DNA from: Acidobacteriota bacterium
GTDB taxonomy: Bacteria > Acidobacteriota > Vicinamibacteria > Vicinamibacterales > JACQTH01
Length of the DNA: 64,000 bases
Assembly (NCBI GenBank): GCA_016178075.1
Contig: JACOUA010000329.1
Coordinates: 3,539 to 67,538, forward strand
Direction: 5' to 3'
Under the pieces are notes generated by a model. That model worked only from the letters and a program-made list of their open reading frames with translations. It was not told where the DNA came from and did not search any database. The position numbers and the translations under genes were made by a program. Shown here piece by piece: positions 1 through 64,000 of the stretch; positions within the stretch are counted from its first letter, which is position 1, and each line of letters begins with the position of its first letter.

Positions 1-1159
1 TCCGTCCCGGGCTTGCGGGCGGGTGCGCCGAGGTCACGGCCGTCACGAAGCGATTGAGCTCGGCCGTCGGCACGCGTTTCCGGCGACCGACCGCGACCTG
101 ATCGATAAGCTGCAGCAGCCGCTCCACGCGCTCACCTGTGCGGGCCGACAGGTGGACCACTGGCGCGTAGTCGAGAAACTTGAGCTGATATCGAATCCGC
201 TCGTCGAACGTCCTCACGAACTCCTGTCCGCTTCCCTTGACCAGATCCCATTTGTTGACGGCGATGATGATGCCGCGCCCCGCACGCTGAATCTCTCCCG
301 CAATGGCCGCGTCCTGGTCGGTCGCGCCCTCTCTCGCGTCCACGACCAGCACCGCCACATCGGCGCGCGCGATGGCGCGACGGGCGACCAGCACGCTCGT
401 GGCTTCGACCGCTCCCGATGCGGCCACCCGTCCGGGCCGACGGATGCCTGCGGTGTCGACGATGCGGAACGATCGACGGTGCCAGCGGAGAACGGCGTCG
501 ACGGCATCGCGCGTCGTGCCGGGCATGTCGCTGACCAGCACGCGCTCCTCGCGGAGCAAACGGTTCACCAGCGACGATTTGCCGACGTTCGGCCGACCGA
601 CGATCGCGACCCCGACCTCCGCTTGGACATGCTCCGGCGCCGTCGAGGTCCCGGGGAGGTGCCCGACGATCTGATCCAGCAGATCCGCCACGCCGAGACC
701 GTGTTCGGCCGAGATTTCGACCACGGGCTCGAATCCAAAGCGATAGAACTCGACAACGCTGCCGGCGGTCCGCCGATCGTCGGCTTTGTTGATCGCCACC
801 ACAACCGGGATGCCGAGCGGTCGAAGCTCGGTCGCGATCTCCTCGTCCCCAGGAACTTTGCCCTGAGGACCATCGACGAGGAACACGATCACGTCGGCGC
901 TGGCCAGGGCGTTGCGCCCGTGCTGAACGACCAGCGCGTGCAGCGGATCCCGGCTGGCGCCAAACATGCCGCCCGTGTCCGTCAGCTCGAACTCGACATC
1001 GCGCCACGACACCCGCTGCGCGATCACGTCCCTGGTTGTCCCAGGCATCGGCGCGACGATCGCGCGGCGTGAGCCGGCGACTCTGTTGAACAGCGTGGAT
1101 TTGCCGACGTTGGGCCGGCCAACGAGCACGACCCGCGCCAGACGGCGCTGATTCATCAT
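1..1159 (-). CDS. der: Ribosome-associated GTPase Der/EngA (N-terminal ~385 codons; 3' end runs off the left edge)
   Basis: Absent from the ORF track because the frame stays open to the window edge. Reverse translation from ATGATG at 1159/1156 reads MMNQRRLARVVLVGRPNVGKSTLFNR...DTGG...NKAD. A second GTPase domain follows: VAIVGRPNVGKSSLVNRLL...DTAG...NKWD. This tandem P-loop architecture is diagnostic of Der. Confidence 0.9.
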   Translation of the reverse strand, partial: MMNQRRLARVVLVGRPNVGKSTLFNRVAGSRRAIVAPMPGTTRDVIAQRVSWRDVEFELTDTGGMFGASRDPLHALVVQHGRNALASADVIVFLVDGPQGKVPGDEEIATELRPLGIPVVVAINKADDRRTAGSVVEFYRFGFEPVVEISAEHGLGVADLLDQIVGHLPGTSTAPEHVQAEVGVAIVGRPNVGKSSLVNRLLREERVLVSDMPGTTRDAVDAVLRWHRRSFRIVDTAGIRRPGRVAASGAVEATSVLVARRAIARADVAVLVVDAREGATDQDAAIAGEIQRAGRGIIIAVNKWDLVKGSGQEFVRTFDERIRYQLKFLDYAPVVHLSARTGERVERLLQLIDQVAVGRRKRVPTAELNRFVTAVTSAHPPASPGR

Positions 1160-1182
1160 TGCTGATGCATCATTAATAATGT

Positions 1183-1330
1183 GCGGTGGGGCCCCCACGC
1201 CCACCGCCTGCCGTCCGCCTTCGCCAAGGCTACGGCGGACAAGCGGCCTTGCCCGCCGAAGCTCGAAGAGCGCAGGCGGGTCGCTGCTCGCTCGCCCGGT
1301 TGACTCGAACCAACGATCCGCTGCGTGCAG
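1183..1330. repeat. ~140-nt GC-rich interspersed repeat, copy 1 (GGGGCCCCCAC..CCACCGCCTGCC..TCCGCCTTCGCCAAGGCTACGGCGGACAAGCGGCCTTGCCCGCCGA..)
   Basis: Near-identical to 14256-14441. Lies just upstream of the der start codon in the der/ihf divergent spacer. Generates spurious ORFs (..ALAKADGRRWAWGPH..). Confidence 0.85.
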
Positions 1331-1434
1331 CAACCACAGCCCCGACCCATCATGCCCGCCGCGGCGCGCTCAGTAGGTCACTATCGTATGTCCGGTGGCG
1401 CAGCGCTTTCAGCTCGCGCGGGCTGGGCGGCGGC

Positions 1435-1464
1435 TTGACAGCGTTAAGTGTATGTATCTATAGT
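1435..1464 (+). promoter_or_regulatory. Sigma70-like promoter for the HU/IHF gene (TTGACA-18 nt-TATAGT)
   Basis: Consensus -35 TTGACA and near-consensus -10 TATAGT about 35 nt upstream of ATG 1498. AGGAGG lies ~12 nt before the ATG and can pair with an upstream CCTCC (CCTCCatacaGGAGG). Confidence 0.55.
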
Positions 1465-1497
1465 ATTTAGCCTCCATACAGGAGGCAGTCGGACCTC

Positions 1498-1767
1498 ATG
1501 ATCAAGCTCGACATTGTCAACGAAGTCTCGAAAGCGGCCGAGATTACGAAGGTCAAGGCCGAGTTGGCGGTGGACGCGGTCTTCGACGCGATGCGGGTGT
1601 CGATGCAGCGTGGCGAGCGGATTGAGCTTCGAGGGTTTGGCGTGTTTCAGGTCAAGCCGCGCAAGCGCGGGATCGGACGCAATCCTCGAACAGGGAAAGA
1701 GGTCCGTATCCCCCCCGGTCGTACGATTCGCTTCAAGCCCGGTAAGGACCTGCAGAACATCAGCTAG
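1498..1767 (+). CDS. HU/IHF-family (DNABII) DNA-binding protein
   Basis: 89 aa. RGFGVFQVKPRKRGIGRNPRTGKEVRIPPGRTIRFKPG is the beta-arm signature of HU/IHF proteins. Strong RBS and promoter. Confidence 0.92.
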   Translation: MIKLDIVNEVSKAAEITKVKAELAVDAVFDAMRVSMQRGERIELRGFGVFQVKPRKRGIGRNPRTGKEVRIPPGRTIRFKPGKDLQNIS

Positions 1768-1784
1768 CCGTGCTGGCACGGCTA
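1765..1784 (+). terminator. Perfect 9-bp hairpin starting in the ihf stop codon (TAGCCGTGC-tg-GCACGGCTA), no U-tract
   Basis: Read directly from the sequence. No T-run follows, so terminator function is uncertain. Confidence 0.4.
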
Positions 1785-1825
1785 GAATGTGTGCGAGCGT
1801 GTCAATGTCGCCGCGCAAGCCCGGG

Positions 1826-1856
1826 GTCCCCAACGCGGCAGCCGCGTTGGGGTGGA
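1826..1856. repeat. CCCCAACGCG-loop-CGCGTTGGGGTGG hairpin module, copy 1
   Basis: The same module recurs at ~49170-49210 and ~58085-58125. Confidence 0.75.
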
Positions 1857-1896
1857 AGCCCGGCTTAGGCGCGGCCGCGAGCGCGGCCGCGCAACT

Positions 1897-1958
1897 AGTA
1901 ACGAAGCTTCGCCCACCGGAGCTTCAGTATCACTCGTTCTAGGCGAAGCTTCGTTACT
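1897..1958. repeat. Hairpin element with a 17-bp perfect inverted repeat (AGTAACGAAGCTTCGCC ... GGCGAAGCTTCGTTACT)
   Basis: Perfect complementarity read from the sequence. Flanked by CTA / TTG. The right arm overlaps the annotated TTG start of the M50 protease ORF. Confidence 0.8.
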
Positions 1959-3001
1959 TGCCACCTCAAGACCCCGAACCCTGGGATTCGTTGCCTCCTG
2001 AATCTTCGAGCCACCGGAGCGTCGAGTCCGGCTGGGCCGGCGAGAAGTCCCTGTCCGGTTGGTCGACCTCGCCGCCGCAGCCGGCGGTTCCGTCGCGTTC
2101 GAGGGATCGCGTCTGGTTGCACGTGCTGCTTTTCTGCCTGACCGCGATCACCACCACCTTTGTAGGCGGCCTCCACTACTCAGCCTTCCTGCAGGATTTT
2201 CGGAGTGTCGCGCCCCTCGTGCCGGCCACGCGCCAGCTGATGCTGAAGGGCCTTTGGTACTCGGCGACGATTCTGGGCATCCTCGGCACGCACGAGATGG
2301 GTCACTACCTCGCCTGCCGCTACTACGGCGTCAACGCGTCGCTCCCGTACTTTCTTCCCGCGCCGATCGCGCTGACGGGTACGCTGGGCGCGTTTATCCG
2401 GATCCGGCAGCCGATTCGCAGCAAGCGGACGTTGTTCGACATTGGCGTCGCCGGACCGATCGCGGGGTTTCTCGTCGCAGTGCCCGCGCTGTTCATCGGG
2501 CTGTCCTTGTCGCACGTCGCAAGGGTGCCGTCCGACTTCACGGGTCTCTCGCTGGGCGAGCCGCTGCTCTTTCAATGGGCAACGCGGCTGGTCTGGGGAA
2601 CGGTGCCCGAGGGGTATTCGGTGAATCTCCACCCGATGGCCTTCGCCGCGTGGTTCGGCCTGCTGGCGACGGCGCTCAACCTGTTTCCCCTCGGCCAGCT
2701 CGACGGCGGGCATGTCTCCTATGCGGTGCTGGGACGCCGCTCGACGATCGTCACGCTCGCGACGGTGATGGCGGCCATCCTGCTGACCGTCGTCTACTCA
2801 CTGAGCTGGCTGGTCTGGACGGTCCTGATGGTCGTGATGCTGTTTGCGTTCGGTCCGGCGCATCCACCGACGCCTGACGAGCACGTTCCGCTCGACCGCG
2901 TGCGGTTGTGGCTGGCCGTGTTCGCGCTCGTGATGTTCGTCGTCTGCTTCACGCCCGCGCCGGTCGAGCCGCTGGAGCTGCTCGAGCCGCCGAATCGATA
3001 A
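1958..3001 (+). CDS. Site-2 protease family (peptidase M50) membrane metalloprotease
   Basis: HEMGHY (HExxH) and NLFPLGQLDGGH motifs in a polytopic membrane protein. The true start is uncertain: TTG at 1958, with no internal ATG before the first TM segment. Confidence 0.85.
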   Translation: MPPQDPEPWDSLPPESSSHRSVESGWAGEKSLSGWSTSPPQPAVPSRSRDRVWLHVLLFCLTAITTTFVGGLHYSAFLQDFRSVAPLVPATRQLMLKGLWYSATILGILGTHEMGHYLACRYYGVNASLPYFLPAPIALTGTLGAFIRIRQPIRSKRTLFDIGVAGPIAGFLVAVPALFIGLSLSHVARVPSDFTGLSLGEPLLFQWATRLVWGTVPEGYSVNLHPMAFAAWFGLLATALNLFPLGQLDGGHVSYAVLGRRSTIVTLATVMAAILLTVVYSLSWLVWTVLMVVMLFAFGPAHPPTPDEHVPLDRVRLWLAVFALVMFVVCFTPAPVEPLELLEPPNR

Positions 3002-3050
3002 CCAAGTTCTCAGTTCACAGTTCTTGGTTTTCAGTGAAAACTGAAAACTT
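2999..3050. repeat. Heptamer-type hairpin (CAGTTYT family, short copy) between convergent M50 protease and priA
   Basis: AACCAAG..CTTGGTT and GTTTTCAG-tgaaaa-CTGAAAAC stems, followed by TTTT. Confidence 0.7.
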
Positions 3051-3051
3051 T

Positions 3052-5157
3052 TCAAAGCACCTGCATGGGATCGACGTCAACGATGACACGCCGCCGGAGC
3101 TCCGGACGACGGTCGAGCGCCGTCAGCACCGCGTCTCGCATCGAGGCCCGACTGGTTCCCTTCAAGAACATCTGAACGCGGTACTCTCCCCGGAGCTTCA
3201 CGAACGGCGCCGGGGCTGGACCGAGGACGGAAAAGGCGTCGCGAGCATGCGATCGCAGCTCTTCGGCCACATCGCATGCCTCGTCCATCGTGCCGCTGAG
3301 CGTCCGGCCGCGCACGACCGCGTTGACCATCGCGATGATCGGCGGATACCGCATCGCCCGCCGGTATCGCAGCTCGGCGGCGAAGAACGCCTCGTAGTCC
3401 TGCCGGCAGGCGTGGACGATGCTGTAGTGATCCGGATAGAGCGTCTGGATGATCGCCTCGCCGGACTTGTCACCGCGGCCCGCGCGACCCACGACCTGCG
3501 TCAAGAGCTGAAATGTGCGCTCGGCCGCTCGAAAGTCCGGCAGGCCGAGACCAACGTCCGCTGACACCACGCCGACGAGCGTGACCGATGGGAAGTCGTG
3601 GCCCTTGGCGATCATCTGGGTCCCGACCAGCACGTCGATCTCGCGGGCGGCGAACGACGCCAGAAGTCGAGGCAGCGCGCCGCGTCGTCTGATGACGTCG
3701 CGATCGAGACGCGCGATCCGCGCGAGCGGGAACCGCGCCCGGACCTCCTCTTCCACTCGCTCGGTCCCGATCCCCAGGTGTTCGAGGTACGGCGCCGCGC
3801 ACAATGGGCACGCCTTCGGCACGCGCATCGAGTAGTTGCAGTAGTGACACCGCGCGCGGGCGCCCTCGAGGGTCACGGCGCCTTCGCCTGCCTGCCGCGG
3901 CTGATGCACGGTCAGGGACACGCTGCAGTTTGGGCACTCGAGAGTTCCCGCGCACTGCCGGCAGAAGACGGCCCGGGCAAAGCCGCGGCGATTGAGCAGC
4001 AGCAGCACCTGTTCCTGCGCGGCCAGGCGCTCGTCGATGGCCTGCTCGAGCGCGCGACTGAGCGAGATCTCCGGTCCACGCTCCGCGTACTCGTCGCGCA
4101 TGTCCACGAGCCGGACCGCGGCCAGCGGCCGATCCAGCACTCGCCGCGAGATCGTCATCAGCTCGTACCGCCCCTGCCGCGCGTTGTGGTAACTCTCGAG
4201 CGACGGCGTCGCCGACCCGAGCACCACCAGCGCACCGGCCCGCCTCGCCCGGACGATCGCGACATCGCGAGCGTGGTACCGTGGTGTCTCTTCCTGTTTG
4301 TACGAGCCGTCGTGCTCCTCGTCGACGATGACGAGGCCGAGCGCCGGGAGCGGCCCGAAGACCGCCGACCGTGTCCCGACGACGACGTCGATGGAGCCTT
4401 CCCGGATCCGCTGCCACTGATCGCGGCGCGCCCCGTCGGAGAGCCCGCTGTGCTGGATCGCCACGCGGTCGCCGAAGGCGCCGCGGCACTGGGCGACCAT
4501 CGCCCCCGTCAGGCCAATCTCCGGCACGAGCATCAGGACGCGGCGTTGGCGCGCCCGCACCTCGGCCGAGAGCCGCAGGTAGATCTCCGTTTTGCCGCTG
4601 CCCGTGACGCCGTGGAGGAGCGCAACGTGGAACACCTCTCGCGACGCGGCCCCGGCGAGCTGAGCGAGCGTTGCCGCCTGCTCGACCGTCAGCGTCCGGC
4701 TGATTGCGGCGTCCGCGAGCGGCCACTCGAGGTCCGGCGATGTCGCAGGCTTGCGCCTGCGCGTCTTGATCGCCGATCCGTCGGCAAGACGTCGGGCCGC
4801 ATCGCCTTCCATCCACGATCGCGGCGGCATCGCCGCATCGATGGCGTCTCCCGGTCCGCAGCCATAGTAGTCAGCCACCCACAGCGCCAGGTCGACGACC
4901 TCCTGCGGCAGGAACGGTCCATCGTCCAGGACCCGGACGAGATCCTTGAAATCGTGCTCGCGTTCCGCCTCGGCCGAGTCCCCTCCTCGGTCATCAAGGG
5001 GATCGGCATGGGGACCGTCGATCACCACACCCGTCACCATGCGGCTGCCGAGCGGCACCAGCACCCTCGCGCCCCTGGTCGGCGGGTTCATGCCCTCGGG
5101 GATTCGGTACGTGAGCAGGTTGAGGAAGGGGACCGGGACAGCGACAGAGACAACCAT
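3052..5157 (-). CDS. priA: Primosomal protein N' (replication restart helicase PriA)
   Basis: 701 aa. Walker A GVTGSGKTEIY, DEEHD box, Cys-rich zinc insert CRQC..CPNC...CHYC..CPLC. Confidence 0.95.
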   Translation of the reverse strand: MVVSVAVPVPFLNLLTYRIPEGMNPPTRGARVLVPLGSRMVTGVVIDGPHADPLDDRGGDSAEAEREHDFKDLVRVLDDGPFLPQEVVDLALWVADYYGCGPGDAIDAAMPPRSWMEGDAARRLADGSAIKTRRRKPATSPDLEWPLADAAISRTLTVEQAATLAQLAGAASREVFHVALLHGVTGSGKTEIYLRLSAEVRARQRRVLMLVPEIGLTGAMVAQCRGAFGDRVAIQHSGLSDGARRDQWQRIREGSIDVVVGTRSAVFGPLPALGLVIVDEEHDGSYKQEETPRYHARDVAIVRARRAGALVVLGSATPSLESYHNARQGRYELMTISRRVLDRPLAAVRLVDMRDEYAERGPEISLSRALEQAIDERLAAQEQVLLLLNRRGFARAVFCRQCAGTLECPNCSVSLTVHQPRQAGEGAVTLEGARARCHYCNYSMRVPKACPLCAAPYLEHLGIGTERVEEEVRARFPLARIARLDRDVIRRRGALPRLLASFAAREIDVLVGTQMIAKGHDFPSVTLVGVVSADVGLGLPDFRAAERTFQLLTQVVGRAGRGDKSGEAIIQTLYPDHYSIVHACRQDYEAFFAAELRYRRAMRYPPIIAMVNAVVRGRTLSGTMDEACDVAEELRSHARDAFSVLGPAPAPFVKLRGEYRVQMFLKGTSRASMRDAVLTALDRRPELRRRVIVDVDPMQVL

Positions 5158-5190
5158 TTGAAAATCTAGTTACCAAATGCATTGATCGAT

Positions 5191-5964
5191 TTATTCCCTC
5201 AGGATCGACCTGACCTTCTTCATGTCTTCCCACACGTCGCGCTTGCGATCGGGACTGCGGAGAAGGAATGCCGGATGGAAGGTCGCGATGAGCTGGGCGT
5301 CGCCGTGCTTGTAGACGCGGCCTCGCAGCTTCGAGATCGGATCTTGTGTCTTCAAGAGTGTTTGGGCCGCGAACTTGCCGAGCGCCACAATCACCTTCGG
5401 CTGGATCGAGGCGATCTGGCGGAACAGGAAGGGCTCGCAGGTGGCGACTTCATCCGGATCCGGGTTGCGATTGCCCGGCGGCCGGCATTTGATCACGTTC
5501 GCGATGTAAACCTCGTCCCGCTTGAGGCCGATTGATTCGATGATCTTCGTCAGGAGCTGCCCCGCGCGGCCGACGAACGGGATGCCCTGGATGTCTTCGT
5601 CCTGCCCCGGTGCCTCGCCGACGAACATCAGGTCGGCGTTCGGGTGGCCGACGCCGAAGACGATGTGCGTGCGACCTGCCTTACAGAGCTTGCAGCGCGT
5701 GCAGTCGCCGATGTCGGCGCGAATATCGGCGAGCGCTTCCCCGCCCGCTCCAGTGGATACCGCGACGGCCGGCGACATGTCGGCGGCGCTCGCCGCGTTC
5801 CACGCATCGTCGGCGCGCTGCCGCCATTTCGGATCGCGGCTCAAGCCGGTCACGCCAAGCTCACTCAGAAACACCAGGTGTTCGGCAAGTTGATCGCGGA
5901 GATCCATGAGGGAAGACGTCCCGAGATTATAGGCCGCGAACGAGAAAGAGCTCGTGAGGCGCAC
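5191..5964 (-). CDS. Uracil-DNA glycosylase, family 4 (Fe-S type)
   Basis: [23 protein letters not shown] and a CTRCKLC cluster motif. The start may be the internal ATG (MDLRDQ..). Confidence 0.9.
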
Positions 5965-5976
5965 GGCTCATCAGAG

Positions 5977-7218
5977 CTAGGACCTCGTCCCCGCGGCGGC
6001 TTGCGGTTTCTGAAGCATCGCTTCGACGCGATCAAGGATCGTCGCCGCGATCTCGCGCTTCGTCCGAAGGGCCGGCAGCTCGGCGCCCGCCCCGCCGCCT
6101 TCATCATCGGCAGCGATGAGCGCCACGGCATTCGCGTCGCCCTCGAACCCCGTGCCCTCGCGCGACACGTCGTTGGCGACGATGAGATCGATTTTCTTCC
6201 GGCGCAGCTTCTCGCGCGCTTTGGCGTCGACGTTCGAGGTTTCAGCGGCAAAGCCGACGAGCAGCGGACGCTCCCGTCCGCCTACCGCCCTCCACTGACC
6301 GAGATCCGCGAGCACGTCGGGCGTCCGCTCGAGCGCGAGCACCATGCCATCCGCCTGTTTTGCAATCTTCTCCGCCTCGCTGTGCCGCGGCGCGTAGTCG
6401 GCGACCGCCGCCGCCATGATGACGACCTCGACCGCGGGCGCGCGCTGCATCACCGCCCCATGCATCTCGGTCGCGCGTCTCACGCGCACCAGCTCGGACA
6501 CCTGAGGGGGAGCCAACGGCGTCGGCCCCATCACCAGCACCACATCGGCGCCGCGCGCGGTGGCCTCCGCGGCAAGGGCGAACCCCATCTTGCCGCTCGA
6601 CCGATTGCCGATGAAGCGCACGGGATCGAGGTCTTCGTAGGTGGGACCCGCGGTCACGAGGACCTTGCGGCCCGCGAGCGGTCCGCTCGGCCGCAGCATC
6701 GCCTCCGCGGCTTCGACGACCGCGTCGGGCTCGGCGAGCCGGCCCTTCCCAATCCAGCCGCACGCGAGATAGCCGGATCCCGGCTCGACGAACCGCACGC
6801 CGCGCGCCGACAGCGTCGCGATGTTCCGCTTGACCGCCTCGTGCTCGAGCATATTCGTGTTCATGGCCGGGGCCATCAACACCGGCGCTCTGATGGCCAG
6901 ATACAGCGAGGACAGGAAATCGTCTGCAATGCCGTTCGCGAACTTGCCGATCACGTTCGCCGTCGCGGGCGCGACGACGAGCAGGCTCGCCGCCGTCGCC
7001 AGCGAGATGTGTTCGATGTCCGCGTTAGCTCCCTCGGCGAACTGGCTCGTAATGACGCGCCTCCGGGTGATCGCCTCGAAGGTAAGCGGCCCGACGAACT
7101 TCCGGGCCGATCGCGTCATGATCGCCACGACGTCGTGGCCACGACTCTGCAGGCCGCGCGCGATCTCGACCGCCTTGTAGGCGCCGATCCCGCCGCAGAC
7201 GCCAAGGGCTACCAGCAT
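5977..7218 (-). CDS. coaBC: Bifunctional phosphopantothenoylcysteine decarboxylase / phosphopantothenate-cysteine ligase
   Basis: N-terminal flavoprotein domain (GVCGGIGAYKAVEIAR, PAMNTNM) plus a C-terminal CoaB domain. The ORF track extends to 7269, but those extra codons lie in a heptamer repeat. ATG at 7218 (MLVALGV..) fits homologue N-termini. Confidence 0.92.
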   Translation of the reverse strand: MLVALGVCGGIGAYKAVEIARGLQSRGHDVVAIMTRSARKFVGPLTFEAITRRRVITSQFAEGANADIEHISLATAASLLVVAPATANVIGKFANGIADDFLSSLYLAIRAPVLMAPAMNTNMLEHEAVKRNIATLSARGVRFVEPGSGYLACGWIGKGRLAEPDAVVEAAEAMLRPSGPLAGRKVLVTAGPTYEDLDPVRFIGNRSSGKMGFALAAEATARGADVVLVMGPTPLAPPQVSELVRVRRATEMHGAVMQRAPAVEVVIMAAAVADYAPRHSEAEKIAKQADGMVLALERTPDVLADLGQWRAVGGRERPLLVGFAAETSNVDAKAREKLRRKKIDLIVANDVSREGTGFEGDANAVALIAADDEGGGAGAELPALRTKREIAATILDRVEAMLQKPQAAAGTRS

Positions 7219-7231
7219 GATCAGAACATCG

Positions 7232-7319
7232 TCATTGCGGATTGCGGACTGCGGATTGATTCCCACCAATCAATACTCGACAATCAATCCGCATTCGGCA
7301 ACCTCCAATCCGCGATTCT
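7232..7319. repeat. Heptamer-type hairpin, word GCGGATT / AATCCGC, between coaBC start and rpoZ stop
   Basis: Left arm cattGCGGATTGCGGACTGCGGATTGATTccc. Right arm caATCAATCCGCATTCGGCAACCTCCAATCCGCgattc. Confidence 0.75.
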
Positions 7320-7550
7320 TCACCTATTCTCCGCCGCGCGCTCCCCTCCCGGACTCGGCGGGGCGACCTCGGCGGCACCCTGCTCCGTTTCAGGAGCGAC
7401 CGCACCGCCCAGGACTTCACGCTGGGCGGTCGTCACGGGCTTGGTCGACGCGGTGACGCGCGGCTGCGCCCCCCGCATCAGCTGGCGCGCGCGCGCGCCC
7501 GCCACGACGACGAATTCGAAGGAATTAGTCAGTTTGGATCTATCTATCAT
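7320..7550 (-). CDS. rpoZ: DNA-directed RNA polymerase subunit omega
   Basis: 76 aa. NSFEFVVVAGARARQL matches the conserved RpoZ core. Conserved gmk-rpoZ-coaBC neighbourhood. Confidence 0.82.
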   Translation of the reverse strand: MIDRSKLTNSFEFVVVAGARARQLMRGAQPRVTASTKPVTTAQREVLGGAVAPETEQGAAEVAPPSPGGERAAENR

Positions 7551-7576
7551 GCCCCACCCCCACCGCCAGGCGTCGC

Positions 7577-8323
7577 TTACGCGCCGGATCTTGCTTGTTT
7601 CGTCCGGTCATCTGCGAACGTCTCGATGATGCGTTCGGCCTCGGATCCCGTCGCCCGCCGACTGGCCCGCTCGGCGATGACAATCGACCGCAGCCGCTCG
7701 ACCGCCGACTCGAGCTCGTCGTTGATCACCAGGTAATCGTACTCACGAAACGCCCCGACTTCCTCACGTGCGACTGCCAGCCGCCGCCGAATTTGCGCCT
7801 CGTCGTCCTGGCTCCTGCCCCTCAGTCGCCGCTCCAGGATGGCGAACGAGGGCGGCAGGACGAAGATCGACGTGGCCGGAATGCCGCGCTCGCGCACCTG
7901 GCGCGCGCCCTGCACGTCGATGACCAGGACCAGATCCTCGCCGCGTGCCAGGACCCGCTCGGTGTCGGCCAGCGCGGTCCCGTACAGGTTGCCGAAAACG
8001 TCGGCCGACTCCATGAACTCGTCGGCCCCAATCATCGCGTCGAAACGCGCCCGACTGATGAAATGGTAGTCGACCCCGTCGATTTCGCCGGCCCGCACCG
8101 GCCTCGACGTGTACGATCGCGACATCCGCAGGTTCGGCACTCCCTCGATCAGCCGCTCGACCAGCGTCGTCTTGCCGGTACCTGAAGGCGCGGAGACGAC
8201 GAACAACAATCCCCGCCTCTCGACAGGCTCGAGGCGCCCTGCGCCTGTCGTCCCTCGACCGGGCTCGGGACGACCCTGTGGCTCTCGAAAAGTCGGGCGG
8301 CGACCTGCTGGCTCACTCGACAT
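7577..8323 (-). CDS. gmk: Guanylate kinase with a repeat-derived N-terminal extension
   Basis: P-loop SAPSGTGKTTL and SRSYTSRPVRAGEIDGVDYHFI. There is no start codon between the repeat and the P-loop, so the ~35-codon extension (..REPQGRPEPGRGTT..) must be translated. Confidence 0.9.
   Translation of the reverse strand: MSSEPAGRRPTFREPQGRPEPGRGTTGAGRLEPVERRGLLFVVSAPSGTGKTTLVERLIEGVPNLRMSRSYTSRPVRAGEIDGVDYHFISRARFDAMIGADEFMESADVFGNLYGTALADTERVLARGEDLVLVIDVQGARQVRERGIPATSIFVLPPSFAILERRLRGRSQDDEAQIRRRLAVAREEVGAFREYDYLVINDELESAVERLRSIVIAERASRRATGSEAERIIETFADDRTKQARSGA
8225..8290. repeat. GC-rich palindromic repeat (GTCGTCCC-N12-GGGACGAC core) inside the gmk 5' coding region
   Basis: GTCGTCCCtcgaccgggctcGGGACGAC at ~8247-8274. 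Same family as 11775-11870 and 16340-16500. Confidence 0.85.
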
Positions 8324-9206
8324 TCTGGACCTGTTCCCTCATCTTCTCGAGCTCGGCTTTGGCCGCGACGATGAGCTCCGACACCTGAAGGCCGTCGGCC
8401 TTCGAGCCCATGGTGTTGACCTCGCGGTTCATCTCCTGCAGCAGGAAGTCGAGCTTGCGTCCGCAGGGCTCGGCACTTTCACTCAGGATACCCCATTGCC
8501 CGATGTGACCGCGAAACCGCACGACCTCCTCGCTGATGTCCGAGCGGGCGGCGGTTCTGACGATCTCCTGCGCCACGGCGGCCGGCTCCAACTGGAACTC
8601 GCTGGTCAATTCGCGCACGCGTTCGCCCAGCCGGGCGATCAAGGCGGCCTCGCCGTCCTTGGCCGCGCGCGCAATCCCATCGACCATCTCAGCCACGGCC
8701 GCGCGGCGTCGATTCAGGTCCTGGGCGAGGAACTCGCCTTCCCGCGTTCGCATCGCGTCCAGCGCCACCAGCGCCTCTTCGATCGCCTTCAACGCCATGC
8801 TGGCGACATGCGCCGCCAGAGCCGGATCCTGGTCGAGCGACTGCTCCTTGATCGTGAACGCTTGTGGAAACCGCAGCAGGTCGCCTGGAGTCAACGCGCC
8901 CTGAAGGAGCCCGCGGTCCCGAGCCTGGCCTAGCGCAGTCCCGATCGCCGACAAGAACGCCTCGTTGATCTCGACCTGCACGGGCGGCGGCTGGCGCAGC
9001 TGCACCTGGACGGACAGCTCCACCCGCCCGCGGCCCGCATGCCGCTGGACCAGCGCGCGAAGCTGTGGCTCGAGCTCGGCGAGCGCCGTCGGCGTCCGCA
9101 GCTGCAGGTCGAGATAGCGATGGTTCACCGACCGGAGGGTGACGCCGATCGTGACGCGTTCGTCCTCGCGGGTCAGCGACGCGAACCCCGTCATGCTCTT
9201 GATCAT
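8313..9206 (-). CDS. yicC: YicC-family stress-induced protein
   Basis: 297 aa. The MIKSMTGFA N-terminus and length are typical of the YicC/TIGR00255 family. Overlaps gmk by 11 nt. Confidence 0.88.
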   Translation of the reverse strand: MIKSMTGFASLTREDERVTIGVTLRSVNHRYLDLQLRTPTALAELEPQLRALVQRHAGRGRVELSVQVQLRQPPPVQVEINEAFLSAIGTALGQARDRGLLQGALTPGDLLRFPQAFTIKEQSLDQDPALAAHVASMALKAIEEALVALDAMRTREGEFLAQDLNRRRAAVAEMVDGIARAAKDGEAALIARLGERVRELTSEFQLEPAAVAQEIVRTAARSDISEEVVRFRGHIGQWGILSESAEPCGRKLDFLLQEMNREVNTMGSKADGLQVSELIVAAKAELEKMREQVQNVE

Positions 9207-10957
9207 CGCGCGGGCGTCACCTCGTCTCGCTTCATCCCGAGAAGCTGCAGGGCATGCAGCCGCGCGTAGGCGCCCTCCGGCCGGGCCAACAGCTCGTCGT
9301 GCCGGCCCATCTCGACGATTTCGCCGGCCTCCAGGACGATGATGAGATCCGCCCGCCTGACCGTCGAGAGCCGGTGCGCGATGACGAACGAGGTGCGGTT
9401 CAGCATCAGGTTGGCGAGCGCGTCCTGCACCAGCAGCTCCGACTCGGTGTCGAGCGACGAGGTGGCCTCGTCGAGGATCAGAATCGGCGCGTTTCTGAGC
9501 AGCGCGCGCGCAATGGCGAGCCGCTGCCGCTGCCCTCCGGACAAGCGCTGCCCCCGCTCGGCAATTTTCGAGGCGTACCCGTTCGGCATCGCGCTGATGA
9601 ACTCGTGCGCGTGGGCGGCGCGGGCCGCCGCCTCGATCTCCACGATGCTGGCGCCCGGCGCCGCATACGCGATGTTATTCGCGACCGTGTCGTCGAACAG
9701 CACGGTTTCCTGGGTGACGAGCCCGATCTGCGATCGCAGCGACTTCAGGGTCACGCGCCGGATGTCGACGCCGTCGATCAGGATCGCACCGTCCGTCACG
9801 TCGTAGAACCGGGGCAGGAGGTTCACCAGGGTAGTCTTGCCGGCGCCGCTCTGGCCGACAATCGCGATCATCTGGCCCGCCTGCACCGTCAGGGTCACAT
9901 CCTTCAGAATCGGCCGGTGTCGAGCGTCGTCGTACCCGAACCGGACATGGCGAAACTCGATGGCGTCGGGTGGCTTCCTCAGCTCGATGGCGTCAGGCGC
10001 TTCAATGACCTCGCTGTGGGTGTCGAGCAGCTCGAAGATCCGTTCGGACGAGGCCACGGCCTGCTGGATGCTGGCGTTGACGCGGCTGAGCTTCTTGGCC
10101 GGGCCGTACATCAGAAAGAGCGCCGCGACAAACGACGCGAAGTCGCCCGTCGTGAGCCGTCCCGAGACGATTTCCCTGCTGCCGTACCAGAGCGCCGCCA
10201 CGATCCCGACCCCGCCCAGAAGCTCCATCAGCGGCGGGAGAATCGACAGGACCCGGGTGACCCTCATGTTGGCGCGGTACAGGCGGAACGCGGCGCGGCC
10301 GAACCGCTCCGCCTCCCGCGTCTCCGCCCCGAACGCCTTGACGATCCGATGGCCGGTGAACGCCTCCGCGCTCACATGCGACATGTGCTCGAGCGCTTCC
10401 TGGCTCAGCCGGGTCGTTCGCCGCAGCCGCTGACCCAGCCGCACCAGCGGATAGAGCACGAGCGGCGCGCCGGTCATGCAGACGAGCGCCAGCCCGTAAT
10501 CGTAGTAGAAGAGCAGCGCCGCGTACCCGGCCAGGGCGACCGACTCGCGAATCAGATCCGCAATCGTCTCCGAGACCGCCCGCTGGACCTGACCCACGTC
10601 GTTCGTCAGCCGCGACATCAGCTGACCGGTCGTCCGCTGTTTGAAGAACGTCGCGGACTGATCGAGGACATGGTGGTAGAGGAGATTGCGCAGATCGGTC
10701 ACAACCCGCTGGCCGACATCGGCCATCAGGTACTCGGAGAAGTACGACCCCAGGCCTTTGCAGACGTACGCCGCGATGATCGCCACTGCCGTGATCTGCA
10801 GGTCTTCCCGGCTCGGCAACACCTTGTCGATGATCGGCTTGATCAGATAGGCAAGCGCCGCCGAGCCGGCGGCGTAGAACAGCATCGCCACGAACGCCGC
10901 GGCGAGCCGGCCCCGATAGGGCGCGGCGTAGCGGAACAGGCGGAAGAGGGGCTGCAC
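9203..10957 (-). CDS. ABC exporter, fused permease/ATPase (MsbA-like lipid exporter family)
   Basis: Six-TM domain plus an NBD with Walker A GQSGAGKTT, signature LSGGQRQRLAIARAL and Walker B ILILDEATS. Confidence 0.9.
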   Translation of the reverse strand: MQPLFRLFRYAAPYRGRLAAAFVAMLFYAAGSAALAYLIKPIIDKVLPSREDLQITAVAIIAAYVCKGLGSYFSEYLMADVGQRVVTDLRNLLYHHVLDQSATFFKQRTTGQLMSRLTNDVGQVQRAVSETIADLIRESVALAGYAALLFYYDYGLALVCMTGAPLVLYPLVRLGQRLRRTTRLSQEALEHMSHVSAEAFTGHRIVKAFGAETREAERFGRAAFRLYRANMRVTRVLSILPPLMELLGGVGIVAALWYGSREIVSGRLTTGDFASFVAALFLMYGPAKKLSRVNASIQQAVASSERIFELLDTHSEVIEAPDAIELRKPPDAIEFRHVRFGYDDARHRPILKDVTLTVQAGQMIAIVGQSGAGKTTLVNLLPRFYDVTDGAILIDGVDIRRVTLKSLRSQIGLVTQETVLFDDTVANNIAYAAPGASIVEIEAAARAAHAHEFISAMPNGYASKIAERGQRLSGGQRQRLAIARALLRNAPILILDEATSSLDTESELLVQDALANLMLNRTSFVIAHRLSTVRRADLIIVLEAGEIVEMGRHDELLARPEGAYARLHALQLLGMKRDEVTPAR

Positions 10958-11072
10958 TACTCAGTCTTCAGTTTTCAGTTTTCAGTTTTCAGTTCTAAAC
11001 CTGCGACCTGAAGCGAAGGACGGGTCACCTTGTCAACTGATAACTGATAACTGAAAACTGATCACTACTCAG
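10957..11072. repeat. Heptamer-periodic inverted repeat, word CAGTTYT / ARAACTG
   Basis: Left arm CAGTCTTCAGTTTTCAGTTTTCAGTTTTCAGTTCT, ~35-nt spacer, right arm AACTGATAACTGATAACTGAAAACTGATCAC. Lies between the GT2 stop and the ABC exporter start. Confidence 0.85.
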
Positions 11073-11868
11073 TAAAACGATACTTGATGAGCACCCAGAG
11101 CGCGACCAGTCCGTCGTGCCAGGTGATTTTCTTCCCTTCCTCGTACCCCCGGCCGTCGTACGTGATCGGGACTTCGTACACCCGGTAGCCCCGCTTGAAC
11201 ACCTTCGCCGTCAACTCCGGCTCGATGCCGAAGCGCTGCTGCTTCAACTCCATCGATCGCAGCACGCTCGTGCGCATCACCTTGTAGCAGGTCTCCATGT
11301 CGGTCAGCATCGTGTTGTAGAGCAGGTTGGTCACGAGCGTCAGGAAGCGGTTGCCGAGGTAGTGACTGAAGAGAAAGACCCGGTGGCGGCCGAGAAAGCG
11401 CGAGCCGTACACGACGTCCGCGCGCCCCTGGCAGATGAGCTCGATGAGTTTCGGATACTCCTCGGGCGAGTATTCCAGATCCGCGTCCTGTACGACGACG
11501 ATATCGCCGGTCACGTCCTCGAAACCGCGGCGCAGGCCGGCGCCCTTCCCGGCGTTCTGCGGCTGCAGGATCAGCTTGAACCCCAGCTCACGGTTCAATC
11601 GCTGCAGGATATCGGGGGTGAGGTCGGTCGACGCATCGTCGACGACGATGAGCTCGATCCTGAGCGGCACCGCGACCACCCGGCGGATGATTGCCTCGAT
11701 CGTCTCCTGCTCGTTGAAGACGGGCATCACCACCGACAGCAGCGGATTGGTGAGCGTGCCTCGAAGGCCTGCCCTGAGCTCCGTTGAGGGGCCCGACCTG
11801 GGCTTCGTCGTCCCTCGGCTGGGTTCGGGACGACCCCGAGGGTCTCGAGGGGTCGAAGGGCCCGGCAT
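11065..11868 (-). CDS. Glycosyltransferase family 2 (polyprenol-phosphate sugar transferase-like) with a repeat-derived N-terminus
   Basis: LSVVMPVFNEQETIE, VDDASTD, VVQDADLEYSPEE. The ORF track runs to 12039, but ATG at 11868 overlaps the galE stop (TGATG). The first ~35 codons (..PRDPRGRPEPSRGTTKPRSG..) are a palindromic repeat. Confidence 0.85.
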   Translation of the reverse strand: MPGPSTPRDPRGRPEPSRGTTKPRSGPSTELRAGLRGTLTNPLLSVVMPVFNEQETIEAIIRRVVAVPLRIELIVVDDASTDLTPDILQRLNRELGFKLILQPQNAGKGAGLRRGFEDVTGDIVVVQDADLEYSPEEYPKLIELICQGRADVVYGSRFLGRHRVFLFSHYLGNRFLTLVTNLLYNTMLTDMETCYKVMRTSVLRSMELKQQRFGIEPELTAKVFKRGYRVYEVPITYDGRGYEEGKKITWHDGLVALWVLIKYRFTE

Positions 11869-11870
11869 CA
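11775..11870. repeat. GC-rich palindromic repeat at the galE/GT2 junction
   Basis: GTCGTCCCtcggctgggttcGGGACGAC (~11807-11834), flanked by CCTCGAG/GTCGAAGGG-type outer repeats. Confidence 0.85.
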
Positions 11871-12860
11871 GCGATCTGGGGGATAGCCGTTCGGATGGGT
11901 TTCGCGCCAGCGCCATGCGTGCTCGACGATCGTCCGCAGATCGTCGTAACGGGGCTCCCAGCCCAACTCCTGCCGGGCCCGGCCGTTGGCCGCATAGAGG
12001 ACCGCGGGATCGCCAGGACGCCGCGGCGCGAGCCGGCACGGCACCGGACGGCCGACCACGTCGGAGACCGCGTCGACGACCTGCTCGACCGAGTACGGCC
12101 GACCGTAGCCGAGGTTGTAGACCGTCGACGATCCGCCGCCCTCCAGGCGGTCGAGCGCACGCACGTGCGCGTCGGCCAGGTCTGTCACGTGGATGTAGTC
12201 GCGGAGGCAGGTGCCGTCCGGGGTGCCGTAATCGTCGCCGAAAACGAGCAGCTCGGCTCCGCCACGGGCGGCGTCGATGGCCCGCGGGATGAGGTGAATC
12301 TCGGGGTCGTGCTCTTCGCCGAGCTCGCCCTCGGGATCCGCGCCGGCCGCGTTGAAGTAGCGCAACCGGATCGCCTTGAGACCGTACGCGCGCTCGAAGT
12401 GCGGGAGCGCGCGCTCGATCGCCAGCTTGGTCTCACCGTAGGGATTGATCGGGTTCGTCGGGTGGCTTTCCGTGATTGGCACCTCGATGGGCTCACCATA
12501 GACGGCGCACGTCGACGAGAACACGAGCCGCCCCACCGATTCGAGCGCCATGGCTTCGAGCACGCTGAGCGTGCCCCGAACGTTGTTGCGATAGTACCCG
12601 ATCGGATCGCCGACGGAGTCGGAGACGATGAGGAACGCGGCAAACTGCATGACCGCGTCGACCTCGTGTTGCCGCATCGTCCGCCGCAGCGCCGCGACGT
12701 CGCTGATATCGCCTTCGACGAAGGCCGCGCCGGTCACTGCCTGCTGATGCCCGCTCGACAGGTTGTCGTACACGACCACGCGGCGGCCCGCCCGCACCAG
12801 CGCCTTGACCGTGTGGCTGCCGATGTAGCCTGCGCCGCCCGCGACCAGGATCGCAGGCAC
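11868..12860 (-). CDS. galE: UDP-glucose 4-epimerase
   Basis: VAGGAGYIGSH Rossmann motif, YGETK catalytic YxxxK, 330 aa. Confidence 0.93.
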   Translation of the reverse strand: MPAILVAGGAGYIGSHTVKALVRAGRRVVVYDNLSSGHQQAVTGAAFVEGDISDVAALRRTMRQHEVDAVMQFAAFLIVSDSVGDPIGYYRNNVRGTLSVLEAMALESVGRLVFSSTCAVYGEPIEVPITESHPTNPINPYGETKLAIERALPHFERAYGLKAIRLRYFNAAGADPEGELGEEHDPEIHLIPRAIDAARGGAELLVFGDDYGTPDGTCLRDYIHVTDLADAHVRALDRLEGGGSSTVYNLGYGRPYSVEQVVDAVSDVVGRPVPCRLAPRRPGDPAVLYAANGRARQELGWEPRYDDLRTIVEHAWRWRETHPNGYPPDR

Positions 12861-12861
12861 G

Positions 12862-14157
12862 TCAGCGTCCGATCGAGTAGTAGGTGAAACCCTGCGACTT
12901 CATCAGGGCGGGATCGTAGATGTTGCGCCCGTCGAAGACGACCGGCGCGCGCAGGAGCTTCCGCATGCGCGCAAAGTCTGGCTCGCGAAACTCGTTCCAC
13001 TCCGTGATGATCGCCAGCGCGTCGGCATCCCGAAGCGCGTCGTAGCTCTTGCCCGGCATCGTGATGCGGGTGCCGAAGATCCGCTTCGCGACTTGCTCCG
13101 CTTCCGGATCGTACGCCTGCACACGCGCGCCCTGCGCGAGGAGCTTCTCGATGACCGTGATGGCCGGCGCCTCGCGCATGTCGTCGGTGCGCGGCTTGAA
13201 CGCCAGTCCCCAGATCGCGATCGTCTTCCCCTTCACGGAGCCGAAGTGCCGCTCGATCTTGGCGACCAACCGCTCCTTCTGCCGCTGGTTCACGCGCTCG
13301 ACGGACTTCAGCAGATCGAAGTCGTACCCCTTGTCGGACGCGAGCTTCACAAGAGCCTTGACATCCTTGGGAAAGCAGCTGCCGCCGTAGCCGACACCAG
13401 GAAAGAGGAAGGACCGGCCGATGCGTCGGTCGGCGCCGATCGCCTTGCGCACCTCGTCCACGTTGGCGCCGAACAGCTCGCAGACGTTGGCCACTTCGTT
13501 CATGAAGGAGATCCGCGACGCCAGTAGCGCGTTGGCAGCGTACTTCGTCATCTCGGCGCTCGCGCAGTCCATCACGAGGATCGGGGCGCCCGTGCGCGTG
13601 AACGGGCGGTACAGCTCCTCCATCAGCTCCCTCGCTCGCGGATCCTCCGCCCCGATCACCACGCGATCGGGCCGCATGAAGTCGTCGATGGCCGCGCCCT
13701 GCTTCAAGAACTCTGGGTTGCTCACCACGCTGAACGGGTGCGTCGTCTCGCGGCGGACGATCTCGCGGACCCTGGCCGCCGTGCCGACCGGAACCGTGCT
13801 CTTGTCGACGATCACCTTGTAGCCGTCCATGGCGCGCGCGACGTCGCGGACGACGTCCAACACCTGCGTGAGATCCGCGGAGCCGTCCTCGTCCTGCGGC
13901 GTTCCGACGGCCACGAACACGATGCTCGAGGATCGCACGGCTTTGGCGAGCGCGGTCGTGAAGCTCAGTCGCTGTTCCTGCCGGTTGCGCCGGACCATCT
14001 CCTCGAGGCCGGGCTCGTAAATCGGCATCTGCCCGCGCTTGAGGAGGCGGATCTTCGCCGCGTCATTGTCGACGCCGACGACCTCGTTGCCGTGCTCGGC
14101 CAGACACGCGCCGGCCACCAACCCGACATAGCCGGTGCCGATGACTGCGATCTTCAT
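12862..14157 (-). CDS. ugd: UDP-glucose 6-dehydrogenase
   Basis: MKIAVIGTGYVGLV, catalytic GGSCFPKD, 431 aa. Confidence 0.95.
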   Translation of the reverse strand: MKIAVIGTGYVGLVAGACLAEHGNEVVGVDNDAAKIRLLKRGQMPIYEPGLEEMVRRNRQEQRLSFTTALAKAVRSSSIVFVAVGTPQDEDGSADLTQVLDVVRDVARAMDGYKVIVDKSTVPVGTAARVREIVRRETTHPFSVVSNPEFLKQGAAIDDFMRPDRVVIGAEDPRARELMEELYRPFTRTGAPILVMDCASAEMTKYAANALLASRISFMNEVANVCELFGANVDEVRKAIGADRRIGRSFLFPGVGYGGSCFPKDVKALVKLASDKGYDFDLLKSVERVNQRQKERLVAKIERHFGSVKGKTIAIWGLAFKPRTDDMREAPAITVIEKLLAQGARVQAYDPEAEQVAKRIFGTRITMPGKSYDALRDADALAIITEWNEFREPDFARMRKLLRAPVVFDGRNIYDPALMKSQGFTYYSIGR

Positions 14158-14164
14158 TATTTAG

Positions 14165-14445
14165 TTTGCGGCGGGGCCCCACCCCCACCGCCTGCCACCG
14201 CTCGCTCACGCTCGCGGCGTTGATTACTTGCGACGATCCCTCTCCCAGGCATTCTCGGTGGGGGCCCCACCCCCACCGCCTGCCATCCGCCTTCGCCAAG
14301 GCTACGGCGGACAAGCGGCCTTGCCCGCCGACCAGCCTCCGTCAAGGCTTCGGCGGTCCGCCGTCGCTTCAGCGAAGGCGGAAGCTCGAAGAGCGGAGGC
14401 GGGTCGCTCACGCTCGCGGCGCTGACTGGTGGCGACGATCCGTTT
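14165..14445. repeat. Nested/tandem copies of the ~140-nt GC-rich interspersed repeat (copy 2, plus an internally deleted copy)
   Basis: GGGGCCCCACCCCCACCGCCTGCC occurs twice (~14172 and ~14262). CGCTCACGCTCGCGGCG..GCGACGATCC also occurs twice. 14256-14441 aligns to 1183-1330 with a ~50-nt insertion. Fills the ugd/GT4 divergent spacer. Confidence 0.85.
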
Positions 14446-14586
14446 TCAGAGACACGCTTCGGTCGAGGCCGAGCGGCCGATTCAAAATTCCCGACCTTAA
14501 CACACCAGGTAGTGGCAGTCAAGTTCCTCACCATCAAGAGGTTGCGGTTCCCTAAGCGGTTCGGGATACGATCGGGCGGGCTTCGC

Positions 14587-15708
14587 ATGCGGGTGCTCAT
14601 CGACTATCGTCCGGCGCTGCGGGAGCGCACCGGTGCCGGGGAATTCGTGCATCAGATCGCCGCGGCGCTCGCCCGCCACGCCGCGTTGAAGATCGACGTC
14701 ACGGTGTTCACGAGCTCCTGGAAGGACCGGCTGAGGCCGTCGGCGCGTCGGGAGCTGGGACCGGCCGAGGCAGTGGACGTGCGAATTCCGGTCCGGATGC
14801 TGAACCTCGGCTGGCACCGGTTGGGATGGCCGCCGATCGAGCTCGTGGCCCGCCGGAGGTTCGACGTCGTGCACGCCGCGCACCCGCTCGCCATCCCCAG
14901 CACCCGCGCCGCGCAAGTGATCACGATCCACGACCTGCACTTCCTCGATTTCCCGTCCCACACCGAGGCCGAAATCCGTCGCGATTACCCCGGCCTCGTT
15001 CGTCGTCACGCCGAACGAGCCGACATGATCATCGTGCCTTCCCACCACACCGGCCGTCTGATTCGGCAACGGCTCGGGATCTCGCACGACCGGATCGCGC
15101 TCTGCCGGCCAGGCGCGCCGGCGTGGGCGGATCGGATTGCGAGCGCCCGGGAACCTCGGGATATCGTGTTTCTGGGAACGCTCGAGCCGCGCAAGAACAT
15201 CGGCGTGCTCCTCGACGCCTACACGCGACTGCTCGACGCCGGCCGCCCGGTTCCGGATCTCGTGCTGGGCGGGAAGGCGACCGCCGCCGCGCGCGGCTGG
15301 CTCGATCGCCTGACGCGGCCGCCGCTCGCGGGTCACGTCCGTCATCTCGGGTACGTGGAGACGGACCAGCGCCTCGAGCTGTATCGGCGCGCGCGACTGC
15401 TGGTTCTGCCGTCGCTGGACGAAGGGTTCGGGCTGCCGGTGCTCGAAGCGATGGCCTGCGGCGTGCCGGTCGTGGTGTCGACACGAGGGTCGCTGCCGGA
15501 GGTGGCCGGCAGCGCGGGGCTGCTCGTCGACCCGGAGGATGTCGACGGCTGGGCGGGCGCGATTCAACGCATGCTCGAAGACGATCCGTTTGCCGCGGCC
15601 TCCGCGGCCAGCGGGCGCTTGCGCGTACGCGAGATGACCTGGGACCACGCGGCGGAAGCGCTCAAGCAGGCTTACGAGCACGCGCTCGTGGCACGACAAG
15701 CGCGTTGA
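14587..15708 (+). CDS. Glycosyltransferase family 4
   Basis: MRVLIDYRPALRERTGAGEF N-terminus and the EGFGLPVLEAMACGVPVVVS GT1/GT4 motif. The ORF-track start 14512 lies in non-coding sequence. Confidence 0.87.
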   Translation: MRVLIDYRPALRERTGAGEFVHQIAAALARHAALKIDVTVFTSSWKDRLRPSARRELGPAEAVDVRIPVRMLNLGWHRLGWPPIELVARRRFDVVHAAHPLAIPSTRAAQVITIHDLHFLDFPSHTEAEIRRDYPGLVRRHAERADMIIVPSHHTGRLIRQRLGISHDRIALCRPGAPAWADRIASAREPRDIVFLGTLEPRKNIGVLLDAYTRLLDAGRPVPDLVLGGKATAAARGWLDRLTRPPLAGHVRHLGYVETDQRLELYRRARLLVLPSLDEGFGLPVLEAMACGVPVVVSTRGSLPEVAGSAGLLVDPEDVDGWAGAIQRMLEDDPFAAASAASGRLRVREMTWDHAAEALKQAYEHALVARQAR

Positions 15709-15710
15709 AA

Positions 15711-15811
15711 CAGTTCTCAGTCATCAGTTCACAGTTCTCAGTTAAGGCGAGGACTGACAGACAACCGAGAACACCCTGAGAACTGATAACTGAAACCTGA
15801 TAACTACTGGT
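15711..15811. repeat. Heptamer-periodic inverted repeat, word CAGTTYT / ARAACTG
   Basis: CAGTTCTCAGTCATCAGTTCACAGTTCTCAGTT ... CTGAGAACTGATAACTGAAACCTGATAACTACTG, between two co-directional GT4 genes. Confidence 0.85.
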
Positions 15812-15814
15812 CTT

Positions 15815-17080
15815 GTGATGCACATCGCCATCGACGCCCGTGAGCTCTGTGGCCGGCCGACCGGCGTTGGGCGGTATCTGTCCCACCTGCTCACCGCGTG
15901 GGGAGATATGGCCGAAACACGGGGCCACCGCTTCACGTTGTACACGCCGGCGCCGATCGACATCCAGACCGTGGCCCCCCGGGCACGAGCGCTCGATCTC
16001 GTCGTGCAGGTCATCGGCGGCCACCCGGGAGCCATCTGGGAACAGATTCGTCTTGCTTCGGCGCTGCGTCGCGATCGTCCGGACGTCCTCTTCGCGCCGG
16101 CCTACACGTCACCGCTGCGGTGCGGCGTCCCGACGGTGTTGACGGTTCACGACATCTCGTTCGAGGCGCATCCGGAGTGGTATCGCTGGCGTGAAGGCAC
16201 GCGCCTGCGCTGGCTGACGCGCAGGGCCGCGCGGGCTGCTCGCCTGGTGCTGACGGATTCGGAGTTCTCGAAGCGCGAGCTCGTCGAGCGGATGGGCATC
16301 AGCGCCAACGCCATCCGCGTCATCCGTCTGGGGGTCAGCGAGCCACGCCCTTCGACCGTTCGACCCTTCGACAGGCTCGGCGTCGTCCCGAGCGCGGTCG
16401 AGGGAGGAGAGCCACAGGGTCGTCCCAAGCCCAGTCGGGGGACGACGGCGCCCGACGCAGGCCCGTCGACGACGCCCGGGGCACGCGCGTCGCAGGCGGA
16501 GCGCGAGCCGCTCGTGTTGTTCGTCGGATCGTTGTTCAACCGGCGGCGTCTCCCGGATCTGTTGAGCGCCTTTCGCGACCTGACTCGAACCCATCCGGGG
16601 GCCAGGCTCGAGATCGTCGGGGAAGACCGCACATACCCGCACCAGGATCTTGCGGCCCTCGCCGTGCGACTGGGGATCCCGGAGCGAGTGTCGCTGCGAT
16701 CGTATGTCAGCGACGAGGAGCTGGTGCGCCTCTACGAGCGAGCCAGCGTCTTTGGATTTCTGTCTGAGTACGAGGGCTTCGGTCTGACGCCGCTGGAAGC
16801 CCTCGCCGCGGGCGTGCCGATTGTGGTGCTCGACACGGCTGTCGCCCGAGAGCTGTATGGCGATGCGGCGGTCTACGTCGGGCGCGGCGACGTTGGCGGG
16901 ACCGCAGCGGCGCTCGCGCAACTGATATCGGACGCCGACGCGCGGCGGCGGCGGCTCGACCGCGCGGCGGTCGTGCTTCGCGGGTTCTCCTGGTCCGAGG
17001 CAGCGCGTCAGACGCTCGAGGCGCTCGAAGCGGCCCACAGTCCAAAGCCCCCGTCCGGACTGCCTCATCAAGCCTCATGA
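15815..17080 (+). CDS. Glycosyltransferase family 4 carrying an in-frame palindromic-repeat insertion in the interdomain linker
   Basis: N-domain MMHIAIDARELCGRPTGVGRY. C-domain LVLFVGSLFNRRRL, EGFGLTPLEALAAGVPIVV. Between them sits ~45 aa of repeat-encoded sequence (RPFDRLGVVPSAVEGGEPQGRPKPSRGTTAPDAGPSTTPGARAS). Confidence 0.87.
   Translation: MMHIAIDARELCGRPTGVGRYLSHLLTAWGDMAETRGHRFTLYTPAPIDIQTVAPRARALDLVVQVIGGHPGAIWEQIRLASALRRDRPDVLFAPAYTSPLRCGVPTVLTVHDISFEAHPEWYRWREGTRLRWLTRRAARAARLVLTDSEFSKRELVERMGISANAIRVIRLGVSEPRPSTVRPFDRLGVVPSAVEGGEPQGRPKPSRGTTAPDAGPSTTPGARASQAEREPLVLFVGSLFNRRRLPDLLSAFRDLTRTHPGARLEIVGEDRTYPHQDLAALAVRLGIPERVSLRSYVSDEELVRLYERASVFGFLSEYEGFGLTPLEALAAGVPIVVLDTAVARELYGDAAVYVGRGDVGGTAAALAQLISDADARRRRLDRAAVVLRGFSWSEAARQTLEALEAAHSPKPPSGLPHQAS
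16340..16500. repeat. GC-rich palindromic repeat (two modules) inside the GT4 coding sequence
   Basis: CCTTCGACaggCTCGGcgtcgtcCCGAGcgcgGTCGAGGG, followed by GTCGTCCCaagcccagtcggGGGACGAC (~16419-16446). Confidence 0.85.
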
Positions 17081-17928
17081 CCGACCTCGCCATCGTCATT
17101 GTCAGCTACCAGGCACGCGAGCACCTGGAACGCTGTCTCGCTTCGCTGGGGGCTGCTCCACCGCAGCGGTCGCACGAAATCGTGGTGGTGGACAACGCGT
17201 CGAGTGACGGAAGCGCCGACCGCGTCGCGGCCGAATGGCCGTCGGTGACGCTGATCCGGCTCCCGGACAACAGGGGGTTCGCCGCCGCGACCAACGTCGG
17301 CATTCGGCGGACGCGCAGTGAATTCGTGCTGCTCCTGAACAGCGACGCGATCGTGCCGTCAGGCGCACTCGATCGGCTCGTGGCCGCGCTCGAGCGACAC
17401 GCTGACGCCGCCGCGATCGGGCCGCGCCTCGTCGACGACACGGGGCAGGTTGAACTCTCGTTCGGCCGCATGTTCTCGCCGCTGAACGAGCTGCGGCAAA
17501 AGCTCCTCGTTCGGGCCTCTCGGTCGGGGATTCCGGGCGCACGGGCCTATGTGCAGCGACTCGTCTCGCGACCCCGGACGCCGGACTGGATCAGTGGGGC
17601 GTGCCTGCTCGTCCGCCGGGCCGACGCCGATCGAGCCGGCCTGCTCGACGAGCGCTTCTTTCTGTACGCGGAAGACGTGGACTTCTGCGCGCGGCTGCGC
17701 GCGCTCGGCCGCCTGATCCGCTTCGCGCCGGAGATCGACGTCGTGCACGCGCGCGGGCAGTCGGTCGCGTTCGACCCTCGCGCCGCCGAGGCGCACTATC
17801 GACGCAGCCAGCTCGCGTTCTACGCGAAGCACGCGCCGCGCTGGCTGCCATGGCTGCGGCTCTATCTCGCACTACGCGGAAGGCTCCCGCCGAGTCGGGA
17901 TTCGGGCGTCGGGATTCGGGATTCGTAG
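17077..17928 (+). CDS. Glycosyltransferase family 2
   Basis: LAIVIVSYQAREHLERCLASL, VVVDNASSDGS, LNSDA. ATGA overlap with the upstream GT4. The last ~12 codons and the stop lie in a heptamer repeat arm. Confidence 0.87.
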   Translation: MTDLAIVIVSYQAREHLERCLASLGAAPPQRSHEIVVVDNASSDGSADRVAAEWPSVTLIRLPDNRGFAAATNVGIRRTRSEFVLLLNSDAIVPSGALDRLVAALERHADAAAIGPRLVDDTGQVELSFGRMFSPLNELRQKLLVRASRSGIPGARAYVQRLVSRPRTPDWISGACLLVRRADADRAGLLDERFFLYAEDVDFCARLRALGRLIRFAPEIDVVHARGQSVAFDPRAAEAHYRRSQLAFYAKHAPRWLPWLRLYLALRGRLPPSRDSGVGIRDS

Positions 17929-17988
17929 GCGGCGTGTCCCGCTGCGTGGGGCCATCGAATCCCGAGCCCCGATCCCGAATCCCGAGCC
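17891..17988. repeat. Heptamer-periodic inverted repeat, word GGGATTC / GAATCCC
   Basis: GAGTCGGGATTCGGGCGTCGGGATTCGGGATTCG ... CGAATCCCGAGCCCCGATCCCGAATCCCGAGC. The left arm supplies the GT2 C-terminus (..DSGVGIRDS*). Confidence 0.85.
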
Positions 17989-18007
17989 CTTGTGATACGT
18001 TTCACCG

Positions 18008-19114
18008 GTGCGCGTGGCGATCGACATCCGAAAGCTCCACGACTTCGGCATCGGCACCTACATCCGCAATCTTCTGAAGTACCTGGCCCAAATCGATCGG
18101 ACGACCGAGTACATCCTGCTCTGTCGTCCGGAGGACACCGCACGGCTCCCCGATCTCGGCGCGAACTTCCGGCCGGTCGTCGAACCGTCGCCGCCGTATT
18201 CGTTGCGGGAGCAGGTGCGGGTGCCGCTCAGCCTGCGGCGCGAGCGGGTCGATCTCTTTCATGCGCCGCATTACGTGCTGCCGCCCCTCACGCTGTGCCG
18301 CTCGGTCGTGACGATTCACGACTGCATCCACTTGATGTTTCCCCAATACCTGCCGAACCGGCTCGCGTATGCGTACGCGCGGGCCTCGCTCTGGTCCGCG
18401 GCCAAGCGCTCGTCACGCATCCTCACCGTGTCGGAGGCGTCCAAGGCGGACATCCTGCGCTTCTTTCACGTGCCCCCCGCCAAGATCGCCGTGATCTACA
18501 ACGCGATTGACGAGCGCCTCGGCACGGAGCCCGACGAGGAGGAGATCGCGCGCGTCCGCGAGCGGTATCAGCTTCACGAGCGGTTCGTGCTCTATGTCGG
18601 GAACATCAAGCCGCACAAGAATCTCGAGCGGCTCATCGAAGCCTTCCATCGGCTGCGGCGGCACGAGTTCGAGCACCTCAAGCTGCTCATCATCGGCGAC
18701 GAGATCTCCAAGTACCCGGGCCTGCGCCACGCCGTGCACCGGCATCATCTGCACAAATACGTCCGCTTTCTCGGCTTCGTGCCGGTGGAAACGCTCGCGG
18801 TCCTGTATCGGCTCGCCGGTGTGTTCGCCTTTCCCTCCCTCTACGAGGGATTCGGTCTGCCACCGCTCGAGGCCATGGCGAGCGGCACGCCGGTCGTCAC
18901 CTCGAACGTGTCGTCGTTGCCGGAGGTCGTGGGCGACGCCGCGATCCTGGTCGACCCCCACGACCCGGAAGCGATCGCGGAGGGGATGCGGCGCGCGCTG
19001 ACCGATCAGGAGCTCAGGGCGGATCTGCGGGCCCGCGGACTGTCCCGCGTCAAACAGTACTCGTGGGCGCGGTCGGTCCAGCGGGTCTGGGAGATTTACC
19101 AGGAGGTGGCGTGA
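18008..19114 (+). CDS. Glycosyltransferase family 4
   Basis: GTG start. [38 protein letters not shown]. Confidence 0.9.
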
Positions 19115-20247
19115 ACGGCACGAGTCGAGTCTCGGGAGCGCGCATCGCGCTCGCGCACGACTGGCTCACGGGAATGCGAGGGGGCGAACGTGTTCTCGAG
19201 GTCCTGTGCCAGCTTTATCCGCGCGCCGAGCTCTTCACGCTGGTGCACGTCAACGGGTCGGTGGCTTCGTCGATCGAGGGCCGGACGGTCCATCGGTCGT
19301 TCGTCCAGCGTCTGCCGAACGTTCAACGCTGGTACCGGCACTACCTCCCCCTTTACCCGACTGCGGTCGAGCAGTTCGATCTGGACCAGGTCGATCTCGT
19401 CATCAGCACGAGCCACTGCGCGATCAAGTCGCTCGTGACCCCCGGTCGGGTGCGCCACCTGTGCTATTGCCTCACGCCGATGCGGTACGCGTGGGACCAG
19501 TTCGACGCGTACTTCGGGCCCGACCGGGTCGGCCGCTGGCCAAGCCGCCTCCTGAAGCCCGTCCTGAGCCACCTGGCGCGCTGGGACCGCGACACGGCCG
19601 CGCGCGCGGATCGTTATGTGGCGATCTCTCAACATGTTGCGCAGCGGATCGCCCGATACTATAATCGCCGCGCGAGTGTGGTACATCCACCGGTGGACAC
19701 TCGCTTCTATCACCCTGCCACGCTTGCCGACGATCACTTTCTGCTCATCGTTTCTGCCCTCGTGCCGTACAAGAGGATCGACGTGGCGATCCGCGCGTCC
19801 CGAATGGCCGGAGTCCCGCTGAAGATCGTCGGCGTGGGACCGGAGCGCGCGCGGCTGCAGGAACAGGCCGGACCGACGGTCGAGTTTCTGGGGAATCGTT
19901 CCGATGAAGAGGTGCGGGACTTGTATCGCCGGAGCGCCGCGCTCGTGATGCCCGGCGAGGAGGACTTCGGCATCGCGCCGCTCGAAGCCCAGGCGTGCGG
20001 TCGTCCGGTCGTGGCGCTGGCCAGGGGCGGCGCGCTCGAGACGGTCGTCGACGGCACGACCGGCCTCCTCGTGGGCGATCTGTCCGACGAGGCGCTGGCC
20101 ACCGCCATGCGCGACGCGGTTGCGACGCCGTTCGACCCGGCGGTCATCCGCCGGCACGCCGAGCGGTTCGGACGCGATCGATTCGAAGCCGAGATGGCCG
20201 CCTGTGTCGAGGAGACGCTGGCGGCGCCGGTGGGCACCCGATGGTAA
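19111..20247 (+). CDS. Glycosyltransferase family 4
   Basis: GTGA overlap with the previous gene. ARIALAHDWLTGMRGGERV N-terminus, EDFGIAPLEAQACGRPVVALARGGALETV. Confidence 0.87.
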   Translation: MNGTSRVSGARIALAHDWLTGMRGGERVLEVLCQLYPRAELFTLVHVNGSVASSIEGRTVHRSFVQRLPNVQRWYRHYLPLYPTAVEQFDLDQVDLVISTSHCAIKSLVTPGRVRHLCYCLTPMRYAWDQFDAYFGPDRVGRWPSRLLKPVLSHLARWDRDTAARADRYVAISQHVAQRIARYYNRRASVVHPPVDTRFYHPATLADDHFLLIVSALVPYKRIDVAIRASRMAGVPLKIVGVGPERARLQEQAGPTVEFLGNRSDEEVRDLYRRSAALVMPGEEDFGIAPLEAQACGRPVVALARGGALETVVDGTTGLLVGDLSDEALATAMRDAVATPFDPAVIRRHAERFGRDRFEAEMAACVEETLAAPVGTRW

Positions 20248-21677
20248 AACGCTACAACCGGCTCCTCACCGCGTTCTTCATCGTCACCGATGCGCTGGCG
20301 GGCATCGTGGCGCTCGTGATCGCGTATCTGCTCCGGTTCGAGACCGGCCTCCTTCCGGTCACGAAGGGGTATCCGCCCTTCCTGCAGTACGTCGCTATTT
20401 TTCCGTTCATTGCGATCGCCGTCCCGCTGGGCTTTCACCTTCAGGGCCTCTATCGGTTGCGCCGCGGCCGATCGCGCGTCGACGACTTCTTCGGCGTGCT
20501 CGTCGGCAGCATCGTCGCGGTGATGTTCGGCGTGGTGGGCACGCTGTATTTCCAGACCTACTACGTGCCGGACGAGCTGAAGGATCGCGGCGCGTTCGAG
20601 GTGTCGCAGCCCGTCTGGGCGCTCCTGCTGATCGTCAACGTCGGCCTCACCTATGCCTCGCGCGAGCTGGTGCGGCAGGCCCTCGAGCGTCGATGGCGCG
20701 CCGGCATCGGGCTGAAGCGCATCCTGATTGTCGGGGCCGGTGACCTCGGGCGGCTGGTCGCGGACAAGATCCTCGAGCACCGGGCGCTCGGTTTCAAGGT
20801 CGTCGGGTTCGTCGACGATCGAGCCGGCGGCGATCACCTCGGCTACCGCGGGCTGCCGCTGCTCGGGACCTTTGAAGAGGTGGGCGAGATCGCGGAACGC
20901 GAGCACGTGGACCACGCGTATGTCGCGTTACCCCTCGAGGAACATACCAAGCTGATGCAGGTGCTGGAAGATGTGAGCCGCGAGGGGATCGACGCCAAGG
21001 TCGTTCCGGATCTCCTGCAGTTCATCGCCCTCAGGGCGCGCCTCGAGGATCTGGACGGCATCCCGATCATCAACATCAACGACGCGCCGCTCCAGGGCCT
21101 GAACTCGCTCGTCAAGCGCGCGGTGGACTTCGCAATGTCGGCGGTCGCCCTCACCCTGCTGGCCATGCCGCTGGGGCTCATCGCTTTTGTCATCAAGCTG
21201 ACCTCGTCGGGGCCCATCTTCTACCGTCAGGAGCGCATGGGCCTGGACGGCCGCGCCTTCACCGTCTTCAAGTTCCGATCGATGTTTCACGAGGCGGAGC
21301 GGGACACCGGCCCGGTCTGGGCACGCGAAGACGACCCCCGCTGCACCCCGATCGGCCGGATCCTTCGCCGCTTCGATCTCGATGAGCTGCCGCAGCTCTG
21401 GAACGTCTTCAAGGGCGACATGTCGCTCGTCGGCCCCCGCCCGGAGCGCCCGTTCTTCGTGCAGCAGTTCAAACAGCGGTTCGCGCACTACATGCTACGC
21501 CACAAGGTGAAATCCGGCATCACCGGCGGGGCCCAGGTGAACGGCTGGCGCGGCAACACGTCGATTGAGAAGCGGATCGAGTACGACCTGTACTACATCG
21601 AGAATTGGTCGCTGGGGTTGGACTTCAAGATCCTCTGGCTCACCCTCATCCGCGGCTTCTTCCAGCGAGCCTACTGA
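20241..21677 (+). CDS. Polyprenyl-phosphate glycosylphosphotransferase (WbaP/WcaJ-type priming sugar transferase)
   Basis: MVKRYNRLL start overlaps the upstream stop. N-terminal TM bundle, central Rossmann-like domain, C-terminal FKFRSM...[22 protein letters not shown]. The ORF-track start 19995 is an out-of-gene extension. Confidence 0.92.
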
Positions 21678-21682
21678 GTGCA

Positions 21683-22630
21683 GTGAAGCCCCGCATCGTC
21701 ATCACCGGCGCGGCCGGGTTCATCGGATCGCACCTGGCCCAGCGGCTGCTCGATCTGGATTACGCCGTCATCGGGATCGACAATCTGCTGACCGGCGACA
21801 TCCAGAACATCGCGCACCTGGTGAACCGGGACTTCCTCTTCATGAAGCACGACGTCACGAACTACATCTACATCGACGGGCACGTCGACTTCGTGCTGCA
21901 CTGGGCGAGCCCTGCGAGCCCCATCGACTATCTCGAGCTGCCGATTCCGACGCTCAAGGTCGGTGCGCTCGGTACCCACAAGGTGCTGGGGCTGGCAAAG
22001 GCGAAGGGCGCGAAGTTCGTGCTCGCCTCCACCTCGGAAGTCTACGGCGACCCGCTCGAGCACCCGCAAAAGGAAACGTATTGGGGGAACGTGAACCCCA
22101 TCGGGCCGCGCGGTGTCTACGACGAAGCCAAGCGGTTCGCCGAGGCGATGACGGTCGCCTATCACCGCTATCACGGGCTCGACACCAAGATCGCCCGGAT
22201 CTTCAACACCTACGGGCCTCGCATGCGGGTCAACGACGGGCGGGCCGTCCCGACCTTCATCTCTCAGGCGCTTCGCGACGAGGACCTCACGATTTTCGGC
22301 GACGGCACCCAGACGCGCAGCTTCTGCTACATCAGCGACCTGGTCGACGGCATCGTCCGCCTGATGCACTCGAGCGCCAACGATCCGATCAACATCGGAA
22401 ACCCGCACGAGATGACGATCGAGCAGATCGCCCGATCGATCCTGACCATGACGGGATCGCGCAGCCGCCTCGTTTATCGTCCCCTCCCCATGGACGATCC
22501 CAAAGTGAGACAGCCGGACATCACGAAGGCCCGCAGCATCCTGGGCTGGGAGCCGACGGTCGGCCTGGAGGAGGGTCTCACGAAGACGATCGCGTACTTC
22601 AGAACGAAGGCATCGGCGATTGGCGACTGA
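21683..22630 (+). CDS. UDP-glucuronate decarboxylase (UDP-xylose synthase) family SDR
   Basis: [27 protein letters not shown] (YxxxK), [20 protein letters not shown] start just after the upstream stop. Confidence 0.9.
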
Positions 22631-22644
22631 CAGCCGCCAATCGA
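22615..22644. repeat. 9-bp hairpin CGATTGGCG-N10-CGCCAATCG spanning the UXS stop (convergent with the pgsA-like gene)
   Basis: Read directly. Uses the same GATTGGC word as the 31084-31257 element. Confidence 0.6.
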
Positions 22645-22659
22645 CATTCGACAATTCTT

Positions 22660-23211
22660 CTATTCGCTCGCCAAGCGCGCCACCCGAATTGTGTAATCAA
22701 TCCCGGACACGAGTGTGATGGCGAGCGATCCGTACACGCACAACGCGATCACCCAGGACGATTCGTCCAGATAGTTGAAATACAGCGTTACCAGACAGGT
22801 CACGACGTACATCGCGGTCGCCGTTTTCCCGTAGATCGACGGGCGGAACGTTCGCGGGCCGACAGCGAGGTTGACGATCGCCACCGTCAGCACAATCAGC
22901 ACATCACGGCTGATGATGAGGACGGTCAGCCAGACCGGCAGACGGTTTCGCAGGCCGAGGCCCGGCAGCGTGAGGACCACAAAGGTGGTCACGAGGAGGA
23001 GCTTGTCGGCCATCGGATCGAGCCACGCGCCCAGATTCGTTTTCTGCCCGGACCGGCGCGCGATCACCCCATCGAGCGCGTCGGTCGACCCGGCGGCAAT
23101 CAGCACGATCAGCGCCCACCCGAGGTGGCCGTACACCACGAGGATCACGAAGGCCGGAATCAGCAGCACGCGCAGCAGGGTCAACTGGTTGGCGGTCGTG
23201 AGCGTCGTCAT
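22660..23211 (-). CDS. pgsA: CDP-alcohol phosphatidyltransferase (PgsA-like)
   Basis: DALDGVIARRSGQKTNLGAWLDPMADK matches the D-G-x2-A-R-x8-G-x3-D-x3-D motif. 183 aa, multi-TM. Confidence 0.85.
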   Translation of the reverse strand: MTTLTTANQLTLLRVLLIPAFVILVVYGHLGWALIVLIAAGSTDALDGVIARRSGQKTNLGAWLDPMADKLLLVTTFVVLTLPGLGLRNRLPVWLTVLIISRDVLIVLTVAIVNLAVGPRTFRPSIYGKTATAMYVVTCLVTLYFNYLDESSWVIALCVYGSLAITLVSGIDYTIRVARLASE

Positions 23212-23223
23212 ACGGGATGCCTG

Positions 23224-23308
23224 TAGTTTACAGTTCTCAGTTTTCAGTTTTCAGTTTTCAAGGCGCTGTTTCAACTGACGACTGACAACTGACAACTGAA
23301 AACTGTTC
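23224..23308. repeat. Heptamer-periodic inverted repeat, word CAGTTYT / ARAACTG
   Basis: ACAGTTCTCAGTTTTCAGTTTTCAGTTTTCA-aggcgctgtt-TCAACTGACGACTGACAACTGACAACTGAAAACTGT. The TCAGTT core pairs, with one mismatch per heptad. Confidence 0.88.
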
Positions 23309-23309
23309 T

Positions 23310-24689
23310 TTAGCGCGCGAGCTGTCGCAGGCGTTGCATGGCGGCGACGGCTTCGGCTCCTGTGACTGGCCGCGTGGGTTGGAAGGTCTCGCCGTCGAGG
23401 AGCGGCATCACACCCGAGGAGACCGCCAGCGCCGCGGCGGGATACACGAGGTTGCCGGGATTCACGTCGGCGATGCGGGGGCGGGCCTTGCGCCAGTCCG
23501 CCGAGAGGCGCGGCCGCCGAAGGGCCACGAGATTGAGCAGGCGGCTCACCGCCTGCGCCATCTCTCCACGGCGTACCACCGCGCCGGGCTGGAACGTGTG
23601 ATTCGGGTAGACCTCCATCACGCCCGCCGACACGACCGGGAGGATCCAGGTGGCGGCCCAGTGATTGCGCGTATCGGTCGCGACGACGGAGCCGGGCCGA
23701 CGCGCACTCTGGACGATGTCGGCGAGGTTGACACCGACGAGCGCCGCCAGCGCCCCCCGCGTGAGCTGCGGTGCGCTCTCAATCGCGCGATACTCCGCGG
23801 GCAACCCCGCGAGCGCCGCCTTCTCCCTGAGGCCTTCCAGCCGCCGGCCGACGTCGGTCGACGACTCGATGGCCATCGCCTTGGTATAGGCCGCCGCGGC
23901 CGCGTCGAGATCGTCCTTGAGCTCGTAGATCTCCCCCATCTGAACGAGCGAGCGGGCATCGCTCGGGTCCAGTTCGCTCGCGCGCCGCAAATGCTCGAGC
24001 GCCTGGTCGAGATCGTCGTCCGCGCGATCCTCGAGGCCGAGTTCTCGATAGAGGAACGCGCTCTCGGGCGAGGCCTCGATGGCTATCTTGTAAATCTGCC
24101 GGGCCTGATCGTGCCGCCCGGCCGCGGCCGCCTGCCGGGCGCTCGTGACGAGCGACTGCGTGTTCTGAAACCGCAGCACCTCGACTCGCCGGCGGACGTC
24201 GGCGAGAGCCGTGGCGTCGCCGGATTTCGCCAACGCCGCTTCGAACGAGTCGAGTGCTTCCGCGGGACGTCCCAGCGCCAGCAGCGCCTGGCCGCGCCCG
24301 ACGAGCGCCGGCACGTAATCGCTCGACGTCTTCAGCGCCTTCTCGAAGGTGCCCAGCGCCGGCTGTGCGCGATCGCCCGCGAGCTCGACGTAGCCAAGTC
24401 CCGCGATCGACGGGTAGAAGGTGGGTTGACGGCGGAGCGCCGCGCCAAATTCCTGCTCGGCGGTGCGGAGATCGCCGGCCTGAAGAAACTGCCAGCCGCG
24501 CTCGTGGCGCGAGGTCACGACGGCCGGCGCGTTGGCCGGCATGGATGGAAACACGAAGTCCGGATACTTCGGCGACGCGACGGTCGGCACGGCCGACAAG
24601 CGCTCGCGCGAGGCGCAGCCGGCGAGGTCGATCGCCGCCAGCGCCGCCAGCGCGCACGCCGCGCCGCGATGCCATCGGCCGGCCGTCAC
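23310..24689 (-). CDS. TPR-repeat lipoprotein with C-terminal SLH-like repeats
   Basis: Lipobox LAGCAS, several TPR-like A/L/Y-rich repeats, and two C-terminal F.P...V.R.E.A SLH-like segments. Confidence 0.7.
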   Translation of the reverse strand: MTAGRWHRGAACALAALAAIDLAGCASRERLSAVPTVASPKYPDFVFPSMPANAPAVVTSRHERGWQFLQAGDLRTAEQEFGAALRRQPTFYPSIAGLGYVELAGDRAQPALGTFEKALKTSSDYVPALVGRGQALLALGRPAEALDSFEAALAKSGDATALADVRRRVEVLRFQNTQSLVTSARQAAAAGRHDQARQIYKIAIEASPESAFLYRELGLEDRADDDLDQALEHLRRASELDPSDARSLVQMGEIYELKDDLDAAAAAYTKAMAIESSTDVGRRLEGLREKAALAGLPAEYRAIESAPQLTRGALAALVGVNLADIVQSARRPGSVVATDTRNHWAATWILPVVSAGVMEVYPNHTFQPGAVVRRGEMAQAVSRLLNLVALRRPRLSADWRKARPRIADVNPGNLVYPAAALAVSSGVMPLLDGETFQPTRPVTGAEAVAAMQRLRQLAR

Positions 24690-25978
24690 CGCGGCACCTC
24701 CGCGTGCACCGGCGCCTCGACCAGGCGCTCGAGGAGCCGCCGCGGAACGTCCGCCTCGATTTGTACCCGATCCTCCGTCAGCACGTGTTGCAGCACGCGG
24801 GCATGACGATAGAGCCGCGCGATCCGCGCCTGATCGTCCGGATCATGGCTGTTGAAGACGAGCGTGACGCGCTTGGTATCGAGGGCCAGTCGAGACGCCA
24901 TCGTATCGATGAGCTCCTGATGGCTCTCGAAGCGGTCTGCCCGGATCGCGGAGATGAAGACCGCGTCGGGATGCGCACGCTCCAGCCGACCGAGCTCGTC
25001 GGCCGACACGAGATCACATTTGTTGAAGACCTCGAGCACCGGGACATCGGCCGCCTCCACCTCCACCAACACGCGCGTGACCGCCTTCATTTGCCGGCCG
25101 ACCTCCGGACTCGACGCGTCGACGACGTGCAGGAGCAGATCGGCGCCCTTCACCTCTTCGAGCGTGGCCCTGAAGGCGGCGACGAGCGTGTGCGGCAGGC
25201 GATCGATGAAGCCGACCGTGTCGGACACGAGCAGCTCCCGGTTGTCCGGGAGCCGCACCCGACGGACCAGCGGATCGAGCGTGACGAACATGGCGTTGGA
25301 CGCGTCCGCCTGCTGACCGGTCAGGGCGTTGAACAGCGTGGTCTTGCCGGCGTTGGTGTATCCGACGAGCGCGACCGTCGGGACCGCCGCTCGGTGCCGC
25401 CGGTCGCGGAGCTGGGAACGTCTCGAGCGGACCTGATCGATGGCGCGGGCCACTGCGCCGATGCGCTGCCGAATCCGCCGGCGGTCGGTTTCGAGCTTCG
25501 TCTCGCCGGGTCCCCGGGTCCCGATCCCGCCGCCCAGGCGTGACAACGCCGCGCCGGCGCCGACCAGGCGCGGCAGCAGGTACCGGAGCTGCGCCAGCTC
25601 CACCTGCCACTGGCCCTCGCGCGTCCGCGCGCGCCTGGCGAAGATGTCGAGGATGAGCTGCGTCCGATCCAGGGTTTTTCGATCCAGCGCCGCTTCGACG
25701 TGACGAAGCTGCGCCGGCGTCAGCTCGTTGTTGAAGATCACGAGGTCCGCGCCGACTTCGTCGCAGGACACCGCCAGCTGCGCGATCTTGCCGCTGCCCA
25801 CAAACGTCGCCGGATCCGGCTTCGCGCGTTCCTGCAGGACCCTGAGGACCACCGCCGCGCCGGCCGCGCCGGCCAGCCCCGCCAGCTCGTCGAGCGACCG
25901 CTCGGCTTCCCACCGGTCGGCACCGAACAGCCCGACGAGCGCGGCGCGCTCCCGGTGAGCGGCCGAGTTCCTGCGCAT
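24686..25978 (-). CDS. hflX: GTPase HflX
   Basis: HflX N-domain plus G-domain VALVGYTNAGKTTLFNALTG, DTVGF, NKCD. Confidence 0.93.
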   Translation of the reverse strand: MRRNSAAHRERAALVGLFGADRWEAERSLDELAGLAGAAGAAVVLRVLQERAKPDPATFVGSGKIAQLAVSCDEVGADLVIFNNELTPAQLRHVEAALDRKTLDRTQLILDIFARRARTREGQWQVELAQLRYLLPRLVGAGAALSRLGGGIGTRGPGETKLETDRRRIRQRIGAVARAIDQVRSRRSQLRDRRHRAAVPTVALVGYTNAGKTTLFNALTGQQADASNAMFVTLDPLVRRVRLPDNRELLVSDTVGFIDRLPHTLVAAFRATLEEVKGADLLLHVVDASSPEVGRQMKAVTRVLVEVEAADVPVLEVFNKCDLVSADELGRLERAHPDAVFISAIRADRFESHQELIDTMASRLALDTKRVTLVFNSHDPDDQARIARLYRHARVLQHVLTEDRVQIEADVPRRLLERLVEAPVHAEVPR

Positions 25979-25979
25979 T

Positions 25980-26603
25980 TCACAGAAATTCTAGCACGCG
26001 CTCCCACGGCACCGCGCCGGCGCGCACGAGTCGTACGTCATCGCCGACGACATCGATGATGGTCGACGGCGCGCCCCCGGGTGTCGGCCCGGCGTCAACC
26101 ACGAGCGACACGAGCGGCAGATGCGCCATCACCTCGTCCGCGGTGATGGCCGCGGCGTGGCCGTGCGGGTTCGCGCTGGTCGCCGTCAGAGGGACCGACG
26201 CCAGGCGCGCGAGCGCACGCGCGACCTCATGATTCGGAACCCGAACCGCCACTCGTCCTCGCCCCCGATGCACGGCTGCGGCGATCGACGGCCAGGCGTC
26301 GACGATGAGCGTGAGCGGCCCGGGCCAGAAGGCCTCGGCGAGCCGGCGCGCGCGTGGCGACAAGCGGCCGACCTGCGCCTCGACTTGTGACCGATCGGCG
26401 GCGATCAGGGGAAGCGCCGACTCATGAGCGCGGCCCTTCACGCTGAACACCACCTCGACGGCGCCGGGGTTGTGCGCATCGGCGGCCAGCCCGTAGAGCG
26501 TGTCGGTCGGGAACGCGATGACGGCGCCGGACTTCAGCAGCGTCACCGCCTGTTGCAGGACGATCGGATCGGGCGAGACGGGATCGACGCGAAGGCGTTG
26601 CAT
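25980..26603 (-). CDS. tsaC: L-threonylcarbamoyladenylate synthase (YrdC/TsaC family)
   Basis: AFPTDTLYGLAADA, VFSVKGR, TSAN. The ORF-track start 26681 would overlap the MFS gene by 53 nt. ATG at 26603 (MQRLRV..) is preferred. Confidence 0.85.
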   Translation of the reverse strand: MQRLRVDPVSPDPIVLQQAVTLLKSGAVIAFPTDTLYGLAADAHNPGAVEVVFSVKGRAHESALPLIAADRSQVEAQVGRLSPRARRLAEAFWPGPLTLIVDAWPSIAAAVHRGRGRVAVRVPNHEVARALARLASVPLTATSANPHGHAAAITADEVMAHLPLVSLVVDAGPTPGGAPSTIIDVVGDDVRLVRAGAVPWERVLEFL

Positions 26604-26628
26604 GAGAAGTGAGAAGTCAGCATCCCGT

Positions 26629-27855
26629 TCAGACCTCATCGATGATAGTCGATCGGGCGGCCTCGACCGGGCGCGAGCCATCGTCTTCCCCCCTCATCGA
26701 CTTCCAGGCGCCCAGCGCGACGATGCCCAGCGCCGCAGCGTTCGTGAGGAGCGCCAGCCGTAAATCGCGGGCACTCAGCAACCCCGCAATCACCGGGCTG
26801 ATGGCCAGCGCCGCGAGGTACGCGCTCGTCAGCAGCCCGAAGCCCGCACCCTGCGCGCCCTCAGGGATCACCCTCCCGGCGGCCGTGTAGGCCGCCGTCA
26901 GCGCGAGGCCGATGCCGAATCCGAAGATCGCCATGCCAATCGCGAGCAGCGCCGCGTGGCTGGCTCCGGTGAAGAGCAGGAGTCCCAGCAAGCCGAGCCC
27001 GGCGCCGAAGGTGATGAGGGCTCGAGCCGAAAAGCGCCGCAGCGCGCGGCCGCACAGGGTGTTCCCAACCGCGCCGAGACCGGCGGCGATGGAGAACAGC
27101 GCCCCCGACAAGAGCGGGACCCGTTCCGGGTCGACGCCGCGGTGCGCCACGTAGAGCGGGAGGATCGGACCCAGGCTGCGATCGGCGAACTGGACACCGA
27201 AGATCACCGCCATCACGAGAAAGAAGTTCTGGAACGCCAACGCGCTTCGAAACGTCACGTGGCCGCCGGCAGCCGTGTCTCGTCCGCCGCGCGGCCGGCT
27301 GGGCTCCTCGTAGAGCAGCAGCATCAGGAAGAACCCGATCGCGTAGAAACCCGCCGTGACGAAGAACGCACGCCGCAGGCCCGCCATTTGGGCGACGAGG
27401 CCGCCAAGGACGGGACCGAGCGCGGGCCCGAGCCGCTGGGCCATCTGGACCCGGCCGATGGCGGACGCCATCCGATCCCTGGGCGCGGACTCCGCCGCCA
27501 TGGCGACCGCGAGGCCTCCATAGCCCGCGAAGAATCCGAGCGCGATTCTGAGCGCCAGCACGTGCCAGGGGCGCGTCACGAACGCCATCGCCGCCATGAT
27601 CACGATGAAGCTCACGAGCGAGCGCTCCACCATGAGCTTCCGGCCGAACCGATCGGCGACGCGTCCCCAGAACGGCGACAGCACCGCCGTGATGGCCGGC
27701 GTCACACCGAGGCAGAGCCCCGTCCACGTCGCGACCTCGCCGACGTCGGTGACCCCGAGCGTGGTGATGTAGAGCGGAAGGAACGGCATCACCAGCGTGA
27801 AGCCGGTGAAGCCCATGAAGCTGACCGCGGTGACGACGAACAGGTTGCGACGCAC
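26629..27855 (-). CDS. MFS transporter
   Basis: 408 aa, ~12 TM segments, GRVADRFGRK loop motif between TM2 and TM3. Confidence 0.88.
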   Translation of the reverse strand: MRRNLFVVTAVSFMGFTGFTLVMPFLPLYITTLGVTDVGEVATWTGLCLGVTPAITAVLSPFWGRVADRFGRKLMVERSLVSFIVIMAAMAFVTRPWHVLALRIALGFFAGYGGLAVAMAAESAPRDRMASAIGRVQMAQRLGPALGPVLGGLVAQMAGLRRAFFVTAGFYAIGFFLMLLLYEEPSRPRGGRDTAAGGHVTFRSALAFQNFFLVMAVIFGVQFADRSLGPILPLYVAHRGVDPERVPLLSGALFSIAAGLGAVGNTLCGRALRRFSARALITFGAGLGLLGLLLFTGASHAALLAIGMAIFGFGIGLALTAAYTAAGRVIPEGAQGAGFGLLTSAYLAALAISPVIAGLLSARDLRLALLTNAAALGIVALGAWKSMRGEDDGSRPVEAARSTIIDEV

Positions 27856-27984
27856 AAAAAGTTATCAGTGCACAGTTCTCAGTTTTCAGGTTCGGACCTC
27901 GCCTGCTGCGCCTCGGCGAAATCGCTTCGGCAGAGGCCGTGAGCTCCAAACTGCGAACTGTGAACTGACAACTGAAAACTTTCT
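27856..27984. repeat. Heptamer-periodic inverted repeat, word CAGTTYT / ARAACTG; probable intrinsic terminator of glpX on the minus strand
   Basis: AAAAAGTTATCAGTGCACAGTTCTCAGTTTTCAG ... ACTGCGAACTGTGAACTGACAACTGAAAACTTT. On the minus strand the hairpin is followed by TTTTT. Confidence 0.85.
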
Positions 27985-28972
27985 AGAATCGGATCTTGAC
28001 GTCATCCCCGTCGCGGACGTGGATGCTGTCGATGAAACGGATGCGCCGCGGCTTGGTCTGCATCACGATCGAGCTCGTGCGGGTCCCCTCGCCAAAGAAG
28101 CGCACGCCGCGCATCAGCGTGCCGTCGGTGACGCCGGTGGCGGCAAACACGATCGATTCGCCCGAGGCCAGGTCTTTCGAGGTGTACACCCGCTTCAGGT
28201 CCCTGATCCCCATCTCGCGGCAGCGCTTCTCGTGCTCGGGCTTCGAGATGACGAGCCGGGCGAAGATCTCACCGTTCAGGCATCGCATCGCCGCGGCCGT
28301 CAACACGCCTTCGGGCGCGCCACCGGTCCCCATGACGGCGTGGACACCGCTGCCCACAACCGCGGCCGCAATGCCGGCCGACAGATCACCGTCGCTGATC
28401 AGGCGTATTCGGGCCCCGGTCTCGCGGATGTCCGCGATGAGCTTCTGGTGCCGGTCGCGGTCCAGCACGATGACGACCAGGTCCTCGACCCGCCGATCGA
28501 GGCAGCGCGCAATCGCCTGCAGGTTGTCCGAGACCGGGGCATCCAGGCTCACGGCGTGTCTCGAGCTCGGCCCGACCACCAGCTTCTCCATGTACAGGTC
28601 CGGGGCGTGGAGAAGCCCGCCTTTTTCGGACGCCGCCAGCACCGCCAGCGCGTTGGGCGAGCCGGTCGCGCACAGGTTCGTCCCCTCCAGGGGATCGACG
28701 GCGATGTCCACCTGGTCGTACTGCTCGCTGTCGGCGTGCCGCGTGTGCGCGAGGCCGACTTTCTCGCCGATGAAGAGCATCGGCGCCTCGTCGCGCTCGC
28801 CCTCGCCGATCACGATCGTGCCGTCGATCGGGACGGTATCCATGACGCGCCGCATCGCTTCGACGGCCACATCGTCGGAATGGTGCCGATCGCCCTGTCC
28901 CATGGTCTGGGCGCAGGCGATCGCCGCCTCTTCCACGACCCGCAGAAACTCCAACGACAGGTCTGCTTGCAT
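27983..28972 (-). CDS. glpX: Class II fructose-1,6-bisphosphatase
   Basis: 329 aa. [38 protein letters not shown]. Confidence 0.93.
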
Positions 28973-29014
28973 AGGACTCTGGCAGGCGGAAGTCGAAAGT
29001 CTCCGTGTACGCGT

Positions 29015-30226
29015 TCACGTTTGCTGCGCGCGTCGCCAGGGCGGCAGATCGCAGCGCGTGGGACGATCGGCGCGATAGCCGAGGACGTAGTCGGCCTGCA
29101 TCACCTTGTGGATCTCGCGGGTGCCCTCGTAGATCACCGCCCCCTTGCAGTTGCGGTAGAAGCGTCCGACCGGGTACTCATCGGAGTAGCCGTTCGCGCC
29201 GTGCACCTGCACCGCGTCCGAGGCGGCGCGCTCGGACGCGACAGTGGCGAACCACTTGGCCAGGCCGGTTTCCCGCGTGTTGCGCAGACCTTCGTTCTTC
29301 AGCCAGGCGGCGCGCAGCCAGAGCAGCCTCGCCGCCTGATAGTCGGACTCCATCTGCGCGATCATTTCCTTGACGAGCTGGTGCTGACCGATCGCGACGC
29401 CGAAGGTGCGGCGCTCCAGCGCGTACTTCACGCTCGCGTCGCGGCACGCGCGGATGAGCCCCGTCGCGCCGGCCGCCACCGTGAACCGGCCCTGGTCGAG
29501 GGCGAACATCGCGATCTTGAAGCCCTCGCCGGGACGGCCCACCAGGTTCGCATCCGGCACCTCGACCTCGTCCATGTTGAAGAAGCCGGTATTGCCCGCG
29601 AGAATCCCCCACTTCTCCTTGAGGGTCCCGCTCGAGAACCCCTTGAACCCGCGCTCGACGACGAAGGCGCTCAGCCCAGCGGGATCGCGCTGCTTCTTCT
29701 TTTCCTGATCGCTCCAGGCGAAGACGAGGAAGTGGTCGGCGACGTCCGCGAGCGAGATCCACATCTTCTCGCCCGTGAGGACATAGCGATCGCCGTTCTT
29801 GATCGCGACCGTCTGGATGCCGCGGACGTCGCTCCCGGCGCCCGGCTCGGTCAACCCGTAGGTGGCGATCTTCTTGCCCTGCGCCTGCGGCACCAGGTAG
29901 CGGCGCTTCTGCTCGTCGCTTCCCCACGTCAACAGCGTCAGGCAGTTGAGCGCCGCGTGGACCGACATGATCACGCGGAGCGAGGTGTCGATGTACTCGA
30001 GCTCTTCGCTCGCCAGCCCCAGGCTGATGTAGTCCATGCCGGCGCCGCCGTGCTCGGTCGGCACCGAGATGCCGAGCAGGCCGAGCGACGCCATCTGGGG
30101 AAAGATCCCGCGATCGAACCGATGCTCGCGATCGAGGTCGTGAATCCTGGGCGCGATCTCGCGGCCGCCCCACTCCCGCACCGATTGCTCGAGCAGCCGG
30201 TGCTCCTCCGTCAGATCGAAATCCAT
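29015..30226 (-). CDS. Acyl-CoA dehydrogenase family protein
   Basis: [12 protein letters not shown].., [18 protein letters not shown]. 403 aa. Confidence 0.92.
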
Positions 30227-30282
30227 GAGAGCGTCCTTGTATGAAATGCGCCTGAACCGGCGCGGATGAACGGGAAATCCTA

Positions 30283-31080
30283 CTACGTTCTCGATGATTC
30301 AGCCACCGCGCGAACGGTCGCGCCACGACCGAGACCGAGGCGTCTGGCCGCGCTGTCACGGTTGGCGGCGATCTCGACGAACCCGCTGCTGCCGATGAGC
30401 GCGCAGACCTCTCCTTCCGCCACCTCGGCGTAGGTCGAGACGAAGCGATCGACGCGCTGCTCGCCCGCGTGCAGGCGCACGCCGCGATCCAGCGACGCCG
30501 ACGCGAGCGCGGCCCGATCGATGTTGGTGATCAGATTCCCGAAGCGATCCACGCGAAGGATGCAGCCGGCGATCGCGTGGGGCGACACCTGCGGCGCCGG
30601 AATCTCGAGGCGCTGGACGTCGTCGACGCGAGGCCCCAGATCCTCCAGCGGCGTACCACGAGCCAGCCAGCCGGCGGCGGGCGCGAACCGATCGCGTCCC
30701 TCGAACGTGCGGGTGACGTCGGGCAGCGCATATCGGGCGTTGGTCAGCTCGACGACCGACGCCGGGCGATCCGCGAGCACGCCGGTCAGGACACCGTTGT
30801 CGGGCGCGACGAACCGATAGCCTCCAGCGCTCGCGGCAATGCCGCGTCGTGCGGTCCCGACGGCGGGGTCCACCACCACGACGAACACCGTGCCGGCCGG
30901 AAAGAAGCGGTAGCTCGATCGGAGCTCGAGGCTGGCCGACAACACGTCCTGGGGCGGGATGTCGTGGGTGATGTCGACCAGCGTCGCCTCGTCACAGATG
31001 CCCAGGATCACGCCCTTCATCGTCCCGACGTAGTGATCCTGCAGGCCGAAGTCGGTCAGCAGGGCGATGACGGGTTTCAT
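30283..31080 (-). CDS. SAM hydroxide adenosyltransferase (DUF62; chlorinase/fluorinase-related)
   Basis: MKPVIALLTDFGLQDHYVGTMKGVILGI, VVVDPAVGTARRGI. Confidence 0.88.
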   Translation of the reverse strand: MKPVIALLTDFGLQDHYVGTMKGVILGICDEATLVDITHDIPPQDVLSASLELRSSYRFFPAGTVFVVVVDPAVGTARRGIAASAGGYRFVAPDNGVLTGVLADRPASVVELTNARYALPDVTRTFEGRDRFAPAAGWLARGTPLEDLGPRVDDVQRLEIPAPQVSPHAIAGCILRVDRFGNLITNIDRAALASASLDRGVRLHAGEQRVDRFVSTYAEVAEGEVCALIGSSGFVEIAANRDSAARRLGLGRGATVRAVAESSRT

Positions 31081-31083
31081 GAG

Positions 31084-31257
31084 AATTGACGATTGGCGAT
31101 TGGAGATTGACGATTGATTGTTGATTGGCGAATGGGCGGAATTGCCAGGAACGAAGGACGATTGAGAGCAATTCCGATCAGGCGTCCTTGATTCGTCAAT
31201 TCCGCGCCATCGTCAATCGCCAATCAATCCTCAATCGTCACTCGCCAATCGTCAATG
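31084..31257. repeat. ~175-nt nested hairpin, heptamer word GATTGRC / GYCAATC
   Basis: Left arm ATTGACGATTGGCGATTGGAGATTGACGATTGATTGTTGATTGGCG. Right arm CGCCATCGTCAATCGCCAATCAATCCTCAATCGTCACTCGCCAATCGTCAAT. The centre holds CGGAATTG..CAATTCCG and AAGGACG..CGTCCTT sub-hairpins. Confidence 0.88.
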
Positions 31258-31261
31258 CAGA

Positions 31262-31960
31262 TTAGGCGAGATAGCCCGGTTTCCTGAACAGAATCTCGCG
31301 CAGGTTGGTCTTCAGCAGGAACGAGTCGCTCACGCGAAGGCCGCCGAACAGCTTGATGATGTCGCGATTCTGGAGGACGCGCACCCGGCCGCGCGCGGCG
31401 GGATAGGGACGGTACTTCAGATTCGCCTCGTCGACGATGGCGTACTTGACGTAGCGCGGGTCCCGGGACGCCGCCGTGCCGAAAAACCCGAGCAGCGCGC
31501 CGTCGATGCGCAGCGCGCGCGTCAGGATGCCCGCCAGCACCGTGGCGGCCGCGGGGTCGAGATAGTCGAACAGGTCCCAGCACAGCACGCCGTCAACGCT
31601 GCCGTCGGCGTGCGACAGGCGGGTCTTGAGAAACGCGGGGAACGCCTCGAGCGCGCTCTTGCGGGTGTGACGATCGAGATCCGCGTACAGATCCTCGACG
31701 TGGATCTTGCAGCCGCCCTGCTCCCCCAGAAAGGTGATGTTCGAGCCGACCACGGCGCCGACGTCGAGGATCACGGGGCCCTCGCGCTGGCGGAGCACCG
31801 CCAGGAATTTTTTCAGGGCCTTGCTGGGAAAGATGGGCTCAGCGGCCCGCGGCGCGGGGCGATCGATGACGCCCACCTCCTGTCCGGCCCCGGCGCGCGG
31901 GCGCTGGCCGAACAACGAACCCAGAGCAGGAAGGCCTCGTCCCTTGTCTGCGCCGCTCAC
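31262..31960 (-). CDS. Class I SAM-dependent methyltransferase (substrate unknown)
   Basis: ILDVGAVVGSNITFLG (motif I-like) and DGVLCWDLFDYL. 232 aa. Confidence 0.65.
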   Translation of the reverse strand: MSGADKGRGLPALGSLFGQRPRAGAGQEVGVIDRPAPRAAEPIFPSKALKKFLAVLRQREGPVILDVGAVVGSNITFLGEQGGCKIHVEDLYADLDRHTRKSALEAFPAFLKTRLSHADGSVDGVLCWDLFDYLDPAAATVLAGILTRALRIDGALLGFFGTAASRDPRYVKYAIVDEANLKYRPYPAARGRVRVLQNRDIIKLFGGLRVSDSFLLKTNLREILFRKPGYLA

Positions 31961-32011
31961 CTCGTCTCCTCGGCAGCCGGTCGGAGATCGGAAGAAGCCA
32001 CGCGTGGTCGA

Positions 32012-32569
32012 TCAGATGCCGGCGCGCTGCGGGGCCGCGGGCGTCGTGGGCGCGCCCGGCTTGGGCTCGACCTTCGGCTGCGCAGCCTGCACCGGCGGCG
32101 TCTTCCGCTGCATGTCGACGCTCCCGCGGAAGTGTGCGCCCTCCGCGATCGCGACCCGCGGGGCCACGACGTCACCGTCGACTGATCCGTTCTCGCGGAT
32201 GTCGACCTTCTCGCTCGCCGTGATGTTCCCCATCACCTCGCCCAGCACGACGACGGCCTTGGCGAAGACCTGAGCATTGATACGGCCGTGCGGACCGATC
32301 GTGAGCACGTGATCCTTGAGCTCGATCTTGCCCTCGACGTTGCCCTCGACCGTCAGGTCCTCGCTGCCGTTCAGCTCGCCCTTGATCACGACGCTCTTGC
32401 CGATGTTGACGACTTCTTCCTTCATGGATCGACTCGGTTCTCTCTCCAGCCCGAATCCGCCCGAGCCGCCCGCAGGCGGCGTCACCGGCGACGCGGCCGG
32501 AGTGCTGGGCGTCGTGCCCGGCCTCGGTGCATCTTCACGCTTCCACATGATCTGATCCTCGCTCGTCAA
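32012..32569 (-). CDS. Bactofilin-family polymer-forming cytoskeletal protein
   Basis: Beta-helical DUF583 core (VVIKGELNGSEDLTVEGNVEGKIEL...VVLGEVMGNITA..VDIRENGSVDGDVVAPRVAIAEGAHFRGSVDM) with Pro-rich disordered termini. Confidence 0.88.
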   Translation of the reverse strand: MTSEDQIMWKREDAPRPGTTPSTPAASPVTPPAGGSGGFGLEREPSRSMKEEVVNIGKSVVIKGELNGSEDLTVEGNVEGKIELKDHVLTIGPHGRINAQVFAKAVVVLGEVMGNITASEKVDIRENGSVDGDVVAPRVAIAEGAHFRGSVDMQRKTPPVQAAQPKVEPKPGAPTTPAAPQRAGI

Positions 32570-32662
32570 TCGTGACCGTCGTGTGATTCTAGAAGTCCCG
32601 CCCGAAGTTGTCTAGTGCCTTTTATTGCCGAGGGTTAGGGGCGATGCTATGATGCCGTCAGG

Positions 32663-33820
32663 GTGCGGATCTACCTCGATCACAATGCCACGACGCCCGT
32701 CGCGCCGGAGGTGCGCCAGGCGATCGCGCGGGCGCTCGACGAGCAGTTCGGGAACCCGTCGAGCGTGCATTATTTCGGACAGCAGGCCAAGGCCGCGCTC
32801 GATGAGGCGCGGTCGGCCGTCGCTGAGCTGGTGGGCGGCGACCCTGGCGAGGTGGTCTTCACGAGTGGCGGGACCGAGTCGGACAACGTCGCGATTCGCG
32901 GGGCGGCCGAGGCGCTCGAGGCGACAGGCCGGCGCCACCTCATCGCCAGCGCCATCGAGCACGAGGCGGTGCTCAACACGCTCAAGGCGCTCGCGCGCCG
33001 CGGCTGGCGCACGACACTGCTGAAAGTCGACGCGAGCGGAATCGTGTCGCCCGACCTGCTGCGCGACGCCCTCACCGACGACACGTTGCTCGTGTCGGTC
33101 ATGCATGCCAACAACGAGATCGGCACCGTCCAGCCGATCCGCGAATTGGCGGCCCTTGCGCACGAGCGCGGCGCGCTCTTCCACACCGACGCCGTGCAGT
33201 CGGCGGCCAAGATTCCGATCGACGTTCGGTCCCTGATGGTCGATCTGCTGTCCATCTCGGCCCACAAGTTCTACGGACCCAAGGGCGTCGGCGCGCTGTG
33301 GGTCAAGCGCGGCACGCGGCTTGCGTCCGTGATGACCGGCGGCAAGCAGGAGCGCAATCGCCGCGCCGGGACGGAGAACACGCCCGGGATCATCGGCATG
33401 GGCGTGGCGGCTCGCCTGGGTCTGTCGAAGATGGCCGCGGAAGGCGCTCGTCTTGGCGCGCTCAGGGATCGCCTCGAGGACGGCATCGTGAACCGCGTCC
33501 CGCGCACCACGACGAACGGCGCCCGATCGCCGCGCGTGCCCAACACGACGAACATCAGCTTCGATCACGTCGAAGCCGAGTCGCTCCTCATCGCGCTCGA
33601 CCTCGAGGGCGTCGCGGTGTCGACCGGATCGGCCTGCTCCTCGGGCACGCTCGAGCCGTCGCACGTCCTCAAGGCGATGGGGTTCCCGCCACACCGGACC
33701 CAGAACTCGCTCCGCTTCAGCCTCGGGGCCGCGAATACCGAAGCGGACGTCGACGCGGTCGTCACCCTGCTCCCGCCGATTGTGGACAAGCTGAGGGGAC
33801 TGACGAGGAAGGCGGGGTAA
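32663..33820 (+). CDS. Cysteine desulfurase (NifS/IscS class I)
   Basis: IYLDHNATTP, SAHKFYGPKG (PLP lysine), SSGSACSS (catalytic Cys loop). GTG start. Confidence 0.93.
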   Translation: MRIYLDHNATTPVAPEVRQAIARALDEQFGNPSSVHYFGQQAKAALDEARSAVAELVGGDPGEVVFTSGGTESDNVAIRGAAEALEATGRRHLIASAIEHEAVLNTLKALARRGWRTTLLKVDASGIVSPDLLRDALTDDTLLVSVMHANNEIGTVQPIRELAALAHERGALFHTDAVQSAAKIPIDVRSLMVDLLSISAHKFYGPKGVGALWVKRGTRLASVMTGGKQERNRRAGTENTPGIIGMGVAARLGLSKMAAEGARLGALRDRLEDGIVNRVPRTTTNGARSPRVPNTTNISFDHVEAESLLIALDLEGVAVSTGSACSSGTLEPSHVLKAMGFPPHRTQNSLRFSLGAANTEADVDAVVTLLPPIVDKLRGLTRKAG

Positions 33821-34881
33821 TGCGAGTTGTCGTAGCCATGTCGGGCGGCGTGGATTCCTCCGTCGCCGCGGCCCTGCTCGTCGAGCAGGGGCACGAGGTC
33901 ATCGGGCTGTCGATGCAGCTCTACGATCAGCAGCAGGGCGAGGTGCGCTTTGGAAGCTGCTGCACGCTGGACGATCTCCACGACGCGCGGCGCGTGGCCC
34001 AGCGGCTCGGCATTCCGCACTACATCCTGAACTTCGAGCGGCAGTTCGACGATCACGTCGTCTCGAACTTCGTCCGCGAGTACCTGACGGGGCGCACGCC
34101 GATCCCGTGCGCGCACTGCAACAGTGACCTGAAGTTCTCGGCGCTGCTCGAGCGGGCGCGCGCGCTGGGTGCCGACGGCGTGGCGACGGGCCATTACGCC
34201 CGCGTCGCGCGCGGCGCCGCCGGCAGGCTGACGCTCCGGCGCGGCGCCGACCGGGCCAAGGACCAGTCCTATTTCCTGTTCTCCCTCACGCAGGATCAGC
34301 TCGATCACGCGCGGTTCCCGGTCGGGGACCTCGCGAAGTCCGAGGTCCGCGATCATGCGCGACGCCTCGACCTGCCGGTCGCCAACAAGCCCGACAGCCA
34401 CGAAATCTGCTTCATCCCCGACGGTGAGTACGCCGGGTTCGTCGAGCGTCATGCCGCCTCAGGCGTCGGAAGCGGGTGGATAATGAATCACGAAGGGCGC
34501 CCGCTTGGTCGTCACGACGGCATTCACCGGTTCACCGTCGGCCAACGGAAGGGGCTCGGTCTTTCGGGCGCGCATCCCTTGTACGTGCTGGAGCTTCGTC
34601 CCGAGTCGCAGACCGTCGTCGTCGGGCCGCGCGCCGCGCTCGAGAAGGTGACGCTGACCGCGTCCGGCGTGAACTGGGTCGGGGGCGCGCCTCCAGAGGC
34701 GCGCGTGACGGTCACCGCGCAGATTCGCCATCGGCACCAGGCCGCGCCCGCTTCCTGGCGTTCGCTCGCCTGTGATCGTCTCGCCCTCGAATTCGAGACG
34801 CCCCAAACCGCGATCACGCCCGGGCAGGCGGTGGTCCTGTATGACGGGGATGAAGTGCTGGGCGGAGGTTGGATCGATTAG
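33820..34881 (+). CDS. mnmA: tRNA 2-thiouridine(34) synthase
   Basis: MRVVVAMSGGVDSSVAA PP-loop, CAHCNS. TAATG overlap with the desulfurase. The ORF-track start 33298 is an upstream out-of-gene extension. Confidence 0.93.
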   Translation: MRVVVAMSGGVDSSVAAALLVEQGHEVIGLSMQLYDQQQGEVRFGSCCTLDDLHDARRVAQRLGIPHYILNFERQFDDHVVSNFVREYLTGRTPIPCAHCNSDLKFSALLERARALGADGVATGHYARVARGAAGRLTLRRGADRAKDQSYFLFSLTQDQLDHARFPVGDLAKSEVRDHARRLDLPVANKPDSHEICFIPDGEYAGFVERHAASGVGSGWIMNHEGRPLGRHDGIHRFTVGQRKGLGLSGAHPLYVLELRPESQTVVVGPRAALEKVTLTASGVNWVGGAPPEARVTVTAQIRHRHQAAPASWRSLACDRLALEFETPQTAITPGQAVVLYDGDEVLGGGWID

Positions 34882-35037
34882 GACCCGTCCCGGAATAAGT
34901 GTGCCATTCTGGGCGTCGAGGCGCCCGCCCGGCAAGGCGCGAGGAGCGCGCATACCGGGCGTATGTAAGCGACGAGCAACGAAGCCCGGCGGGATGCATC
35001 GGCGTCCAGAATGGTGCACTTATTCCGGGACGGGTCC
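34881..35037. mobile_element. MITE-like hairpin element with ~35-bp terminal inverted repeats and TTA flanks, inserted between the mnmA and trxB stop codons
   Basis: GGACCCGTCCCGGAATAAGTGTGCCATTCTGG ... CCAGAATGGTGCACTTATTCCGGGACGGGTCC. TTA lies on both sides (34878-80 and 35038-40). The core is shared with 49051-49255. Confidence 0.6.
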
Positions 35038-36009
35038 TTAGGCGGTCACTTGCGCTTCGCCGAGGTGCTGCGGGAGCCCCTCGAGGTATTTCTCGGCGTC
35101 CATCGCCGCCATGCACCCCGATCCTGCGGCCGTGACGGCCTGCCGGTACACGTGATCCTGCACATCACCGCAGGCGAAGACGCCCGGGACGTTGGTCCGC
35201 GCGCCCGAGTGCGTCAGGATGTAGCCGTTCGGATCCATCTCGAGCTGTCCGGTGAACAGCCTGGTGTTCGGTGTGTGGCCGATCGCCACGAACACGCCGT
35301 CGACCGCAAGACCGCCGGCCTCGCCGGTTGCCGTATTCGTCCACGTGAGGCCGGTCACCTCGCCCTTGTCGCCGGCGACGATGTCGTCGACGACGGTGTT
35401 CCAAAGGAACGAGATCTTCGTGTTGGCAAAGGCTTTGTCCTGCATGATCTTCGACGCCCTCAGCCGGTTGCGCCTGTGGATGACCGTCACGTGGGAGGCG
35501 AATTTCGTCAGAAACAGGGCTTCTTCCATCGCGGAATCGCCGCCGCCGACCACGGCGATCGGACGCCCTCTAAAGAAGTAGCCGTCGCACGTCGCGCACG
35601 TCGAGACGCCGTGCCCCATGAGGGTTCGCTCGCTCGGGAGGCCGAGCAGACGCGCCGACGCGCCGGTCGCGACGATGACCGTTCGGGCGCGATGGTTCTC
35701 GCCATCCGAGGTCACGACGAACGGCCGAGCCCTCAGATCCGCCGCGTTGACATCGCGAGCGATGAGCTCGGCACCGAACCGCTCGGCCTGCGCGCGCATT
35801 TCCGCCATCAGGTCCGGTCCCAGGATGCCTTCCCGGTGCCCCGGATAGTTCTCGACGAGCGTCGTCAGCATGAGCTGCCCGCCGGCCTCGGCCCCCTCGA
35901 ACACGAGCGGGTTGAGATTGGCGCGGGCGGCATACAGCGCCGCCGTCAGGCCGGCGGGGCCCGAGCCGATGACGATCACGTTGCGAAGGTCTGACATGTT
36001 CACTTTCAC
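35038..36009 (-). CDS. trxB: Thioredoxin-disulfide reductase
   Basis: [17 protein letters not shown], redox-active [16 protein letters not shown]. Confidence 0.93.
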
Positions 36010-36012
36010 TTC

Positions 36013-36116
36013 TGGCTGTCAGCTCTCAGCTGTCGGCTTTCAGCCGTCGGCCTACACCTTCATTCGAACTGCAGGTCTTGTTCTAGCTGAGAGCTGACAG
36101 CTGAGAGCTGAGAGCT
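36013..36116. repeat. Heptamer-periodic inverted repeat, word CAGCTNT / ANAGCTG
   Basis: GGCTGTCAGCTCTCAGCTGTCGGCTTTCAGC ... GCTGAGAGCTGACAGCTGAGAGCTGAGAGC, between the trxA stop and the trxB start. Confidence 0.88.
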
Positions 36117-36119
36117 TCC

Positions 36120-36452
36120 TTACGCATGCTTCTCCACCATCCGTTTGAGCTCGTCCTTCGACACCAGGCCGACGATCGACTCCACGATCTGACCGCCCTT
36201 GAAGAGCAGCAGCGTGGGGATCCCGCGGATGCTGTAGCGAAAGGGCACTTCCGGGTTCTCGTCGACGTTCATCTTGCCGATGACGACGCGCCCTTCCATC
36301 TCGGCGGCTAGCGCGTCAACGGCGGGGGCCAAGCGGCGGCACGGCGCACACCATTCGGCCCAGAAATCCACGAGCACCGGCTTGGCTGATTGGATCACGG
36401 CCTGATCGAAGTTCGTATCCGTAAAAGTCTGGACGTTGTCGGATGCCATCAC
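36120..36452 (-). CDS. trxA: Thioredoxin
   Basis: 110 aa, WAEWCAPCR active site. Confidence 0.94.
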   Translation of the reverse strand: MMASDNVQTFTDTNFDQAVIQSAKPVLVDFWAEWCAPCRRLAPAVDALAAEMEGRVVIGKMNVDENPEVPFRYSIRGIPTLLLFKGGQIVESIVGLVSKDELKRMVEKHA

Positions 36453-36458
36453 GTCACC

Positions 36459-37973
36459 TCATTCCGGCCTGACCACCGCATCGGGGTTCCCCGGCGCGTG
36501 TCGTCGGGCGTTCCTGTACAGTTCGACGTACTTCTGGGCCGAGGCGTCCCAGGAATAATCGCCCCGCATGCCGGCTTCCTGAATCCGGCGCCAATGGGCC
36601 CGGTTTCGATACGTCGCAAGGGCGCGCTCCAGGGCGCTCAGCAGGGCTTCCGGCGTGGGCTCGGCGAACTTGAAGCCGTTTCCCCGTCCGCTGATCGGGT
36701 CGAAATCCTCGACCGTATCGTCCAGCCCGCCCGTGGCTCGAACGACCGGGACCGTTCCATAGCGCAAGCTGTACATCTGATTCAGCCCACATGGCTCGTA
36801 CCGCGACGGCATGAGAAAGATGTCGGCCCCGCCTTCGATGAGGTGGGCCCGCGCTTCATCGAATCCAATGTGGGCCGCAATCCGCTCGGGAGCATTTCCC
36901 GCGAGCGCACGCCACATGTCCTCGTACCGGGCCTCGCCGTTCCCCAGCACGACGATGGAGGCATCGAGCCCAGTCAGCCGGCCCGCCAGCGCCTCGACGA
37001 GGTCGAACCCCTTCTGATCCACGAGCCGAGAGATCATCCCGACGAGGGGTCGAGCCATCGCGGCCTTGGAGCTGGGAAGCCCGAACCTGCGCAGGACCTC
37101 TCGCTTGGCGGCCTCTTTCCCCGTGAAATCGCATGCGTCGTACGGCTCGGGGAGAAACCGGTCGCGCCGCGGATCCCATTCATCGTAATCAATTCCGTTC
37201 AGAATGCCGACAAGGTCGGCCGCGCGCGCCCGGAGGATGCCTTCGAAGCCACATCCGTACTCCGGCGACTGAATCTCGATCGCGTATCGCGGACTCACGG
37301 TCGAGAGCGCGTCGCTGAACCCGACGCCGCCTTTGAGAAAACTGACCTGTCCGAAGTACTCCAGGCTGTCGAGAGCACCTGGCAAGAACACGTCGGGACC
37401 GAGATCCAGCGCCGGCAGCCATCCCTCGTCGGCCAACCCTTGGTACGCGAGATTGTGAATCGTGAAGACGACCGGCACGGCGTCCAGCCGCGCATGGCGG
37501 TGATAGAGCCGGCGGAGGTAGACGGGCAGGAGCCCCGCCTGCCAGTCGTGGGTGTGCAGCACGGATGTCGGCTCGTCGCGCTGCGCGAGGAGCTCGAGCG
37601 CGGCGCGCGACAAAAAGCCGAAACGCGCGGGATTGTCGGGATAATCGGCGCCGTCGACGGTGTACAGCCCGTCACGATCGAAGAACTCGGGACAGTCGAC
37701 GAAGATCATCTCGACGCGTTCGTGGAGGCGCTCGACGTAGTAGACCGCGGTGACGAGCCGCCCGCCCATCGGAATACTCGCGTCGGCGAGCCGCTCACCC
37801 GCCGAGATCCCGCGATACCGGGGCAGCAACACGGTAACGCGGTGCCCCAGCCGGCCGAGTGCGCGTGGAAGCGCGCCGAGCACGTCGCCGAGGCCGCCCG
37901 TTTTCGCGTACGGCGCGGCCTCGGATCCGACCATCACGATCGAGAGCGGCTCAGGCGGTTGCAACGCCAGCAT
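36459..37973 (-). CDS. glgA: Glycogen synthase (ADP-glucose type)
   Basis: SIVMVGSEAAPYAKTGGLGDV, PSRYEPCGL. ATG at 37973 (MLALQPPEPLSIVMV..) is preferred over the ORF-track start 38063. Confidence 0.92.
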   Translation of the reverse strand: MLALQPPEPLSIVMVGSEAAPYAKTGGLGDVLGALPRALGRLGHRVTVLLPRYRGISAGERLADASIPMGGRLVTAVYYVERLHERVEMIFVDCPEFFDRDGLYTVDGADYPDNPARFGFLSRAALELLAQRDEPTSVLHTHDWQAGLLPVYLRRLYHRHARLDAVPVVFTIHNLAYQGLADEGWLPALDLGPDVFLPGALDSLEYFGQVSFLKGGVGFSDALSTVSPRYAIEIQSPEYGCGFEGILRARAADLVGILNGIDYDEWDPRRDRFLPEPYDACDFTGKEAAKREVLRRFGLPSSKAAMARPLVGMISRLVDQKGFDLVEALAGRLTGLDASIVVLGNGEARYEDMWRALAGNAPERIAAHIGFDEARAHLIEGGADIFLMPSRYEPCGLNQMYSLRYGTVPVVRATGGLDDTVEDFDPISGRGNGFKFAEPTPEALLSALERALATYRNRAHWRRIQEAGMRGDYSWDASAQKYVELYRNARRHAPGNPDAVVRPE

Positions 37974-37998
37974 CAGTGATCGAGAATGATAACTGCTT

Positions 37999-38880
37999 GT
38001 GCCTCCCCCCGAGCAGCCCCGCCGACCCGTCCGCAGCCAGTCGCGGGAAGTTGTCGAGCTCAATCAGATTAAAGCCGCACACCCTGAGCTCGCGACGGCC
38101 GTCGACTTGCAGATCGAGCTCGTCGGCGTGCAGCGTCGCCTGCAGGCGCGGCTGCCGCTCCCCTGGATCGAAGTCGACGCCCGATGGCTGGCCGAAGAGC
38201 AGCGTCACGGGCGTCCGCTCGTTCGCTTCAAGGATCTGCGGCTCGAGTGGTCCGACGTGCGCTTCATGGTCCGGCAGGCCGCGGACGTGCTGCGGCGGTT
38301 CGACATGATCGAGTCCGACGATCACGCCAGGGTGCAGCACCTGATTCGTGAGGGGCATCAACTCGAGCCGCTCGTCGCGCGTTGGTATTCCACGCAGGCG
38401 TTCCCGGACGATCCGACGCCCGAGACGCCGCCGGTCGATCCGCCGATCTCGCCGGAAGCTCTCGAGTTGGTGCTGCTGTTCGCGATGCGGCCGTTCCTCG
38501 CGCGATGTGCCGAGATGCTGCTGCCACAGGTCGATCTGACCGCCTGGACGCATCCGCGATGTCCGCTGTGCGGCGGGGATCCGGAAATGGGCGCGCTCAA
38601 CGCGGCGGGCGACCGGATGCTGGTCTGCGGCCGGTGCACCGGCGCGTGGACGTTCGATTCGGGGGTGTGTCCGTTCTGTCGGAACGACGACCGAAGCCTC
38701 CTGAGCACCTTCACCGGCAGTGACCCCTGCTACCTCATCGAGGCGTGCAACGTGTGCCGTCGCTACATCAAGACGTTCGACAGCCGTCGGGGCACCAGAC
38801 CTTTCATGCTGGCGGTCGACTCGGTCGCCACGCTCCCGCTCGACGCGGCCGCGATGCAGAAGGGGTACACCGGTGGGTAA
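37999..38880 (+). CDS. FdhE-like protein (four CxxC motifs), no formate dehydrogenase nearby
   Basis: CPLCGG..CGRC..CPFC..CNVCRRYIKTFD matches the rubredoxin-like Cys pattern of FdhE. The start is uncertain. Confidence 0.7.
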   Translation: MPPPEQPRRPVRSQSREVVELNQIKAAHPELATAVDLQIELVGVQRRLQARLPLPWIEVDARWLAEEQRHGRPLVRFKDLRLEWSDVRFMVRQAADVLRRFDMIESDDHARVQHLIREGHQLEPLVARWYSTQAFPDDPTPETPPVDPPISPEALELVLLFAMRPFLARCAEMLLPQVDLTAWTHPRCPLCGGDPEMGALNAAGDRMLVCGRCTGAWTFDSGVCPFCRNDDRSLLSTFTGSDPCYLIEACNVCRRYIKTFDSRRGTRPFMLAVDSVATLPLDAAAMQKGYTGG

Positions 38881-38897
38881 CGAACAGAAAGCGCGCT

Positions 38898-39009
38898 GTA
38901 GTTTTCAGTTCTCAGTGCTCAGTTGTCAGTTCAAAGACTCCAGCCTGCGGCCGGTGTCCTTGAAAAACCACGGCGTCGGAAAACTGACAACTGAGAACTG
39001 AAAACTATT
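38898..39009. repeat. Heptamer-periodic inverted repeat, word CAGTTYT / ARAACTG, between convergent genes
   Basis: GTAGTTTTCAGTTCTCAGTGCTCAGTTGTCAGTT ... AAAACTGACAACTGAGAACTGAAAACTATTTT. Confidence 0.88.
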
Positions 39010-40045
39010 TTGTCGCGGGTTTCAGCCGTTCGGTGAGCCAGTTGAAGAGGTGCCGCGTTTCCCAGAATCGGCCCGCGTTCGACCGGGCGCCGAGGATCAC
39101 GACGGCGACTTGCTGGTTGAGGTCGGGAACCTGAAGGAGTGTCGCGAGACAGTACCCCGCCTTGCCGATGAAGCCGGTCTTGCTGGCGCGGACGTCCAGA
39201 TCGCCGCCGACCAGCTTGTTGGTGTTGTGGATCGTCACCGTGCGGCGGTTCGTGCTGACCTCGAACTCCGGCGTCCGCATGATGACGGCCATCCGCTGGT
39301 CGGTCCCGGCGTACGCGATCAACCGCGCCATGTCGTACGCAGACGAGACGTTGTCCGCACTGAGCCCGGACGGGTCGTGATACTCGGTGCTTCGCAGCCC
39401 GAGCTCGGCCGCCTTCTCGTTCATGCGGACGACGAACCCGGCGGGGCCGCGCGAAGAATAGCGCGCCAGCGTCCTCGCGGCCGCGTTGTCCGACGCGATG
39501 AGCGTCAGGTGCAGCACGTCGTCGAGCGACACCTGCTCGTTGGCGCGAAGATACGTGATCGACGCCCCGCGGACGTCGTTTCGATCGATCGTCACAGCGC
39601 GGTTGAGGTCGGGGCTGTCCTCGAGAAAGACCAGCGTCGTCATCACCTTCGTGATGCTCGCGATGGACCGCTGGTTCTGTGCGTTCTCTTCCCAGAGAAT
39701 CTCGCCGGTGTCCGGGTTGTAGATGATGGCCGCCTCGGCCCGAATGTCGGGCACGAGGTTGCCGTGCTGATCCATGCGGAAGCGCGGCGTCTGCGCTTCC
39801 TGCAGTTGTCGCGCACGCGCCGCCGCTTGCGCCCGAGCCAGACGTGCGCGCCTCGCCTGCGCCGCCGTCGAGGAGTAGGTCGGGCGCCTGGCCGCTGGCT
39901 TCTTGGCGGTCGTTCCCTGCCCGCACACCTGGGGGGCGTGGGCGAGGGAGATCCCAACCAGCGCGACAAAGACCCCGGCAGCCCGGAGAAGCCGAGCTTT
40001 CAACATGCCCGGATGTGTGATGGAAACTGACACCAAACGTGTCAT
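39005..40045 (-). CDS. D-alanyl-D-alanine carboxypeptidase (peptidase S11, PBP5/6-like)
   Basis: Signal peptide, SITK (SxxK), SDN, KTGF motifs in the canonical order. Confidence 0.88.
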   Translation of the reverse strand: MTRLVSVSITHPGMLKARLLRAAGVFVALVGISLAHAPQVCGQGTTAKKPAARRPTYSSTAAQARRARLARAQAAARARQLQEAQTPRFRMDQHGNLVPDIRAEAAIIYNPDTGEILWEENAQNQRSIASITKVMTTLVFLEDSPDLNRAVTIDRNDVRGASITYLRANEQVSLDDVLHLTLIASDNAAARTLARYSSRGPAGFVVRMNEKAAELGLRSTEYHDPSGLSADNVSSAYDMARLIAYAGTDQRMAVIMRTPEFEVSTNRRTVTIHNTNKLVGGDLDVRASKTGFIGKAGYCLATLLQVPDLNQQVAVVILGARSNAGRFWETRHLFNWLTERLKPATK

Positions 40046-40167
40046 CGGTATCTTAGCAGAACATCTACAGCCTGCAACCCGTACGAGGTGATAATTCGCG
40101 AAATCCGGGCCTGACGCTGGGATACCGGGCGTGAGTTCGGCATCCTGGCTCAGCTAGACCAAGACTT

Positions 40168-40839
40168 ATGCCAGAGCCTCCGAGCGGTTCACCGGGCTCG
40201 ACCCAGACGACGGCGCAGGCCGAGTTCGAGGCGCTTCGCGCCACGATCCGGGAGCGAGGCTCGATGCGAGTGCTGGTCTTCGTCATCGGGCTCGCGTCCT
40301 GGGCGCTTGTCTGGGCCTGGCTCGCCTCGTCGCCGTTCCTCCCATTCATCTCGCTCGTTCCATTGGCTTTGCTGGCCGGCGTCTTCGAGGCCGTGAACGC
40401 CCTCCACGTCGGGGTCGAGCGGATCGGACGCTATCTCGAGGTCTTCTACGAAGGAGCCCCGTCCCACGCGCTCGACGATGCGGCGGAGCGTGCGCGCTGG
40501 GAAACCACGATGGCGGCGTACGGGCGCCGCTTTACGGGTGGCTCTCCCGATCCTCTCTTTTGTGGGGTCTTCGCGATCTCCGTGCTACTGAATCTGTTGC
40601 CGGTCGCGATGCTGAGGCCCAGGATGAGAGAGTGGGTGTTCTTCGGACTGCTGCATCTCGCCGTGCTCGGACGGTTGGCCCGTGCCCGCCGGCGGGCGGC
40701 CGATCAGCGCGCGACGGACCTCGACGCGTTCCGCGCGCTTTATCGCAGCTCGAGCTCGGCTTCGACCAGAGAGAGCACGGCCTCCGGCTCCACCACCGCT
40801 TCTTCATCGGAGCCCGCCGTCTCCGGCTCATCGTCCTGA
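40168..40839 (+). CDS. Hypothetical membrane protein (about 4 TM)
   Basis: Hydrophobic segments VLVFVIGLASWALVWAWL, FISLVPLALLAGVF, LFCGVFAISVLLNLL, VFFGLLHLAVL. No recognisable family. The Ser-rich tail overlaps the convergent gene by 100 nt. Confidence 0.45.
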   Translation: MPEPPSGSPGSTQTTAQAEFEALRATIRERGSMRVLVFVIGLASWALVWAWLASSPFLPFISLVPLALLAGVFEAVNALHVGVERIGRYLEVFYEGAPSHALDDAAERARWETTMAAYGRRFTGGSPDPLFCGVFAISVLLNLLPVAMLRPRMREWVFFGLLHLAVLGRLARARRRAADQRATDLDAFRALYRSSSSASTRESTASGSTTASSSEPAVSGSSS

Positions 40840-41138
40840 CAGAAATCCTCGAGCGGCGCGTACGGCGTGTTGAGTAGCTCCTCGAGCCGGCTGACGTCGC
40901 ATCCGACCGCGATCTCGTGACGAAAGATGACGGTCGGCACCCAGGCGCGGCCGGCCATCGTCAGGAGCAGGCGGAGCGCCCGGTTGTCGGCCTCGATGTC
41001 GAACTCGATGGCGGTCAGGCCGCGCGCGGCCAGATGCTCGCGCAGCGCGGCCGAGCGGGCGCAGCCCGGACGCGCGAACAGCACCGGCCGATACCGCGCC
41101 CCGTCCCATCGTCGGAGATCGCGCCGCTCGAGACGCAT
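40740..41138 (-). CDS. Glutaredoxin-fold protein with a CxxS motif and an acidic C-terminal tail
   Basis: VLFARPGCARSAALREHL..VPTVIF resembles a glutaredoxin/NrdH fold, with CARS in place of CxxC. Confidence 0.55.
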   Translation of the reverse strand: MRLERRDLRRWDGARYRPVLFARPGCARSAALREHLAARGLTAIEFDIEADNRALRLLLTMAGRAWVPTVIFRHEIAVGCDVSRLEELLNTPYAPLEDFCQDDEPETAGSDEEAVVEPEAVLSLVEAELELR

Positions 41139-41317
41139 GTCTACTTCTTTTGGTTCGCGTGGGGCGGCCGCTCCGCCCCATCCGAAAGCAACAACAGGAC
41201 TCCGCGACCGCTCATTGTTTGATCCGGGGCCCCCTGGATCCCCGTTGGCCCCACGCGCTGCCGTCGCTTACGCTCCGGATCTTGATTGCGAAGCCGGACT
41301 CAAAACTCGATGCGTCC

Positions 41318-42586
41318 TTACTTTTGCGTCAGCGCCACGACGAGGAGCAACGCGCGCTGCGCGCCTCTCCAGGCGTCGGTGGTATCGAAGGCTTCGTTGA
41401 GCGAGTGGGAGCCGCTTCCGCGGCCGCCGCCGTCGATCGTCAGCGCCGGAATCTTCAGGCTCATCGGCACGTTCGACTCGGTCGAGCCCTCGCCGAGATC
41501 CGACGCAATTGCGAGCGCTTTGTCGACGGAGATCGCGGCGCGCATGATCGGCGAGTCCTCGGGTGTGCTCCCGGCAGGACGATCGCCGACCAGGGCGTTC
41601 TCGACCGTCAGGCGGCCGCGGCCGCCCCACCGCGCGTTCTCTTCCGCGAGCGCCTCGTCAACCGCCTTGCGGTACTGCGCGTCGAGCGCCTGCAGTGAAG
41701 GTGGGTCTGCCGATCGCATGTCCATCTCCAGCCACGCCTCGAACGCGATCGAGTTCACCGACGTCCCGCCCCCCACGCGGCCGACATTGAAGGTGGTCTT
41801 GGGTCGGGCCGGCACCTGGATGCTGGAGATCTTCGCGATGGCGCGGCCCAACGCATGAATCGGGTTGGCGAGGCCGAACGCGCCGTAGCTGTGCCCGCCC
41901 GGGCCCTTGAAGCTCGCGCGGTACCGGTGGCTCCCGACGGCGACGTTCGTGATCCCAAGGCCGGCGCCATCGAGCGCGACGAAGCGATCGATCCGTCCCT
42001 TCAGCGTCTCGTTGAACAGTCGCTTCACGCCGCGAAGATCGCCAAGCCCTTCCTCTCCAACGGTGCCCGCGAACGTGATCGTGCCCGGTGTTCTAATCTT
42101 CGCCTCGTTCAGGGCACGGACGACCGCCAGCAGCACCGCAAGTCCGCGGCAGTTGTCACCGATCCCGGGCCCGCGGAGCACCGATCCTTCGCGTGTGACC
42201 TTCACCTTGGTGTCTTCCGGGAAGACGGTATCGAGATGAGCGGTGAAGAGAAGGTGCGGTTGCTCGGACAGACCTGGACGGTCGCCGACGACGTTGCCCG
42301 CGGTATCGATTCGAACGTTTGCGAGGCCGAGAGCCTCGAACTTCTTCTTGTAGAGCTCAGCGCGGGCGGTTTCCTTGAACGGCGGCGCGGCCACTTCGCA
42401 GAGCTCGATCTGCTGCTCGACGGTCGAAGGCTCGCTTGTGCGGACCGCCTCGAGGGCGACCTTCACGGCGGCGTCCTCCCGGAGGCGCGCACCGAGATCG
42501 GCGGCACCTTCCTGACCGCGGGATACTGTGAAGAACGAAGCAGCTATCGCAATCGCGAGGGCCGTGCGTGCGTGTTGACGGATCAT
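41318..42586 (-). CDS. M20/M28-type metallopeptidase, secreted
   Basis: Signal peptide after ATG 42586 (MIRQHARTALAIAIAASFF). LLFTAHLDTVFPEDT, GPGIGDNCRG, GTVGEEGLGDLRG. Confidence 0.87.
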   Translation of the reverse strand: MIRQHARTALAIAIAASFFTVSRGQEGAADLGARLREDAAVKVALEAVRTSEPSTVEQQIELCEVAAPPFKETARAELYKKKFEALGLANVRIDTAGNVVGDRPGLSEQPHLLFTAHLDTVFPEDTKVKVTREGSVLRGPGIGDNCRGLAVLLAVVRALNEAKIRTPGTITFAGTVGEEGLGDLRGVKRLFNETLKGRIDRFVALDGAGLGITNVAVGSHRYRASFKGPGGHSYGAFGLANPIHALGRAIAKISSIQVPARPKTTFNVGRVGGGTSVNSIAFEAWLEMDMRSADPPSLQALDAQYRKAVDEALAEENARWGGRGRLTVENALVGDRPAGSTPEDSPIMRAAISVDKALAIASDLGEGSTESNVPMSLKIPALTIDGGGRGSGSHSLNEAFDTTDAWRGAQRALLLVVALTQK

Positions 42587-42896
42587 CGGTTTTTCGGCGC
42601 TCCGTGGTGGGGTGGCCACTATTTCCTCTCGCGCCGGCGCTGTCAAGCACGGTTGCACACTGCGCACGCGATCCAAAAACACGGATGCGAACAGAGGGAT
42701 TCATTGGATCGCGGCAGCCGAGCGACGCGACTTTCCAATCTAAGTCTTCAGACGGCAACTACTTGCGGACATTACTCAGGTGCCGATGTGTGGCACCCAG
42801 CTTGCTCGGACCGGAGTATTCCGAACTCGCGCGTTCTTGAGTACAGTCCATCGATCAAACCATTGCCGCTGAACGACCTTCCTTGGAGGGCATTTC

Positions 42897-45839
42897 ATGA
42901 GACGTTGGAGGATTGAGGTGTTGAGGCCAGTTCTGTACGTCGCTCTGCTGGCGCTCGCAATTGGGATCGCCAGCCCCGCGGCGGCGCAGGAGTTCCGCGG
43001 GCGCATCAGCGGAACCGTCACCGACAACAGCGGCGGCGTGCTCCCGGGCGTGACCGTCACCGCCACCAGCCCGGCGATGATTCAGCCGCAGGCGGTGGTG
43101 ACCGGCGCGGATGGCGTGTACCGCCTGATCGCGCTTCCGGCCGGCCTCTATACGGTGACGTTCGAGCTGTCTGGTTTCAACTCGCTCAAGCGCGAGGGGA
43201 TCCGCGTCGTCATCAACCAGACATTGACGCTGAACGCCGAGCTGCAGGTCGCCTCACTGCAAGAGACCGTGACGGTGAGCGGTGAGTCGCCCGTTGTCGA
43301 CACGTCGACGACCACGGTCGGCACGAACTTCACGAAGGAGCTGCTGACCGAGATTCCGAACGCACGTGACATCTGGGCAGCCATGGCGCAAGCCCCTGGC
43401 TTCCAGGTGACCGGCTACGATGTCGGTGGCTCGCACACCGGAACTCAGACCGGCTACGTTACCTACGGCGTCAGCCAGCAGAACACCACTCGGATCGACG
43501 GTGTCAACACGAGCGAGGGCACGAGCGCCAACGCCGGGTACTTCGACTTCGGGTCGTTCGAAGAGTTCCAGCTCGGCGGCGCCGGGAACGACGCCGCACA
43601 GGACGTGCCCGGCGCGTCGCTGAACATCACCGTCAAGTCCGGCGGCGACCGGTTCAGCGGCAACTGGTACAGCGACTGGGAGAACCACAGCACCATCAGC
43701 GACAACGTGCCCGACTACCTCAAGACGCCGTTCCAGAAGAGCAGCGACGGATTCTTCACCCGGACGGCCGTTCAACGTGGCAATCAGATCGATCGGCAGT
43801 ACGACATCAACCCGAACGTCGGCGGCCCGCTCTGGAGAGGCAAGGCGTGGTTCTTTACCTCGTGGCGTCTCAACGATCAATACAAGTACGTGCTCGGGTT
43901 CGACGAGCTCGCGCGGTCGAAGCTCAGCAACAAGTACACCCTGAAGGGTACGTTCCAGCTCTCGAAGAACAACCAGCTCATCGCCTTCCTCAACAAGCGC
44001 GAGAAGCTGCAGGCCCTGCGCGAGTTTGGCCCGACCGTCCCGCTGTCGGCCGCCTACTATCAATCGTCTCGGAACTATCCGTGGAAGTTCGAGTGGACGA
44101 GCGTGCTGTCGAGCCGCATGTTCCTCGATGTGCTGGCAGGCAACTGGTACAACTTCTTCCCGCTGCGACCGCAGACCGAGGTGGGCGTGTGGCCGATCGA
44201 CAAGTTCGTGCCCGGGCGAATCAACCTGAACGACAACACCTATTTCGCGGGCGGCGCGAACGATTCATATCAGGACCAGAAGCGGTTCAAGCCGCAGACG
44301 TTGACGACCCTTTCGTTCTTCCAGGACGGGTGGCACGGCGCACACGACTTCAAGTTTGGCTTCGAGGCGCGCCGCGACCGTCGCATCCTCGGAAACGACG
44401 AGCCGTTCAACATCTTCTACCGCGACAGAGACGGTGTCCCCTCCGAACTTGAAATCTACAACGGTCCCGTGGCGCCGACCAACGACGTCAACGTGCGCAG
44501 CGCGTTCGTGCAGGACAACTGGAAGTTCAACGAGAAGCTGACGCTCAACCTCGGCTTCAGGGTCGATCACTACACCGACGGCTGGCCCGAGCAGCAGTTC
44601 GCGCCGGCAGGCGTTCCCGCGCTGGCCAACGCGACCGATCCGCGGATCGTCAGCTTCTTCGCGGCGAAAACGATTTCGGCGCAGATTGTGGCGAGATCGA
44701 CAACGGCCGGACCCCGCGCCGGGTTCGCGTACGACCTGGCGGGCAATGGGAAGTCGGTCGTCAAGGGCTACTACGGCCGGTTCTATTTCAACTCCGCCGA
44801 CCTGATTGCCGACAACCAAAACCCGGTGGGGTTCGCCCGACTGCGGTATCAGTTCAGGGACGCCAACGGCAACAAGCTCCTCGACAGCCCGGCCGAATTG
44901 GGAAATTTCATCACGACGGCCGGCGGCGGCGGGTTCGTCACGGTCGATCCGAACCTGAAACGGCCCTACGGCGACGAGGTGTCGGCGCACTACGAGCAGG
45001 AGATTCGAGAAGGTCTCTCGGGTCGCTTCTCGTATGTCTACAAGAACCTCCGCAATGAGTGGGCGGAGGTCGACCTCGGCCGCGTCAACGCCCAGACCAT
45101 TCCCGTCAACGTCGTCGATCGAGGACCCGACGGGATTCTGGGTAATGCGGATGATGCGACCCGAACGCTGTACGACATCCCGGCCGGGACGCCGAGCCAG
45201 CGCACGTTCACGAATCCGACGAGCCCGCAGTACAACTCCGACTACAACACGGTGGAGTGGGCGGTCAACCGGCGGCTCAAGGGCGGCTGGATGGTGCTGA
45301 CATCGTTCGAGTACTCCTGGCTGAAGGAGTTCGTCGGCGCCACGTCTTCGACGAGCAGCACCGGCGCGGCGGGGAACACGAAGACGTACTCGTGGAACCG
45401 CAACCTCCGGCAGGCGGATCGCGAAACCACGACGATCTGGAACTACAAGCTGATCGGACGATACATGCTGCCGCTAGAGGTCGGGATCAGCGGGTCGTAC
45501 AAGCTCCAGAGCGGACGCCGGTGGGGCCGCGCCGTGAGCTTGAGCGTGCCGAACCTGGGCGCCCAGACCGTCCGCGTGGAACCCGTCACCTCGCATCGCG
45601 CCCCGAACGTCAGCATCGTCGATCTCCGGTTCGACAAGTCGATCAAGATTCCGGGGAACAACGGTGGCCGCTTGACCGCGATGGTGGACGTGTTCAACCT
45701 GTTGAACTCGGATGTCCCCATTACGTTTCGTACGCTGACCGGCAACGTGGCGGCCGGACAGCCGTACGGCAACTTCGGGGAAGTGACCGCGATCCTCGAC
45801 CCGCGCATCGTGCGGTTCGGCATCCGGTACGACTTCTAA
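42897..45839 (+). CDS. TonB-dependent receptor-like outer-membrane protein with an N-terminal carboxypeptidase-regulatory-like domain (paralogue 1)
   Basis: Signal peptide, GRISGTVTDNSGGVLPGVTVTATSP...DGVYRLIALPAGLYTVTFELSGF, large beta-barrel, C-terminal ..RIVRFGIRYDF. GGAGGG RBS 6 nt before the ATG. Confidence 0.88.
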   Translation: MRRWRIEVLRPVLYVALLALAIGIASPAAAQEFRGRISGTVTDNSGGVLPGVTVTATSPAMIQPQAVVTGADGVYRLIALPAGLYTVTFELSGFNSLKREGIRVVINQTLTLNAELQVASLQETVTVSGESPVVDTSTTTVGTNFTKELLTEIPNARDIWAAMAQAPGFQVTGYDVGGSHTGTQTGYVTYGVSQQNTTRIDGVNTSEGTSANAGYFDFGSFEEFQLGGAGNDAAQDVPGASLNITVKSGGDRFSGNWYSDWENHSTISDNVPDYLKTPFQKSSDGFFTRTAVQRGNQIDRQYDINPNVGGPLWRGKAWFFTSWRLNDQYKYVLGFDELARSKLSNKYTLKGTFQLSKNNQLIAFLNKREKLQALREFGPTVPLSAAYYQSSRNYPWKFEWTSVLSSRMFLDVLAGNWYNFFPLRPQTEVGVWPIDKFVPGRINLNDNTYFAGGANDSYQDQKRFKPQTLTTLSFFQDGWHGAHDFKFGFEARRDRRILGNDEPFNIFYRDRDGVPSELEIYNGPVAPTNDVNVRSAFVQDNWKFNEKLTLNLGFRVDHYTDGWPEQQFAPAGVPALANATDPRIVSFFAAKTISAQIVARSTTAGPRAGFAYDLAGNGKSVVKGYYGRFYFNSADLIADNQNPVGFARLRYQFRDANGNKLLDSPAELGNFITTAGGGGFVTVDPNLKRPYGDEVSAHYEQEIREGLSGRFSYVYKNLRNEWAEVDLGRVNAQTIPVNVVDRGPDGILGNADDATRTLYDIPAGTPSQRTFTNPTSPQYNSDYNTVEWAVNRRLKGGWMVLTSFEYSWLKEFVGATSSTSSTGAAGNTKTYSWNRNLRQADRETTTIWNYKLIGRYMLPLEVGISGSYKLQSGRRWGRAVSLSVPNLGAQTVRVEPVTSHRAPNVSIVDLRFDKSIKIPGNNGGRLTAMVDVFNLLNSDVPITFRTLTGNVAAGQPYGNFGEVTAILDPRIVRFGIRYDF

Positions 45840-45842
45840 GTA

Positions 45843-45899
45843 AAACCCAGGAGCCAGTTGGAGACCGGGCGAACTCGGCCTTCAACAAGTCCTGGGTTT
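45843..45899. repeat. Hairpin element with a 10-bp perfect stem (AAACCCAGGA ... TCCTGGGTTT) directly after the receptor stop
   Basis: Read directly. Flanked by TAAGTA / TACTAG. Confidence 0.7.
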
Positions 45900-45902
45900 A
45901 CT

Positions 45903-45932
45903 AGAGGCCGGGTTCACCCGGCCTCTTTTTTT
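45903..45932 (+). terminator. Rho-independent terminator (AGAGGCCGG-gttcac-CCGGCCTCT + T7)
   Basis: 9-bp GC-rich stem followed by TTTTTTT. Confidence 0.85.
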
Positions 45933-46038
45933 GTACGTCGCCCTCTCTTGCCGTTAGCGGCTCTACTCCGCTACAGTTCACGCTTATACTCCACGTATCG
46001 GGCGGCCGTCTCAGCGATCTACCGAGGAGGGCAGTTTC

Positions 46039-48939
46039 ATGAGACCTCGAAGCATCGGCCTTTGGGTCGCGCTGATCGCGCTGGCGATCGGCCTGGCCAC
46101 CCCCGCGGCGGCCCAAGAGCTCCGTGGGCGCATCACCGGCACGGTCACCGACAACACCGGTGCCGTGCTACCTGGCGTCTCGGTCACGGCCAGCGGACCC
46201 GCGCTCATCCAGCCGCAGAGCAGCGTCACTGGAGCCGATGGGAGCTACCGCTTCCCGGCGCTCCCGACCGGCGTCTTCACCTTGACGTATGAGCTTGCGG
46301 GATTCCAGACGCTCAAGCGCGAACAGATCCGCCTGGGGTTGAACATGACCCTGACGGTGAACGTCGAGCTGCAGCTCTCGTCGCTGCAGGAAACCGTGAC
46401 GATCACCGGTGAATCACCCACGGTCGACGTCAAGACCACCGCCATCGGGACCAACTTCACCAAGGAGCTGCTGCAGGACATTCCCAACGCACGGGACATT
46501 TGGGCGGCGATGGCGCAGGCCCCAGGGTTCCAGATGACCGGCTTCGACGTCGGCGGGTCGCACACCGGGACGCAGACGGGGTACATCACCTACGGTGTCG
46601 GCGACCAGAACAAGACGTTTCTCGAGGGCATCAACGTGACTGAAGGCACCGGCGGAAACGCCGGCTACTTCGACTTTGGATCCTTCGAGGAATTTCAGCT
46701 CGGTGGCGCCGGCAACATGGGAGAGCAAGCGGGCCCCGGCGCGTTCCTCAACCTGACCATCAAATCGGGGGGCGATCGATTCGCCGGGCAGTTCTACCTG
46801 GACTACGAAAACGATGCCACGATCTCGGACAACGTGCCGAGCGCTTTCAAAGCGCCGGGCGGTGTCGACTCACGCGGGTTCAAGGCCCCAACGATCCGCG
46901 ACCCGGCGACCGGACAGTTGTTGGGCCTGGCGCGCGGCAACCCGATCACCAAGCAGTACGACCTGAACGTGAATGGCGGCGGCCCGATCAAGCGCGGCAA
47001 GGCCTGGTTTTTCACGAGCTACCGCGACAACAATCAGTACACGACGATTTTGGGCCTTCCCGGGGTGACCGCGCAGAGTCAGCTCGTGAACTGGCCGACG
47101 CTCAAGGGCACGTATCAGATCAGCAAGAGCAATCAGTTCATCGCCTTCTACAACGAGCGATCCAAGCTGCAACCGCTGCGCGGCCTCTCGCTTGCCCGGC
47201 CTGCGGAATCGGCACAGTGGCAGGATTCGAAGAACCGGCCGCAAAAGTACGAGTGGACGAGCGTCCTTTCCCAGCGGGCGTTCCTCGACATTCAGTACTC
47301 GTACTGGGGTAACTACTTCCCGCTCTTCCCGACGCAGACGAAGTCCACGTCGACCGAGGGAGTCCCCGTCGGTCGCATCGACCTCACGACCAACCAGGAG
47401 TCCGGCGCCAACGTCCTGTACCACTTCCGCACGACGCTGAAGCCGCAGTTCTCGGGAAGCCTTGCCTACTTCCAGGACAACTGGGGCGGCACGCACAACT
47501 TCAAGTTCGGGTTCGAGGCGTATCGCGAGCGGAGGAAGTTCCTCCGCTTCCAACCGGGCAACATCTACTACCGGGATCGCGAGGGCCGGCCGTCGGAAGT
47601 CGACATCTACAACACCCCCAATGAAGCCGCCGACGATTCCAATAGCCTGAGCATTTACGTCCAGGATGGGTGGAGCGTCTCGCGGGCGCTGACCATCAAT
47701 GCCGGGGTTCGGCTGGATCACTACAGGCTCGGCTGGCCGGCTCAGAGCTTCACACCTGAGCAAACGCAGTACTTCCAGCCGGTCAACACGCCCGACACGA
47801 CCGTCGCGAAGTTCAATTCGGTGAGCCCGCGCGTGGGGCTCGCCTGGGATTTCGGCGGACAAGGAAAGAGCGTCGTCAAAGCCTTTTACGGACGCTTCTA
47901 CTACAACCCCAGCACCGACATCAGCTCGTTGGAGAATCCCGTGAGTCAGTCGGCCCGGCGCTACCAGTTCAACGACCTGAACGGAAACCGGGTGCTCGAC
48001 GGGCCGCAAGAGCTGGGACGCTTACTGTCGAGCGTGGGCGGTGGCGGCAACGTGAGGGTCGATCGCGATCTCGAGCACGCCTGGGGCCAGGAAGTCTCGA
48101 CGCATTTCGAGCGCGAGCTGGCCGAGGCGCTCTCGGCTCGAGTCTCCTACGTGTACAAGGGCACGCGAAACGGGTGGGCCGAGGTGGACCTCGCTCGAGT
48201 CAATGCTTATACAGCGCCGTTCCCATTTGTGGATGTCGGGCCCGACAACATTCGCGGCACATCAGACGACCAGACGCTCAATCTCTTCGATCGCCCGGCT
48301 GGCACTCCGAGTCAACGAACGTTCACGAATCCCGGACGCATTCAGGGAGTGCCGGCGTACGAGGGTGATTACCACACCATCGAGCTGGCGCTAAACCGCC
48401 GGTTCAAGGACAAGTGGCTCCTCCTCACGTCGTTCGAACAAACCTGGGCCGACGACTTCCGCGGCACGGGCGTGGGAACTGGGACACTCGCGACGGTGCA
48501 ACAGGGCACGGCGTTCCTCTGGCAGCCGAACCGGCGACGCCTGGGTCGAGAAGCGACCACGTTCTGGAACTACAAGGCGATCGGCCGCTATGTCTTCCCC
48601 TGGGACATCGGCGTCAGCGGGTCCTACAAGTTCCAGAGCGGCTTCAACTACGCGAGAACGATCAGCGTAAGCCTGCCCATCGCCGGAAGCGAAGAGATCC
48701 GGACCGGGCCACTAAAGGACACCCGCGCCCAAAACGTCCACATCGTTGATGTGCGGCTCGAGAAGATGATCAACTTCGGTGCTCGCCGCGGAAAGTTCAG
48801 CGCCATGGTCGACGTTTTCAACGCGCTGAACGCGAACCCGCTGACCAACTTCCGCGTCGTCACCGGGTCGCGCTACAACGAAGTGATCGCGCTGCTCGAT
48901 CCGCGCATCGTGCGGTTCGGCGTGCGGTACGAGTTCTAG
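46039..48939 (+). CDS. TonB-dependent receptor-like outer-membrane protein with a carboxypeptidase-regulatory-like domain (paralogue 2)
   Basis: Collinear with paralogue 1 (GRITGTVTDNTGAVLPGVSVTASGP...; ..RIVRFGVRYEF). Same GGAGGG-N6-ATGAGA translation start context. Confidence 0.88.
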   Translation: MRPRSIGLWVALIALAIGLATPAAAQELRGRITGTVTDNTGAVLPGVSVTASGPALIQPQSSVTGADGSYRFPALPTGVFTLTYELAGFQTLKREQIRLGLNMTLTVNVELQLSSLQETVTITGESPTVDVKTTAIGTNFTKELLQDIPNARDIWAAMAQAPGFQMTGFDVGGSHTGTQTGYITYGVGDQNKTFLEGINVTEGTGGNAGYFDFGSFEEFQLGGAGNMGEQAGPGAFLNLTIKSGGDRFAGQFYLDYENDATISDNVPSAFKAPGGVDSRGFKAPTIRDPATGQLLGLARGNPITKQYDLNVNGGGPIKRGKAWFFTSYRDNNQYTTILGLPGVTAQSQLVNWPTLKGTYQISKSNQFIAFYNERSKLQPLRGLSLARPAESAQWQDSKNRPQKYEWTSVLSQRAFLDIQYSYWGNYFPLFPTQTKSTSTEGVPVGRIDLTTNQESGANVLYHFRTTLKPQFSGSLAYFQDNWGGTHNFKFGFEAYRERRKFLRFQPGNIYYRDREGRPSEVDIYNTPNEAADDSNSLSIYVQDGWSVSRALTINAGVRLDHYRLGWPAQSFTPEQTQYFQPVNTPDTTVAKFNSVSPRVGLAWDFGGQGKSVVKAFYGRFYYNPSTDISSLENPVSQSARRYQFNDLNGNRVLDGPQELGRLLSSVGGGGNVRVDRDLEHAWGQEVSTHFERELAEALSARVSYVYKGTRNGWAEVDLARVNAYTAPFPFVDVGPDNIRGTSDDQTLNLFDRPAGTPSQRTFTNPGRIQGVPAYEGDYHTIELALNRRFKDKWLLLTSFEQTWADDFRGTGVGTGTLATVQQGTAFLWQPNRRRLGREATTFWNYKAIGRYVFPWDIGVSGSYKFQSGFNYARTISVSLPIAGSEEIRTGPLKDTRAQNVHIVDVRLEKMINFGARRGKFSAMVDVFNALNANPLTNFRVVTGSRYNEVIALLDPRIVRFGVRYEF

Positions 48940-49017
48940 GCACGAAGGCACGAGGGCTGGCCGCGCCCGGGCACGGTGAGGCGCGGCCGACCCCACAAGG
49001 ACACGAAGAAGACTGTG

Positions 49018-49044
49018 AGGCCGGGGTTACCCGGCCTTTTTTTT
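49018..49044 (+). terminator. Rho-independent terminator (GGCCGGG-gtta-CCCGGCC + T8)
   Basis: 7-bp GC stem followed by TTTTTTTT. Confidence 0.85.
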
Positions 49045-49050
49045 AGCTTA

Positions 49051-49255
49051 GTACCGCGTTTCATAATTACGGTGAGGCACCGAGGGCGCCGAGGCGCCCG
49101 CCCCGCAAGGCGCGAGGAGGGAGAATACCGGGAGTATTTGACCGACGAGCAACGCCGCGGAACCGGGGCCCCCAACGCGCGTTTTCCAGCGCGTTGGGGT
49201 GGTGGGGCGGGATGCATCGGCGGCCGAATGCCACCGTAATTATGAAACGCGGTAC
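49051..49255. mobile_element. Composite MITE-like hairpin element: 25-bp perfect terminal inverted repeats, TTA flanks, shared core and a nested CCCCAACGCG module
   Basis: GTACCGCGTTTCATAATTACGGTG ... CACCGTAATTATGAAACGCGGTAC, with TTA on both sides. The core GAGGCGCCCGCC..GCAAGGCGCGAGGAG..ATACCGGG.GTAT..GACGAGCAACG..GGCGGGATGCATCGGCG is shared with 34881-35037. CCCCCAACGCGCGTTTTCCAGCGCGTTGGGGTGG (~49170-49210) is nested inside. Confidence 0.6.
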
Positions 49256-49257
49256 TT

Positions 49258-49349
49258 AGGACTCACGACTCAAGGCTCATGGAGAAGGCATTCTATGAGC
49301 CATAAGACGTCAGCCGTGGGCCATGAGCCGTCAACCGTGAGCCGTGCCG
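49258..49349. repeat. Heptamer-type inverted repeat, word GAGCCNT / ANGGCTC
   Basis: GGACTCACGACTCAAGGCTCATGG ... CCATGAGCCGTCAACCGTGAGCCGTGCC, immediately upstream of the spermidine-synthase-like gene. Confidence 0.65.
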
Positions 49350-49366
49350 GATGTACACTGCTCGAC

Positions 49367-52300
49367 ATGTCCGGCCGCCGCGCGTTGCTCTCCATCTACG
49401 CCCTCTCCGGCGCAGCGGCGCTCATCTACGAGGTCTGCTGGACTCGGCTCCTCACGCTGCACATGGGTCACACCGTGGCGAGCGTCAGCACCGTGCTCGC
49501 CGCGTTCATGGGAGGCCTGGCGGCTGGCGCCTCGCTCGCGGGCCGGCTCTCGGCGCGAGTCGATCCTCAATCCGCCCTCCGCGCGTACGCCGGCCTCGAG
49601 ATCGGGATCGGGGGCTTCGCGCTGGTGCTCCCGTATCTCCTTGCCGCGTGCGATCCGATCCTGGCGGGCGCCTATGCGAACGGCGACGGTGGCGTGACGT
49701 TCGGCCTTGCGCGTGTGGTCTCGAGCCTGCTTCTCCTGCTCGCGCCGTGTGCGCTGATGGGCGCGACGTTCCCGATGGCGGCGCGCTGGTTCATGCGCGA
49801 CGTGGCCAGAGCCGGCGCTGACGCCGGCAGCCTGTACGCAGCCAACACCGTCGGGGCGACACTCGGCGCCGTCGCGGCCGGGTTCTGGCTGATTCCGGCC
49901 CTCGGGCTGCGCGGCACGACATGGATCGCCATCGCCTTGAACATCGTCGCGGCGGTCGCCGCCTGGCTCGTGGCGGGATCACTGGGTGCCGTTCGCCCTG
50001 GGCTTGTCGGTCCACCACGAACGACTGTCACGCGACATGCGGGAGACGAGACCAGCGATGCGAGAAGAAAGGCGCGGAACAAGGCGGCGGCTGTGCCTGC
50101 TCCAGTTGTCCCACACCCGTGGCTTGCGACGGTGGCGATCGCGACCTCCGGCTTCGTCGCGCTCGTCGACGAGGTGAGCTGGACGCGCGTGCTGGCGCTC
50201 GTCGTCGGCCCGACGACGTACGCGTTTTCGGCGATGCTGGCGGCCTTCATCGCGGGGATCGCGGTGGGATCCACGCTCGGATCGCGAATCGCCGCGCGCG
50301 CGAGGCAGCCGATCATCTGGCTCGCCGCGTGTCTGGCGTGCGCGGCGATCGGCAGCGTCGCCGCCGCGTCGGTGGTGGACGACGGACTGATCTTCGTCGG
50401 CGATCGGATTGCATCGCCCGACGTGCAGTTCGGCTCGGTAGTCCTGCTCCAATCGACCGTCGTGGCCGTGCTGCTCCTGCCCTTGACCCTCGCGCTGGGA
50501 GCCGCCTTCCCTTTCGCAGTCGCGACAACGGCTCGCCGGCCCGACGGCCTTGCCGGCGACGTCGCCGATGTCTACACCGCCAACACCCTCGGCGCGATCG
50601 CTGGATCGTTCGCGGGCGGTTTTGGCCTGATCCCGTTGCTGGGGCTGAGCACGACGTTGCGGATCGCGGGGGGCCTTGCGATCGTCGTCGCGGGCGGGTC
50701 GCTGCTGGCCGCAGGCATGAGTCGCCGAACCCGGCTCACCGCCGTCGCGGTCAGCGTCGCATGCCTGACCGCCGTGACGCTCATCCCGAGCTGGGACACC
50801 GAGCTCCTGTCGAGCGGCGCTTACAAATACGCGCCTTACCTCCGGGGCACGGATCTGAAGTCCGCCTTGAAGGTCGGCGCGCTCCTCTACTACGACGAGG
50901 GCGCGGTGGCCACCGTCACGGTGAAGGAAGCCGGCGGTGCGGTGTCGCTCGCCATCGACGGCAAGGTCGACGCGTCGAACGCGGGCGACATGCTGACGCA
51001 GAAGCTCCTCGCCCACGTTCCGCTGCTGCTGCACCCGCACCCCAAGGAGATCTGCATCATCGGCCTCGGAAGCGGCGTCACGGCCGCCGCCGCCCTCAGC
51101 CACGCGGTGAGCCGCCTGGACGTGCTGGAGATCTCGCCCGAAGTCGTCGAGGCCTCGAGCTACTTTTCACGCGAGAACCATGACGTCCTGAAGGATCCGC
51201 GCGTCCACCTGATCGTCGGCGACGGCCGAACCCATCTGCTGCTCGCCCCGCGGCAGTACGACGTCATCGTCTCGGAGCCGTCGAACCCGTGGATGGCGGG
51301 CGTGGCGTCGCTCTTCACCGCGGAGTTCTTTCGCGCGGCGCGCGCGCGTCTCGCCCCCGGCGGGATCCTCTGCCAATGGGCGCACACCTACGACATCAGT
51401 GAACAGGACCTGCGATCGATTGCCGCGACGTTTCGGACCGTGTTCCCGGACGGCACGATGTGGCTCATCGGCGCCGGGGATCTGCTGCTCGTGGGCTCGG
51501 ACCGGCCGCTGGAGGGAGCGCTGAATCAGATCGGGAGCCGTTGGGAAAGGCCGGGCGTTGCCGCGGATCTGCGGGAGGTTGGGGCGACCGAGCCGTTTGG
51601 CCTGTACGCGATGCACCTGGCCGGGCCCCAAGGACTGACAAGGTTCAGCCGTCCGTCGAACGCGACCATCCCGATCCAGACCGACGATCGGTTGAGCCTC
51701 GAGTTCTCGGCGCCCCGAAGCATCTACGGTCGATCGAGCAATCGCACGCTCGATCTGCTGCGCCAGATTGGAAAGGACACGCCCGTGCCGACCGTCATCG
51801 ATGAGGCGCGCCGCAGCCGGAATCCCCGGTCGTGGCGCGATCTCGGCACGATGCTGCTTCGCGCCGAAGCGTACGACTCGGCGGTCGATGCGCTCCGGAG
51901 ATCGGCGGGACTGGACCCGGGCGATCGCGACACGCTCGCCAGCCTCACACGCGCGGCTGCCGCGGTGAACCGCCTGGACGAGGTGCAACGGCTGCTCGAG
52001 CAGATGGCCACGGACCAGCCGGACAACACTCCGGTCCGCGTCGAGCTCTCGCGACTGCTGTCCTCGCGCGGGCAGTACGATCGGGGAGTGCAGTTCGCCG
52101 AAGAGGCGCGGCGCATTGCGCCGGCCGATCCCCTGGCGCGGGAACAGCTGGCGTCGATTTATGCGGACATATCCGACCTGGGCCGACTCCGGCCGCTGGT
52201 CGAGGAGATGAATCGGCTTGCTACCGACCGCGACGACACCGTCTACTACACTGGGGCGTTGGCGTTTCTCTCGGGCCAGCCGGCCGCGGCGGTCGACCCG

Positions 52301-52630
52301 GCGGCGCGGCTGGCGGCGCGCAATCCGCGACACGCCCGGGCGTACAACCTGCTGGGCGCCTGCTATGCCAGCCTCGGGCAGACCGATCAGGCCCGTCAGG
52401 CGTTTCAAGCCTCGATTCAGGCCGACCCGAGAGACCCCGCGGCCTACGCCAATCTCGGGGTCTTCGAGCTCCAAGCCGGCAACCCCACCTCCGCCGCGGA
52501 GTATTTCGCGGAAGCGCTCACGATCGATCCCCGGTCGCAGGTGGCGCGCGTTGGGCTGGCCGATGCGCTGGACCGCCAAGGCGCCCGCGACCGCGCGTCC
52601 CGGCTGCGGTCCCGGGAACCGTCGCCTTGA
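49367..52630 (+). CDS. Fused polytopic membrane domain / spermidine synthase-like domain / C-terminal TPR protein
   Basis: Start MSGRRALLSIYALSGAAALIYEVCWTRLL. Two MFS-like TM bundles. Spermidine-synthase fold (ICIIGLGSGVTAAA, VIVSEPSNPWMAGVASLFT). TPR repeats at the C-terminus. The ORF-track start 49199 lies within repeats. Confidence 0.85.
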   Translation: MSGRRALLSIYALSGAAALIYEVCWTRLLTLHMGHTVASVSTVLAAFMGGLAAGASLAGRLSARVDPQSALRAYAGLEIGIGGFALVLPYLLAACDPILAGAYANGDGGVTFGLARVVSSLLLLLAPCALMGATFPMAARWFMRDVARAGADAGSLYAANTVGATLGAVAAGFWLIPALGLRGTTWIAIALNIVAAVAAWLVAGSLGAVRPGLVGPPRTTVTRHAGDETSDARRKARNKAAAVPAPVVPHPWLATVAIATSGFVALVDEVSWTRVLALVVGPTTYAFSAMLAAFIAGIAVGSTLGSRIAARARQPIIWLAACLACAAIGSVAAASVVDDGLIFVGDRIASPDVQFGSVVLLQSTVVAVLLLPLTLALGAAFPFAVATTARRPDGLAGDVADVYTANTLGAIAGSFAGGFGLIPLLGLSTTLRIAGGLAIVVAGGSLLAAGMSRRTRLTAVAVSVACLTAVTLIPSWDTELLSSGAYKYAPYLRGTDLKSALKVGALLYYDEGAVATVTVKEAGGAVSLAIDGKVDASNAGDMLTQKLLAHVPLLLHPHPKEICIIGLGSGVTAAAALSHAVSRLDVLEISPEVVEASSYFSRENHDVLKDPRVHLIVGDGRTHLLLAPRQYDVIVSEPSNPWMAGVASLFTAEFFRAARARLAPGGILCQWAHTYDISEQDLRSIAATFRTVFPDGTMWLIGAGDLLLVGSDRPLEGALNQIGSRWERPGVAADLREVGATEPFGLYAMHLAGPQGLTRFSRPSNATIPIQTDDRLSLEFSAPRSIYGRSSNRTLDLLRQIGKDTPVPTVIDEARRSRNPRSWRDLGTMLLRAEAYDSAVDALRRSAGLDPGDRDTLASLTRAAAAVNRLDEVQRLLEQMATDQPDNTPVRVELSRLLSSRGQYDRGVQFAEEARRIAPADPLAREQLASIYADISDLGRLRPLVEEMNRLATDRDDTVYYTGALAFLSGQPAAAVDPAARLAARNPRHARAYNLLGACYASLGQTDQARQAFQASIQADPRDPAAYANLGVFELQAGNPTSAAEYFAEALTIDPRSQVARVGLADALDRQGARDRASRLRSREPSP

Positions 52631-52653
52631 TCTCCGGCGAATCCAACTTCTTG

Positions 52654-52690
52654 GTGTCAAAAATCCAACATCAACGGAAGTTTTTGACAC
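52654..52690. repeat. 10-bp perfect inverted repeat GTGTCAAAAA-N17-TTTTTGACAC
   Basis: Read directly. Lies 24 nt after the stop of the long fused gene, at the edge of a lower-GC spacer. Confidence 0.6.
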
Positions 52691-52868
52691 ACTGACGCCC
52701 ACGCGCGATTCGATTCCGCACGCGACCCCAGACCGATCGCACCCCGAAACACACCGAATTCCGCCCAGTTTTATGCTCGAGTGTCGATCCCGCCCATGCG
52801 ATCCGGGCTGGCGCAGGAAGCTCCGAGCACAGGCACAGCGATTGCTTAAGGCCGAGTTGGAGCACCCA

Positions 52869-53081
52869 ATGAGTCTTGTCAGACTGCTCGGATTCACCAC
52901 CCTCACCTGCGGCTGTGTGATCGGTCGCTACCGTGAAGTCGCCACCCACCGCGAGCTCGTTTACGTCGAGGAGAAGGGGGACGCCTGCCAGAGTCATGGG
53001 CATCGGCGGAACCACACGATTTCCTCCGGGACCGGCCTTCAGGGTGTGACGGCGATCTTCGCCGGCAGCAAAGCGTCGTAG
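52869..53081 (+). CDS. Small hypothetical Cys/His-containing protein (70 aa)
   Basis: GGAG 6 nt upstream of the ATG. MSLVRLLGFTTLTCGCVIGRYREVATHRELVYVEEKGDACQSHGHRRNH.. has a C-x-C ... C-x2-H-x-H pattern. No family recognised. It is embedded in a longer out-of-context track ORF (52218..53081). Confidence 0.4.
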   Translation: MSLVRLLGFTTLTCGCVIGRYREVATHRELVYVEEKGDACQSHGHRRNHTISSGTGLQGVTAIFAGSKAS

Positions 53082-53160
53082 CGGCGAGTTCAGATCGCGA
53101 TACAATCCCGGCGACGCGGGCTCGCGCCGGCCCTGAGCCTTCGAAGCGTCGACCAGGACT

Positions 53161-54063
53161 TTGACGTCCTTCCCCCAGCCAGACGCTCTCATCCGAACAG
53201 ATACGGCCACGCTTCGGTTTTGCGCCGGAGACTGTCTCGATCTGCTTGCCAGGCTCGAGCGCGCCAGCGTGGACGTGGTCGTCACGTCGCCTCCCTACAA
53301 CCTGGGTATTCGTTACAGCACCTACCGCGACTCGCTTCCGCGTGACCAGTACCTGGACTGGACGGCGCACTGGGTACAGGCGGTCGCGCGTGTGCTTGCG
53401 CGGGACGGGTCGCTCTTTCTGAACGTCGGGGCCAAGCCAAGCGATCCGTGGGCGGCGCTCGACGTTGCCCAGGCGGTCCGGCCGTTTCTCTACTTGCAGA
53501 ACACGATTCATTGGGTCAAGTCGATCGCGATCGATCAGGATGCGGCGGGGGCGGCCGCGGAGCTGACCCGGGGCCTCGCGCTCGGACACTACAAGCCGAT
53601 CAACAGCCGGCGATTTCTGAACGACTGTCACGAGTTCATCTTCCATTTCACCCCCACGGGCGAGACGCCGCTCGAGCGACAAGCGATCGGCGTGCCCTAT
53701 CAGGACACCTCGAACATCGGCCGTTGGCAGTCCGCCGCAGGCGGCCTGCGGTGTCGGGGCAACACCTGGTTCATGCCCTACGACACGATCCAGGATCGCG
53801 CCCGCGAGCGCCCTCACCCGGCGACCTTTCCGGCACGGCTACCCGAGTACTGCATCCGGCTCCATGGCCGGGAGCGCGTTCGACTCGTGGTCGATCCGTT
53901 CCTCGGCCTGGGCAACACCGCGGTCGCCTGCGCGCGGCTCGGCGTCGATTTCATCGGGTTCGAGGTCGATCGGGAGTATCTGATGGAGGCGGCGGCCCGA
54001 ACGCGAAAGGATGTCGAGTCCCGACGAACGCTGTTCGACAACGTGGAGCCGGTTGAACGGTGA
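53161..54063 (+). CDS. Site-specific DNA methyltransferase, beta class (N4-cytosine or N6-adenine), no cognate nuclease seen
   Basis: Motif IV VVTSPPYNLG near the N-terminus and motif I DPFLGLGNTAVACARLG near the C-terminus (N6_N4_Mtase order). TTG start. Confidence 0.88.
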   Translation: MTSFPQPDALIRTDTATLRFCAGDCLDLLARLERASVDVVVTSPPYNLGIRYSTYRDSLPRDQYLDWTAHWVQAVARVLARDGSLFLNVGAKPSDPWAALDVAQAVRPFLYLQNTIHWVKSIAIDQDAAGAAAELTRGLALGHYKPINSRRFLNDCHEFIFHFTPTGETPLERQAIGVPYQDTSNIGRWQSAAGGLRCRGNTWFMPYDTIQDRARERPHPATFPARLPEYCIRLHGRERVRLVVDPFLGLGNTAVACARLGVDFIGFEVDREYLMEAAARTRKDVESRRTLFDNVEPVER

Positions 54064-54080
54064 AGGCTGAGAATGCGCTT

Positions 54081-54181
54081 GCAGGCTCTAGGCTCCGGGC
54101 TTTAGGCTTGAGGCCTATTCCCGAGCCGGCTTCACCTGATCACGGTCAGGCCCAAAGCCACGAGCCTAAAGCCTAGAGCCA
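54081..54181. repeat. Heptamer-type inverted repeat, word AGGCTNN / NNAGCCT
   Basis: CAGGCTCTAGGCTCCGGGCTTTAGGCTTGAGGCC ... GGCCCAAAGCCACGAGCCTAAAGCCTAGAGCC. Confidence 0.8.
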
Positions 54182-54195
54182 GACAAGAGGCACCT

Positions 54196-54774
54196 ATGAA
54201 ACGACTTGCGATCGCGGGACTCCTCGGAGCCACCGTCGCGCTGACGGCCGGTGCGGCGGCCGGCGGCGGGCAGGCACCACCTCCGCCAACACCGACGGTG
54301 AAAGTCGGAGACGCCGCGCCCGACTTCACGCTGCCCTACCTCGAAGCCACGGCCGAGGGAAAAGTCGCCAGCAAGGAAATGAAGCTGAGCGACTTCAAGG
54401 GCAAGAGCGTCGTCGTGCTGGCGTTCTTCCCAGCGGCGTTTTCACCGGGTTGAACGAAAGAGATGTCTCAGTATCGAGACAATGCCAGCAAGTTCGGCAA
54501 CGAGGTGAAGGTGTTCGGAATCAGCGTCGACAGCACCTGGGCGAACAAAGCGTTCCGCGAGCAGGTCGGCGTGGAGTTCCCGATCCTCAGCGACTCGAAG
54601 AAAGAGGTCACGCGCAAGCTCGGGATTCTGAACGAGCAGAGCCAAATGGCGCGGCGGTCCACCTTCGTCGTCGACGCGAACGGGATCATTCAGCACATCG
54701 ATCTGGATGCGACCGCGATCGATCCGAACGGCGCGATCGGCGCCTGCAGTCTGCTCAAGAAGAAGGCGGGATAG
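54196..54774 (+). CDS. Secreted PrxQ/BCP-type peroxiredoxin with in-frame TGA (54451-54453) at the peroxidatic Cys position: candidate selenoprotein
   Basis: Track ORFs 54196..54453 and 54463..54774 are in the same frame, separated only by TGA ACG AAA GAG. The joined sequence reads ..[50 protein letters not shown], i.e. the canonical ..FYP..FTPGCT.E.. Prx active site with TGA in place of Cys. N-terminal signal peptide. Possible resolving Cys in ..GAIGACSLL. Confidence 0.75.
54464..54481 (+). promoter_or_regulatory. Candidate bacterial SECIS hairpin (TGTCTC-agtatc-GAGACA) starting 10 nt after the TGA
   Basis: 6-bp stem and 6-nt loop read from the sequence. The spacing from UGA fits bacterial SECIS geometry. 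The stem is short, so this is tentative. Confidence 0.45.
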
Positions 54775-54777
54775 ATC

Positions 54778-54856
54778 GTCAGAAGTGAGAAGTGGGAAGG
54801 TAGAAGTGAGAAGTGGCTTTCTTTCTTCTTCCTTCTTCCTTCTCACTTCTCACTTC
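54778..54856. repeat. Heptamer-type inverted repeat, word GAGAAGT / ACTTCTC, between convergent Prx and VWA genes
   Basis: CAGAAGTGAGAAGTGGGAAGGTAGAAGTGAGAAGTGG ... CTTCTTCCTTCTTCCTTCTCACTTCTCACTTC. Confidence 0.85.
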
Positions 54857-56112
54857 GTGGCGGGCCGCGGCGGCGGCTTGAGCGAATAGGAAGTGCGCGA
54901 CCAGACCTGCACGCCGAGCCGCCGCACCTTCACCTCGAGCTTCCGGGTCCGTCTGGTCGGGTCCGGGTTGCTCGTGTAGTAGCCGAGCACGTAGTAGTCG
55001 CTCGTTTCGTTGTCGATCTTCTTGAGCGCCCTGTCGAAATCGTTCTGGTTCACGACCGCGACCCCGCCGGTCAATTCGGCCAGCACCCGCAAGCTGTCCT
55101 GCGTCTTTCGGACGTAGTTGCCCCACTCGACCGGGTCGACCGGGTCGTCCAGGTCCGCTCCCGCGACCAGCCCGCGGGGATCGATGGTGTAGATCGTGGC
55201 GTTCGCGCGATTGGCGGCCCGCGTCAGATCGGCGAGCTCGCGCGCCAGGTCCGCGTCGGCGAACTGCTGGCCCTGACGCAGCTCCGGCTGATGCCTGTTT
55301 TCTTCCTTGTCCTCACCGTAGCGTCCACCGAAGAACGGATCCTCGCCGAGCCGGCCTTCAGGAAACGGATTGAAGTCGTAGCCGTTGCTCACGTAGATCA
55401 CGGCCTTGCGCCGGTTGTGGACGCGCTCGAGGTTCTGCATGATCTCGTACGTCGTCGAGAACGCCACGTGCGCGCGATAGCGGACCTCGCTCGGACCGTC
55501 CGCGCTCTCCGGACCTTCGATGATCTCCTGCGGCTTCAGGCCGTTGCCCGCAATCCGCTTGATCGCATCGTCCAGGCGCTTCCGATCGTAGGTGAGATCG
55601 ATCGCCAGCGACGAGGGCCCCGTCGAGACGATTCCGAACATGTCGCCTTCGTGGACGAGGTTCTTCGAAATCCGCTTGAATAGATCCCGAATGCGTCCCG
55701 TGTTCCTGAAATCCAGGTGCAGGTCGTCGACCACGAACAGGAAGATGCGGCCGGCTGCGTCGTTGGTCGGACGCGGCGGCGGCAGGATGATCCCTTCGGG
55801 AGGCGGCGGTGGCGTCGGGGTCAGGGCGCTGAACGTCCGGCCGCCGTGAATGAGCTCGAGCGACGCAATCTCCTGCTTGATGTCGTCCTCGTAGACCTCG
55901 AAATCTCCGGGTTTCAGATCCGCGACGAACTGGCCGTTCTGGTCCCGGACGATCGCATCGGTCGTGATGAGATCGATCGAGATCCGGAAGGTCGGCTGCT
56001 GATCCTTGGGGGGCGGTTGAGGCGGCGGCTGCGGCGTCTGAGCCAGGAGGGCCGTCGACAGGAGCAGCAGCGCCAGCGTGGACGTGCCGAGCCAGGAGCG
56101 TTTCAGCGGCAT
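54850..56112 (-). CDS. VWA domain protein (VWFA-related acidobacterial type)
   Basis: Signal peptide, Pro-rich linker, FRISIDLITTDAIVRDQNGQFVADLKPGDFEVYEDD, then a VWA fold (IFLFVVDDLHL..). Confidence 0.87.
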   Translation of the reverse strand: MPLKRSWLGTSTLALLLLSTALLAQTPQPPPQPPPKDQQPTFRISIDLITTDAIVRDQNGQFVADLKPGDFEVYEDDIKQEIASLELIHGGRTFSALTPTPPPPPEGIILPPPRPTNDAAGRIFLFVVDDLHLDFRNTGRIRDLFKRISKNLVHEGDMFGIVSTGPSSLAIDLTYDRKRLDDAIKRIAGNGLKPQEIIEGPESADGPSEVRYRAHVAFSTTYEIMQNLERVHNRRKAVIYVSNGYDFNPFPEGRLGEDPFFGGRYGEDKEENRHQPELRQGQQFADADLARELADLTRAANRANATIYTIDPRGLVAGADLDDPVDPVEWGNYVRKTQDSLRVLAELTGGVAVVNQNDFDRALKKIDNETSDYYVLGYYTSNPDPTRRTRKLEVKVRRLGVQVWSRTSYSLKPPPRPATK

Positions 56113-56147
56113 GTGCTGAGTATAGCCCGTCCCCTCTTGGACGAGAA

Positions 56148-57050
56148 CTAGCCGCCGCCCGGGGGTCCCTCGGTCCCCGGGGGGGCCGGCCGCCTGCGAC
56201 CTCGGCGGCGGCGCCGACGACGGCCGAGCACGCGGCGGACCTCGTCATAGACCTGCTCGTAGTGTTCAAGGCCCTGCCGGACCTCGTCCGCTGTGACCCA
56301 CGAGTCGGGATCCAGGCGATCGGCTTTCGCCCGAAGCTCCTCCTGACGAGCAGGGTCGGACGTTCGCTCCGCGACCCTGGCCAGGATCTCCGCGTAACGG
56401 GCACGCAATCGGGCATGAGACTCCGGATCGAGGGCGTGAGTGGGTCGTGGGACAGGCTCGGCCTCGAGGTCGGACTCTGGCTCAGACTCCCGGCTGACGC
56501 CGGGCTCCTCCTCTGCCGCCACAGTGTGCAAGAGCTGTTCTTCCACTGCTTCTTCAGCCGGCATCACGTCAACGGGCTCACTTGGCTCAAGCGGGGCGAC
56601 CGGAGGTGCCTCGGATCGGGCGGCCATCGGCTGAACCGGAGGCCTCTGCCCCCCTCGACGACGCTCGGGGCGCCCCGAGCCCGAGTCGAAGGGCGGCCGC
56701 GCGGGACCGCTGCCTCTCGGCCGTTGCTCGACGGGGTTCGGGGCGCGCTGAGCGCGAGTCGACGGGCGCTGCCGGCGGCGAGGACCCTCGGCGCGATGTC
56801 GGGATTCAACGGTCGACGGCTCTGGTCGCGCCTGCAGGATTCGCTTCCAGTCGAACTTCAGTTCCGGATTGCTTTCCTCGATCGTGCGGATCGCGTCCTC
56901 GTCCAGCGGCGACCGTCCCACACGGACTCCGGGCGGCGTGCGAAACCAATAAAGGACACGCGGCTGCGAGCGCCCGCGGATCCGGAACGCGTGCATCAGG
57001 TACGTGTTCTCGTACCCGCGGGTATCGCGTGTAAAACGCAAGAAGGGCAT
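56148..57050 (-). CDS. Hypothetical protein: conserved-looking N-domain, disordered repeat-containing middle, Arg-rich tail
   Basis: MPFLRFTRDTRGYENTYLMHAFRIRGRSQPRVLYWFRTPPGV.. followed by low-complexity P/E/R-rich sequence that includes a palindromic repeat. No family recognised. Confidence 0.6.
   Translation of the reverse strand: MPFLRFTRDTRGYENTYLMHAFRIRGRSQPRVLYWFRTPPGVRVGRSPLDEDAIRTIEESNPELKFDWKRILQARPEPSTVESRHRAEGPRRRQRPSTRAQRAPNPVEQRPRGSGPARPPFDSGSGRPERRRGGQRPPVQPMAARSEAPPVAPLEPSEPVDVMPAEEAVEEQLLHTVAAEEEPGVSRESEPESDLEAEPVPRPTHALDPESHARLRARYAEILARVAERTSDPARQEELRAKADRLDPDSWVTADEVRQGLEHYEQVYDEVRRVLGRRRRRRRGRRRPAPPGTEGPPGGG
56652..56693. repeat. GC-rich palindromic repeat variant (CCCTCGAC..CTCGGGGCGCCCCGAG..GTCGAAGGG) inside a coding sequence
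   Basis: 16-nt perfect palindrome CTCGGGGCGCCCCGAG, flanked by the CCYTCGAC / GTCGARGG outer repeat. Confidence 0.8.
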
Positions 57051-57053
57051 TCT

Positions 57054-57173
57054 TGGCTATCAGCTATCAGCTGTCAGCTATCAGCTCCGCCTATCAGCGT
57101 CGGGAAGGCCGCACATCGGTGCGGCCGAAATCAAACGAGGATGCTGAGAGCTGAAAGCTGAGAGCTGTTAGCT
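57054..57173. repeat. Heptamer-periodic inverted repeat, word CAGCTNT / ANAGCTG, with a central GGCCGCAC-atcg-GTGCGGCC hairpin
   Basis: GGCTATCAGCTATCAGCTGTCAGCTATCAGCTC ... GCTGAGAGCTGAAAGCTGAGAGCTGTTAGC. Confidence 0.88.
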
Positions 57174-57176
57174 CGT

Positions 57177-57974
57177 TCACCGCCGCCTCGGCGTGCCGCC
57201 AGCTTTCTTCGACTGGGTCGTCCGGGCGCGCGTGCCGGCGCCTGGGCGGGCTTTCTTCGGCGCAGCCTTCGACCCGGGCTGCGAGCGCCCCGAGCCCCGT
57301 CGAGGGGCGGCGCGCCTCTGCGAACCTCGTCCTGCCGCCGCGGAACGCCGCGCGCGTGCTTCGGCGCCCTTCGACCTGGGCTCAGGGCGCCCCGAGCCTT
57401 GTCGAGTGGCAGCCGCCGAAGGCTGGCGAGCGCCGCGGTGCACCAGCGCGAATCGTGTCTGGTCACCGAGCGAGTGGTAGCCCCAGATCTCGGTGACCTC
57501 AATCTGATTGTCCGAACAAAGTCGGCGCGCCGCTTCCACCGACCCGCTCGGCACGTACAAGTAGAAAGGCGCGCGGAACCGAGCCATCGGCCCCCACTGG
57601 GCGAGCGCTTCCATATTGTTGACCGATTCACCGGTTTCCACCTCGACGATGCCGTGGATCTTCCGCCCACCGTGAAGCGAGGTGAGGACCAAATCGGGAT
57701 AGAGCGTCGCGGTCCCGGTTCCCGCGCTGGCGGTCTGCTCCGCCCCAAGGTTCGCGGCAACGTTGTACCGCCGGCGCCACCTCGCCTGGAGCTGCCGGAT
57801 CACACGGTCGTGTTCGAGCTGCTCCCTGACGGGGCGCACGAGGATGGGGCTCACGATTCCTCCATCGCTAAGCCTGCGGAGCCTGATTGGGGGGTCAGTC
57901 AGTGGGTAACCGAGCCCCAGACTATAGCATGAACCTCGAACCGTACCTGGGGGCAACGTGAACGCACCTTGCAT
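57177..57974 (-). CDS. Hypothetical protein, possible PD-(D/E)xK-like core, with a repeat-derived basic C-terminal tail
   Basis: The core ..VREQLEHDRVIRQLQ...LYPDLVL...GIVEVETGESV...FYLYVPSG.. loosely resembles a restriction-endonuclease-like fold (weak). The last ~90 aa are encoded by two palindromic repeat copies. The start is uncertain. Confidence 0.5.
   Translation of the reverse strand: MQGAFTLPPGTVRGSCYSLGLGYPLTDPPIRLRRLSDGGIVSPILVRPVREQLEHDRVIRQLQARWRRRYNVAANLGAEQTASAGTGTATLYPDLVLTSLHGGRKIHGIVEVETGESVNNMEALAQWGPMARFRAPFYLYVPSGSVEAARRLCSDNQIEVTEIWGYHSLGDQTRFALVHRGARQPSAAATRQGSGRPEPRSKGAEARARRSAAAGRGSQRRAAPRRGSGRSQPGSKAAPKKARPGAGTRARTTQSKKAGGTPRRR
57266..57409. repeat. Two tandem copies of the GC-rich palindromic repeat variant within the 3' part of the hypothetical gene
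   Basis: CCTTCGACCCGGGCTGCGAGCGCCCCGAGCCCCGTCGAGGGG and CCCTTCGACCTGGGCTCAGGGCGCCCCGAGCCTTGTCGAGTGG, about 100 nt apart. Confidence 0.82.
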
Positions 57975-58005
57975 TCTTTGCGCCCTGCACCTTCGTGTAC
58001 GCTTA

Positions 58006-58058
58006 GACCGCTATACGGCGCCTTACGAGAATTTCGTTCTCGTTGCCGTAGAGCGGTC
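58006..58058. repeat. Small hairpin element (GACCGCTATACGGC ... GCCGTAGAGCGGTC) with an inner ACGAGAA/TTCTCGT stem, flanked by TTA / CTA
   Basis: Read directly. One mismatch in the 14-bp outer stem. The flanks resemble the TTA flanks of 34881-35037 and 49051-49255. Confidence 0.65.
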
Positions 58059-58084
58059 CTAGGCGCGCACAGCGCGCCTGCGAG

Positions 58085-58125
58085 CCGGGGTCCCCGACGC
58101 GCGTTTTTCAGCGCGTTGGGGTGGG
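58085..58125. repeat. CCCCGACGCG-loop-CGCGTTGGGGTGG hairpin module, copy 3
   Basis: CCGGGGTCCCCGACGCGCGTTTTTCAGCGCGTTGGGGTGGG, upstream of hemE. Confidence 0.75.
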
Positions 58126-58202
58126 AGGGAGCGGCGCGGGGCGTAGGGGCCCCCGCAAGCGACCGAGCCAGGGTCCGGGGCAGAGCCCCGGCCTAGTTTG
58201 TT

Positions 58203-59249
58203 GTGAACGACCGATTCACGCGCGCGTGCCGCCGCCAACTCGTCGATGCCACCCCGGTCTGGTTCATGCGTCAGGCCGGCCGCTACATGGCCGAGTACCG
58301 GACGCTCAGAGAGCGCCACTCGCTCATCGAGATCTGCCGCACGCCCGAGCTTGCGACTGAGGTGACCTTGCAGCCGGTCGCACGCCTCGAGGTGGACGCC
58401 GCGATTCTCTTCTCAGACTTGCTCGTGCCGCTCGCGCCGCTCGGCCTGCCGTTCGATTTCGTCAGCGGCGAAGGCCCAGCCATCGCGACGCCGATTCGCC
58501 AGGCGGCTGACGTTGACCGCTTGAGGCGCTTCGAGCCGCGCGAGGCGCTCGCGTTCGTGTTCGACGCGATCAAAGAGGTGAGGGCGGCGCTCGCCGGCAG
58601 GCTTCCGTTGATCGGCTTTGGAGGCGCCCCCTTCACGCTGGCGTCATACGCAATCGAGGGCGGCCACTCGTCGACGTTCGCGCTGACGAAGGCGTTCATG
58701 TATCGAGAGCCGAAGGCGTGGGCGAAACTGATGGAGCTCTTGTCGACGGTCGTGCTCGACTACCTCCGGGCTCAGGTCGAGGCTGGCGTGCAGGCGGTGC
58801 AGGTGTTCGATTCGTGGGTCGGGGTCCTGAGCCCCGACGATTACCGCGAGTTCGCCCTGCCGTACACACGAGCGATCTTCCGCGGCCTGAGGGACGCCGC
58901 CGTTCCCACCATTCACTTCGGAACCGGGACGTCAGCGTTGCTGGCCGACATGCGCGATGCCGGCGGCGAGGTGATCGGGATCGACTGGCGGATCCCGCTG
59001 GACGAGGCGTGGGCTCGGATTGGCGAGGGACACGCGATCCAGGGCAACCTCGACCCCGCGGTGCTCATCGGACCCCTGGATCGGCTGATTGCCGCCGCCG
59101 ACCTCGTCCTGGACCGCGCGGCCGCCCGGCCCGGTCACATCTTCAATCTCGGCCACGGAATCCTTCCCAGCACGCCGCTCGAGCACGTGCAGGAGCTCGC
59201 CCACCACGTTCATCAGAGAACGAAGAATCTTCGTCCTCCGTTGCGATGA
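58203..59249 (+). CDS. hemE: Uroporphyrinogen decarboxylase
   Basis: PVWFMRQAGRYMAEYR N-terminal signature. 348 aa. GTG start. Confidence 0.95.
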   Translation: MNDRFTRACRRQLVDATPVWFMRQAGRYMAEYRTLRERHSLIEICRTPELATEVTLQPVARLEVDAAILFSDLLVPLAPLGLPFDFVSGEGPAIATPIRQAADVDRLRRFEPREALAFVFDAIKEVRAALAGRLPLIGFGGAPFTLASYAIEGGHSSTFALTKAFMYREPKAWAKLMELLSTVVLDYLRAQVEAGVQAVQVFDSWVGVLSPDDYREFALPYTRAIFRGLRDAAVPTIHFGTGTSALLADMRDAGGEVIGIDWRIPLDEAWARIGEGHAIQGNLDPAVLIGPLDRLIAAADLVLDRAAARPGHIFNLGHGILPSTPLEHVQELAHHVHQRTKNLRPPLR

Positions 59250-60619
59250 TCGCCATTGTCGGTGGTGGGATCTCCGGCCTGGCCGCGGCCTTCGAGCTGC
59301 AGCGGCAGCGCGTCGACTTCCGGTTGTTCGAAAAGTCCCGGCGCCTCGGCGGGCTCATCCTGACCGAGGATGTCGATGGGCTCATCATCGAAGCCGGGCC
59401 GGATGCTCTGCTGGTTCAGAAGCCGGCAGCGATCGAGCTGTGTCGCGAGCTGGGGCTGAACGACCATCTGGTTCCCACCTCCCCTCCTCGTACGGCCTAC
59501 ATCGTGCGAAATCGAAAGCTGCACCCCATCCCGGACCGTTCGTTTCTCGGCATCCCGCTCACGATGACCGCGCTGGCCCGCTGCGGCTTTCTGTCTGCCG
59601 TCGGTAAGGCTCGCCTCGCCGCCGAGCGGTTCGTCACGCCGAGGACGAGCGCCGAGGATGAATCGATCGCGGACTTCATGCAGCGGCGATTCGGTCGCGA
59701 GGCCGTGGATTACCTGGCTGAGCCACTCCTTGCCGGCATCCATGCCGGTGACGTGAAACGACTCTCGATGCAGGCGCTCTTCCCCCGACTTCCGGAGGCT
59801 GAGAAGCAGTACGGCAGCGTCCTGCGCGCGCTCGGCAAAACCGAGCGACCACGCTCGGCGGAGGGGGCGTTCCTGTCGCTCGATCGCGGCCTCGGCGATC
59901 TCGTCACGGCGCTGGAGCGTGCGCTCCCCGGCTCGGCCGTGGAACGGGAGGCCGGCGTGACCAGGATCGCGTTCGACGCGACCAGCCGAGACTACCTGAT
60001 TCACACCGCGCGCCGCGAGCCGGTGCGCGCGCGCGGCGTCATCCTCACGACGCCGGCGTATGTCACCGGAACCTTGCTCCAGGACCTCGATCCGCATCTG
60101 GCCGAGCACTGTCGGGCGATCCCGTATGTCTCGACCGCGTCGGTTTCGCTGGCGTACCGCCGTGAGGCGATCGCAGACCCCATCGAAGGGGTGGGGTTCC
60201 TGGTGCCTTCTGCGGAGCGGCTGCACATCCTGGCCGCGTCCTGGGTTTCGTCGAAGTGGCCCGGGCGCGCCCCCCCACATCTCGCGCTCCTGCGCGTGTT
60301 CGTCGGGAGCGCGCGCGACACCGAGATCCTGCGGCGTTCCGACGAGGAGCTGGTGCGAGTCGCCCACGAGGAGCTCAGCCAGCTCATGCGAATTCGTGAA
60401 TGGCCAAGCGTCACTCGTGTGTATCGTTGGGAGCGCGCCAGCGCCCAGCACGACGTCGGGCACCTCGAGCATGTCCGCACGATTGAGCGAAAACTTGAAC
60501 GTTTTCAGGGCCTTACGGTGACAGGCAGCGGCTTTCGCGGTGTCGGGATCCCGGATTGCATTTCTGACGCTCGTCGCACCGCCGAGCTTACTGCAGCACG
60601 GATTTGCACGAGCCGATAA
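59246..60619 (+). CDS. hemY: Protoporphyrinogen/coproporphyrinogen III oxidase, FAD-dependent (HemY type)
   Basis: MIAIVGGGISGLAAAFEL dinucleotide-binding start. ATGA overlap with hemE. The ORF-track start 58718 is an out-of-gene extension. Confidence 0.9.
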   Translation: MIAIVGGGISGLAAAFELQRQRVDFRLFEKSRRLGGLILTEDVDGLIIEAGPDALLVQKPAAIELCRELGLNDHLVPTSPPRTAYIVRNRKLHPIPDRSFLGIPLTMTALARCGFLSAVGKARLAAERFVTPRTSAEDESIADFMQRRFGREAVDYLAEPLLAGIHAGDVKRLSMQALFPRLPEAEKQYGSVLRALGKTERPRSAEGAFLSLDRGLGDLVTALERALPGSAVEREAGVTRIAFDATSRDYLIHTARREPVRARGVILTTPAYVTGTLLQDLDPHLAEHCRAIPYVSTASVSLAYRREAIADPIEGVGFLVPSAERLHILAASWVSSKWPGRAPPHLALLRVFVGSARDTEILRRSDEELVRVAHEELSQLMRIREWPSVTRVYRWERASAQHDVGHLEHVRTIERKLERFQGLTVTGSGFRGVGIPDCISDARRTAELTAARICTSR

Positions 60620-60629
60620 GCCGAGTGGC

Positions 60630-61361
60630 ATGGATAGCATTGATCTGCCGGGGGCCATTTTCGGCCGGGCTACCGATGAGTTCGTGATGCCCACGCCGCC
60701 TCCCCGTCAACGCCAGCGCCTGTTGCTCGTCGAGGACGACGAAGAGAACGCCAATATCGTCACGGAGCTCCTTCAGATCAATGGATTCGAGGTGCACCGT
60801 GCGAACGATGGCCCGTCGACCCTGAAGCTCGTTCGGGATCACGAGTTCGACGCCGTCGTCCTCGACGTGTTACTGCCCGGGATGGATGGCTTCGAGGTCT
60901 GCCGTCAGCTTCGCGCCGATCCCTCGACCCAGAATCTGGTCATCGTGCTGCTCACCGGCCTCGACGACATCCCGTCGAAACTCGAAGGGTTGAACGGCGG
61001 CGCCGACGACTATCTGGTGAAGCCGGTGACGTCGCGCGAGCTCGTGGCGCGGATCCGCCGTCGGCTCGAGGCCCGCGATGCCGGTTCCGATGAAGTCCGT
61101 AAGCAGCGCCTGCTCGCGATCGGTCAGCTCGCCACGGCGATCTGCCACGAGATCAACAACCCGCTGACCGCGGCGCTCGGCACGCTCGATCTCGTGCTCT
61201 ACCGCAACGACATCACCCCCCCCGTGCGGCGCGAGCTGGAACAGTGTCAGACGGCGCTTCTCCGCATCAGCCAGATCATCTCGCGCCTCGACGAGGTCGA
61301 AGACCGCACCGTCATCTACGTCGGTGCCGACCAGATGATCGACCTCGCCAAAGAAGAATAG
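60630..61361 (+). CDS. Response-regulator receiver domain fused to a DHp (HisKA-like) domain, lacking an ATPase domain
   Basis: REC: LLLVEDDEENA..DAVVLDVLLPGMDGFEV..YLVKP. Then an H-box LATAICHEINNPLTAALG and two helices. The protein ends ~60 aa later, with no N/G1/G2 boxes. Confidence 0.8.
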   Translation: MDSIDLPGAIFGRATDEFVMPTPPPRQRQRLLLVEDDEENANIVTELLQINGFEVHRANDGPSTLKLVRDHEFDAVVLDVLLPGMDGFEVCRQLRADPSTQNLVIVLLTGLDDIPSKLEGLNGGADDYLVKPVTSRELVARIRRRLEARDAGSDEVRKQRLLAIGQLATAICHEINNPLTAALGTLDLVLYRNDITPPVRRELEQCQTALLRISQIISRLDEVEDRTVIYVGADQMIDLAKEE

Positions 61362-61366
61362 CCGCC

Positions 61367-61411
61367 CCCAATCCCGAATCCCGATTCCCGAATCCCGAAT
61401 CCCTGATCGGA
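61367..61411. repeat. Single-arm tandem heptamer tract (GAATCCC x5), no obvious partner arm
   Basis: CCAATCCCGAATCCCGATTCCCGAATCCCGAATCCCTGATCGG. Same word as the right arm of 17891-17988. Confidence 0.75.
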
Positions 61412-61424
61412 TAAACTCTGAGGC

Positions 61425-62132
61425 ATGGCTGCGTCTCGATCGGCATACCCGCTCGCCCTGGCGGTGCTCGCGCTCGGGTTGGGGATCTTCGGCTACGCTT
61501 TTTTGGAAAGACGCGGAGCCGCACCTGCGGAAGCGCGCATCTCCGCACCGCCGACCGCCGCGGCCGGCGCGGGAAAAGTCGACCTGACGAGCGAGATTCG
61601 CGGCGTCCTCGCGTCGATCAAAGCCGCCGACGCCGGTCAGCTGGCCGTCTCCCAGGAGGATGGCCGGTTTCTGCGCGCGCTCGTCGTGACGGCCCGGGCG
61701 CGGCGTGGTCTGGAGATCGGGTCGGCGAGCGGCTACAGTGCGATTTGGATGGGGCTCGGGTTTCGCGAAACCGGCGGCCGATTGACGACGATCGAGTACG
61801 ACCCGGAGCGGGCGCGAGAGGCCGCCCGCAACATCGAGCGCGCCGGATTGAACGACGTCGTCACAGTCGTGGCAGGCGATGCCTTCAGCGAGATTTCGCG
61901 TCTTCCCGGGTCGTTCGACTTCGTGTTCCTCGACGCCTGGAAGAAGGACTACAGGCGGTTCTTCGATCTCGTCTTCCCGCGCCTCGATCGCGGCGGCCTC
62001 TTCACGGCGCACAACGTCGTCAACAAGCGCGACGAGATGCGTGAGTTCCTGGAGGCCATCGAGGGGCCCGAGTTGCTGACATCGATCGTGTCGCCCGGCA
62101 GTGAAGGAATGTCCGTATCGGTTCGGCGCTGA
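61425..62132 (+). CDS. Class I SAM-dependent O-methyltransferase (family 3, caffeoyl-CoA OMT-like), with signal/anchor sequence
   Basis: LEIGSASGYSAIWMG, TTIEYDPERAREA, FDFVFLDAWKKDY. Confidence 0.85.
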   Translation: MAASRSAYPLALAVLALGLGIFGYAFLERRGAAPAEARISAPPTAAAGAGKVDLTSEIRGVLASIKAADAGQLAVSQEDGRFLRALVVTARARRGLEIGSASGYSAIWMGLGFRETGGRLTTIEYDPERAREAARNIERAGLNDVVTVVAGDAFSEISRLPGSFDFVFLDAWKKDYRRFFDLVFPRLDRGGLFTAHNVVNKRDEMREFLEAIEGPELLTSIVSPGSEGMSVSVRR

Positions 62133-63041
62133 ATGAGACCTGTTCACATCATCGGCATCCCGCTGGATCTTGGCGCCGGACGCCGCGGCGTGGACATGGG
62201 ACCGTCCGCGGTACGGATCGCCGGCATTGGCGAGCGCGTTGCGGCGCTCGGCCACGCGGTCATCGACAAGGGCGACATCTCCGCGCCCACGCCGGAAACG
62301 TCCGACCGCGGCGACGAGCGGCGGAAGTACCTCCCGGACATCGCGGAGGTGTGCCGCAAGCTGTACCAGTCGTCGCTTGAGAGCTTGGAGGCGGGGGCGC
62401 TGCCGCTCGTGCTCGGGGGCGATCACAGCCTCGCCACCGGATCGGTGGCGGCCGCCGCCGCGTGGGCGCGCGCGCGCGGCAAGCCGCTCGGGCTGCTGTG
62501 GGTCGACGCGCACGGCGACATGAACACGCCGGCCACGACGACGAGCGGCAACGTCCATGGGATGCCACTCGCAGCGCTGGTCGGAGACGAGCCGGCGGAG
62601 CTCTCGGGCATCGGCGGCTTTTCACCGAAGGTCCTGCCCGACCACACGGTCCTGGTGGGCGTCCGCAACCTCGATCCGATCGAGAAGGATCGCGTGCTGA
62701 CGTCGAAGGTCCACGTCTTCACGATGAAGGACATCGACCGCGCCGGCGTCGCGGCCGTGGCCGAGCGGGCCATCGCGCTCGCCGGCCAGGGCACGGCCGG
62801 GATTCACGTCTCGTTCGACATGGACGTCTGCGACCCGACCATCGCGCCGGGCGTCGGGACGCCGGTCAAAGGTGGGCTCAACTACCGGGAGGCCCACATG
62901 GTGATGGAGCTCGTCGCCGATTCCGGGCTCCTGACGTCGATCGATCTCGTCGAGATCAATCCGATTCTCGACACCGAGAACTCCACCGCGCGTCTCGGCA
63001 CGGAGCTGCTGCTCTCGGCGCTGGGGATGAAGATCCTCTAG
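62133..63041 (+). CDS. rocF: Arginase
   Basis: LVLGGDHSLA, VDAHGDMNTP, SFDMDVCDP Mn-binding motifs. 302 aa. Confidence 0.9.
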   Translation: MRPVHIIGIPLDLGAGRRGVDMGPSAVRIAGIGERVAALGHAVIDKGDISAPTPETSDRGDERRKYLPDIAEVCRKLYQSSLESLEAGALPLVLGGDHSLATGSVAAAAAWARARGKPLGLLWVDAHGDMNTPATTTSGNVHGMPLAALVGDEPAELSGIGGFSPKVLPDHTVLVGVRNLDPIEKDRVLTSKVHVFTMKDIDRAGVAAVAERAIALAGQGTAGIHVSFDMDVCDPTIAPGVGTPVKGGLNYREAHMVMELVADSGLLTSIDLVEINPILDTENSTARLGTELLLSALGMKIL

Positions 63042-63179
63042 GCTGAAATCGGCCTTTTGGGGTGCTGCTTACTTTACGCGTATCGAGTTGGTCAATATGG
63101 TGAATACCGATGACTCCAAAGACAGCGGAACCCAAAAGAATTGTTCCTATGAGTCTAATCGGGCCGCCTTCGATACGCC

Positions 63180-63545
63180 TCACACGTTCAAAAGTCCGAG
63201 ACTGATCATCATCGCCTGGTCAACGCGTCTCATCGATTCCCGGTGAAGAGCACCAAGCCGTCGACCGAGCCGGCGCTTGTCGATAGTCCGGATTTGGTTC
63301 AGCAAAATGACGGAATCGACCGTGAAGCCGCCCTCCGGAGCATCGACCACCACACTCGTCGGTCCGCGGCGCTCAAGATTCGACGTGACTGCCGCAACAA
63401 TGGTCAGCGGGCTGTGCTCGTTGCCGATGTCGTTCTGCACAACCAGCGCCGGGCGCGTCTTTTGGATTTCAGCACCCAGCGCCGGGTCAAATGAGACCAG
63501 GTAGACATCACCGCGTCGAGGAATCAACGGTTTCCGCGTTGCCAT
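63180..63545 (-). CDS. mazF: Type II toxin, PemK/MazF family endoribonuclease
   Basis: RRGDVYLVSFDPALGAEIQKTRPALVVQND..PLTIVAAVTS. ATG at 63545 (MATRKP..) is preferred over the track start 63569. Confidence 0.87.
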   Translation of the reverse strand: MATRKPLIPRRGDVYLVSFDPALGAEIQKTRPALVVQNDIGNEHSPLTIVAAVTSNLERRGPTSVVVDAPEGGFTVDSVILLNQIRTIDKRRLGRRLGALHRESMRRVDQAMMISLGLLNV

Positions 63546-63769
63546 ACTTCTTCTTCCAGCGGGAACCACTCCTCGGCCAGCTTTAAGTCGAATTCACCAT
63601 TCATCCGGTAGCTTTCAATAAGTTGCGCCCGGACGTTCGCCCTTGTTTCCGTTTCTAAATAGCGTCGCACAGCACGATCAATCAGCCGGCTGCGCCGCCC
63701 CTTGCCGGCAACCCGATCCATCAACGCGACTGTCCGCTCCGGCAGCGTGATGTTGAGCCGTTTTGTCAT
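63524..63769 (-). CDS. Ribbon-helix-helix (CopG/MetJ-type) antitoxin
   Basis: MTKRLNITLPERTVALMDRVAGKGRRSRLIDRAVRRYLE is a typical RHH N-terminus. Lies upstream of, and overlaps, mazF. Confidence 0.82.
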   Translation of the reverse strand: MTKRLNITLPERTVALMDRVAGKGRRSRLIDRAVRRYLETETRANVRAQLIESYRMNGEFDLKLAEEWFPLEEEVWQRGNR

Positions 63770-63787
63770 TGGTTCACCTGACTTCAT

Positions 63788-63822
63788 AGGATACACATGA
63801 ATGATGTGTATTCAGGATACAC
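63788..63822. promoter_or_regulatory. Candidate TA operator: ATACACAT-gaatg-ATGTGTAT palindrome within direct AGGATACAC repeats
   Basis: Read directly. Lies 20-50 nt upstream of the antitoxin start, where RHH antitoxins usually autoregulate. Confidence 0.5.
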
Positions 63823-63889
63823 CGTGGGGGATGCAACCGGCCAGACAATCTTCAGCGACCATTGCCAAAGGCAACGAGGCCCGACAGAA

Positions 63890-64000
63890 TCAACGTCCGG
63901 CGGCTCGTGGTGAAAACCCCTCCTTCATGCCGGACCTGATCCTAAAGAGGTACACAACATCTCGATCCGCCCGGACGGCTTGACCGGCGGGTTGGGTTGA
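63890..64000 (-). CDS. 3' end of a gene entering from the right edge; C-terminus weakly resembles a RelE/ParE-family toxin
   Basis: Not in the track (edge-truncated). Reverse frame reads ..GQAVRADRDVVYLFRIRSGMKEGFSPRAAGR*. The ..D..VVYL.RI..G.. ending resembles ParE/RelE C-termini. Only 36 codons are visible. Confidence 0.25.
   Translation of the reverse strand, partial: STQPAGQAVRADRDVVYLFRIRSGMKEGFSPRAAGR

Follow-up and report, generated by a model that had tools for sequence, protein, structure and literature searches.

Results

Six spacers occupied by paired heptad arrays

Between an ABC-transporter gene and a GT2 glycosyltransferase gene, the window (the whole 64,000-nt stretch of DNA from a soil acidobacterium analyzed here) carries an inverted repeat made of tandem heptads. 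This is element 2 of six that share one build, (CAGTTNN)n followed by a unique center and (NNAACTG)n, at all six loci (Table 1). A typical element has four or five heptads in each of two complementary arms, separated by a unique center of about 10 to 60 nt, and the center sequences differ among all six loci. The 3′ arms in the window read ATAACTGA, AAAACTGA, and ACAACTGA. An earlier note on this DNA had described six loci with this inverted-repeat anatomy, and we found every one where it had been placed; its statement that they follow gene 3′ ends in convergent as well as codirectional settings also held. Element 2 is flanked by two copies of an 11-nt direct repeat. Translational bypassing over this element, with the two copies serving as take-off and landing sites, was considered and rejected, because TAG recurs after the landing copy.

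Table 1. Tandem heptad arrays in the window, with their build and gene context
Feature	Position	Strand	Sequence build	Gene context
Element 1	2999..3050		Small, asymmetric; left heptads (A/C)AGTTNN, 3004-3035; right AAAACTG/AAAACTT, 3037-3050	Fills the 50-nt spacer between the M50 peptidase gene stop (+, 3001) and the priA stop (-, 3052)
Element 2, left flank	10955..10965		Left copy of the 11-nt direct repeat CACTACTCAGT	Holds the GTG start (complement 10955-10957) of the ABC-transporter gene 9203-10957 (-)
Element 2, 5′ arm	10958..10996		TCAGTCT and four TCAGTT(T/C) copies	
Element 2, center	10997..11032		Unique, G+C-rich; has its own small stem	
Element 2, 3′ arm	11033..11062		(C/T/A)AACTGA x4	
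Element 2, right flank	11063..11073		Right copy of the 11-nt direct repeat CACTACTCAGT	Holds the TAG stop (complement 11065-11067) of the GT2 glycosyltransferase gene (-)
Element 3	15709..15808		Arms 15709-15743 and 15776-15808	GT4 glycosyltransferase gene stop (+, 15708) to next GT4 start (+, 15815)
Element 4	23224..23307		Arms 23224-23259 and 23272-23307	TPR/SLH gene stop (-, 23310); CDP-alcohol phosphatidyltransferase gene start (-, 23211)
Element 5	27857..27982		Arms 27857-27891 and 27947-27982; center 55 nt, G+C-rich	Stem foot at the glpX stop (27983-27985, -) and the MFS transporter GTG start (27853-27855, -)
Element 6	38899..39007		Arms 38899-38933 and 38978-39007	Convergent stops, 38880 (+) and 39005 (-)
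GGGATTC word	17891..17990		GGGATTC ... GAATCCC; same paired build	Left arm forms the last ~12 codons of ORF 17077-17928
ATTGACG word	31078..31258		ATTGACG ... CGTCAAT; same paired build	
CAGCTNT family	36013..36121		GCTGTCA ... AGCTGAG; same paired build	
CAGCTNT family	57049..57177		GCTATCA ... AGCTGAG; same paired build	
GGCTCAT family	49251..49347		G(A/G)CTCA(C/T) ... (A/G)TGAGCC; same paired build, looser	
AGGCTNN word	54082..54180		AGGCTNN ... NNAGCCT; same paired build	
AGAAGTG word	54777..54860		AGAAGTG ... CACTTCT; same paired build, center nearly absent	Convergent genes, stops 54774 (+) and 54850 (-)
CCCGAAT array	61361..61413	+	Unpaired (CCCGAAT)5	Right after the stop at 61361, upstream of the next + gene
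ATTGCGG array	7228..7262		Unpaired (ATTGCGG)3-4; reads CCGCAAT on the - strand	At or just upstream of the predicted start of gene 5977-7266; touches the predicted N terminus

Period 7 was the sole enriched period in the window. Depending on the threshold (TRF, period scan), 10, 15, 23, or 26 arrays of this period were counted, against 0 to 12 for other periods within 4 to 13; period 14 appeared as the harmonic of 7. The word CAGTTNNCAGTT occurred 22 times in the window versus 0.05 times expected from shuffles, and its matches lay exclusively in left arms on the plus strand and exclusively in right arms on the minus strand. The earlier note had seen the six loci as one word family, which proved too narrow, since at least seven further spacers in the window have the same paired build with different 7-base words. 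Stop codons were examined as a common property of the words and rejected for want of a consistent rule: TGA occurs in five of seven words (in the 3′ arm of CAGTT, CAGCT, and GGCTCAT and in the 5′ arm of ATTGACG and AGAAGTG), and the AGGCTNN and GGGATTC words are without it.

Position relative to genes

All arrays in the window lie in spacers, except for the contacts with ORF 17077-17928 and with the N terminus of gene 5977-7266, in keeping with the description of these features as intergenic inverted repeats with degenerate tandem heptamer arms. On a codon-usage gene map of the window, 3 of 5 convergent and 12 of 39 codirectional spacers held an element. Numbers are small for the divergent spacers, of which none of 6 held one, compared with 15 of the 44 other spacers. 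A fourth convergent spacer in the window is occupied from stop to stop by a hairpin that is not built of heptads.

The arms lie close to codons. In 67 of 89 elements (75%), a long ORF had its stop at a distance of -4 to +14 nt from an arm, versus a random-position rate of 3.9% per side; gene calls in the fetched loci followed crude ORF rules and are noisy in G+C-rich DNA. Of 54 elements flanked by a stop on just one side, 20 had the downstream start -1 to +8 nt from their final AACTG core, too close for a Shine-Dalgarno site to fit between. Elements 2, 3, and 5 of the window likewise have a forward AACTGA arm within a few nucleotides of a start without a Shine-Dalgarno site.

Folding and pairing of the arms

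When folded as RNA on both strands, the elements formed strong hairpins (z = -2.2 to -7.6 at five loci), and the small locus at 2999-3050 folded more weakly (z -2.9 and -1.9 on the two strands) and asymmetrically, with a 7-pair apex hairpin and unpaired left heptads. The proposal that the stems consist of 6-bp helices interrupted every 7 nt was correct only for the loci at 10957-11072 and 23224-23308; it failed elsewhere, and the locus at 38898-39009 (element 6) has an uninterrupted, perfectly paired outer stem of 18 to 19 bp. Pairing in registers shifted by one heptad had also been predicted, and the folds tolerated such shifts: loss of one heptad from one arm cost 0 to 6.4 kcal/mol, in contrast to 5.5 to 9.7 kcal/mol for a 3-nt deletion.

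Variable heptad positions were complementary in 66% of cases (93 elements), and this dropped to 37% when the right arm was borrowed from another element. The arms of one element thus match each other, or coevolve, at the level of the element. Pair-by-pair covariation between arms was not found, as permuting the order of heptads within an arm gave 68% versus 66%. Arm length was narrowly distributed at four to five heptads. Fold energy showed no significant strand asymmetry (sense more stable in 31, antisense in 23; p = 0.27), so the energies carry no G-U signature of RNA-level selection.

Distribution, polarity, and comparison with relatives

The window is 99.8% identical to contig L001, which belongs to an acidobacterial MAG of the Vicinamibacterales type. 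A scan for the exact CAGTT...AACTG hairpin matched at least 120 stretches. Among the matches listed, Acidobacteriota contributed the largest number, and others were from Planctomycetota, Bacteroidota, Cyanobacteria, Chloroflexota, and further phyla; they included cultured strains such as Fischerella PCC 9431, Anabaena azotica FACHB-119, and Parabacteroides faecis JCM 18682. The arms kept a constant order, with the G/T-rich CAGTTNN series first and the A/C-rich NNAACTG series second: in viral contigs, 37 stretches had the CAGTT-first order versus 1 with the reverse, and this sole reverse stretch marks the place where two tandem elements meet. Other words followed suit, having more G than C in the 5′ arm in 29 of 35 cases (p = 1e-4), and the unpaired arrays obey the same polarity rule. 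Where two period-7 arrays of other words lay next to each other in other genomes, 52 cases were inverted and 14 direct.

Comparison with relatives revealed rapid turnover of whole elements. Period-7 arrays are ~3.7 times as dense here as in relatives, which were chosen by protein match. Element 4 is missing from L001, where the spacer is 13 nt, and its site in two more relatives (L122 and L124) is a 4-nt gene overlap. Element 5 is identical in L001; in relatives, the glpX-MFS spacer instead has (CAGAATC)3-4, an array without an inverted partner. Similarly, the array at 31078-31258 is identical in L001, and the orthologous spacer in L122-L124 is 21 nt. At the junction of element 2, the relatives (62 orthologous junctions) mostly have a stop/start overlap or a gap of no more than 13 nt; a metagenome search for the predicted empty site of this element gave no exact match. 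At a related locus, an 80-nt heptad hairpin is present in one and absent from the other of two contigs that are 95% identical (L171 versus L205), and its insertion point is precisely the tip of the palindrome CTCTCCACCAGTGGCGAG.

In two pairs of orthologous elements, each pair spanning different species, the arms were nearly unchanged (few substitutions and one extra heptad); their centers could not be aligned, and their flanks were 74 to 84% identical. Taken from sequence comparison, these observations suggest that elements have been gained at junctions where the genes of relatives overlap and yet have arms that persist across species.

Comparison with known element classes

The elements are not CRISPR arrays, in which direct repeats of 23 to 50 nt alternate with unique spacers of similar length, as they have period 7 and no spacers; they are not classical REPs, being tandem heptads of several words with no conserved GTAG or CGTC tag at the stem feet. 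On both points the original description was right. Of this genome, the analysis covered the 64-kb window and a 12.6-kb contig. Rfam gave no match at the gathering threshold, and at E<=1 it returned only generic hairpin matches to miRNA precursor models, far below thresholds. That only some elements are followed by a U-tract was confirmed: 14 of 178 strands had five or more T among the first 8 nt beyond the stem. The accompanying hint of a terminator role was not, since the U-tract is absent as a rule and since the elements at 10957-11072 and 23224-23308 (elements 2 and 4) lie at junctions that overlap or abut in relatives, where a strong terminator would be polar. An intrinsic terminator with a G+C-rich stem and a U-tract was rejected: the U-tract is lacking, the stems are A+T-rich, and consensus terminators in general numbered 8 in 20 kb versus 8.9 in shuffles. 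Without a U-tract, a general target duplication, or a conserved center, the elements are not terminators of the intrinsic type, MITEs, or REPs.

Discussion

Assignment to paired heptanucleotide repeats

The elements consist of 7-nt units in convergent pairs on opposite strands, with an intergenic bias near ORF ends, which are the class features of the repeats of Xanthomonas and Geobacter. We conclude with high confidence that they are convergently paired tandem heptanucleotide repeats, in hairpin form, of a Vicinamibacterales-type acidobacterium. The earlier note had not recognized the architecture as a described element class, but there are precedents in Xanthomonas, Geobacter, and Beggiatoaceae.

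Rehm et al. (2015, PLoS One; PMC4692102) reported 70 to 75 convergent pairs of GGGAATC arrays on opposite strands in each of two genomes, of Xanthomonas campestris and X. axonopodis. As in the window, those arrays have tandem 7-nt units, about four per array, are almost all intergenic, and put the G-rich word first and close to the end of the neighboring ORF; they are rare between divergent genes and vary in length among related species. A near-identical word, GGGATTC, occurs here at 17891-17990 and 61361-61413. In contrast with Xanthomonas, the genome studied here uses several words, and spacers are filled exactly from stop to start. The Xanthomonas study focused on the G-quadruplex. The same preference for four to five units is seen with CAGTTNN, the main word of the present elements, which is incapable of quadruplex formation, and so the quadruplex is not the general explanation.

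The second precedent shares the heptad itself. MacGregor (2015, Front Microbiol; PMC4679880) described TAACTGA direct repeats in intergenic regions just upstream of start codons in marine Beggiatoaceae, cyanobacteria, and Bacteroidetes. Like the AACTGA arms here, they come in 2 to 6 copies per array, run forward a few nucleotides before a start without a Shine-Dalgarno site, change by indels in 7-nt steps, and are patchily spread over phyla. The two systems differ in pairing, with 169 direct sets versus one "indirect repeat" in that report and an inverted partner for every array of the word here, and Acidobacteriota, Planctomycetota, and Chloroflexota, which carry the element here, were not among the reported hosts. 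In Geobacter metallireducens, convergent pairs of the heptamer MTYCTGA (Aklujkar et al. 2009, BMC Microbiol; PMC2700814) have about five tandem heptads, lie on opposite strands at variable distance between operon genes (e.g., proB/proA), and have the core CTGA in common with the arrays here. They are missing from the sister species, only eight pairs were reported, and they were read, as a proposal, as DNA binding sites of the IHF/HU type; that report holds no analysis of polarity or codon adjacency.

More distant likenesses exist as well. The REP, BIME, and REPIN sequences of Proteobacteria are also intergenic, hairpin forming, high in copy number, and found in operon gaps and at 3′ ends, and they have been proposed to stabilize upstream mRNA. 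REPs are palindromes of 20 to 40 nt that share a single family sequence, bear a GTAG or CGTC tag, and are moved by RAYT (Y1) transposases, whereas the elements here have internally repetitive arms, varied words, unique centers, and no conserved tag. The STRR heptamers of heterocystous cyanobacteria and the long SSRs of Mrazek (2007) share the period-7 intergenic bias (cited in PMC4679880 and PMC4692102); as represented in these two papers, those surveys take arrays singly and do not cover inverted pairing, polarity, or codon adjacency. Tandem heptamers, the commonest intergenic repeat period in prokaryotes, have been said to offer "no clear clue" to their function (PMC6344855). New here are the spread of the CAGTT/AACTG hairpin over many phyla, the fixed polarity, the G-rich 5′ arms, and the adjacency to stop and start codons.

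Proposed growth in place and a possible role at gene boundaries

Our best explanation overall is that the repeats grow in place and are kept as gene-boundary hairpins; we hold it tentatively, as an account that may well be correct but that we would not yet call probable. The comparisons with relatives suggest that elements are built in place inside spacers and change by 7-nt steps. Their footprints vary, from an 11-nt duplication (element 2) to replacement of a short spacer (element 4) to insertion at a palindrome tip (a related locus). The likeness of the arms within an element would most likely arise through slippage in the arms and fold-back copying between them, and it could come from such a common origin alone.

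As for what keeps the elements, the transcript would form a long imperfect hairpin that starts a few nucleotides after the upstream stop and ends at the stop of a converging gene or 0 to 8 nt from the next start. Such a hairpin may protect or insulate the upstream message at its 3′ end, with no termination of the U-tract type. In operons, the foot of the stem would bring the stop and start codons together, and the A/C-rich AACTGA arm would act as a leader that lacks a Shine-Dalgarno site and becomes accessible once the ribosome finishing the upstream gene opens the stem foot, so that the two genes would be translationally coupled. Judged from sequence, this set of boundary functions (protection or insulation, approach of stop and start, and coupling through a leader that lacks a Shine-Dalgarno site) is possible but doubtful. 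We consider it unlikely that AACTGA heptad hairpins would constitute a device used across phyla for translational coupling without a Shine-Dalgarno site. Hairpin formation leaves the recurrence of AACTG across phyla and the fixed polarity in convergent contexts unexplained.

A functionless origin has a real but minority chance of being right. The arrays would then be a mutational by-product, expanded by slippage, copied by fold-back, and persisting where they are harmless near gene ends. This idea fits the rapid appearance and disappearance of elements among near-identical genomes, the use of another word by relatives at one and the same spacer, the ~3.7-fold density in this lineage, the many unrelated words, and the lack of G-U strand asymmetry, and it agrees with the slippage hypothesis of Mrazek (as cited in PMC4679880 and PMC4692102). 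It does not readily account for arms that remain nearly unchanged across species next to a randomized center and flanks of 74 to 84% identity, for a core that recurs in several phyla with strict polarity, or for narrow arms of four to five heptads placed exactly at stop and start codons.

Growth in place with retention as a boundary hairpin must also be weighed against arrays of binding sites, with one heptad per protein subunit or domain on DNA or single-stranded RNA and with inversion as a secondary matter. A cold-shock domain covers about 6 to 7 nt of single-stranded nucleic acid. Conservation of the core sequence, beyond pairing, across phyla and in orthologs would suit binding, as would a polarity that pairing alone does not require and the unpaired arrays that have it too. 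Published proposals name a "global regulator" or IHF/HU in Geobacter (PMC2700814) and cold-shock-domain or S1-type proteins for the TAACTGA repeats (PMC4679880). At least seven unrelated words with one build in one genome would, however, demand many proteins, the match of variable positions within an element is not required by a binding site, and nothing in the window ties a candidate protein to the elements; we regard this reading as improbable.

Somewhat more improbable still is a role as bidirectional terminators that act by the hairpin only, without a U-tract, in a G+C-rich genome without canonical terminators. The abutment to stop codons, the filling of three of five convergent spacers with another long hairpin in the fourth, canonical terminators no more frequent than chance, and Actinobacteria 3′ ends with long stems and no U-rich tails (PMC13613805) are in its favor. 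Against it, the order of the arms puts an A-rich rather than a U-rich arm 3′ and no U-tract follows, elements 2 and 4 stand at junctions that overlap or abut in relatives, and in about one-third of codirectional cases, with a start no more than 8 nt from the last AACTG core, the downstream gene would be silenced.

The polarity itself admits a reading that we offer as speculation and think very unlikely. The G/T-rich strand of each arm runs 5′ to 3′ toward the center of the spacer for all words, unpaired arrays included, and the arrangement resembles two telomere-like arrays fused head to head. Fixed polarity could then be a footprint of manufacture, in which a break in the spacer, arising for example at the tip of a small palindrome, would be repaired as both 3′ ends grew by successive additions of 7 nt and were then rejoined with filler DNA. 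The insertion at the CTCTCCACCAGTGGCGAG tip, the 11-nt duplication at element 2, and the unique G+C-rich centers are consistent with such healing, none of them decisively; if true, it would represent a previously unrecognized repair or repeat-adding activity in bacteria. Miniature mobile elements of the MITE or REPIN kind, moved in trans by a transposase, are highly improbable in spite of the presence/absence polymorphism, the many copies of one word per genome, and the flanking duplication at element 2, because the direct repeats flanking 89 elements, that one excepted, are as expected from the null distribution, centers are unique to each copy, not conserved, and unalignable between orthologs, and insertion footprints differ from case to case, with element 4 replacing rather than interrupting a spacer.

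Implications

Any explanation of these repeats has four constraints to satisfy: inverted pairing is the rule for many words, the G/T-rich arm comes first, the arms abut stop and start codons, and one core, AACTG(A), is found again in phyla that range from Acidobacteriota to Cyanobacteria and Bacteroidota. The preference for four to five units, formerly ascribed to G-quadruplexes, holds for a word that is unable to form them. Since cultured carriers have been identified, the hypotheses of coupling, stabilization, and termination can be tested directly. For the genome at hand, about one-quarter of the spacers in this window are built of tandem heptamers, and the elements account for many spacers that would otherwise seem "empty" and for some odd C-terminal tails, such as that of ORF 17077-17928.

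Architecture of the heptad elements

Reading all six CAGTT...AACTG loci of the window (elements 1 to 6 in the table) bore out the anatomy described in an earlier note, namely, a tandem (T)CAGTTNN arm, a unique centre, and an NNAACTG(A) arm. The dimer pattern CAGTTNNCAGTT matched 22 times in 64 kb (0.05 expected), with the plus-strand matches all lying in left arms and the minus-strand matches all lying in right arms. A self-similarity scan over periods 4 to 14 returned 10 to 26 period-7 arrays, depending on the threshold, and 0 to 12 arrays at other periods, among which period 14 is a harmonic of 7. RNA folding produced one long hairpin on either strand for five loci (z-scores of -2.2 to -7.6); the fold of the small element 1 was weaker and asymmetric compared with the other five. 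A 3-nt deletion cost more energy than the loss of a heptad from one arm (0 to 6.4 kcal/mol), and the proposed register tolerance of the tandem arms therefore stands. The claim of one mismatch per heptad was borne out at two loci and failed at the remaining ones.

Using Tandem Repeats Finder (TRF) and the period scan, we located further elements of the same build made of several other heptads, for a total of ~15 heptad elements of all words in the 64-kb window; the restriction to one word family was thus too narrow. At 49296-49346, TRF also gave a 21-nt period (three heptads), suggesting higher-order units inside this array. ORF 17077-17928 runs into the GGGATTC array, and the repeat encodes its last ~12 codons, which suggests that the array pushed out the original stop codon.

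Heptad elements and arrays in the window and in comparison loci from other genomes (L122 to L124)
Sequence	Coordinates	Heptad word	Type
Window	2999-3050	CAGTTNN	Paired, element 1
Window	10957-11072	CAGTTNN	Paired, element 2
Window	15711-15811	CAGTTNN	Paired, element 3
Window	23224-23308	CAGTTNN	Paired, element 4
Window	27856-27984	CAGTTNN	Paired, element 5
Window	38898-39009	CAGTTNN	Paired, element 6
Window	17891-17990	GGGATTC/GAATCCC	Paired
Window	31078-31258	ATTGACG/CGTCAAT	Paired
Window	36013-36121	GCTGTCA/AGCTGAG	Paired
Window	57049-57177	GCTGTCA/AGCTGAG	Paired
Window	49251-49347	GGCTCAT/ATGAGCC	Paired
Window	54082-54180	AGGCTNN	Paired
Window	54777-54860	AGAAGTG/CACTTCT	Paired
Window	7228-7262		Unpaired
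Window	61361-61413		Unpaired
L122	12252-12289	(CAGAATC)3-4	Unpaired, then AAGGTGG, then MFS start codon
L123	12280-12322	(CAGAATC)3-4	Unpaired, then AAGGTGG, then MFS start codon
L124	9311-9352	(CAGAATC)3-4	Unpaired, then AAGGTGG, then MFS start codon

Matching and polarity of the arms

In 93 parsed elements, the variable dinucleotides were complementary between an element's own arms in 66% of cases, compared to 37% with the right arm of another element. Permuting heptad order within an arm left complementarity unchanged, and by this permutation no position-specific covariation between arms was found in the 93 elements; the arms match at the level of the whole element.

The arms also have a fixed orientation. 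In viral contigs, the CAGTT...AACTG order occurred in 37 stretches and the reverse order in 1, which is the junction of two tandem elements in the IMG/VR contig L125 (two complete hairpins at 19-190, ~20 nt apart). Among pairs outside the seed-pattern selection, the CAGTT-first order prevailed 9 to 0. With other words, inverted neighbours outnumbered direct ones among period-7 arrays by 52 to 14, and G exceeded C in the 5' arm for 29 of the 35 distinct words (p = 1e-4); the remaining words were T-rich. Unpaired arrays conformed to this rule, the sense strand having G>C beside a stop (47 versus 18) and C>G beside a start (41 versus 19). The G/T-rich strand of every arm thus points 5' to 3' away from the gene, toward the middle of the spacer. 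Since the opposite order would form a hairpin equally well, pairing alone does not account for this polarity.

Occurrence in other genomes

A scan of 185,579 species genomes for CAGTTNNCAGTTNNCAGTT, a 15- to 45-nt gap, and AACTGNNAACTG yielded at least 120 matching stretches. The matches listed were mostly from Acidobacteriota, with others from Planctomycetota, Bacteroidota, Cyanobacteria, Chloroflexota, Poribacteria, and some Proteobacteria and Actinobacteria; cultured strains were among the sources, as were complete long-read chromosomes, and the hairpins are therefore not an assembly artefact. Loci of the matches listed held 436 period-7 arrays and at most 50 arrays of any other period, with arms mostly of 4 to 5 heptads and a median centre of 20 nt. 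The hairpins were also carried by 37 viral or proviral contigs and are therefore present in phage-like DNA as well.

Position relative to genes

On a codon-usage gene map, the ~15 window elements all lay in spacers, occupying 3 of the 5 convergent spacers, 12 of the 39 co-directional ones, and none of the 6 divergent ones. An inverted repeat without heptads at 34879-35040 (arms of ~40 nt, AGGACCCGTCCCGGAATAAGTGTGCCATTCTGG...) spans a fourth convergent spacer (34881-35038) exactly from stop to stop; long hairpins of this kind are thus not restricted here to heptad arms. Of 89 elements, 67 had a long-ORF stop codon within -4 to +14 nt of an arm, 13 of them on both sides (null, 3.9% per side at random positions). 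Among the 54 elements with a one-sided stop, 20 had the next long ORF beginning no more than 8 nt from the last AACTG core (e.g., AACTGATATG and AACTGAAATG), leaving no space for a Shine-Dalgarno site. In others, the start lay 10 to 35 nt on, and a GGAG-type Shine-Dalgarno motif could be seen in several of these. Elements 2, 3, and 5 of the window are of the stop-hairpin-start type.

Gain, loss, and retention

The window and JACPWL010000087.1 (L001), a contig of MAG GCA_016197075.1, share 99.8% identity and encode an identical glpX protein; among named homologues, the closest belong to MAGs of Acidobacteria and Vicinamibacterales. Element 4 is absent from L001, where the spacer is 13 nt of unrelated sequence, and in relatives at ~87% protein identity the genes flanking this site overlap by 4 nt. 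The last TPR-gene codons and first transferase-gene codons differ too (L001 11641-11661 versus window 23211-23316), indicating that the entire junction was exchanged, more than a simple interruption. The ATTGACG element (181 nt) stands in place of a 21-nt spacer in relatives. In the glpX-MFS spacer, occupied by element 5 in the window, relatives have an unpaired array of a different word (see the table).

An 11-nt direct repeat (copies at 10955-10965 and 11063-11073) brackets element 2; the upstream-gene stop lies in one copy and the downstream-gene start in the other. In 62 metagenomic orthologues, a stop/start overlap was the commonest junction (15; e.g., GAGTGA), and 28 more had a gap of ≤13 nt; element 2 is therefore a derived insertion whose duplication kept both gene ends. 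In another lineage, two contigs whose flanks are 95% identical differ by an 80-nt hairpin of GGACACG-type heptads, present in L171 (2516-2640) and absent from L205 (1466-1510); its position is precisely the tip of a short palindrome, CTCTCCACCAGTGGCGAG, that is intact in L205. Because the footprints of gain vary from case to case, a single transposition mechanism is disfavoured.

Array density was 23 in 64 kb for the window versus 57 in 582 kb for 80 relatives chosen by protein, which rarely use the CAGTT word. In two orthologous pairs of elements from different species, the arms were nearly unchanged (a few substitutions and one extra heptad), the centres were unalignable, and the flanks were 74 to 84% identical.

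Discussion

The elements consist of tandem heptanucleotide repeats in convergent pairs. The earlier note described them correctly but with too narrow a scope, and its view that the architecture was undescribed fails, since convergent heptamer pairs have been published for Xanthomonas and Geobacter. Two Xanthomonas genomes each hold 70 to 75 convergent inverted pairs of GGGAATC heptamers, with four units preferred, near the end of a neighbouring ORF and rarely between divergent genes, and their role "remains to be elucidated" (Rehm et al. 2015, PMC4692102). In Geobacter metallireducens, opposite-strand pairs of five tandem heptanucleotides, MTYCTGA, were annotated as putative global-regulator sites (Aklujkar et al. 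2009, PMC2700814). In Beggiatoaceae, cyanobacteria, and Bacteroidetes, TAACTGA occurs as direct repeats, mostly a few nucleotides 5' of start codons without ribosome-binding sites, and translational regulation was proposed (MacGregor 2015, PMC4679880). Tandem heptamers have been noted as the commonest intergenic repeats, with nothing to hint at what they do (Mori et al. 2018, PMC6344855), and a Nostoc preprint implicated heptamer repeats in recF and recO expression, leaving the mechanism unresolved. For Actinobacteria, long stems that lack a U-rich tail have been reported at 3' ends (PMC13613805). The feature is real and striking and belongs to a repeat type seen several times and never explained; the phylum, Acidobacteriota, is new for it, and its form here is a hairpin.

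We infer that the elements arise in place and lengthen by 7-nt steps, that fold-back maintains the likeness of the two arms, and that they persist at gene boundaries because the hairpin does some good there, or at least no harm. The main rival explanation is that they are functionless by-products of slippage, but this is made less likely by the conservation of the arms, their fixed polarity, the recurrence of one word, and the adjacency to codons. A MITE is ruled out; flanking direct repeats of the parsed elements were at the null level except at element 2. So is a U-tract-type terminator: a U-tract was generally absent after the stems of the parsed elements (five or more T in the next 8 nt on 14 of 178 strands), and consensus intrinsic terminators at 22000-41999 numbered 8, all inside genes, versus 8.9 in shuffles. 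Judging from sequence, canonical terminators seem not to be in use in that interval of the genome. Sense and antisense fold stability did not differ (31 versus 23; p = 0.27). The elements are neither CRISPR nor REP (the earlier note had rejected CRISPR arrays and classical REPs) nor, by an Rfam search, a known RNA family.

Our best guess is that the element is a boundary hairpin, one that would shield the upstream message at its 3' end while letting transcription run on. Within operons, the stop and the following start would be brought to the base of a single stem, where the A/C-rich AACTGA arm may serve as a leader without a Shine-Dalgarno site, opened by the ribosome terminating upstream. 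The constraints found here make the function of heptad hairpins testable.

Follow-up and report, generated by a model that had tools for sequence, protein, structure and literature searches.

A REP-like dispersed repeat of Vicinamibacteria-type Acidobacteria, very probably inserted in frame in the interdomain linker of a GT4 glycosyltransferase

Introduction

What are the GC-rich palindromic modules that lie within the reading frame of a glycosyltransferase gene from an Acidobacteriota bacterium, and how did they come to be there? The gene is part of a stretch of 64,000 nucleotides, the whole of which was analysed and is referred to here as the window; its source is a MAG contig. A sequence-only reading of the window had placed a palindromic insert of about 45 residues at 16340-16500, between the two domains of a GT4 protein, and had likened it to the Rickettsia palindromic elements (RPEs). 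The best-known cases of palindromic repeats colonising reading frames come from Rickettsia, whose genome is reduced, and a few REP-rich species. Our analysis indicates with high confidence that a REP-like dispersed repeat, which forms hairpins and is specific to Vicinamibacteria-type Acidobacteria, has inserted in frame into the GT4 linker.

Results

An intact GT4 glycosyltransferase with a predicted disordered linker

The host gene was defined from the ORF list, Pfam, a public protein and its coding flanks:

15815..17080, plus strand: GT4 (GT-B fold) glycosyltransferase, 421 aa, intact, in a single frame

Pfam assigns Glyco_transf_4 to residues 17-175 and Glycos_transf_1 to residues 228-382, with no domain between them. 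The open reading frame and these two hits agree with the earlier description of a GT4 protein with normal N- and C-terminal domains. The public collection contains the identical protein (P0001), which belongs to an Acidobacteria MAG and bears the annotation GT4. Membership of the GT-B/GT4 group is indicated by the Pfam domains, the E-x7-E region and a confident two-domain model. The EYEGFGLTPLEA block, which covers the conserved E-x7-E region, is invariant in the orthologue alignment, the catalytic residues are conserved, and both halves of the protein are collinear with the orthologues. GC3 periodicity identifies both flanks of the insert as coding in the same frame, and this frame is open across the insert. 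The locus is therefore one gene with a preserved reading frame, as had been claimed.

The AlphaFold model of the protein has a mean pLDDT of 85.3 and a pTM of 0.83. The sole segment with pLDDT below 50 is formed by residues 178-226, which are modelled as coil only and sit between the last strand of the N-terminal domain (167-169) and the first strand of the C-terminal domain (233-237). The model thus locates the insert in a disordered linker joining the two Rossmann halves, which is where the sequence-only reading had expected it. The peptide added to the enzyme is probably a neutral, disordered surface loop. Candidate peptides spanning the insert are LGVVPSAVEGGEPQGR and GTTAPDAGPSTTPGAR.

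The insert is a composite of repeat units

The inserted DNA was parsed as 16357-16473, which amounts to 117 nt or 39 codons. There is thus a palindromic insert at the site, but its extent is narrower than the one first proposed. It is composed of an 8-nt spare head, a 45-nt unit, a headless 37-nt unit and a 27-nt tail. The parts are listed below with the native sequence that precedes them.

16348..16356, plus strand: native CCCTTCGAC (codons P-S-T), common to orthologues (DNA alignment with L001, L003 and L004)
16357..16364, plus strand: extra (spare) head CGTTCGAC, 8 nt (from the sequence; doubled heads are common in the family)
16365..16409, plus strand: unit 1, complete, 45 nt, CCTTCGAC-AG-GCTCGGCG-TCGT-CCCGAGC-GCG-GTCGAGGG-AGGAG (two nhmmer profiles)
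16410..16446, plus strand: unit 2, headless tandem unit, 37 nt (nhmmer, 8-bp stem, 37-nt period)
16447..16473, plus strand: tail, 27 nt, with GTCGACGAC at its end; the tail is common to the GT2-side copy described below (blastn, alignment)

A direct repeat of CCCTTCGAC is present at 16348 and 16364. Unit 1 is translated as FDRLGVVPSAVEGG in frame b and unit 2 as EPQGRPKPSRGTT in frame a. The modules form a 37-nt tandem pair (16370-16406 and 16407-16443) with 73% identity, and a CTCGG..CCGAG palindrome lies at 16376-16392. The 8-bp stem of unit 2 is built from GTCGTCCC and GGGACGAC; the corresponding motif, GTCGTCCC-N12-GGGACGAC, is located at 16419-16446 and occurs again at 8247 and 11807. The motif CCTTCGAC..GTCGAGGG is located at 16365-16404 and occurs again at 56652 on the minus strand and at 57266. 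Each motif is therefore observed three times in the window, where dinucleotide-preserving shuffles predict 0.01 occurrences. Both modules lie where the sequence-only reading had put them and both recur as it stated. Their palindromic character needs qualification, however, as the pairing of CCTTCGAC with GTCGAGGG includes one T.G position and is not a perfect complement, and the insert as a whole is no more stable in folding than its shuffles.

The insert was also recognised by two nhmmer profiles, one made from genome copies and one from metagenome units, both without any window sequence. The genome-copy profile matched unit 1 at 16356-16408 (E = 1.2e-11) and unit 2 at 16408-16449 (E = 2e-7), and the metagenome-unit profile matched them at 16359-16412 (E = 1.2e-10) and 16415-16448 (E = 7e-5). 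These sequence matches identify the GT4 insert as a copy of a dispersed repeat family.

A GC-rich, low-complexity linker might instead have grown by slippage, or the contig might have been mis-assembled over a repeat. Such an origin would be in keeping with a linker that is the most length-variable part of the GT4 family, with the 37-nt tandem duplication in the insert and with the MAG source. It would not produce profile E-values of 1e-11 and 1e-10 from models of other genomes, nor the excess of motif counts over expectation, and a chimeric join would not give gene halves that are collinear, in frame and furnished with conserved catalytic residues. We give chance or artefact almost no credence and treat the insert as a genuine member of the repeat family.

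Further copies in the window adjoin other genes

Short-word blastn within the window matched 16356-16486 to 8234-8300 and 11767-11860, both on the minus strand, with E-values of 1e-9 to 4e-12. The region 16407-16486 aligns with 11846-11767 at 74% over 80 nt (E = 3.6e-12). These matches correspond to two further copies, which were delimited with nhmmer and the ORFs:

8220..8296, minus strand: gmk-side copy, between the stop of a yicC-like gene (8313) and the Gmk core
11767..11861, minus strand: GT2-side copy, between the stop of a GalE-like gene (11868) and the GT2 core

The gmk-side copy is matched at E = 2e-14 by the genome-copy profile and at 5e-10 by the metagenome profile. It is in frame with gmk, with the predicted peptide EPQGRPEPGRGTT, and the Guanylate_kin domain begins at residue 41 of the 248-aa gmk ORF (Pfam). 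For the GT2-side copy the E-values are 1.6e-14 (genome-copy profile, 11789-11861) and 3.5e-7 (metagenome profile). It is in frame with GT2, with the predicted peptide DPRGRPEPSRGTT, and the Glycos_transf_2 domain begins at residue 102 of the long GT2 ORF (Pfam). Both copies thus lie at the 5' ends of these genes, between co-directional neighbours. Rfam gave no family at gathering score anywhere in the window.

A 45-nt unit restricted to one lineage

The family consensus is CCTTCGAC-nn-GCTCAGGG-TCGT-CCCGAGC-nnn-GTCGAGGG-ACGAC, and positional conservation across 105 copies gives it sharp boundaries. Two helices of 8 and 7 bp flank a variable 2x3 internal loop, and the apical loop is 4 nt long. 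The unit has a GC content of about 70%. It is 45 nt long in 51 of 63 parseable units and 46 nt in the remainder, and all 11 verified single intragenic units measure 45 nt. CGAC stands immediately before the unit in 54 of the 63. The 3' end of the unit is CGAC or CGAG; after GTCGAGGG, 73 of 96 copies have ACGA and 16 have GCGA. At GT4 and at loci L010, L012 and L019 the unit is extended head-to-tail by a 37-nt headless unit, that is, the unit minus its head, and this form of extension explains the tandem structure of all four. Units on opposite strands are found in only 4 of 33 loci with at least two units.

A scan of 185,579 reference genomes found a 28-nt core in 15 contigs, all of them from Acidobacteria/Vicinamibacteria MAGs and 6 from a single MAG. 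In metagenomes the repeat is abundant, a 19-mer taken from elsewhere in the unit being present in at least 120 contigs. This 19-mer had 0 matches among the viral contigs searched, and a canonical 91-nt element had no match among the plasmids searched. On these sequence searches the repeat family is restricted to one lineage, Vicinamibacteria-type Acidobacteria.

The unit is open in three frames

The sense strand of the unit is free of stop codons in all three frames, which encode Gly/Pro/Ser/Arg/Thr-rich peptides (QGRPEPSRGTT, LRVVPSPVEGR and SGSSRAQSRDD). On the antisense strand, CCCTGAGC gives rise to a TGA in one or two frames. Different host genes between them use every one of the three sense frames, which indicates that the conserved entity is DNA or RNA and not a peptide. 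The three copies in the window do encode peptides similar to QGRPEPSRGTT in the same frame, as might be seen if recombination had spread a conserved, flexible linker peptide under selection for its amino-acid sequence. Across the family, however, the use of all three sense frames and occasionally of the antisense strand produces unrelated peptides, many copies are intergenic, and conservation tracks the DNA palindrome and no single reading frame. Selection of the unit as a protein module is therefore very unlikely, and we return to a dispersed nucleic acid repeat as the preferred description.

In the sample from the genome collection, all copies classed as intragenic or at the 5' end of a gene are in the sense orientation. 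A second sample, from metagenomes, contains 7 sense and 2 antisense copies that are intragenic and in frame. A sense bias inside genes is expected because TGA blocks one or two of the antisense frames. We considered the bias as a sign of a strand-specific mechanism and rejected this, as it is about what stop codons alone predict.

In-frame units recur in loops and linkers

The unit is also found in frame in other proteins. Examples are the linker between the lipoyl and E3-binding domains of E2 acyltransferases from two MAGs, different positions in two PSD/DUF159x cytochrome-type proteins, a DUF1800 protein, a flavin oxidoreductase and an MFS-spermidine-synthase protein. Units lie within the Pfam envelopes of Pkinase, Peptidase_M13_N, GH116_N and BNR_2, and in a uricase with a unit the Pfam match is split into two stretches. 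In-frame units are mostly placed in loops and linkers. In the metagenome sample, 9 of 75 copies are intragenic and in frame by a strict two-flank GC3 test, a figure that is an undercount as copies near N-termini fail this test. Many other copies are intergenic or lie directly upstream of a co-oriented gene.

Filled and empty sites were compared in Ser/Thr kinases. Where the unit is present the beta3-alphaC loop is 28 aa long, compared with 13 aa in 112 homologues that lack the unit. The gain of 15 aa equals 45 nt, the same size as the unit. The unit-bearing kinases fall into three groups with a mutual identity of only 46-56%, and two of these groups have closer relatives with an empty site, at 64-68% identity. 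It follows that the same loop was hit independently at least two to three times. The ADP codons of this loop supply a CGAC, and if that preceding CGAC is native, a gain equal to the unit leaves no room for an extra target duplication. These data show a unit length that keeps the frame, placement after CGAC and recurrent gains at the same site.

The hairpin is stable in canonical copies and largely decayed in GT4

Canonical copies of the element are far more stable than their shuffles, with z-scores of -4.95 and -3.5 and none of 200 shuffles reaching the same stability. The GT4 insert folded whole (145 nt) is no more stable than shuffles, either as RNA (z = -0.5) or as DNA (z = -0.4). Its unit 1 forms a marginal hairpin of -26.6 kcal/mol (z = -1.9), and unit 2 a weaker one (z = -1.2). 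The hairpin of the GT4 copy is largely decayed. A functional sense-RNA hairpin for this copy was considered and dropped, as the insert folds at shuffle level in both forms.

For the family at large, stable hairpins raise the question of whether the unit is kept by selection for a role in RNA or translation, such as ribosome pausing, mRNA stability or translation coupling, at a domain boundary or between the genes of an operon. The arms of the unit are strongly conserved while its spacers are randomised, the canonical hairpins are very stable, each of the two other copies in the window separates co-directional genes and shares the frame of the downstream one, and REPs are thought to be RNA-acting elements (PMC3733652). 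These features would suit such a role. Other properties of the unit do not suit it: the stem spacers show no covariation (0.91 pairs observed against 0.93 under the null), and in 14 of 16 copies it is the antisense strand that has the slightly more stable fold. Taken together, these two results give no sign of selection for the hairpin as sense RNA. In addition, most of the stability is gone from the intragenic GT4 copy, and units are inserted in many unrelated loops besides domain boundaries. We consider co-option of this kind unlikely, and spread of a dispersed hairpin element remains the preferred explanation for the copies inside genes.

The GT4 site may have a longer history

The listed GT4 orthologues are 355-414 aa long, mostly 355-395, compared with 421 aa here. 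The three closest are 76-80% identical and syntenic, with the gene order GT4-GT4-GT2, and are shorter by 29-51 aa, the difference falling in the linker. Protein and DNA alignments place it wholly between a common CGCCCTTCGAC and the ..PVVLFVG strand, which is conserved. In L001/P0003, the closest syntenic orthologue, the approximately 117 nt of 16357-16473 are absent. The sequence-only reading had named alignment with orthologues as a check on an insertion, and the result is an empty site in the nearest relative.

L001/L002, the shortest orthologue, has no element sequence, but short element-like remnants are present at the same site in two others: the motif TCGAC-N-GCTCRGSRC occurs exactly once, in sense, in the linkers of L003 (565-581) and L004 (870-886), and not at all in L001/L002. 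An element-like head and left arm in two of four close orthologues implies that the history of the GT4 site is longer than one clean insertion. The remnants were seen by short motif search only, and the family profile gave nothing significant on L001-L004 (best E = 0.26).

The element may already have stood in the GT4 linker of the common ancestor shared with the 76-80% identical orthologues, with lineage-specific decay, deletion and tandem expansion later. Besides the remnants in L003 and L004, this history would fit the head-like CGCCCTTCGAC common to all four close orthologues and the diverged, weakly folding state of the window copy itself; the native CCCTTCGAC could itself be element-derived. 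However, more distant GT4 orthologues have short, unrelated linkers, the profile scores on L001-L004 are insignificant, and the kinases document independent hits at the same site, which makes repeated hits equally plausible at GT4. An ancestral insertion is thus possible but, in our judgement, somewhat doubtful. That the present insert is an in-frame copy of the dispersed repeat is the reading we carry forward.

In the linker of one more distant GT4 orthologue, we observed a different, lower-GC 48-nt tandem and inverted repeat.

A proposed mechanism of spread

We infer that the element is mobile from the distribution of its sequence and from the recurrent same-site gains. It would spread as a non-autonomous mobile hairpin with a single-stranded intermediate. 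Insertion would take place 3' of CGAC with no obvious target duplication, by analogy with the single-strand HUH style of IS200/IS605 and REP/RAYT. Intragenic copies would persist only where their length is a multiple of 3, the sequence is stop-free and the site is structurally permissive. The hairpin would then decay after insertion, and such decay would account for a GT4 copy that no longer folds above chance. Given how regularly units elsewhere are directly preceded by CGAC, the CGAC at 16353-16356, at the 3' end of the native CCCTTCGAC, appears to be the insertion point, and in the orthologue DNA alignment a native ...TTCGAC is available at the GT4 site.

We found neither a transposase nor any other mobilising gene near the copies, and in a REPtron search of about 0.72 Mb of loci no pair of units brackets an ORF; a single-copy RAYT may lie at a distance. 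Microhomology or a template switch between CGAC repeats would offer an alternative route of spread to the mobile hairpin.

A bolder version of the mobile hairpin proposal is that the element is an active, CGAC-targeting mobile hairpin adapted to life inside genes, with its 15-codon unit, three open frames and hydrophilic, disorder-prone peptides. We advance this tentatively and lean against it. If true, it would mean that the element colonises the coding sequence of a gene-dense genome and repeatedly decorates the same loops, as in the kinase beta3-alphaC loop, and an active element would keep supplying soil Acidobacteria with new surface loops and linkers.

Discussion

The repeat described here shows the in-frame behaviour of palindromic elements in an abundant, free-living, high-GC soil lineage, and its rules are unusually clean: the unit measures 45 nt, is placed after CGAC and has three frames open. 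It therefore offers a tractable system in which to study the tolerance of selfish DNA in enzymes, the origin of linkers and loops, and the enzyme that moves those tag-bearing REPs for which no transposase is known. There is also a practical consequence, since units inflate or distort the annotation of Acidobacteria MAGs through N-terminal extensions, split Pfam domains and possible gene fusions. Our literature search found no published description of the 45-nt unit family, including in Acidobacteria. We compare it below with the known systems that it most resembles.

RPEs (Ogata et al. 2000, through the summaries in PMC2229807 and PMC10969869) are described as elements of 105-146 bp that combine a long stem-loop with terminal inverted repeats of about 12 bp (PMC2229807). 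R. conorii has 19 such insertions in ORFs, and a gmk that carries an RPE stays active (PMC2229807, PMC10969869). Like an RPE, the Acidobacteria unit is a dispersed palindrome found both between genes and in frame within conserved genes, at permissive positions, where it adds a peptide and leaves the ORF intact. An RPE lies in gmk, and a copy of the unit adjoins gmk. The differences are in size, coding and host. The unit has 45 (or 46) nt as opposed to 105-146 bp, and the 117-nt GT4 insert is a composite of units. RPEs each encode one conserved peptide, whereas the unit is read in any of three frames. RPEs are restricted to Rickettsia, an obligate intracellular alphaproteobacterium, whereas the unit is found in free-living soil Acidobacteria. 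The parallel drawn by the sequence-only reading is therefore apt in behaviour, while a REP-sized unit and a host other than Rickettsia set the two apart, and no sequence kinship is expected.

A closer match in size is provided by the CGTC-tagged REPs, which include RPE-4 and RPE-6 (Di Nocera et al. 2013, PMC3733652). That paper reports intragenic REPs encoding 20-82 aa in Opitutus (O. terrae), Thauera, Rickettsia and other species. It gives their stem as 8-9 bp starting with two A/T pairs, with a loop of 4-5 nt and a CCA tail, and describes mostly head-to-head dimers with negligible head-to-tail arrangement. The present unit is not one of the families that PMC3733652 lists, and the paper has no REP family like it from Acidobacteria. 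The unit shares with these REPs an unpaired tetranucleotide beside the stem: its antisense strand begins T-CGTC-CCTCGAC, and this tag cannot pair with the CGAC at the other end. It also shares the 4-nt loop (TCGT in the unit), the lack of an associated transposase and an occurrence inside genes as singles, dimers or clusters, which here encode 15-45 aa. It differs in having a bipartite, G/C-rich stem of 8 + 7 bp with a 2x3 internal loop, a tail of CGAC rather than CCA, and dimers that are almost all head-to-tail, opposite strands being confined to the 4 of 33 multi-unit loci.

REPIN/RAYT and IS200/IS605 systems are similarly built from hairpin units with an adjacent conserved tetranucleotide, and the unit resembles them in its apparent insertion next to a fixed short target (CGAC) with no visible duplication. 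As with REPINs, the family is lineage-restricted and chromosomal, and the unit is absent from the phage and plasmid collections searched. In contrast to REPIN/RAYT, neither a RAYT nor a Y1 transposase gene was detected near the copies of the unit, the few inverted pairs in the 0.72 Mb of loci do not bracket an ORF, and the tetranucleotides are CGAC and ACGA(C), not GTAG. Bacterial MITEs are described as 70-300 bp long with terminal inverted repeats of 15-30 bp and a target-site duplication, often TA, and ERIC and the 107-bp Correia element are known to fuse to ORFs (PMC2229807). The unit is likewise a small, non-autonomous repeat whose open frames fuse with host ORFs, but at 45 nt and with no demonstrable duplication it differs from a MITE. 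The Acidobacteria unit is a new, REP-sized family that fits the behaviour of RPEs and intragenic REPs while falling outside their definitions.

Insertion of the repeat at defined sites in proteins

The 45-nt palindromic unit occupies one shared position, the beta3-alphaC loop, in Ser/Thr kinases of at least three divergent groups, found on metagenome contigs L028, L045, L048, L084 and L086 and in protein P0121. In each context ADP is followed by the unit and then by RxxRFxxEA. Across 112 kinase homologues without the unit the length of this loop is constant at 13 residues. The presence of the unit at the same loop in divergent kinases, together with this fixed length, therefore indicates that site-specific insertion into the loop is recurrent.

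The interdomain linker of the GT4 glycosyltransferase also appears to have taken up foreign repeat DNA repeatedly. In the more distant orthologue P0064 the linker contains another kind of repeat (L020:2541-2660), a 48-nt tandem repeat of lower GC content with inverted arms of 13-15 nt. Two close orthologues have short linkers with motifs at the site of the window insert:

L003:565-581, one copy of an element-like head and left-arm motif
L004:870-886, one copy of an element-like head and left-arm motif

These motifs may be remnants, or partial insertions of independent origin. At another locus (L008:1536-4631, + strand) a single open frame of 1032 aa carries the unit between Pec_lyase and amidohydrolase domains. 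Both flanks of the unit are coding and in an identical frame, and the unit may have joined two genes into one or may serve as an interdomain linker.

Folding and conservation of the element

We folded 16 copies, three from the window (8247, 11807 and 16419) and 13 from loci L006-L019. The antisense strand has the more stable fold by a mean of 3.6 kcal/mol, and it is the more stable strand in 14 of the 16. The arms of the stem are almost invariant, and the spacers of the internal loop are fully randomised.

Other repeats in the window

A distinct but related subfamily of GC-rich palindromes, CCTTCGAC..GGGCGCCCCGAGC..GTCGAGGG, lies within two ORFs, neither of which has a Pfam match:

56652-56692 (-), within ORF 56148-57050(-)
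57266-57306 and 57367-57406, both in ORF 57177-57974(-), within the part that encodes its C-terminal tail

A second class, unrelated to the GC-rich unit, comprises long intergenic inverted repeats of low GC content (about 48% vs 66-70%):

10961-11066
15711-15805, immediately upstream of the GT4 start codon
57056-57173

Their arms, 26-32 nt long, consist of motifs with a 7-nt period, for example (TCAGTTT)n / (AACTGAn)n, and flank spacers of 34-60 nt.

Frames through the repeat at gmk and GT2

At the gmk and GT2 genes, an ATG overlaps or abuts the stop of the upstream gene, and the frame from that ATG spans the repeat and continues into the gene downstream:

8220-8323 (-), repeat-spanning frame at gmk
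11767-11870 (-), repeat-spanning frame at the GT2 gene

The putative N-terminal extensions of the two products are 36-43 aa long. This arrangement, with an ATG at the upstream stop and a frame running through the repeat, resembles that of mycobacterial MIRUs.

Follow-up and report, generated by a model that had tools for sequence, protein, structure and literature searches.

A long heptad-repeat hairpin between two co-oriented genes of a Vicinamibacterales bacterium and its likeness to the heptamer arrays of Cyanobacteria and Xanthomonas

Introduction

For decades, heptanucleotide repeats have turned up in bacterial genomes, yet they are still described as uncharacterised, without known function or mechanism (PMC4692102, PMC2670836). 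The hairpin architecture built from heptamers is already known, both from cyanobacteria (PMC2670836) and from Xanthomonas (PMC4692102). The cyanobacterial STRR sequences are tandem 7-nt units that lie in intergenic regions, including those between co-transcribed genes, and form hairpins, and for the 7-bp STRR hairpins between hupS and hupL a role in transcript stability or translational coupling was proposed (PMC2670836). In Xanthomonas, the (GGGANTN)n/GGGAATC heptamers are about 90% intergenic, lie near the end of the upstream ORF and are rare between divergent genes (Rehm et al. 2015, PMC4692102). Each of those genomes has 70–75 convergent heptamer pairs with stem-loop potential and the G-rich array first, the heptamers do not occur at the same genes in two related species, and G-rich heptamers form quadruplexes in Xanthomonas and in Nostoc (PMC4692102). 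A third group, the TAACTGA repeats of marine Beggiatoaceae, Cyanobacteria and Bacteroidetes (MacGregor 2015, PMC4679880), is in the Beggiatoaceae nearly always direct, with 169 direct sets and 1 indirect repeat (PMC4679880).

Two further bodies of work bear on such elements. The REP, BIME and REPIN sequences are extragenic palindromic repeats of transcribed non-promoter spacers with proposed roles in mRNA stability (PMC3116915, PMC3733652), and REPINs consist of two inverted units that make a long hairpin (PMC3116915). In addition, replication template switching in quasi-palindromes is a documented source of new hairpin arms and of their homogenisation and extension (PMC8794818, PMC7202029, PMC13100816). 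For tandem-repeat hairpins in Acidobacteria or Vicinamibacter, we found no account in the literature searched. Here, we describe one from a soil metagenome-assembled genome (MAG) of the Vicinamibacterales (Acidobacteriota), found in a 64-kb window, by which we mean the whole stretch of DNA analysed. Our best reading is that it belongs to a population of intergenic quasi-palindromes made of short tandem repeats, which extends over the genome and the order and has chiefly period 7, with some members of period 8 or 9, and that it is of the same kind as the STRR hairpins of cyanobacteria and the convergent Xanthomonas pairs of GGGAATC.

Results and Discussion

Anatomy and folding of the hairpin

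An earlier note, made from the letters of the window, had placed a heptad hairpin at 31084–31257, and its coordinates and sequences are borne out. Direct inspection of window positions 31085–31256 gives two mirror-image heptad arms of 60 nt each, 83% complementary and 52 nt apart, which form one long rod-like hairpin (z −9 to −11) in the 174-base gap between two co-oriented minus-strand genes. The locus and its surroundings comprise the following features:

30283–31080, minus strand, downstream gene, SAM hydroxide adenosyltransferase (SAM_HAT/DUF62; Pfam E 1e-52)
31085–31144, 5' arm on the plus strand, about eight heptads (ATTGACG, ATTGGCG, ATTGGAG, ATTGACG, ATTGATT, GTTGATT and so on)
31145–31196, centre of the rod, degenerate GATTG/CAATT words and GC-rich segments
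31197–31256, 3' arm on the plus strand, NNCAATC heptads, C-rich (C 23, G 7)
31262–31960, minus strand, upstream gene of 232 aa, conserved alongside DUF62 across Vicinamibacterales
32586–32614, minus strand, promoter-like site, the sole one for the minus-strand gene run

The 5' arm is written in GATTGNN heptads (units GATTGAC, GATTGGC and GATTGGA) and is G-rich (G 22, C 5), and the regularly spaced G-runs of the GGGAATC/quadruplex type are absent from these heptads. The NNCAATC arm mirrors the unit order of its partner, with an identity of 5.75/7 in the same register vs. 3.2/7 in other registers, and Tandem Repeats Finder reports period 7 at 31085–31117 (4.7 copies) and 31209–31256 (7.3 copies). 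The outermost 15 nt, ATTGACGATTGGCGA (31085–31099) and TCGCCAATCGTCAAT (31242–31256), are exact complements, just as the note had it. The nested sub-hairpins that it described are present as segments, among them AAGGACG (31154–31160) and CGTCCTT (31183–31189), whose stem surrounds the apex, but in the minimum-energy fold they are inner parts of one continuous rod and not separate hairpins. The word CGGAATTG stands at 31137–31144 and CAATTCCG in two copies at 31169–31176 and 31197–31204, with the copy at 31169–31176 being a possible alternative partner of CGGAATTG.

As RNA, the minus strand, which is the gene sense, has a minimum free energy of −92.3 kcal/mol (z −9.2) and the plus strand one of −99.6 kcal/mol (z −11.2), while folding as DNA gives −58.2 (z −9.6), and none of 200 shuffles equalled the stability of the element. 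The arms are AT-enriched (49% GC vs. 66% in the genome). The sequence is unchanged in three other independent assemblies and is therefore not an assembly artefact; the unit number is constant in all four assemblies, which come from one population.

Flanking genes and known element families

The TAA stop of the 232-aa gene (31262–31264) lies 5 nt from one side of the stem base and the ATG of DUF62 (31078–31080) 4 nt from the other, the sense strand after the stem reading TCTCATG, and no Shine-Dalgarno motif is present for the DUF62 gene. The 232-aa product, which had been called a methyltransferase, is possibly a divergent class-I methyltransferase judging by its domain matches, all of them sub-threshold (E 0.003–0.025; NCBIfam 20 bits vs. 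a cut-off of 155). The minus-strand run consists of bactofilin, the 232-aa gene, the hairpin, DUF62, an acyl-CoA dehydrogenase and further genes, and we found no promoter-like sites in or near the hairpin or between it and DUF62.

Covariance models of Rfam 15 gave no match at the gathering threshold anywhere in the window, nor any at E ≤ 1 within 30800–31500, and no tRNA or tmRNA was found. A terminator scan returned nothing at the element, which has no U-tract, and an intrinsic (Rho-independent) terminator was rejected on that ground and because the stem is followed by TCTCATG; canonical hairpins with a U-tract are present in the window at 45903–45932 and 49017–49044.

Other heptad elements in the window

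The window holds 16 heptad elements of six word families, all of them intergenic or overlapping gene ends: 12 in co-directional and 4 in convergent spacers, with none in the 8 divergent ones. About one quarter of its non-promoter spacers contain such an element. Among the periods scanned (4–12), period 7 alone is enriched, with 61 positions in strong tracts vs. 0 for each other period, and the pattern GATTGNNGATTGNNGATTG, with up to two mismatches, has 15 matches in the window vs. 0.06 expected. Besides the hairpin upstream of DUF62, the elements are:

3005–3049, small CAGTTNN/GAAAACT hairpin, convergent spacer
7234–7309, GATTGCG/CAATCCG hairpin with the same core as the DUF62 hairpin, 15 nt upstream of a minus-strand gene start
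10961–11066, TCAGTTT/AACTGAT hairpin, fills a co-directional spacer, 11-nt direct repeat CACTACTCAGT on both sides
15710–15805, CAGTTNN/NNAACTG hairpin, spans stop to start of two plus-strand genes
17892–17989, CGGGATT/GAATCCC hairpin, 5' arm reaching into the 3' end of the ORF before it
22615–22644, short CGATTGGCG..CGCCAATCG hairpin, convergent spacer
23225–23305, CAGTTTT/CAACTGA hairpin, consensus units of the arms differ (TCAGTTT vs. TCAGTTG)
27860–27980, CAGTTNN/NNAACTG hairpin, fills a co-directional spacer
36015–36116, CAGCTNT/ANAGCTG hairpin, fills a co-directional spacer
38900–39006, CAGTTNN/NNAACTG hairpin, convergent spacer
49258–49349, GGCTCAT/TGAGCCN tract with periods 7 and 21, located at the start of a large plus-strand ORF or immediately before it
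54083–54180, AGGCTNN/NNAGCCT hairpin, 20 nt past a stop codon
54781–54856, GAAGTGA/TCACTTC hairpin, convergent spacer
57056–57167, CAGCTAT/AGCTGAG hairpin, between minus-strand genes 56148–57050 and 57177–57974
61366–61403, plus strand, unpaired single-arm (CCCGAAT)n array, its sense strand C-rich, located between a stop codon and the start codon that follows

The related sites that had been pointed out at 22615–22644, 7232–7319 and 49258–49349 are thus real. Hairpins of the same word have unrelated loops or centres and also differ in arm order. Several window hairpins have consensus units specific to each arm, and in 7 of 12 the two arms agree exactly in their outermost unit. The window also contains a conventional diverged repeat family, which, unlike the heptad hairpins, aligns along its core. 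The cyanobacterial STRR1–3 likewise comprise several different words per genome, as in this host.

Set against the described systems, the hairpin fits the STRR/long-SSR class in its head-to-tail 7-nt units and in the dispersed intergenic copies with several words. It differs from the cyanobacterial cases in coming from a GC-rich genome of the Acidobacteriota, order Vicinamibacterales, and in its words, and the inverted pairing of arrays that is occasional in cyanobacterial STRR is common in Vicinamibacterales, where periods 8 and 9 are also present. It fits the Xanthomonas type of convergent pair as well, with arrays on opposite strands, close by and the G-rich one first, and both have heterogeneous heptads in which some positions are fixed and some variable; the window word CGGGATT/GAATCCC (17892–17989) is nearly identical to the Xanthomonas heptamer. 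However, a single word dominates in Xanthomonas, where attention has centred on G-quadruplexes, whereas Vicinamibacterales have dozens of words, mostly without G-runs, GATTGRC at this locus being one. The commonest word of the window is (N)AACTGA, as in the TAACTGA repeats, and it stands beside start codons in the same orientation at 10961, 15710, 23225 and 27860; these window arrays come with an inverted partner, unlike those of the Beggiatoaceae, and the hairpin upstream of DUF62 does not share this feature, its word being NNCAATC. The likeness to REP, BIME and REPIN sequences lies in extragenic palindromes within transcribed non-promoter spacers, but REPs are near-identical copies of 20–40 nt that depend on a RAYT transposase, whereas the heptad elements have a 5-nt core in common and arms that are tandem arrays.

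Heptad arrays across the order

In 1.9 Mb of related loci, we counted 133 arrays of period 7, 45 of period 8 and 40 of period 9, with only 3 of period 5 and 1 each of periods 10 and 11. The 133 period-7 arrays have 86 distinct canonical words. A single consensus for all heptad words was accordingly rejected, and the collapse of the words into one consensus, which the earlier note had named as the finding that would tell against its view, did not occur. The same note went too far in calling the sequences at different loci unrelated, given that a preferred vocabulary exists, with six word families over the 16 loci of the window and a recurring GATTG/CAATC core. Across genomes, this core ranks in the top two 5-nt cores by recurrence, being present at 10 of 55 array-bearing loci (z 5.1), and the exact triple-heptad pattern is found at three loci of the window and in five other genomes as well. 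Inverted partners accompany 69 tracts and are missing from 112.

The arms also have a polarity that is directly visible in the counts, with more G than C in the 5' arm of 34 of the 44 period-7 pairs (34:10) and a K-rich 5' arm in a ratio of 39:8 (p 6e-6). Ordinary perfect inverted repeats of the same loci are unbiased (28:24 intergenic, 44:43 genic), and the GC skew is absent from array-free spacers. These two controls show that the polarity stems neither from hairpins in general nor from the composition of the spacers. Arrays of stop codons in three frames were likewise rejected as its cause, since the CAGTTNN arms hold no stop codons.

Over 128 loci, with gene calls that outside the window are crude and based on GC3, arrays occupy 65 of 436 co-directional spacers (15%), 29 of 116 convergent ones (25%) and only 7 of 172 divergent ones (4%), a depletion from divergent spacers with an odds ratio of 4.8 (p 4e-6). 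From the upstream stop they are separated by a median of 4 nt and from the downstream start by a median of 13 nt, and in 37 of the 65 co-directional cases neither distance exceeds 25 nt. This context would suit a terminator or attenuator that lacks a U-tract, acts in both directions in convergent spacers and in operons sets the ratio of upstream to downstream expression, since convergent spacers are the most occupied, the upstream stop is close, the stems are very stable and a conserved GATAAGCTA motif, which looks like a DUF62 promoter of its own, follows the hairpin in some relatives. We nevertheless consider such a terminator quite unlikely at our locus, where a stem without U-tract ends 4 nt before an ATG with no promoter-like site downstream, so that termination would silence DUF62 and the later genes; moreover, the genome has canonical terminators of its own, and the AT-enriched arms are unlike typical GC-rich terminator stems.

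Within the units, 67% of variants fall at the top two positions vs. 62% expected, a weak tendency for which the strict rule of five conserved and two variable positions was rejected, and the two most variable positions are adjacent in 62 of 127 arrays vs. one third expected. That adjacency, the cores recurring across genomes, the equal folding of both strands and the quadruplexes formed by the G-rich heptamers of Xanthomonas and Nostoc (PMC4692102) would agree with a role at the DNA level, either as arrayed binding sites of a protein that recognises a 5-nt core at 7-bp intervals or as a structural element of the nucleoid that forms a cruciform or G-quadruplex. The diversity of words is far too great for one binding protein, however, G-runs are missing from most words, GATTGRC among them, which excludes quadruplexes as a general feature, DNA structure by itself does not predict depletion from promoter spacers, and the concentration of variation at two positions is weak; we regard a DNA-level role as very improbable.

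Turnover among relatives

In other species, the spacer upstream of DUF62 holds other heptads, octamers, nonamers or merely 3–20 nt. The changes can be seen directly where the flanks are close. Two loci with flanks about 90% identical (L047 and L111) differ by one 7-nt unit in each arm, with a different unit variant homogenised in each. In a second comparison (L006 and L062, flanks 91–96% identical), a 65-nt hairpin is cleanly present in one and absent from the other, and at a second site one locus has the full hairpin and the other the 3' arm alone, with parallel C/T changes in the units. In a third (L013 and L043, flanks 95–97% identical), wholly different hairpins stand upstream of DUF62. 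We found no compensatory substitutions in three homologous hairpin pairs. For the target locus itself, scans of the genome collection and of metagenomes with the DUF62 protein gave relatives of at most 63% identity, and an exact-protein look-up returned identical copies from one population only.

The presence/absence pattern, the replacements, the matched 7-nt indels, the unshared loops and flanking duplications at only one hairpin of 13 argue against a single mobile sequence, and the earlier note's view that no such sequence had simply spread is upheld by these features together with the variety of words. The best flanking direct repeat at the DUF62 hairpin is 8 nt with one mismatch, within the null (95th percentile 8, maximum 10), and among the 13 window hairpins only the one at 10961 exceeds it. 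A MITE was rejected for the lack of flanking duplication above the null at this locus and of internal sequence shared among same-word hairpins, and a REP/REPIN unit of 20–40 nt in near-identical copies was rejected because elements of the same core differ in arm order, have unrelated centres and use so many words. A broader version of this idea, a non-autonomous element of the MITE, REP or REPIN-like sort whose arms are sites for a transposase encoded elsewhere, with one enzyme per word family, could draw on the clean presence or absence of a whole hairpin between close relatives, on the 11-nt repeat flanking 10961–11066, which duplicates a stop/start junction, on the limited set of cores recurring across genomes and on two inverted arms with a spacer that recall REPINs (PMC3116915). 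Yet 12 of the 13 window hairpins have no flanking duplication above the null, same-word copies share neither loop nor arm order, the 133 arrays spread over 86 distinct words, length changes consist of 7-nt units inside arms, single arms exist, and the genuine diverged repeat family of the window behaves otherwise, so that mobility of this sort appears rather improbable to us.

The turnover also bears on a cis-acting RNA element of the operon kept by selection, whether for protection of the mRNA 3' end, for separation of cistrons by RNase III or for an obligatory coupling in which the hairpin masks the DUF62 start. Such selection would account for the limitation of the elements to transcribed spacers and their strong depletion from divergent, promoter-bearing ones, for stems that adjoin stop and start codons, for pairing that is best at the stem base, where the outermost units are so often identical, for stems kept intact by matched indels and for a G-first polarity specific to array hairpins, and the same roles were proposed for the cyanobacterial STRR hairpins (PMC2670836). 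On the other side, the spacer of 3–20 nt in many relatives means that the hairpin is dispensable for the pair of 232-aa gene and DUF62, hairpins are lost or replaced between genomes with 91–97% identical flanks, compensatory substitutions and an Rfam match are both lacking, and sense and antisense RNAs are equal in folding (of 9 hairpins whose orientation is known, 5 are more stable on the sense strand), which leaves no G-U signature of selection at the RNA level. We hold a selected RNA element to be possible but doubtful. Between a structure-generating and a structure-selecting process, the alternatives originally offered, the data do not separate.

Origin and retention of the arrays

We think it somewhat probable that the hairpin is an STRR-like quasi-palindrome produced by unit slippage and copying between its arms, and tolerated since it folds upon itself. 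An array would arise in place, its length would change by slippage of whole units, and copying between the arms would keep the two matched. Template switching in quasi-palindromes fits the matched changes in two arms, the homogenisation and extension of arms and the making of a hairpin from a single arm (PMC7202029, PMC8794818, PMC13100816), although, as a general mutational mechanism with no element family of its own, it leaves period 7, the vocabulary and the polarity unexplained.

Anatomy, genomic context, turnover, matched unit indels and polarity are directly observed; that slippage and template switching made the arrays, and that neutrality or translational coupling keeps them, we infer. 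The elements may persist in spacers that are transcribed and free of promoters because an insert complementary to itself would fold away. With the stem base 5 nt from the TAA and 4 nt from the ATG, the two codons would be about as close in the folded mRNA as they are in species whose spacer is only 3–20 nt; a ribosome arriving at the stop would open the base of the stem and free the start of DUF62, and expression would stay coupled or even rely on this opening. Putative added benefits, such as a barrier to exonucleases at the 3' end or an RNase III site, would be secondary.

Slippage with template switching alone does not predict the sharp preference for periods 7–8 over 5, 10 and 11, nor the recurrent cores and the G-first polarity, and a hairpin of about −92 kcal/mol that ends 4 nt from an ATG could, judging by its predicted fold, block DUF62 translation instead of being neutral. 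The period preference, the recurrent cores and the array-specific polarity would be explained beyond slippage alone if the arrays of Vicinamibacteria, Cyanobacteria, Xanthomonas and Beggiatoaceae were the output of one dedicated directional process, in which an enzyme or a mechanism coupled to replication or transcription would add short units whose G-rich strand points, 5' to 3', away from the gene boundary and into the spacer, with a small preferred vocabulary of cores, e.g., GATTG, AAGTT/AACTG and GGGATT. A dedicated process of this breadth seems unlikely to us.

Significance

The Vicinamibacterales lineage offers a dense natural experiment on heptad repeats, with the testable regularities of matched unit indels in both arms, fast replacement between near-identical genomes, a stem base that brings stop and start codons together, strong depletion from promoter spacers and a G-first polarity not seen in ordinary hairpins. 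If the polarity and the vocabulary reflect a dedicated process, it would be a new mechanism of genome change; otherwise, the elements matter for the annotation of MAGs, where they fill operon spacers, mimic terminators and overlap gene ends. They likely affect operon expression. As for size, the hairpin upstream of DUF62, described beforehand as the largest of its kind, is indeed the longest inverted repeat of the window, but bigger ones exist elsewhere, such as a composite GATTG/CAGACTG hairpin of about 310 nt at a related locus (L010, 13270–13610) with a folding energy of −125 kcal/mol.

Structure and Gene Context of the Hairpin

The heptad hairpin between the 232-aa gene and the DUF62 gene is a real and statistically overwhelming structure, laid out as follows:

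30283-31080, minus strand: SAM hydroxide adenosyltransferase (DUF62 family; Pfam E 1e-52), downstream of the hairpin
31085-31144: 5' arm, 60 nt
31197-31256: 3' arm, 60 nt
31262-31960, minus strand: 232-aa gene, upstream of the hairpin, with sub-threshold methyltransferase-domain matches only

The arms, 83% complementary and separated by 52 nt, form the longest inverted repeat found in an inverted-repeat scan of the window, and their outermost 15 nt are exact complements. Read inward, the 5' arm runs on the plus strand ATTGACG ATTGGCG ATTGGAG ATTGACG ATTGATT GTTGATT, then more, and the reverse complement of the 3' arm runs ATTGACG ATTGGCG AGTGACG ATTGAGG ATTGATT GGCGATT, then more. Unit identity is 5.75 of 7 in the same register vs. 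3.2 of 7 in other registers, and the arms therefore mirror one another unit by unit; an alternative pairing offset by one heptad covers 43 nt at 84% complementarity. The triple GATTGNN pattern has 15 matches in the window against 0.06 expected, and the G+C content is 49% in the element and 66% in the window. The predicted folds reach -92.3 kcal/mol (z -9.2) for RNA of the minus strand, which is the gene sense, -99.6 kcal/mol (z -11.2) for RNA of the plus strand, and -58.2 kcal/mol (z -9.6) for plus-strand DNA. Arms, fold energies, and pattern counts thus confirm the heptad hairpin reported by the earlier note, and the inner motifs that it named lie where it placed them, but in the minimum-energy fold these are inner segments of a single continuous rod and not nested sub-hairpins. 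Its naming of the 232-aa gene as a methyltransferase is plausible but weak, given the sub-threshold domain matches and a product with no relative in the PDB.

Read along the sense strand, the hairpin begins 5 nt after the TAA stop and is followed by 4 nt (TCTC) and then the ATG. No Shine-Dalgarno motif precedes the DUF62 ATG, and only roughly one predicted start in four across the window has such a motif. Promoter-like sites near this gene run occur solely in the divergent spacer 32586-32653, and scans for promoter-like and terminator-like sites found neither at the element, so the hairpin is most likely part of one transcript that covers, in this order, the bactofilin gene, the 232-aa gene, DUF62, and the acyl-CoA dehydrogenase. 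A contig of GCA_016197075.1 and two Logan assemblies also encode the exact DUF62 protein, and in all of them the hairpin is base-for-base identical, which rules out an assembly artefact. By DUF62 protein, the nearest genomes are MAGs of Vicinamibacterales (Acidobacteriota), with 55-63% protein identity, and a metagenome scan found no closer DUF62 relative.

Heptad Elements in the Window

Among periods 4 to 12, strong tracts in the window have period 7 only. Its heptad elements number 16 and group by word into six families:

CAGTT/AACTG: six loci
GATTG/CAATC: three loci
CAGCT: two loci
GGGATT: two loci
AGGCT/GAGCC: two loci
GAAGTG: one locus

Co-directional spacers contain twelve of them and convergent spacers four, with none in the eight divergent promoter-bearing spacers, and the majority occupy the whole stretch between stop codon and start codon. 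Several hairpins have a separate consensus unit in each arm (TCAGTTT vs. TCAGTTG at 23225, TCAGTTT vs. TCAGTTA at 10961, and AGCTATC vs. AGCTCTC at 57056), which indicates amplification inside each arm. Canonical hairpin and U-tract terminators are present in the window at 45903-45932 and 49017-49044, and we therefore reject the heptad hairpins as the standard terminator of this organism.

Some tracts reach into predicted coding sequence. The 5' arm of the CGGGATT hairpin (17892-17928) is inside the 3' end of the predicted ORF 17077-17928 and appears to encode its last residues and stop; in L017, one of the related loci around DUF62 homologues (L-numbers), the TGA stop of the upstream gene is likewise within the first octamer unit. 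The TGAGCCN tract at 49295-49349, which also has period 21 (2.3 copies), overlaps the first predicted codons of an 1111-aa ORF, whose true start may lie 3' of the repeat.

Arrays in Related Loci

The related loci comprise 1.9 Mb of DUF62-homologue neighbourhoods from 160 genomes plus metagenome contigs, all drawn from one and the same syntenic neighbourhood. Arrays number 133 at period 7, 45 at period 8, 40 at period 9, 3 at period 5, and 1 each at periods 10 and 11, with coding repeats included in the counts for periods 6, 9, and 12. After collapsing rotation and strand, the 133 heptad arrays yield 86 distinct words.

Spacers with a period-7 or period-8 array in 128 GC-rich loci (crude GC3-based gene caller; gene calls approximate)
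Co-directional: 65/436 (15%)
Convergent: 29/116 (25%)
Divergent: 7/172 (4%)

Non-divergent spacers are thus occupied more often than divergent ones (odds ratio 4.8, p 4e-6). Arrays in co-directional spacers lie a median of 4 nt from the upstream stop and 13 nt from the downstream start, both being within 25 nt in 37 of the 65 cases.

Unpaired C-rich or A/C-rich arrays also occur directly 5' of start codons, in the window and in related loci:

(ACTTCTC)2: window 26603-26617
(CCCGAAT)5: window 61366-61403
(AACTCTG)13: L045, 10844-10938
(CACCAANT)n: L046/L037, downstream of DUF62
(CCAATCG)10: L091, 9380-9470

Such single arms may represent steps on the way to a hairpin, or may themselves be leader elements.

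Throughout Vicinamibacterales, DUF62 neighbours the 232-aa gene. The gap between them is only 3-20 nt in L010, L031, L045, L047, and L051, and occupied gaps hold tandem-repeat hairpins or single arms whose sequences differ by locus:

L013: CAGCTNT heptads
L012: CAAATCCT octamers
L017: GTGAACTC octamers
L129: GGATTGCA octamers
L052: CACGAA-type units
L153: CAATCCN heptads
L021: GATTG/CAATC-like words

This site is repeatedly occupied by differing sequences and is sometimes nearly empty, and therefore the gene pair does not need a hairpin. Separately, the motif GATAAGCTA is conserved with its end about 6-12 nt 5' of the DUF62 ATG, downstream of any hairpin present, in L012, L042, L047, L067, L101, L102, L106, L108, L111, L117, and L129, and is absent at the window's own DUF62 locus; its spacing would fit a -10 box of a leaderless or short-leader DUF62 transcript.

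Short-Term Change

Four comparisons of genomes whose flanks are alike bear on how these hairpins change. L047 and L111, whose flanks are about 90% identical, share a GGTGRCT hairpin with a one-unit (7-nt) difference per arm, beside the loop, and a different dominant unit variant, and both still fold (-41.6 and -45.3 kcal/mol). Between L006 and L062 (flanks 91-96% identical), there is a clean presence/absence of a 65-nt heptad hairpin; at another site, a full octamer hairpin in L006 corresponds to the C-rich 3' arm alone in L062, the additional 52 nt of L006 starting immediately 3' of the stop codon and the shared arm having the same C/T change in two units. In the spacer preceding DUF62, L013 and L043 (flanks 95-97% identical) have hairpins that differ completely. 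In these two loci, the same two changes are also present in each arm, placed in direct orientation, a pattern that resembles copying and not selection on base pairs. No compensatory substitutions were found in three homologous hairpin pairs. Unit indels, this lack of compensation, and the arm-specific units argue that the hairpins change by whole units and copying, not by point mutation with compensation.

Regularities Beyond Slippage

Period preference, core vocabulary, and polarity are three regularities that simple slippage leaves unexplained. Periods 7 and 8 are far commoner than 5, 10, and 11. Certain 5-nt cores recur across independent genomes above composition, namely AAGTT (10 loci, z 6.1) and GATTG (10 loci, z 5.1), followed by TCAGC, TTCAG, and GAAGT, and the exact GATTG triple-heptad pattern also occurs in L010, L062, L091, L108, and L153, with L010 also having a composite GATTG/CAGACTG hairpin of about 310 nt; calling the words of unrelated sequence, as the earlier note had done, was therefore too strong.

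As for polarity, G-rich 5' arms are paired with C-rich 3' arms whichever strand is read, with G>C vs. C>G in the 5' arm at 34:10 for period 7, 11:3 for period 8, and 5:1 for period 9, and G+T vs. A+C at 39:8 (p 6e-6). The hairpin upstream of DUF62 obeys this rule, and unpaired arrays share it, the G-rich ones adjoining stop codons and the C-rich ones start codons. Ordinary perfect inverted repeats in the same loci have no polarity bias (28:24 intergenic, 44:43 genic), and spacers that lack arrays show no GC skew, either following stops or preceding starts. A C-first or A/C-first minority includes L030 4780-4850, L052 9800-9995, L055 12150, L068 7292, and ACACGGAA octamers in L030 and L045; some opposite-polarity words (ACACGGAA, AATAACC/AAATAAC) occur in at least two genomes, and the reversal may thus depend on the word. 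As a speculative explanation of the G-first rule, transcribing the C-rich arm first would expose it as a Rho loading site, whereas transcribed second it would be captured at once by its waiting partner.

Mobile-Element Tests and Known Systems

Flanking direct repeats exceed the null in one of 13 window hairpins, and not in the one upstream of DUF62. In that sole case (10961-11066), the 11-nt repeat CACTACTCAGT at 10955-10965 and 11063-11073 duplicates a TAG stop that overlaps a GTG start; the upstream copy (sense orientation) keeps the stop and the downstream copy the start, as if the TAGTG junction had been duplicated when the hairpin arose. Window hairpins of the same word have unrelated centres. 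With the 86 words, these results uphold the main earlier proposal that this is not one spreading sequence.

The hairpin upstream of DUF62 failed tests as a REP/REPIN, a MITE, and an intrinsic terminator, and matches no Rfam family. It has the tandem 7-nt units and the dispersed, many-worded distribution of the heptanucleotide-repeat class, as well as the convergent-pair architecture, and it joins a known, mechanistically unexplained kind, nearest to the cyanobacterial STRR (short tandemly repeated repetitive) heptamers, the Xanthomonas (GGGANTN)n convergent pairs, and the Beggiatoaceae TAACTGA repeats (PMC2670836, PMC4692102, PMC4679880). The Xanthomonas pairs, described as convergent G-rich arrays, have the same polarity as the arrays here (PMC4692102) and share the word CGGGATT at 17892; the Beggiatoaceae repeats are located just upstream of start codons (PMC4679880) and share (N)AACTGA, at six window loci. 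No description of such elements in Acidobacteria turned up in the literature searched. What is new and most useful here is the G-first polarity peculiar to the arrays, together with unit indels matched between arms and quick hairpin replacement among near-identical genomes.

The data show directly the anatomy and context of these hairpins, their turnover, the unit indels matched between arms, and the polarity; the mechanism that follows is proposed. Arrays would arise and change through unit slippage, and template switching between quasi-palindrome arms, a documented route to hairpin creation, homogenisation, and extension (PMC8794818, PMC7202029, PMC13100816), would create the arms and keep them matched. 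Spacers that are transcribed but free of promoters would tolerate arrays, since an insert that pairs with itself folds away. With the stem folded, TAA and ATG would be about 9 nt apart across its base, like the bare spacers of other species, and a ribosome at the TAA would melt the first turns, freeing nucleotides just 5' of the DUF62 ATG, so that translational coupling could persist or come to depend on the hairpin. In cyanobacteria, the 7-bp STRR hairpins that separate hupS from hupL have been proposed to act in stability and also in translational coupling (PMC2670836). We give slippage with inter-arm template switching, kept in transcribed spacers by folding away, a little over an even chance, the remainder being shared by a selected RNA function, a mobile element, a terminator lacking a U-tract, and a DNA-level role.

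Other Palindromes in the Window

Two large palindromic elements at 34880-35038 and 49047-49259 (outer arms 53-nt and 28-nt), unlike the same-word heptad hairpins with their unrelated centres, align along a ~70-nt core, GGGCGYCGAGGCGCCCGCCC.GCAAGGCGCGAGGAG...ATACCGGG.GTAT...CGACGAGCAACG. They are an ordinary diverged repeat family, or a MITE-like one, and differ in kind from the heptad hairpins. The motif CGCGTTGGGGTGG has three exact copies (1843-1855, 49190-49202, and 58112-58124; expected 0.19), each the 3' half of a small intergenic CCCCAACGCG...CGCGTTGGGG hairpin, which looks like a REP-like short palindrome family. The textbook terminators at 45903-45932 and 49017-49044 (GAGGCCGGG..CCCGGCCTC, then T7-8) follow adjacent ~970-aa genes (42897-45839 and 46039-48939), which have strong, nearly identical ribosome-binding contexts (GGAGGGCA.TTTCATGAGAC) and look like a highly expressed paralogous pair. 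The 354-nt divergent spacer 14158-14511 contains GGGGCCCCACCCCCACCGCCTGCCA twice and a 27-nt inverted repeat (14286-14312/14356-14382), and its fold, which is not heptad-based, is very stable at -171 kcal/mol.
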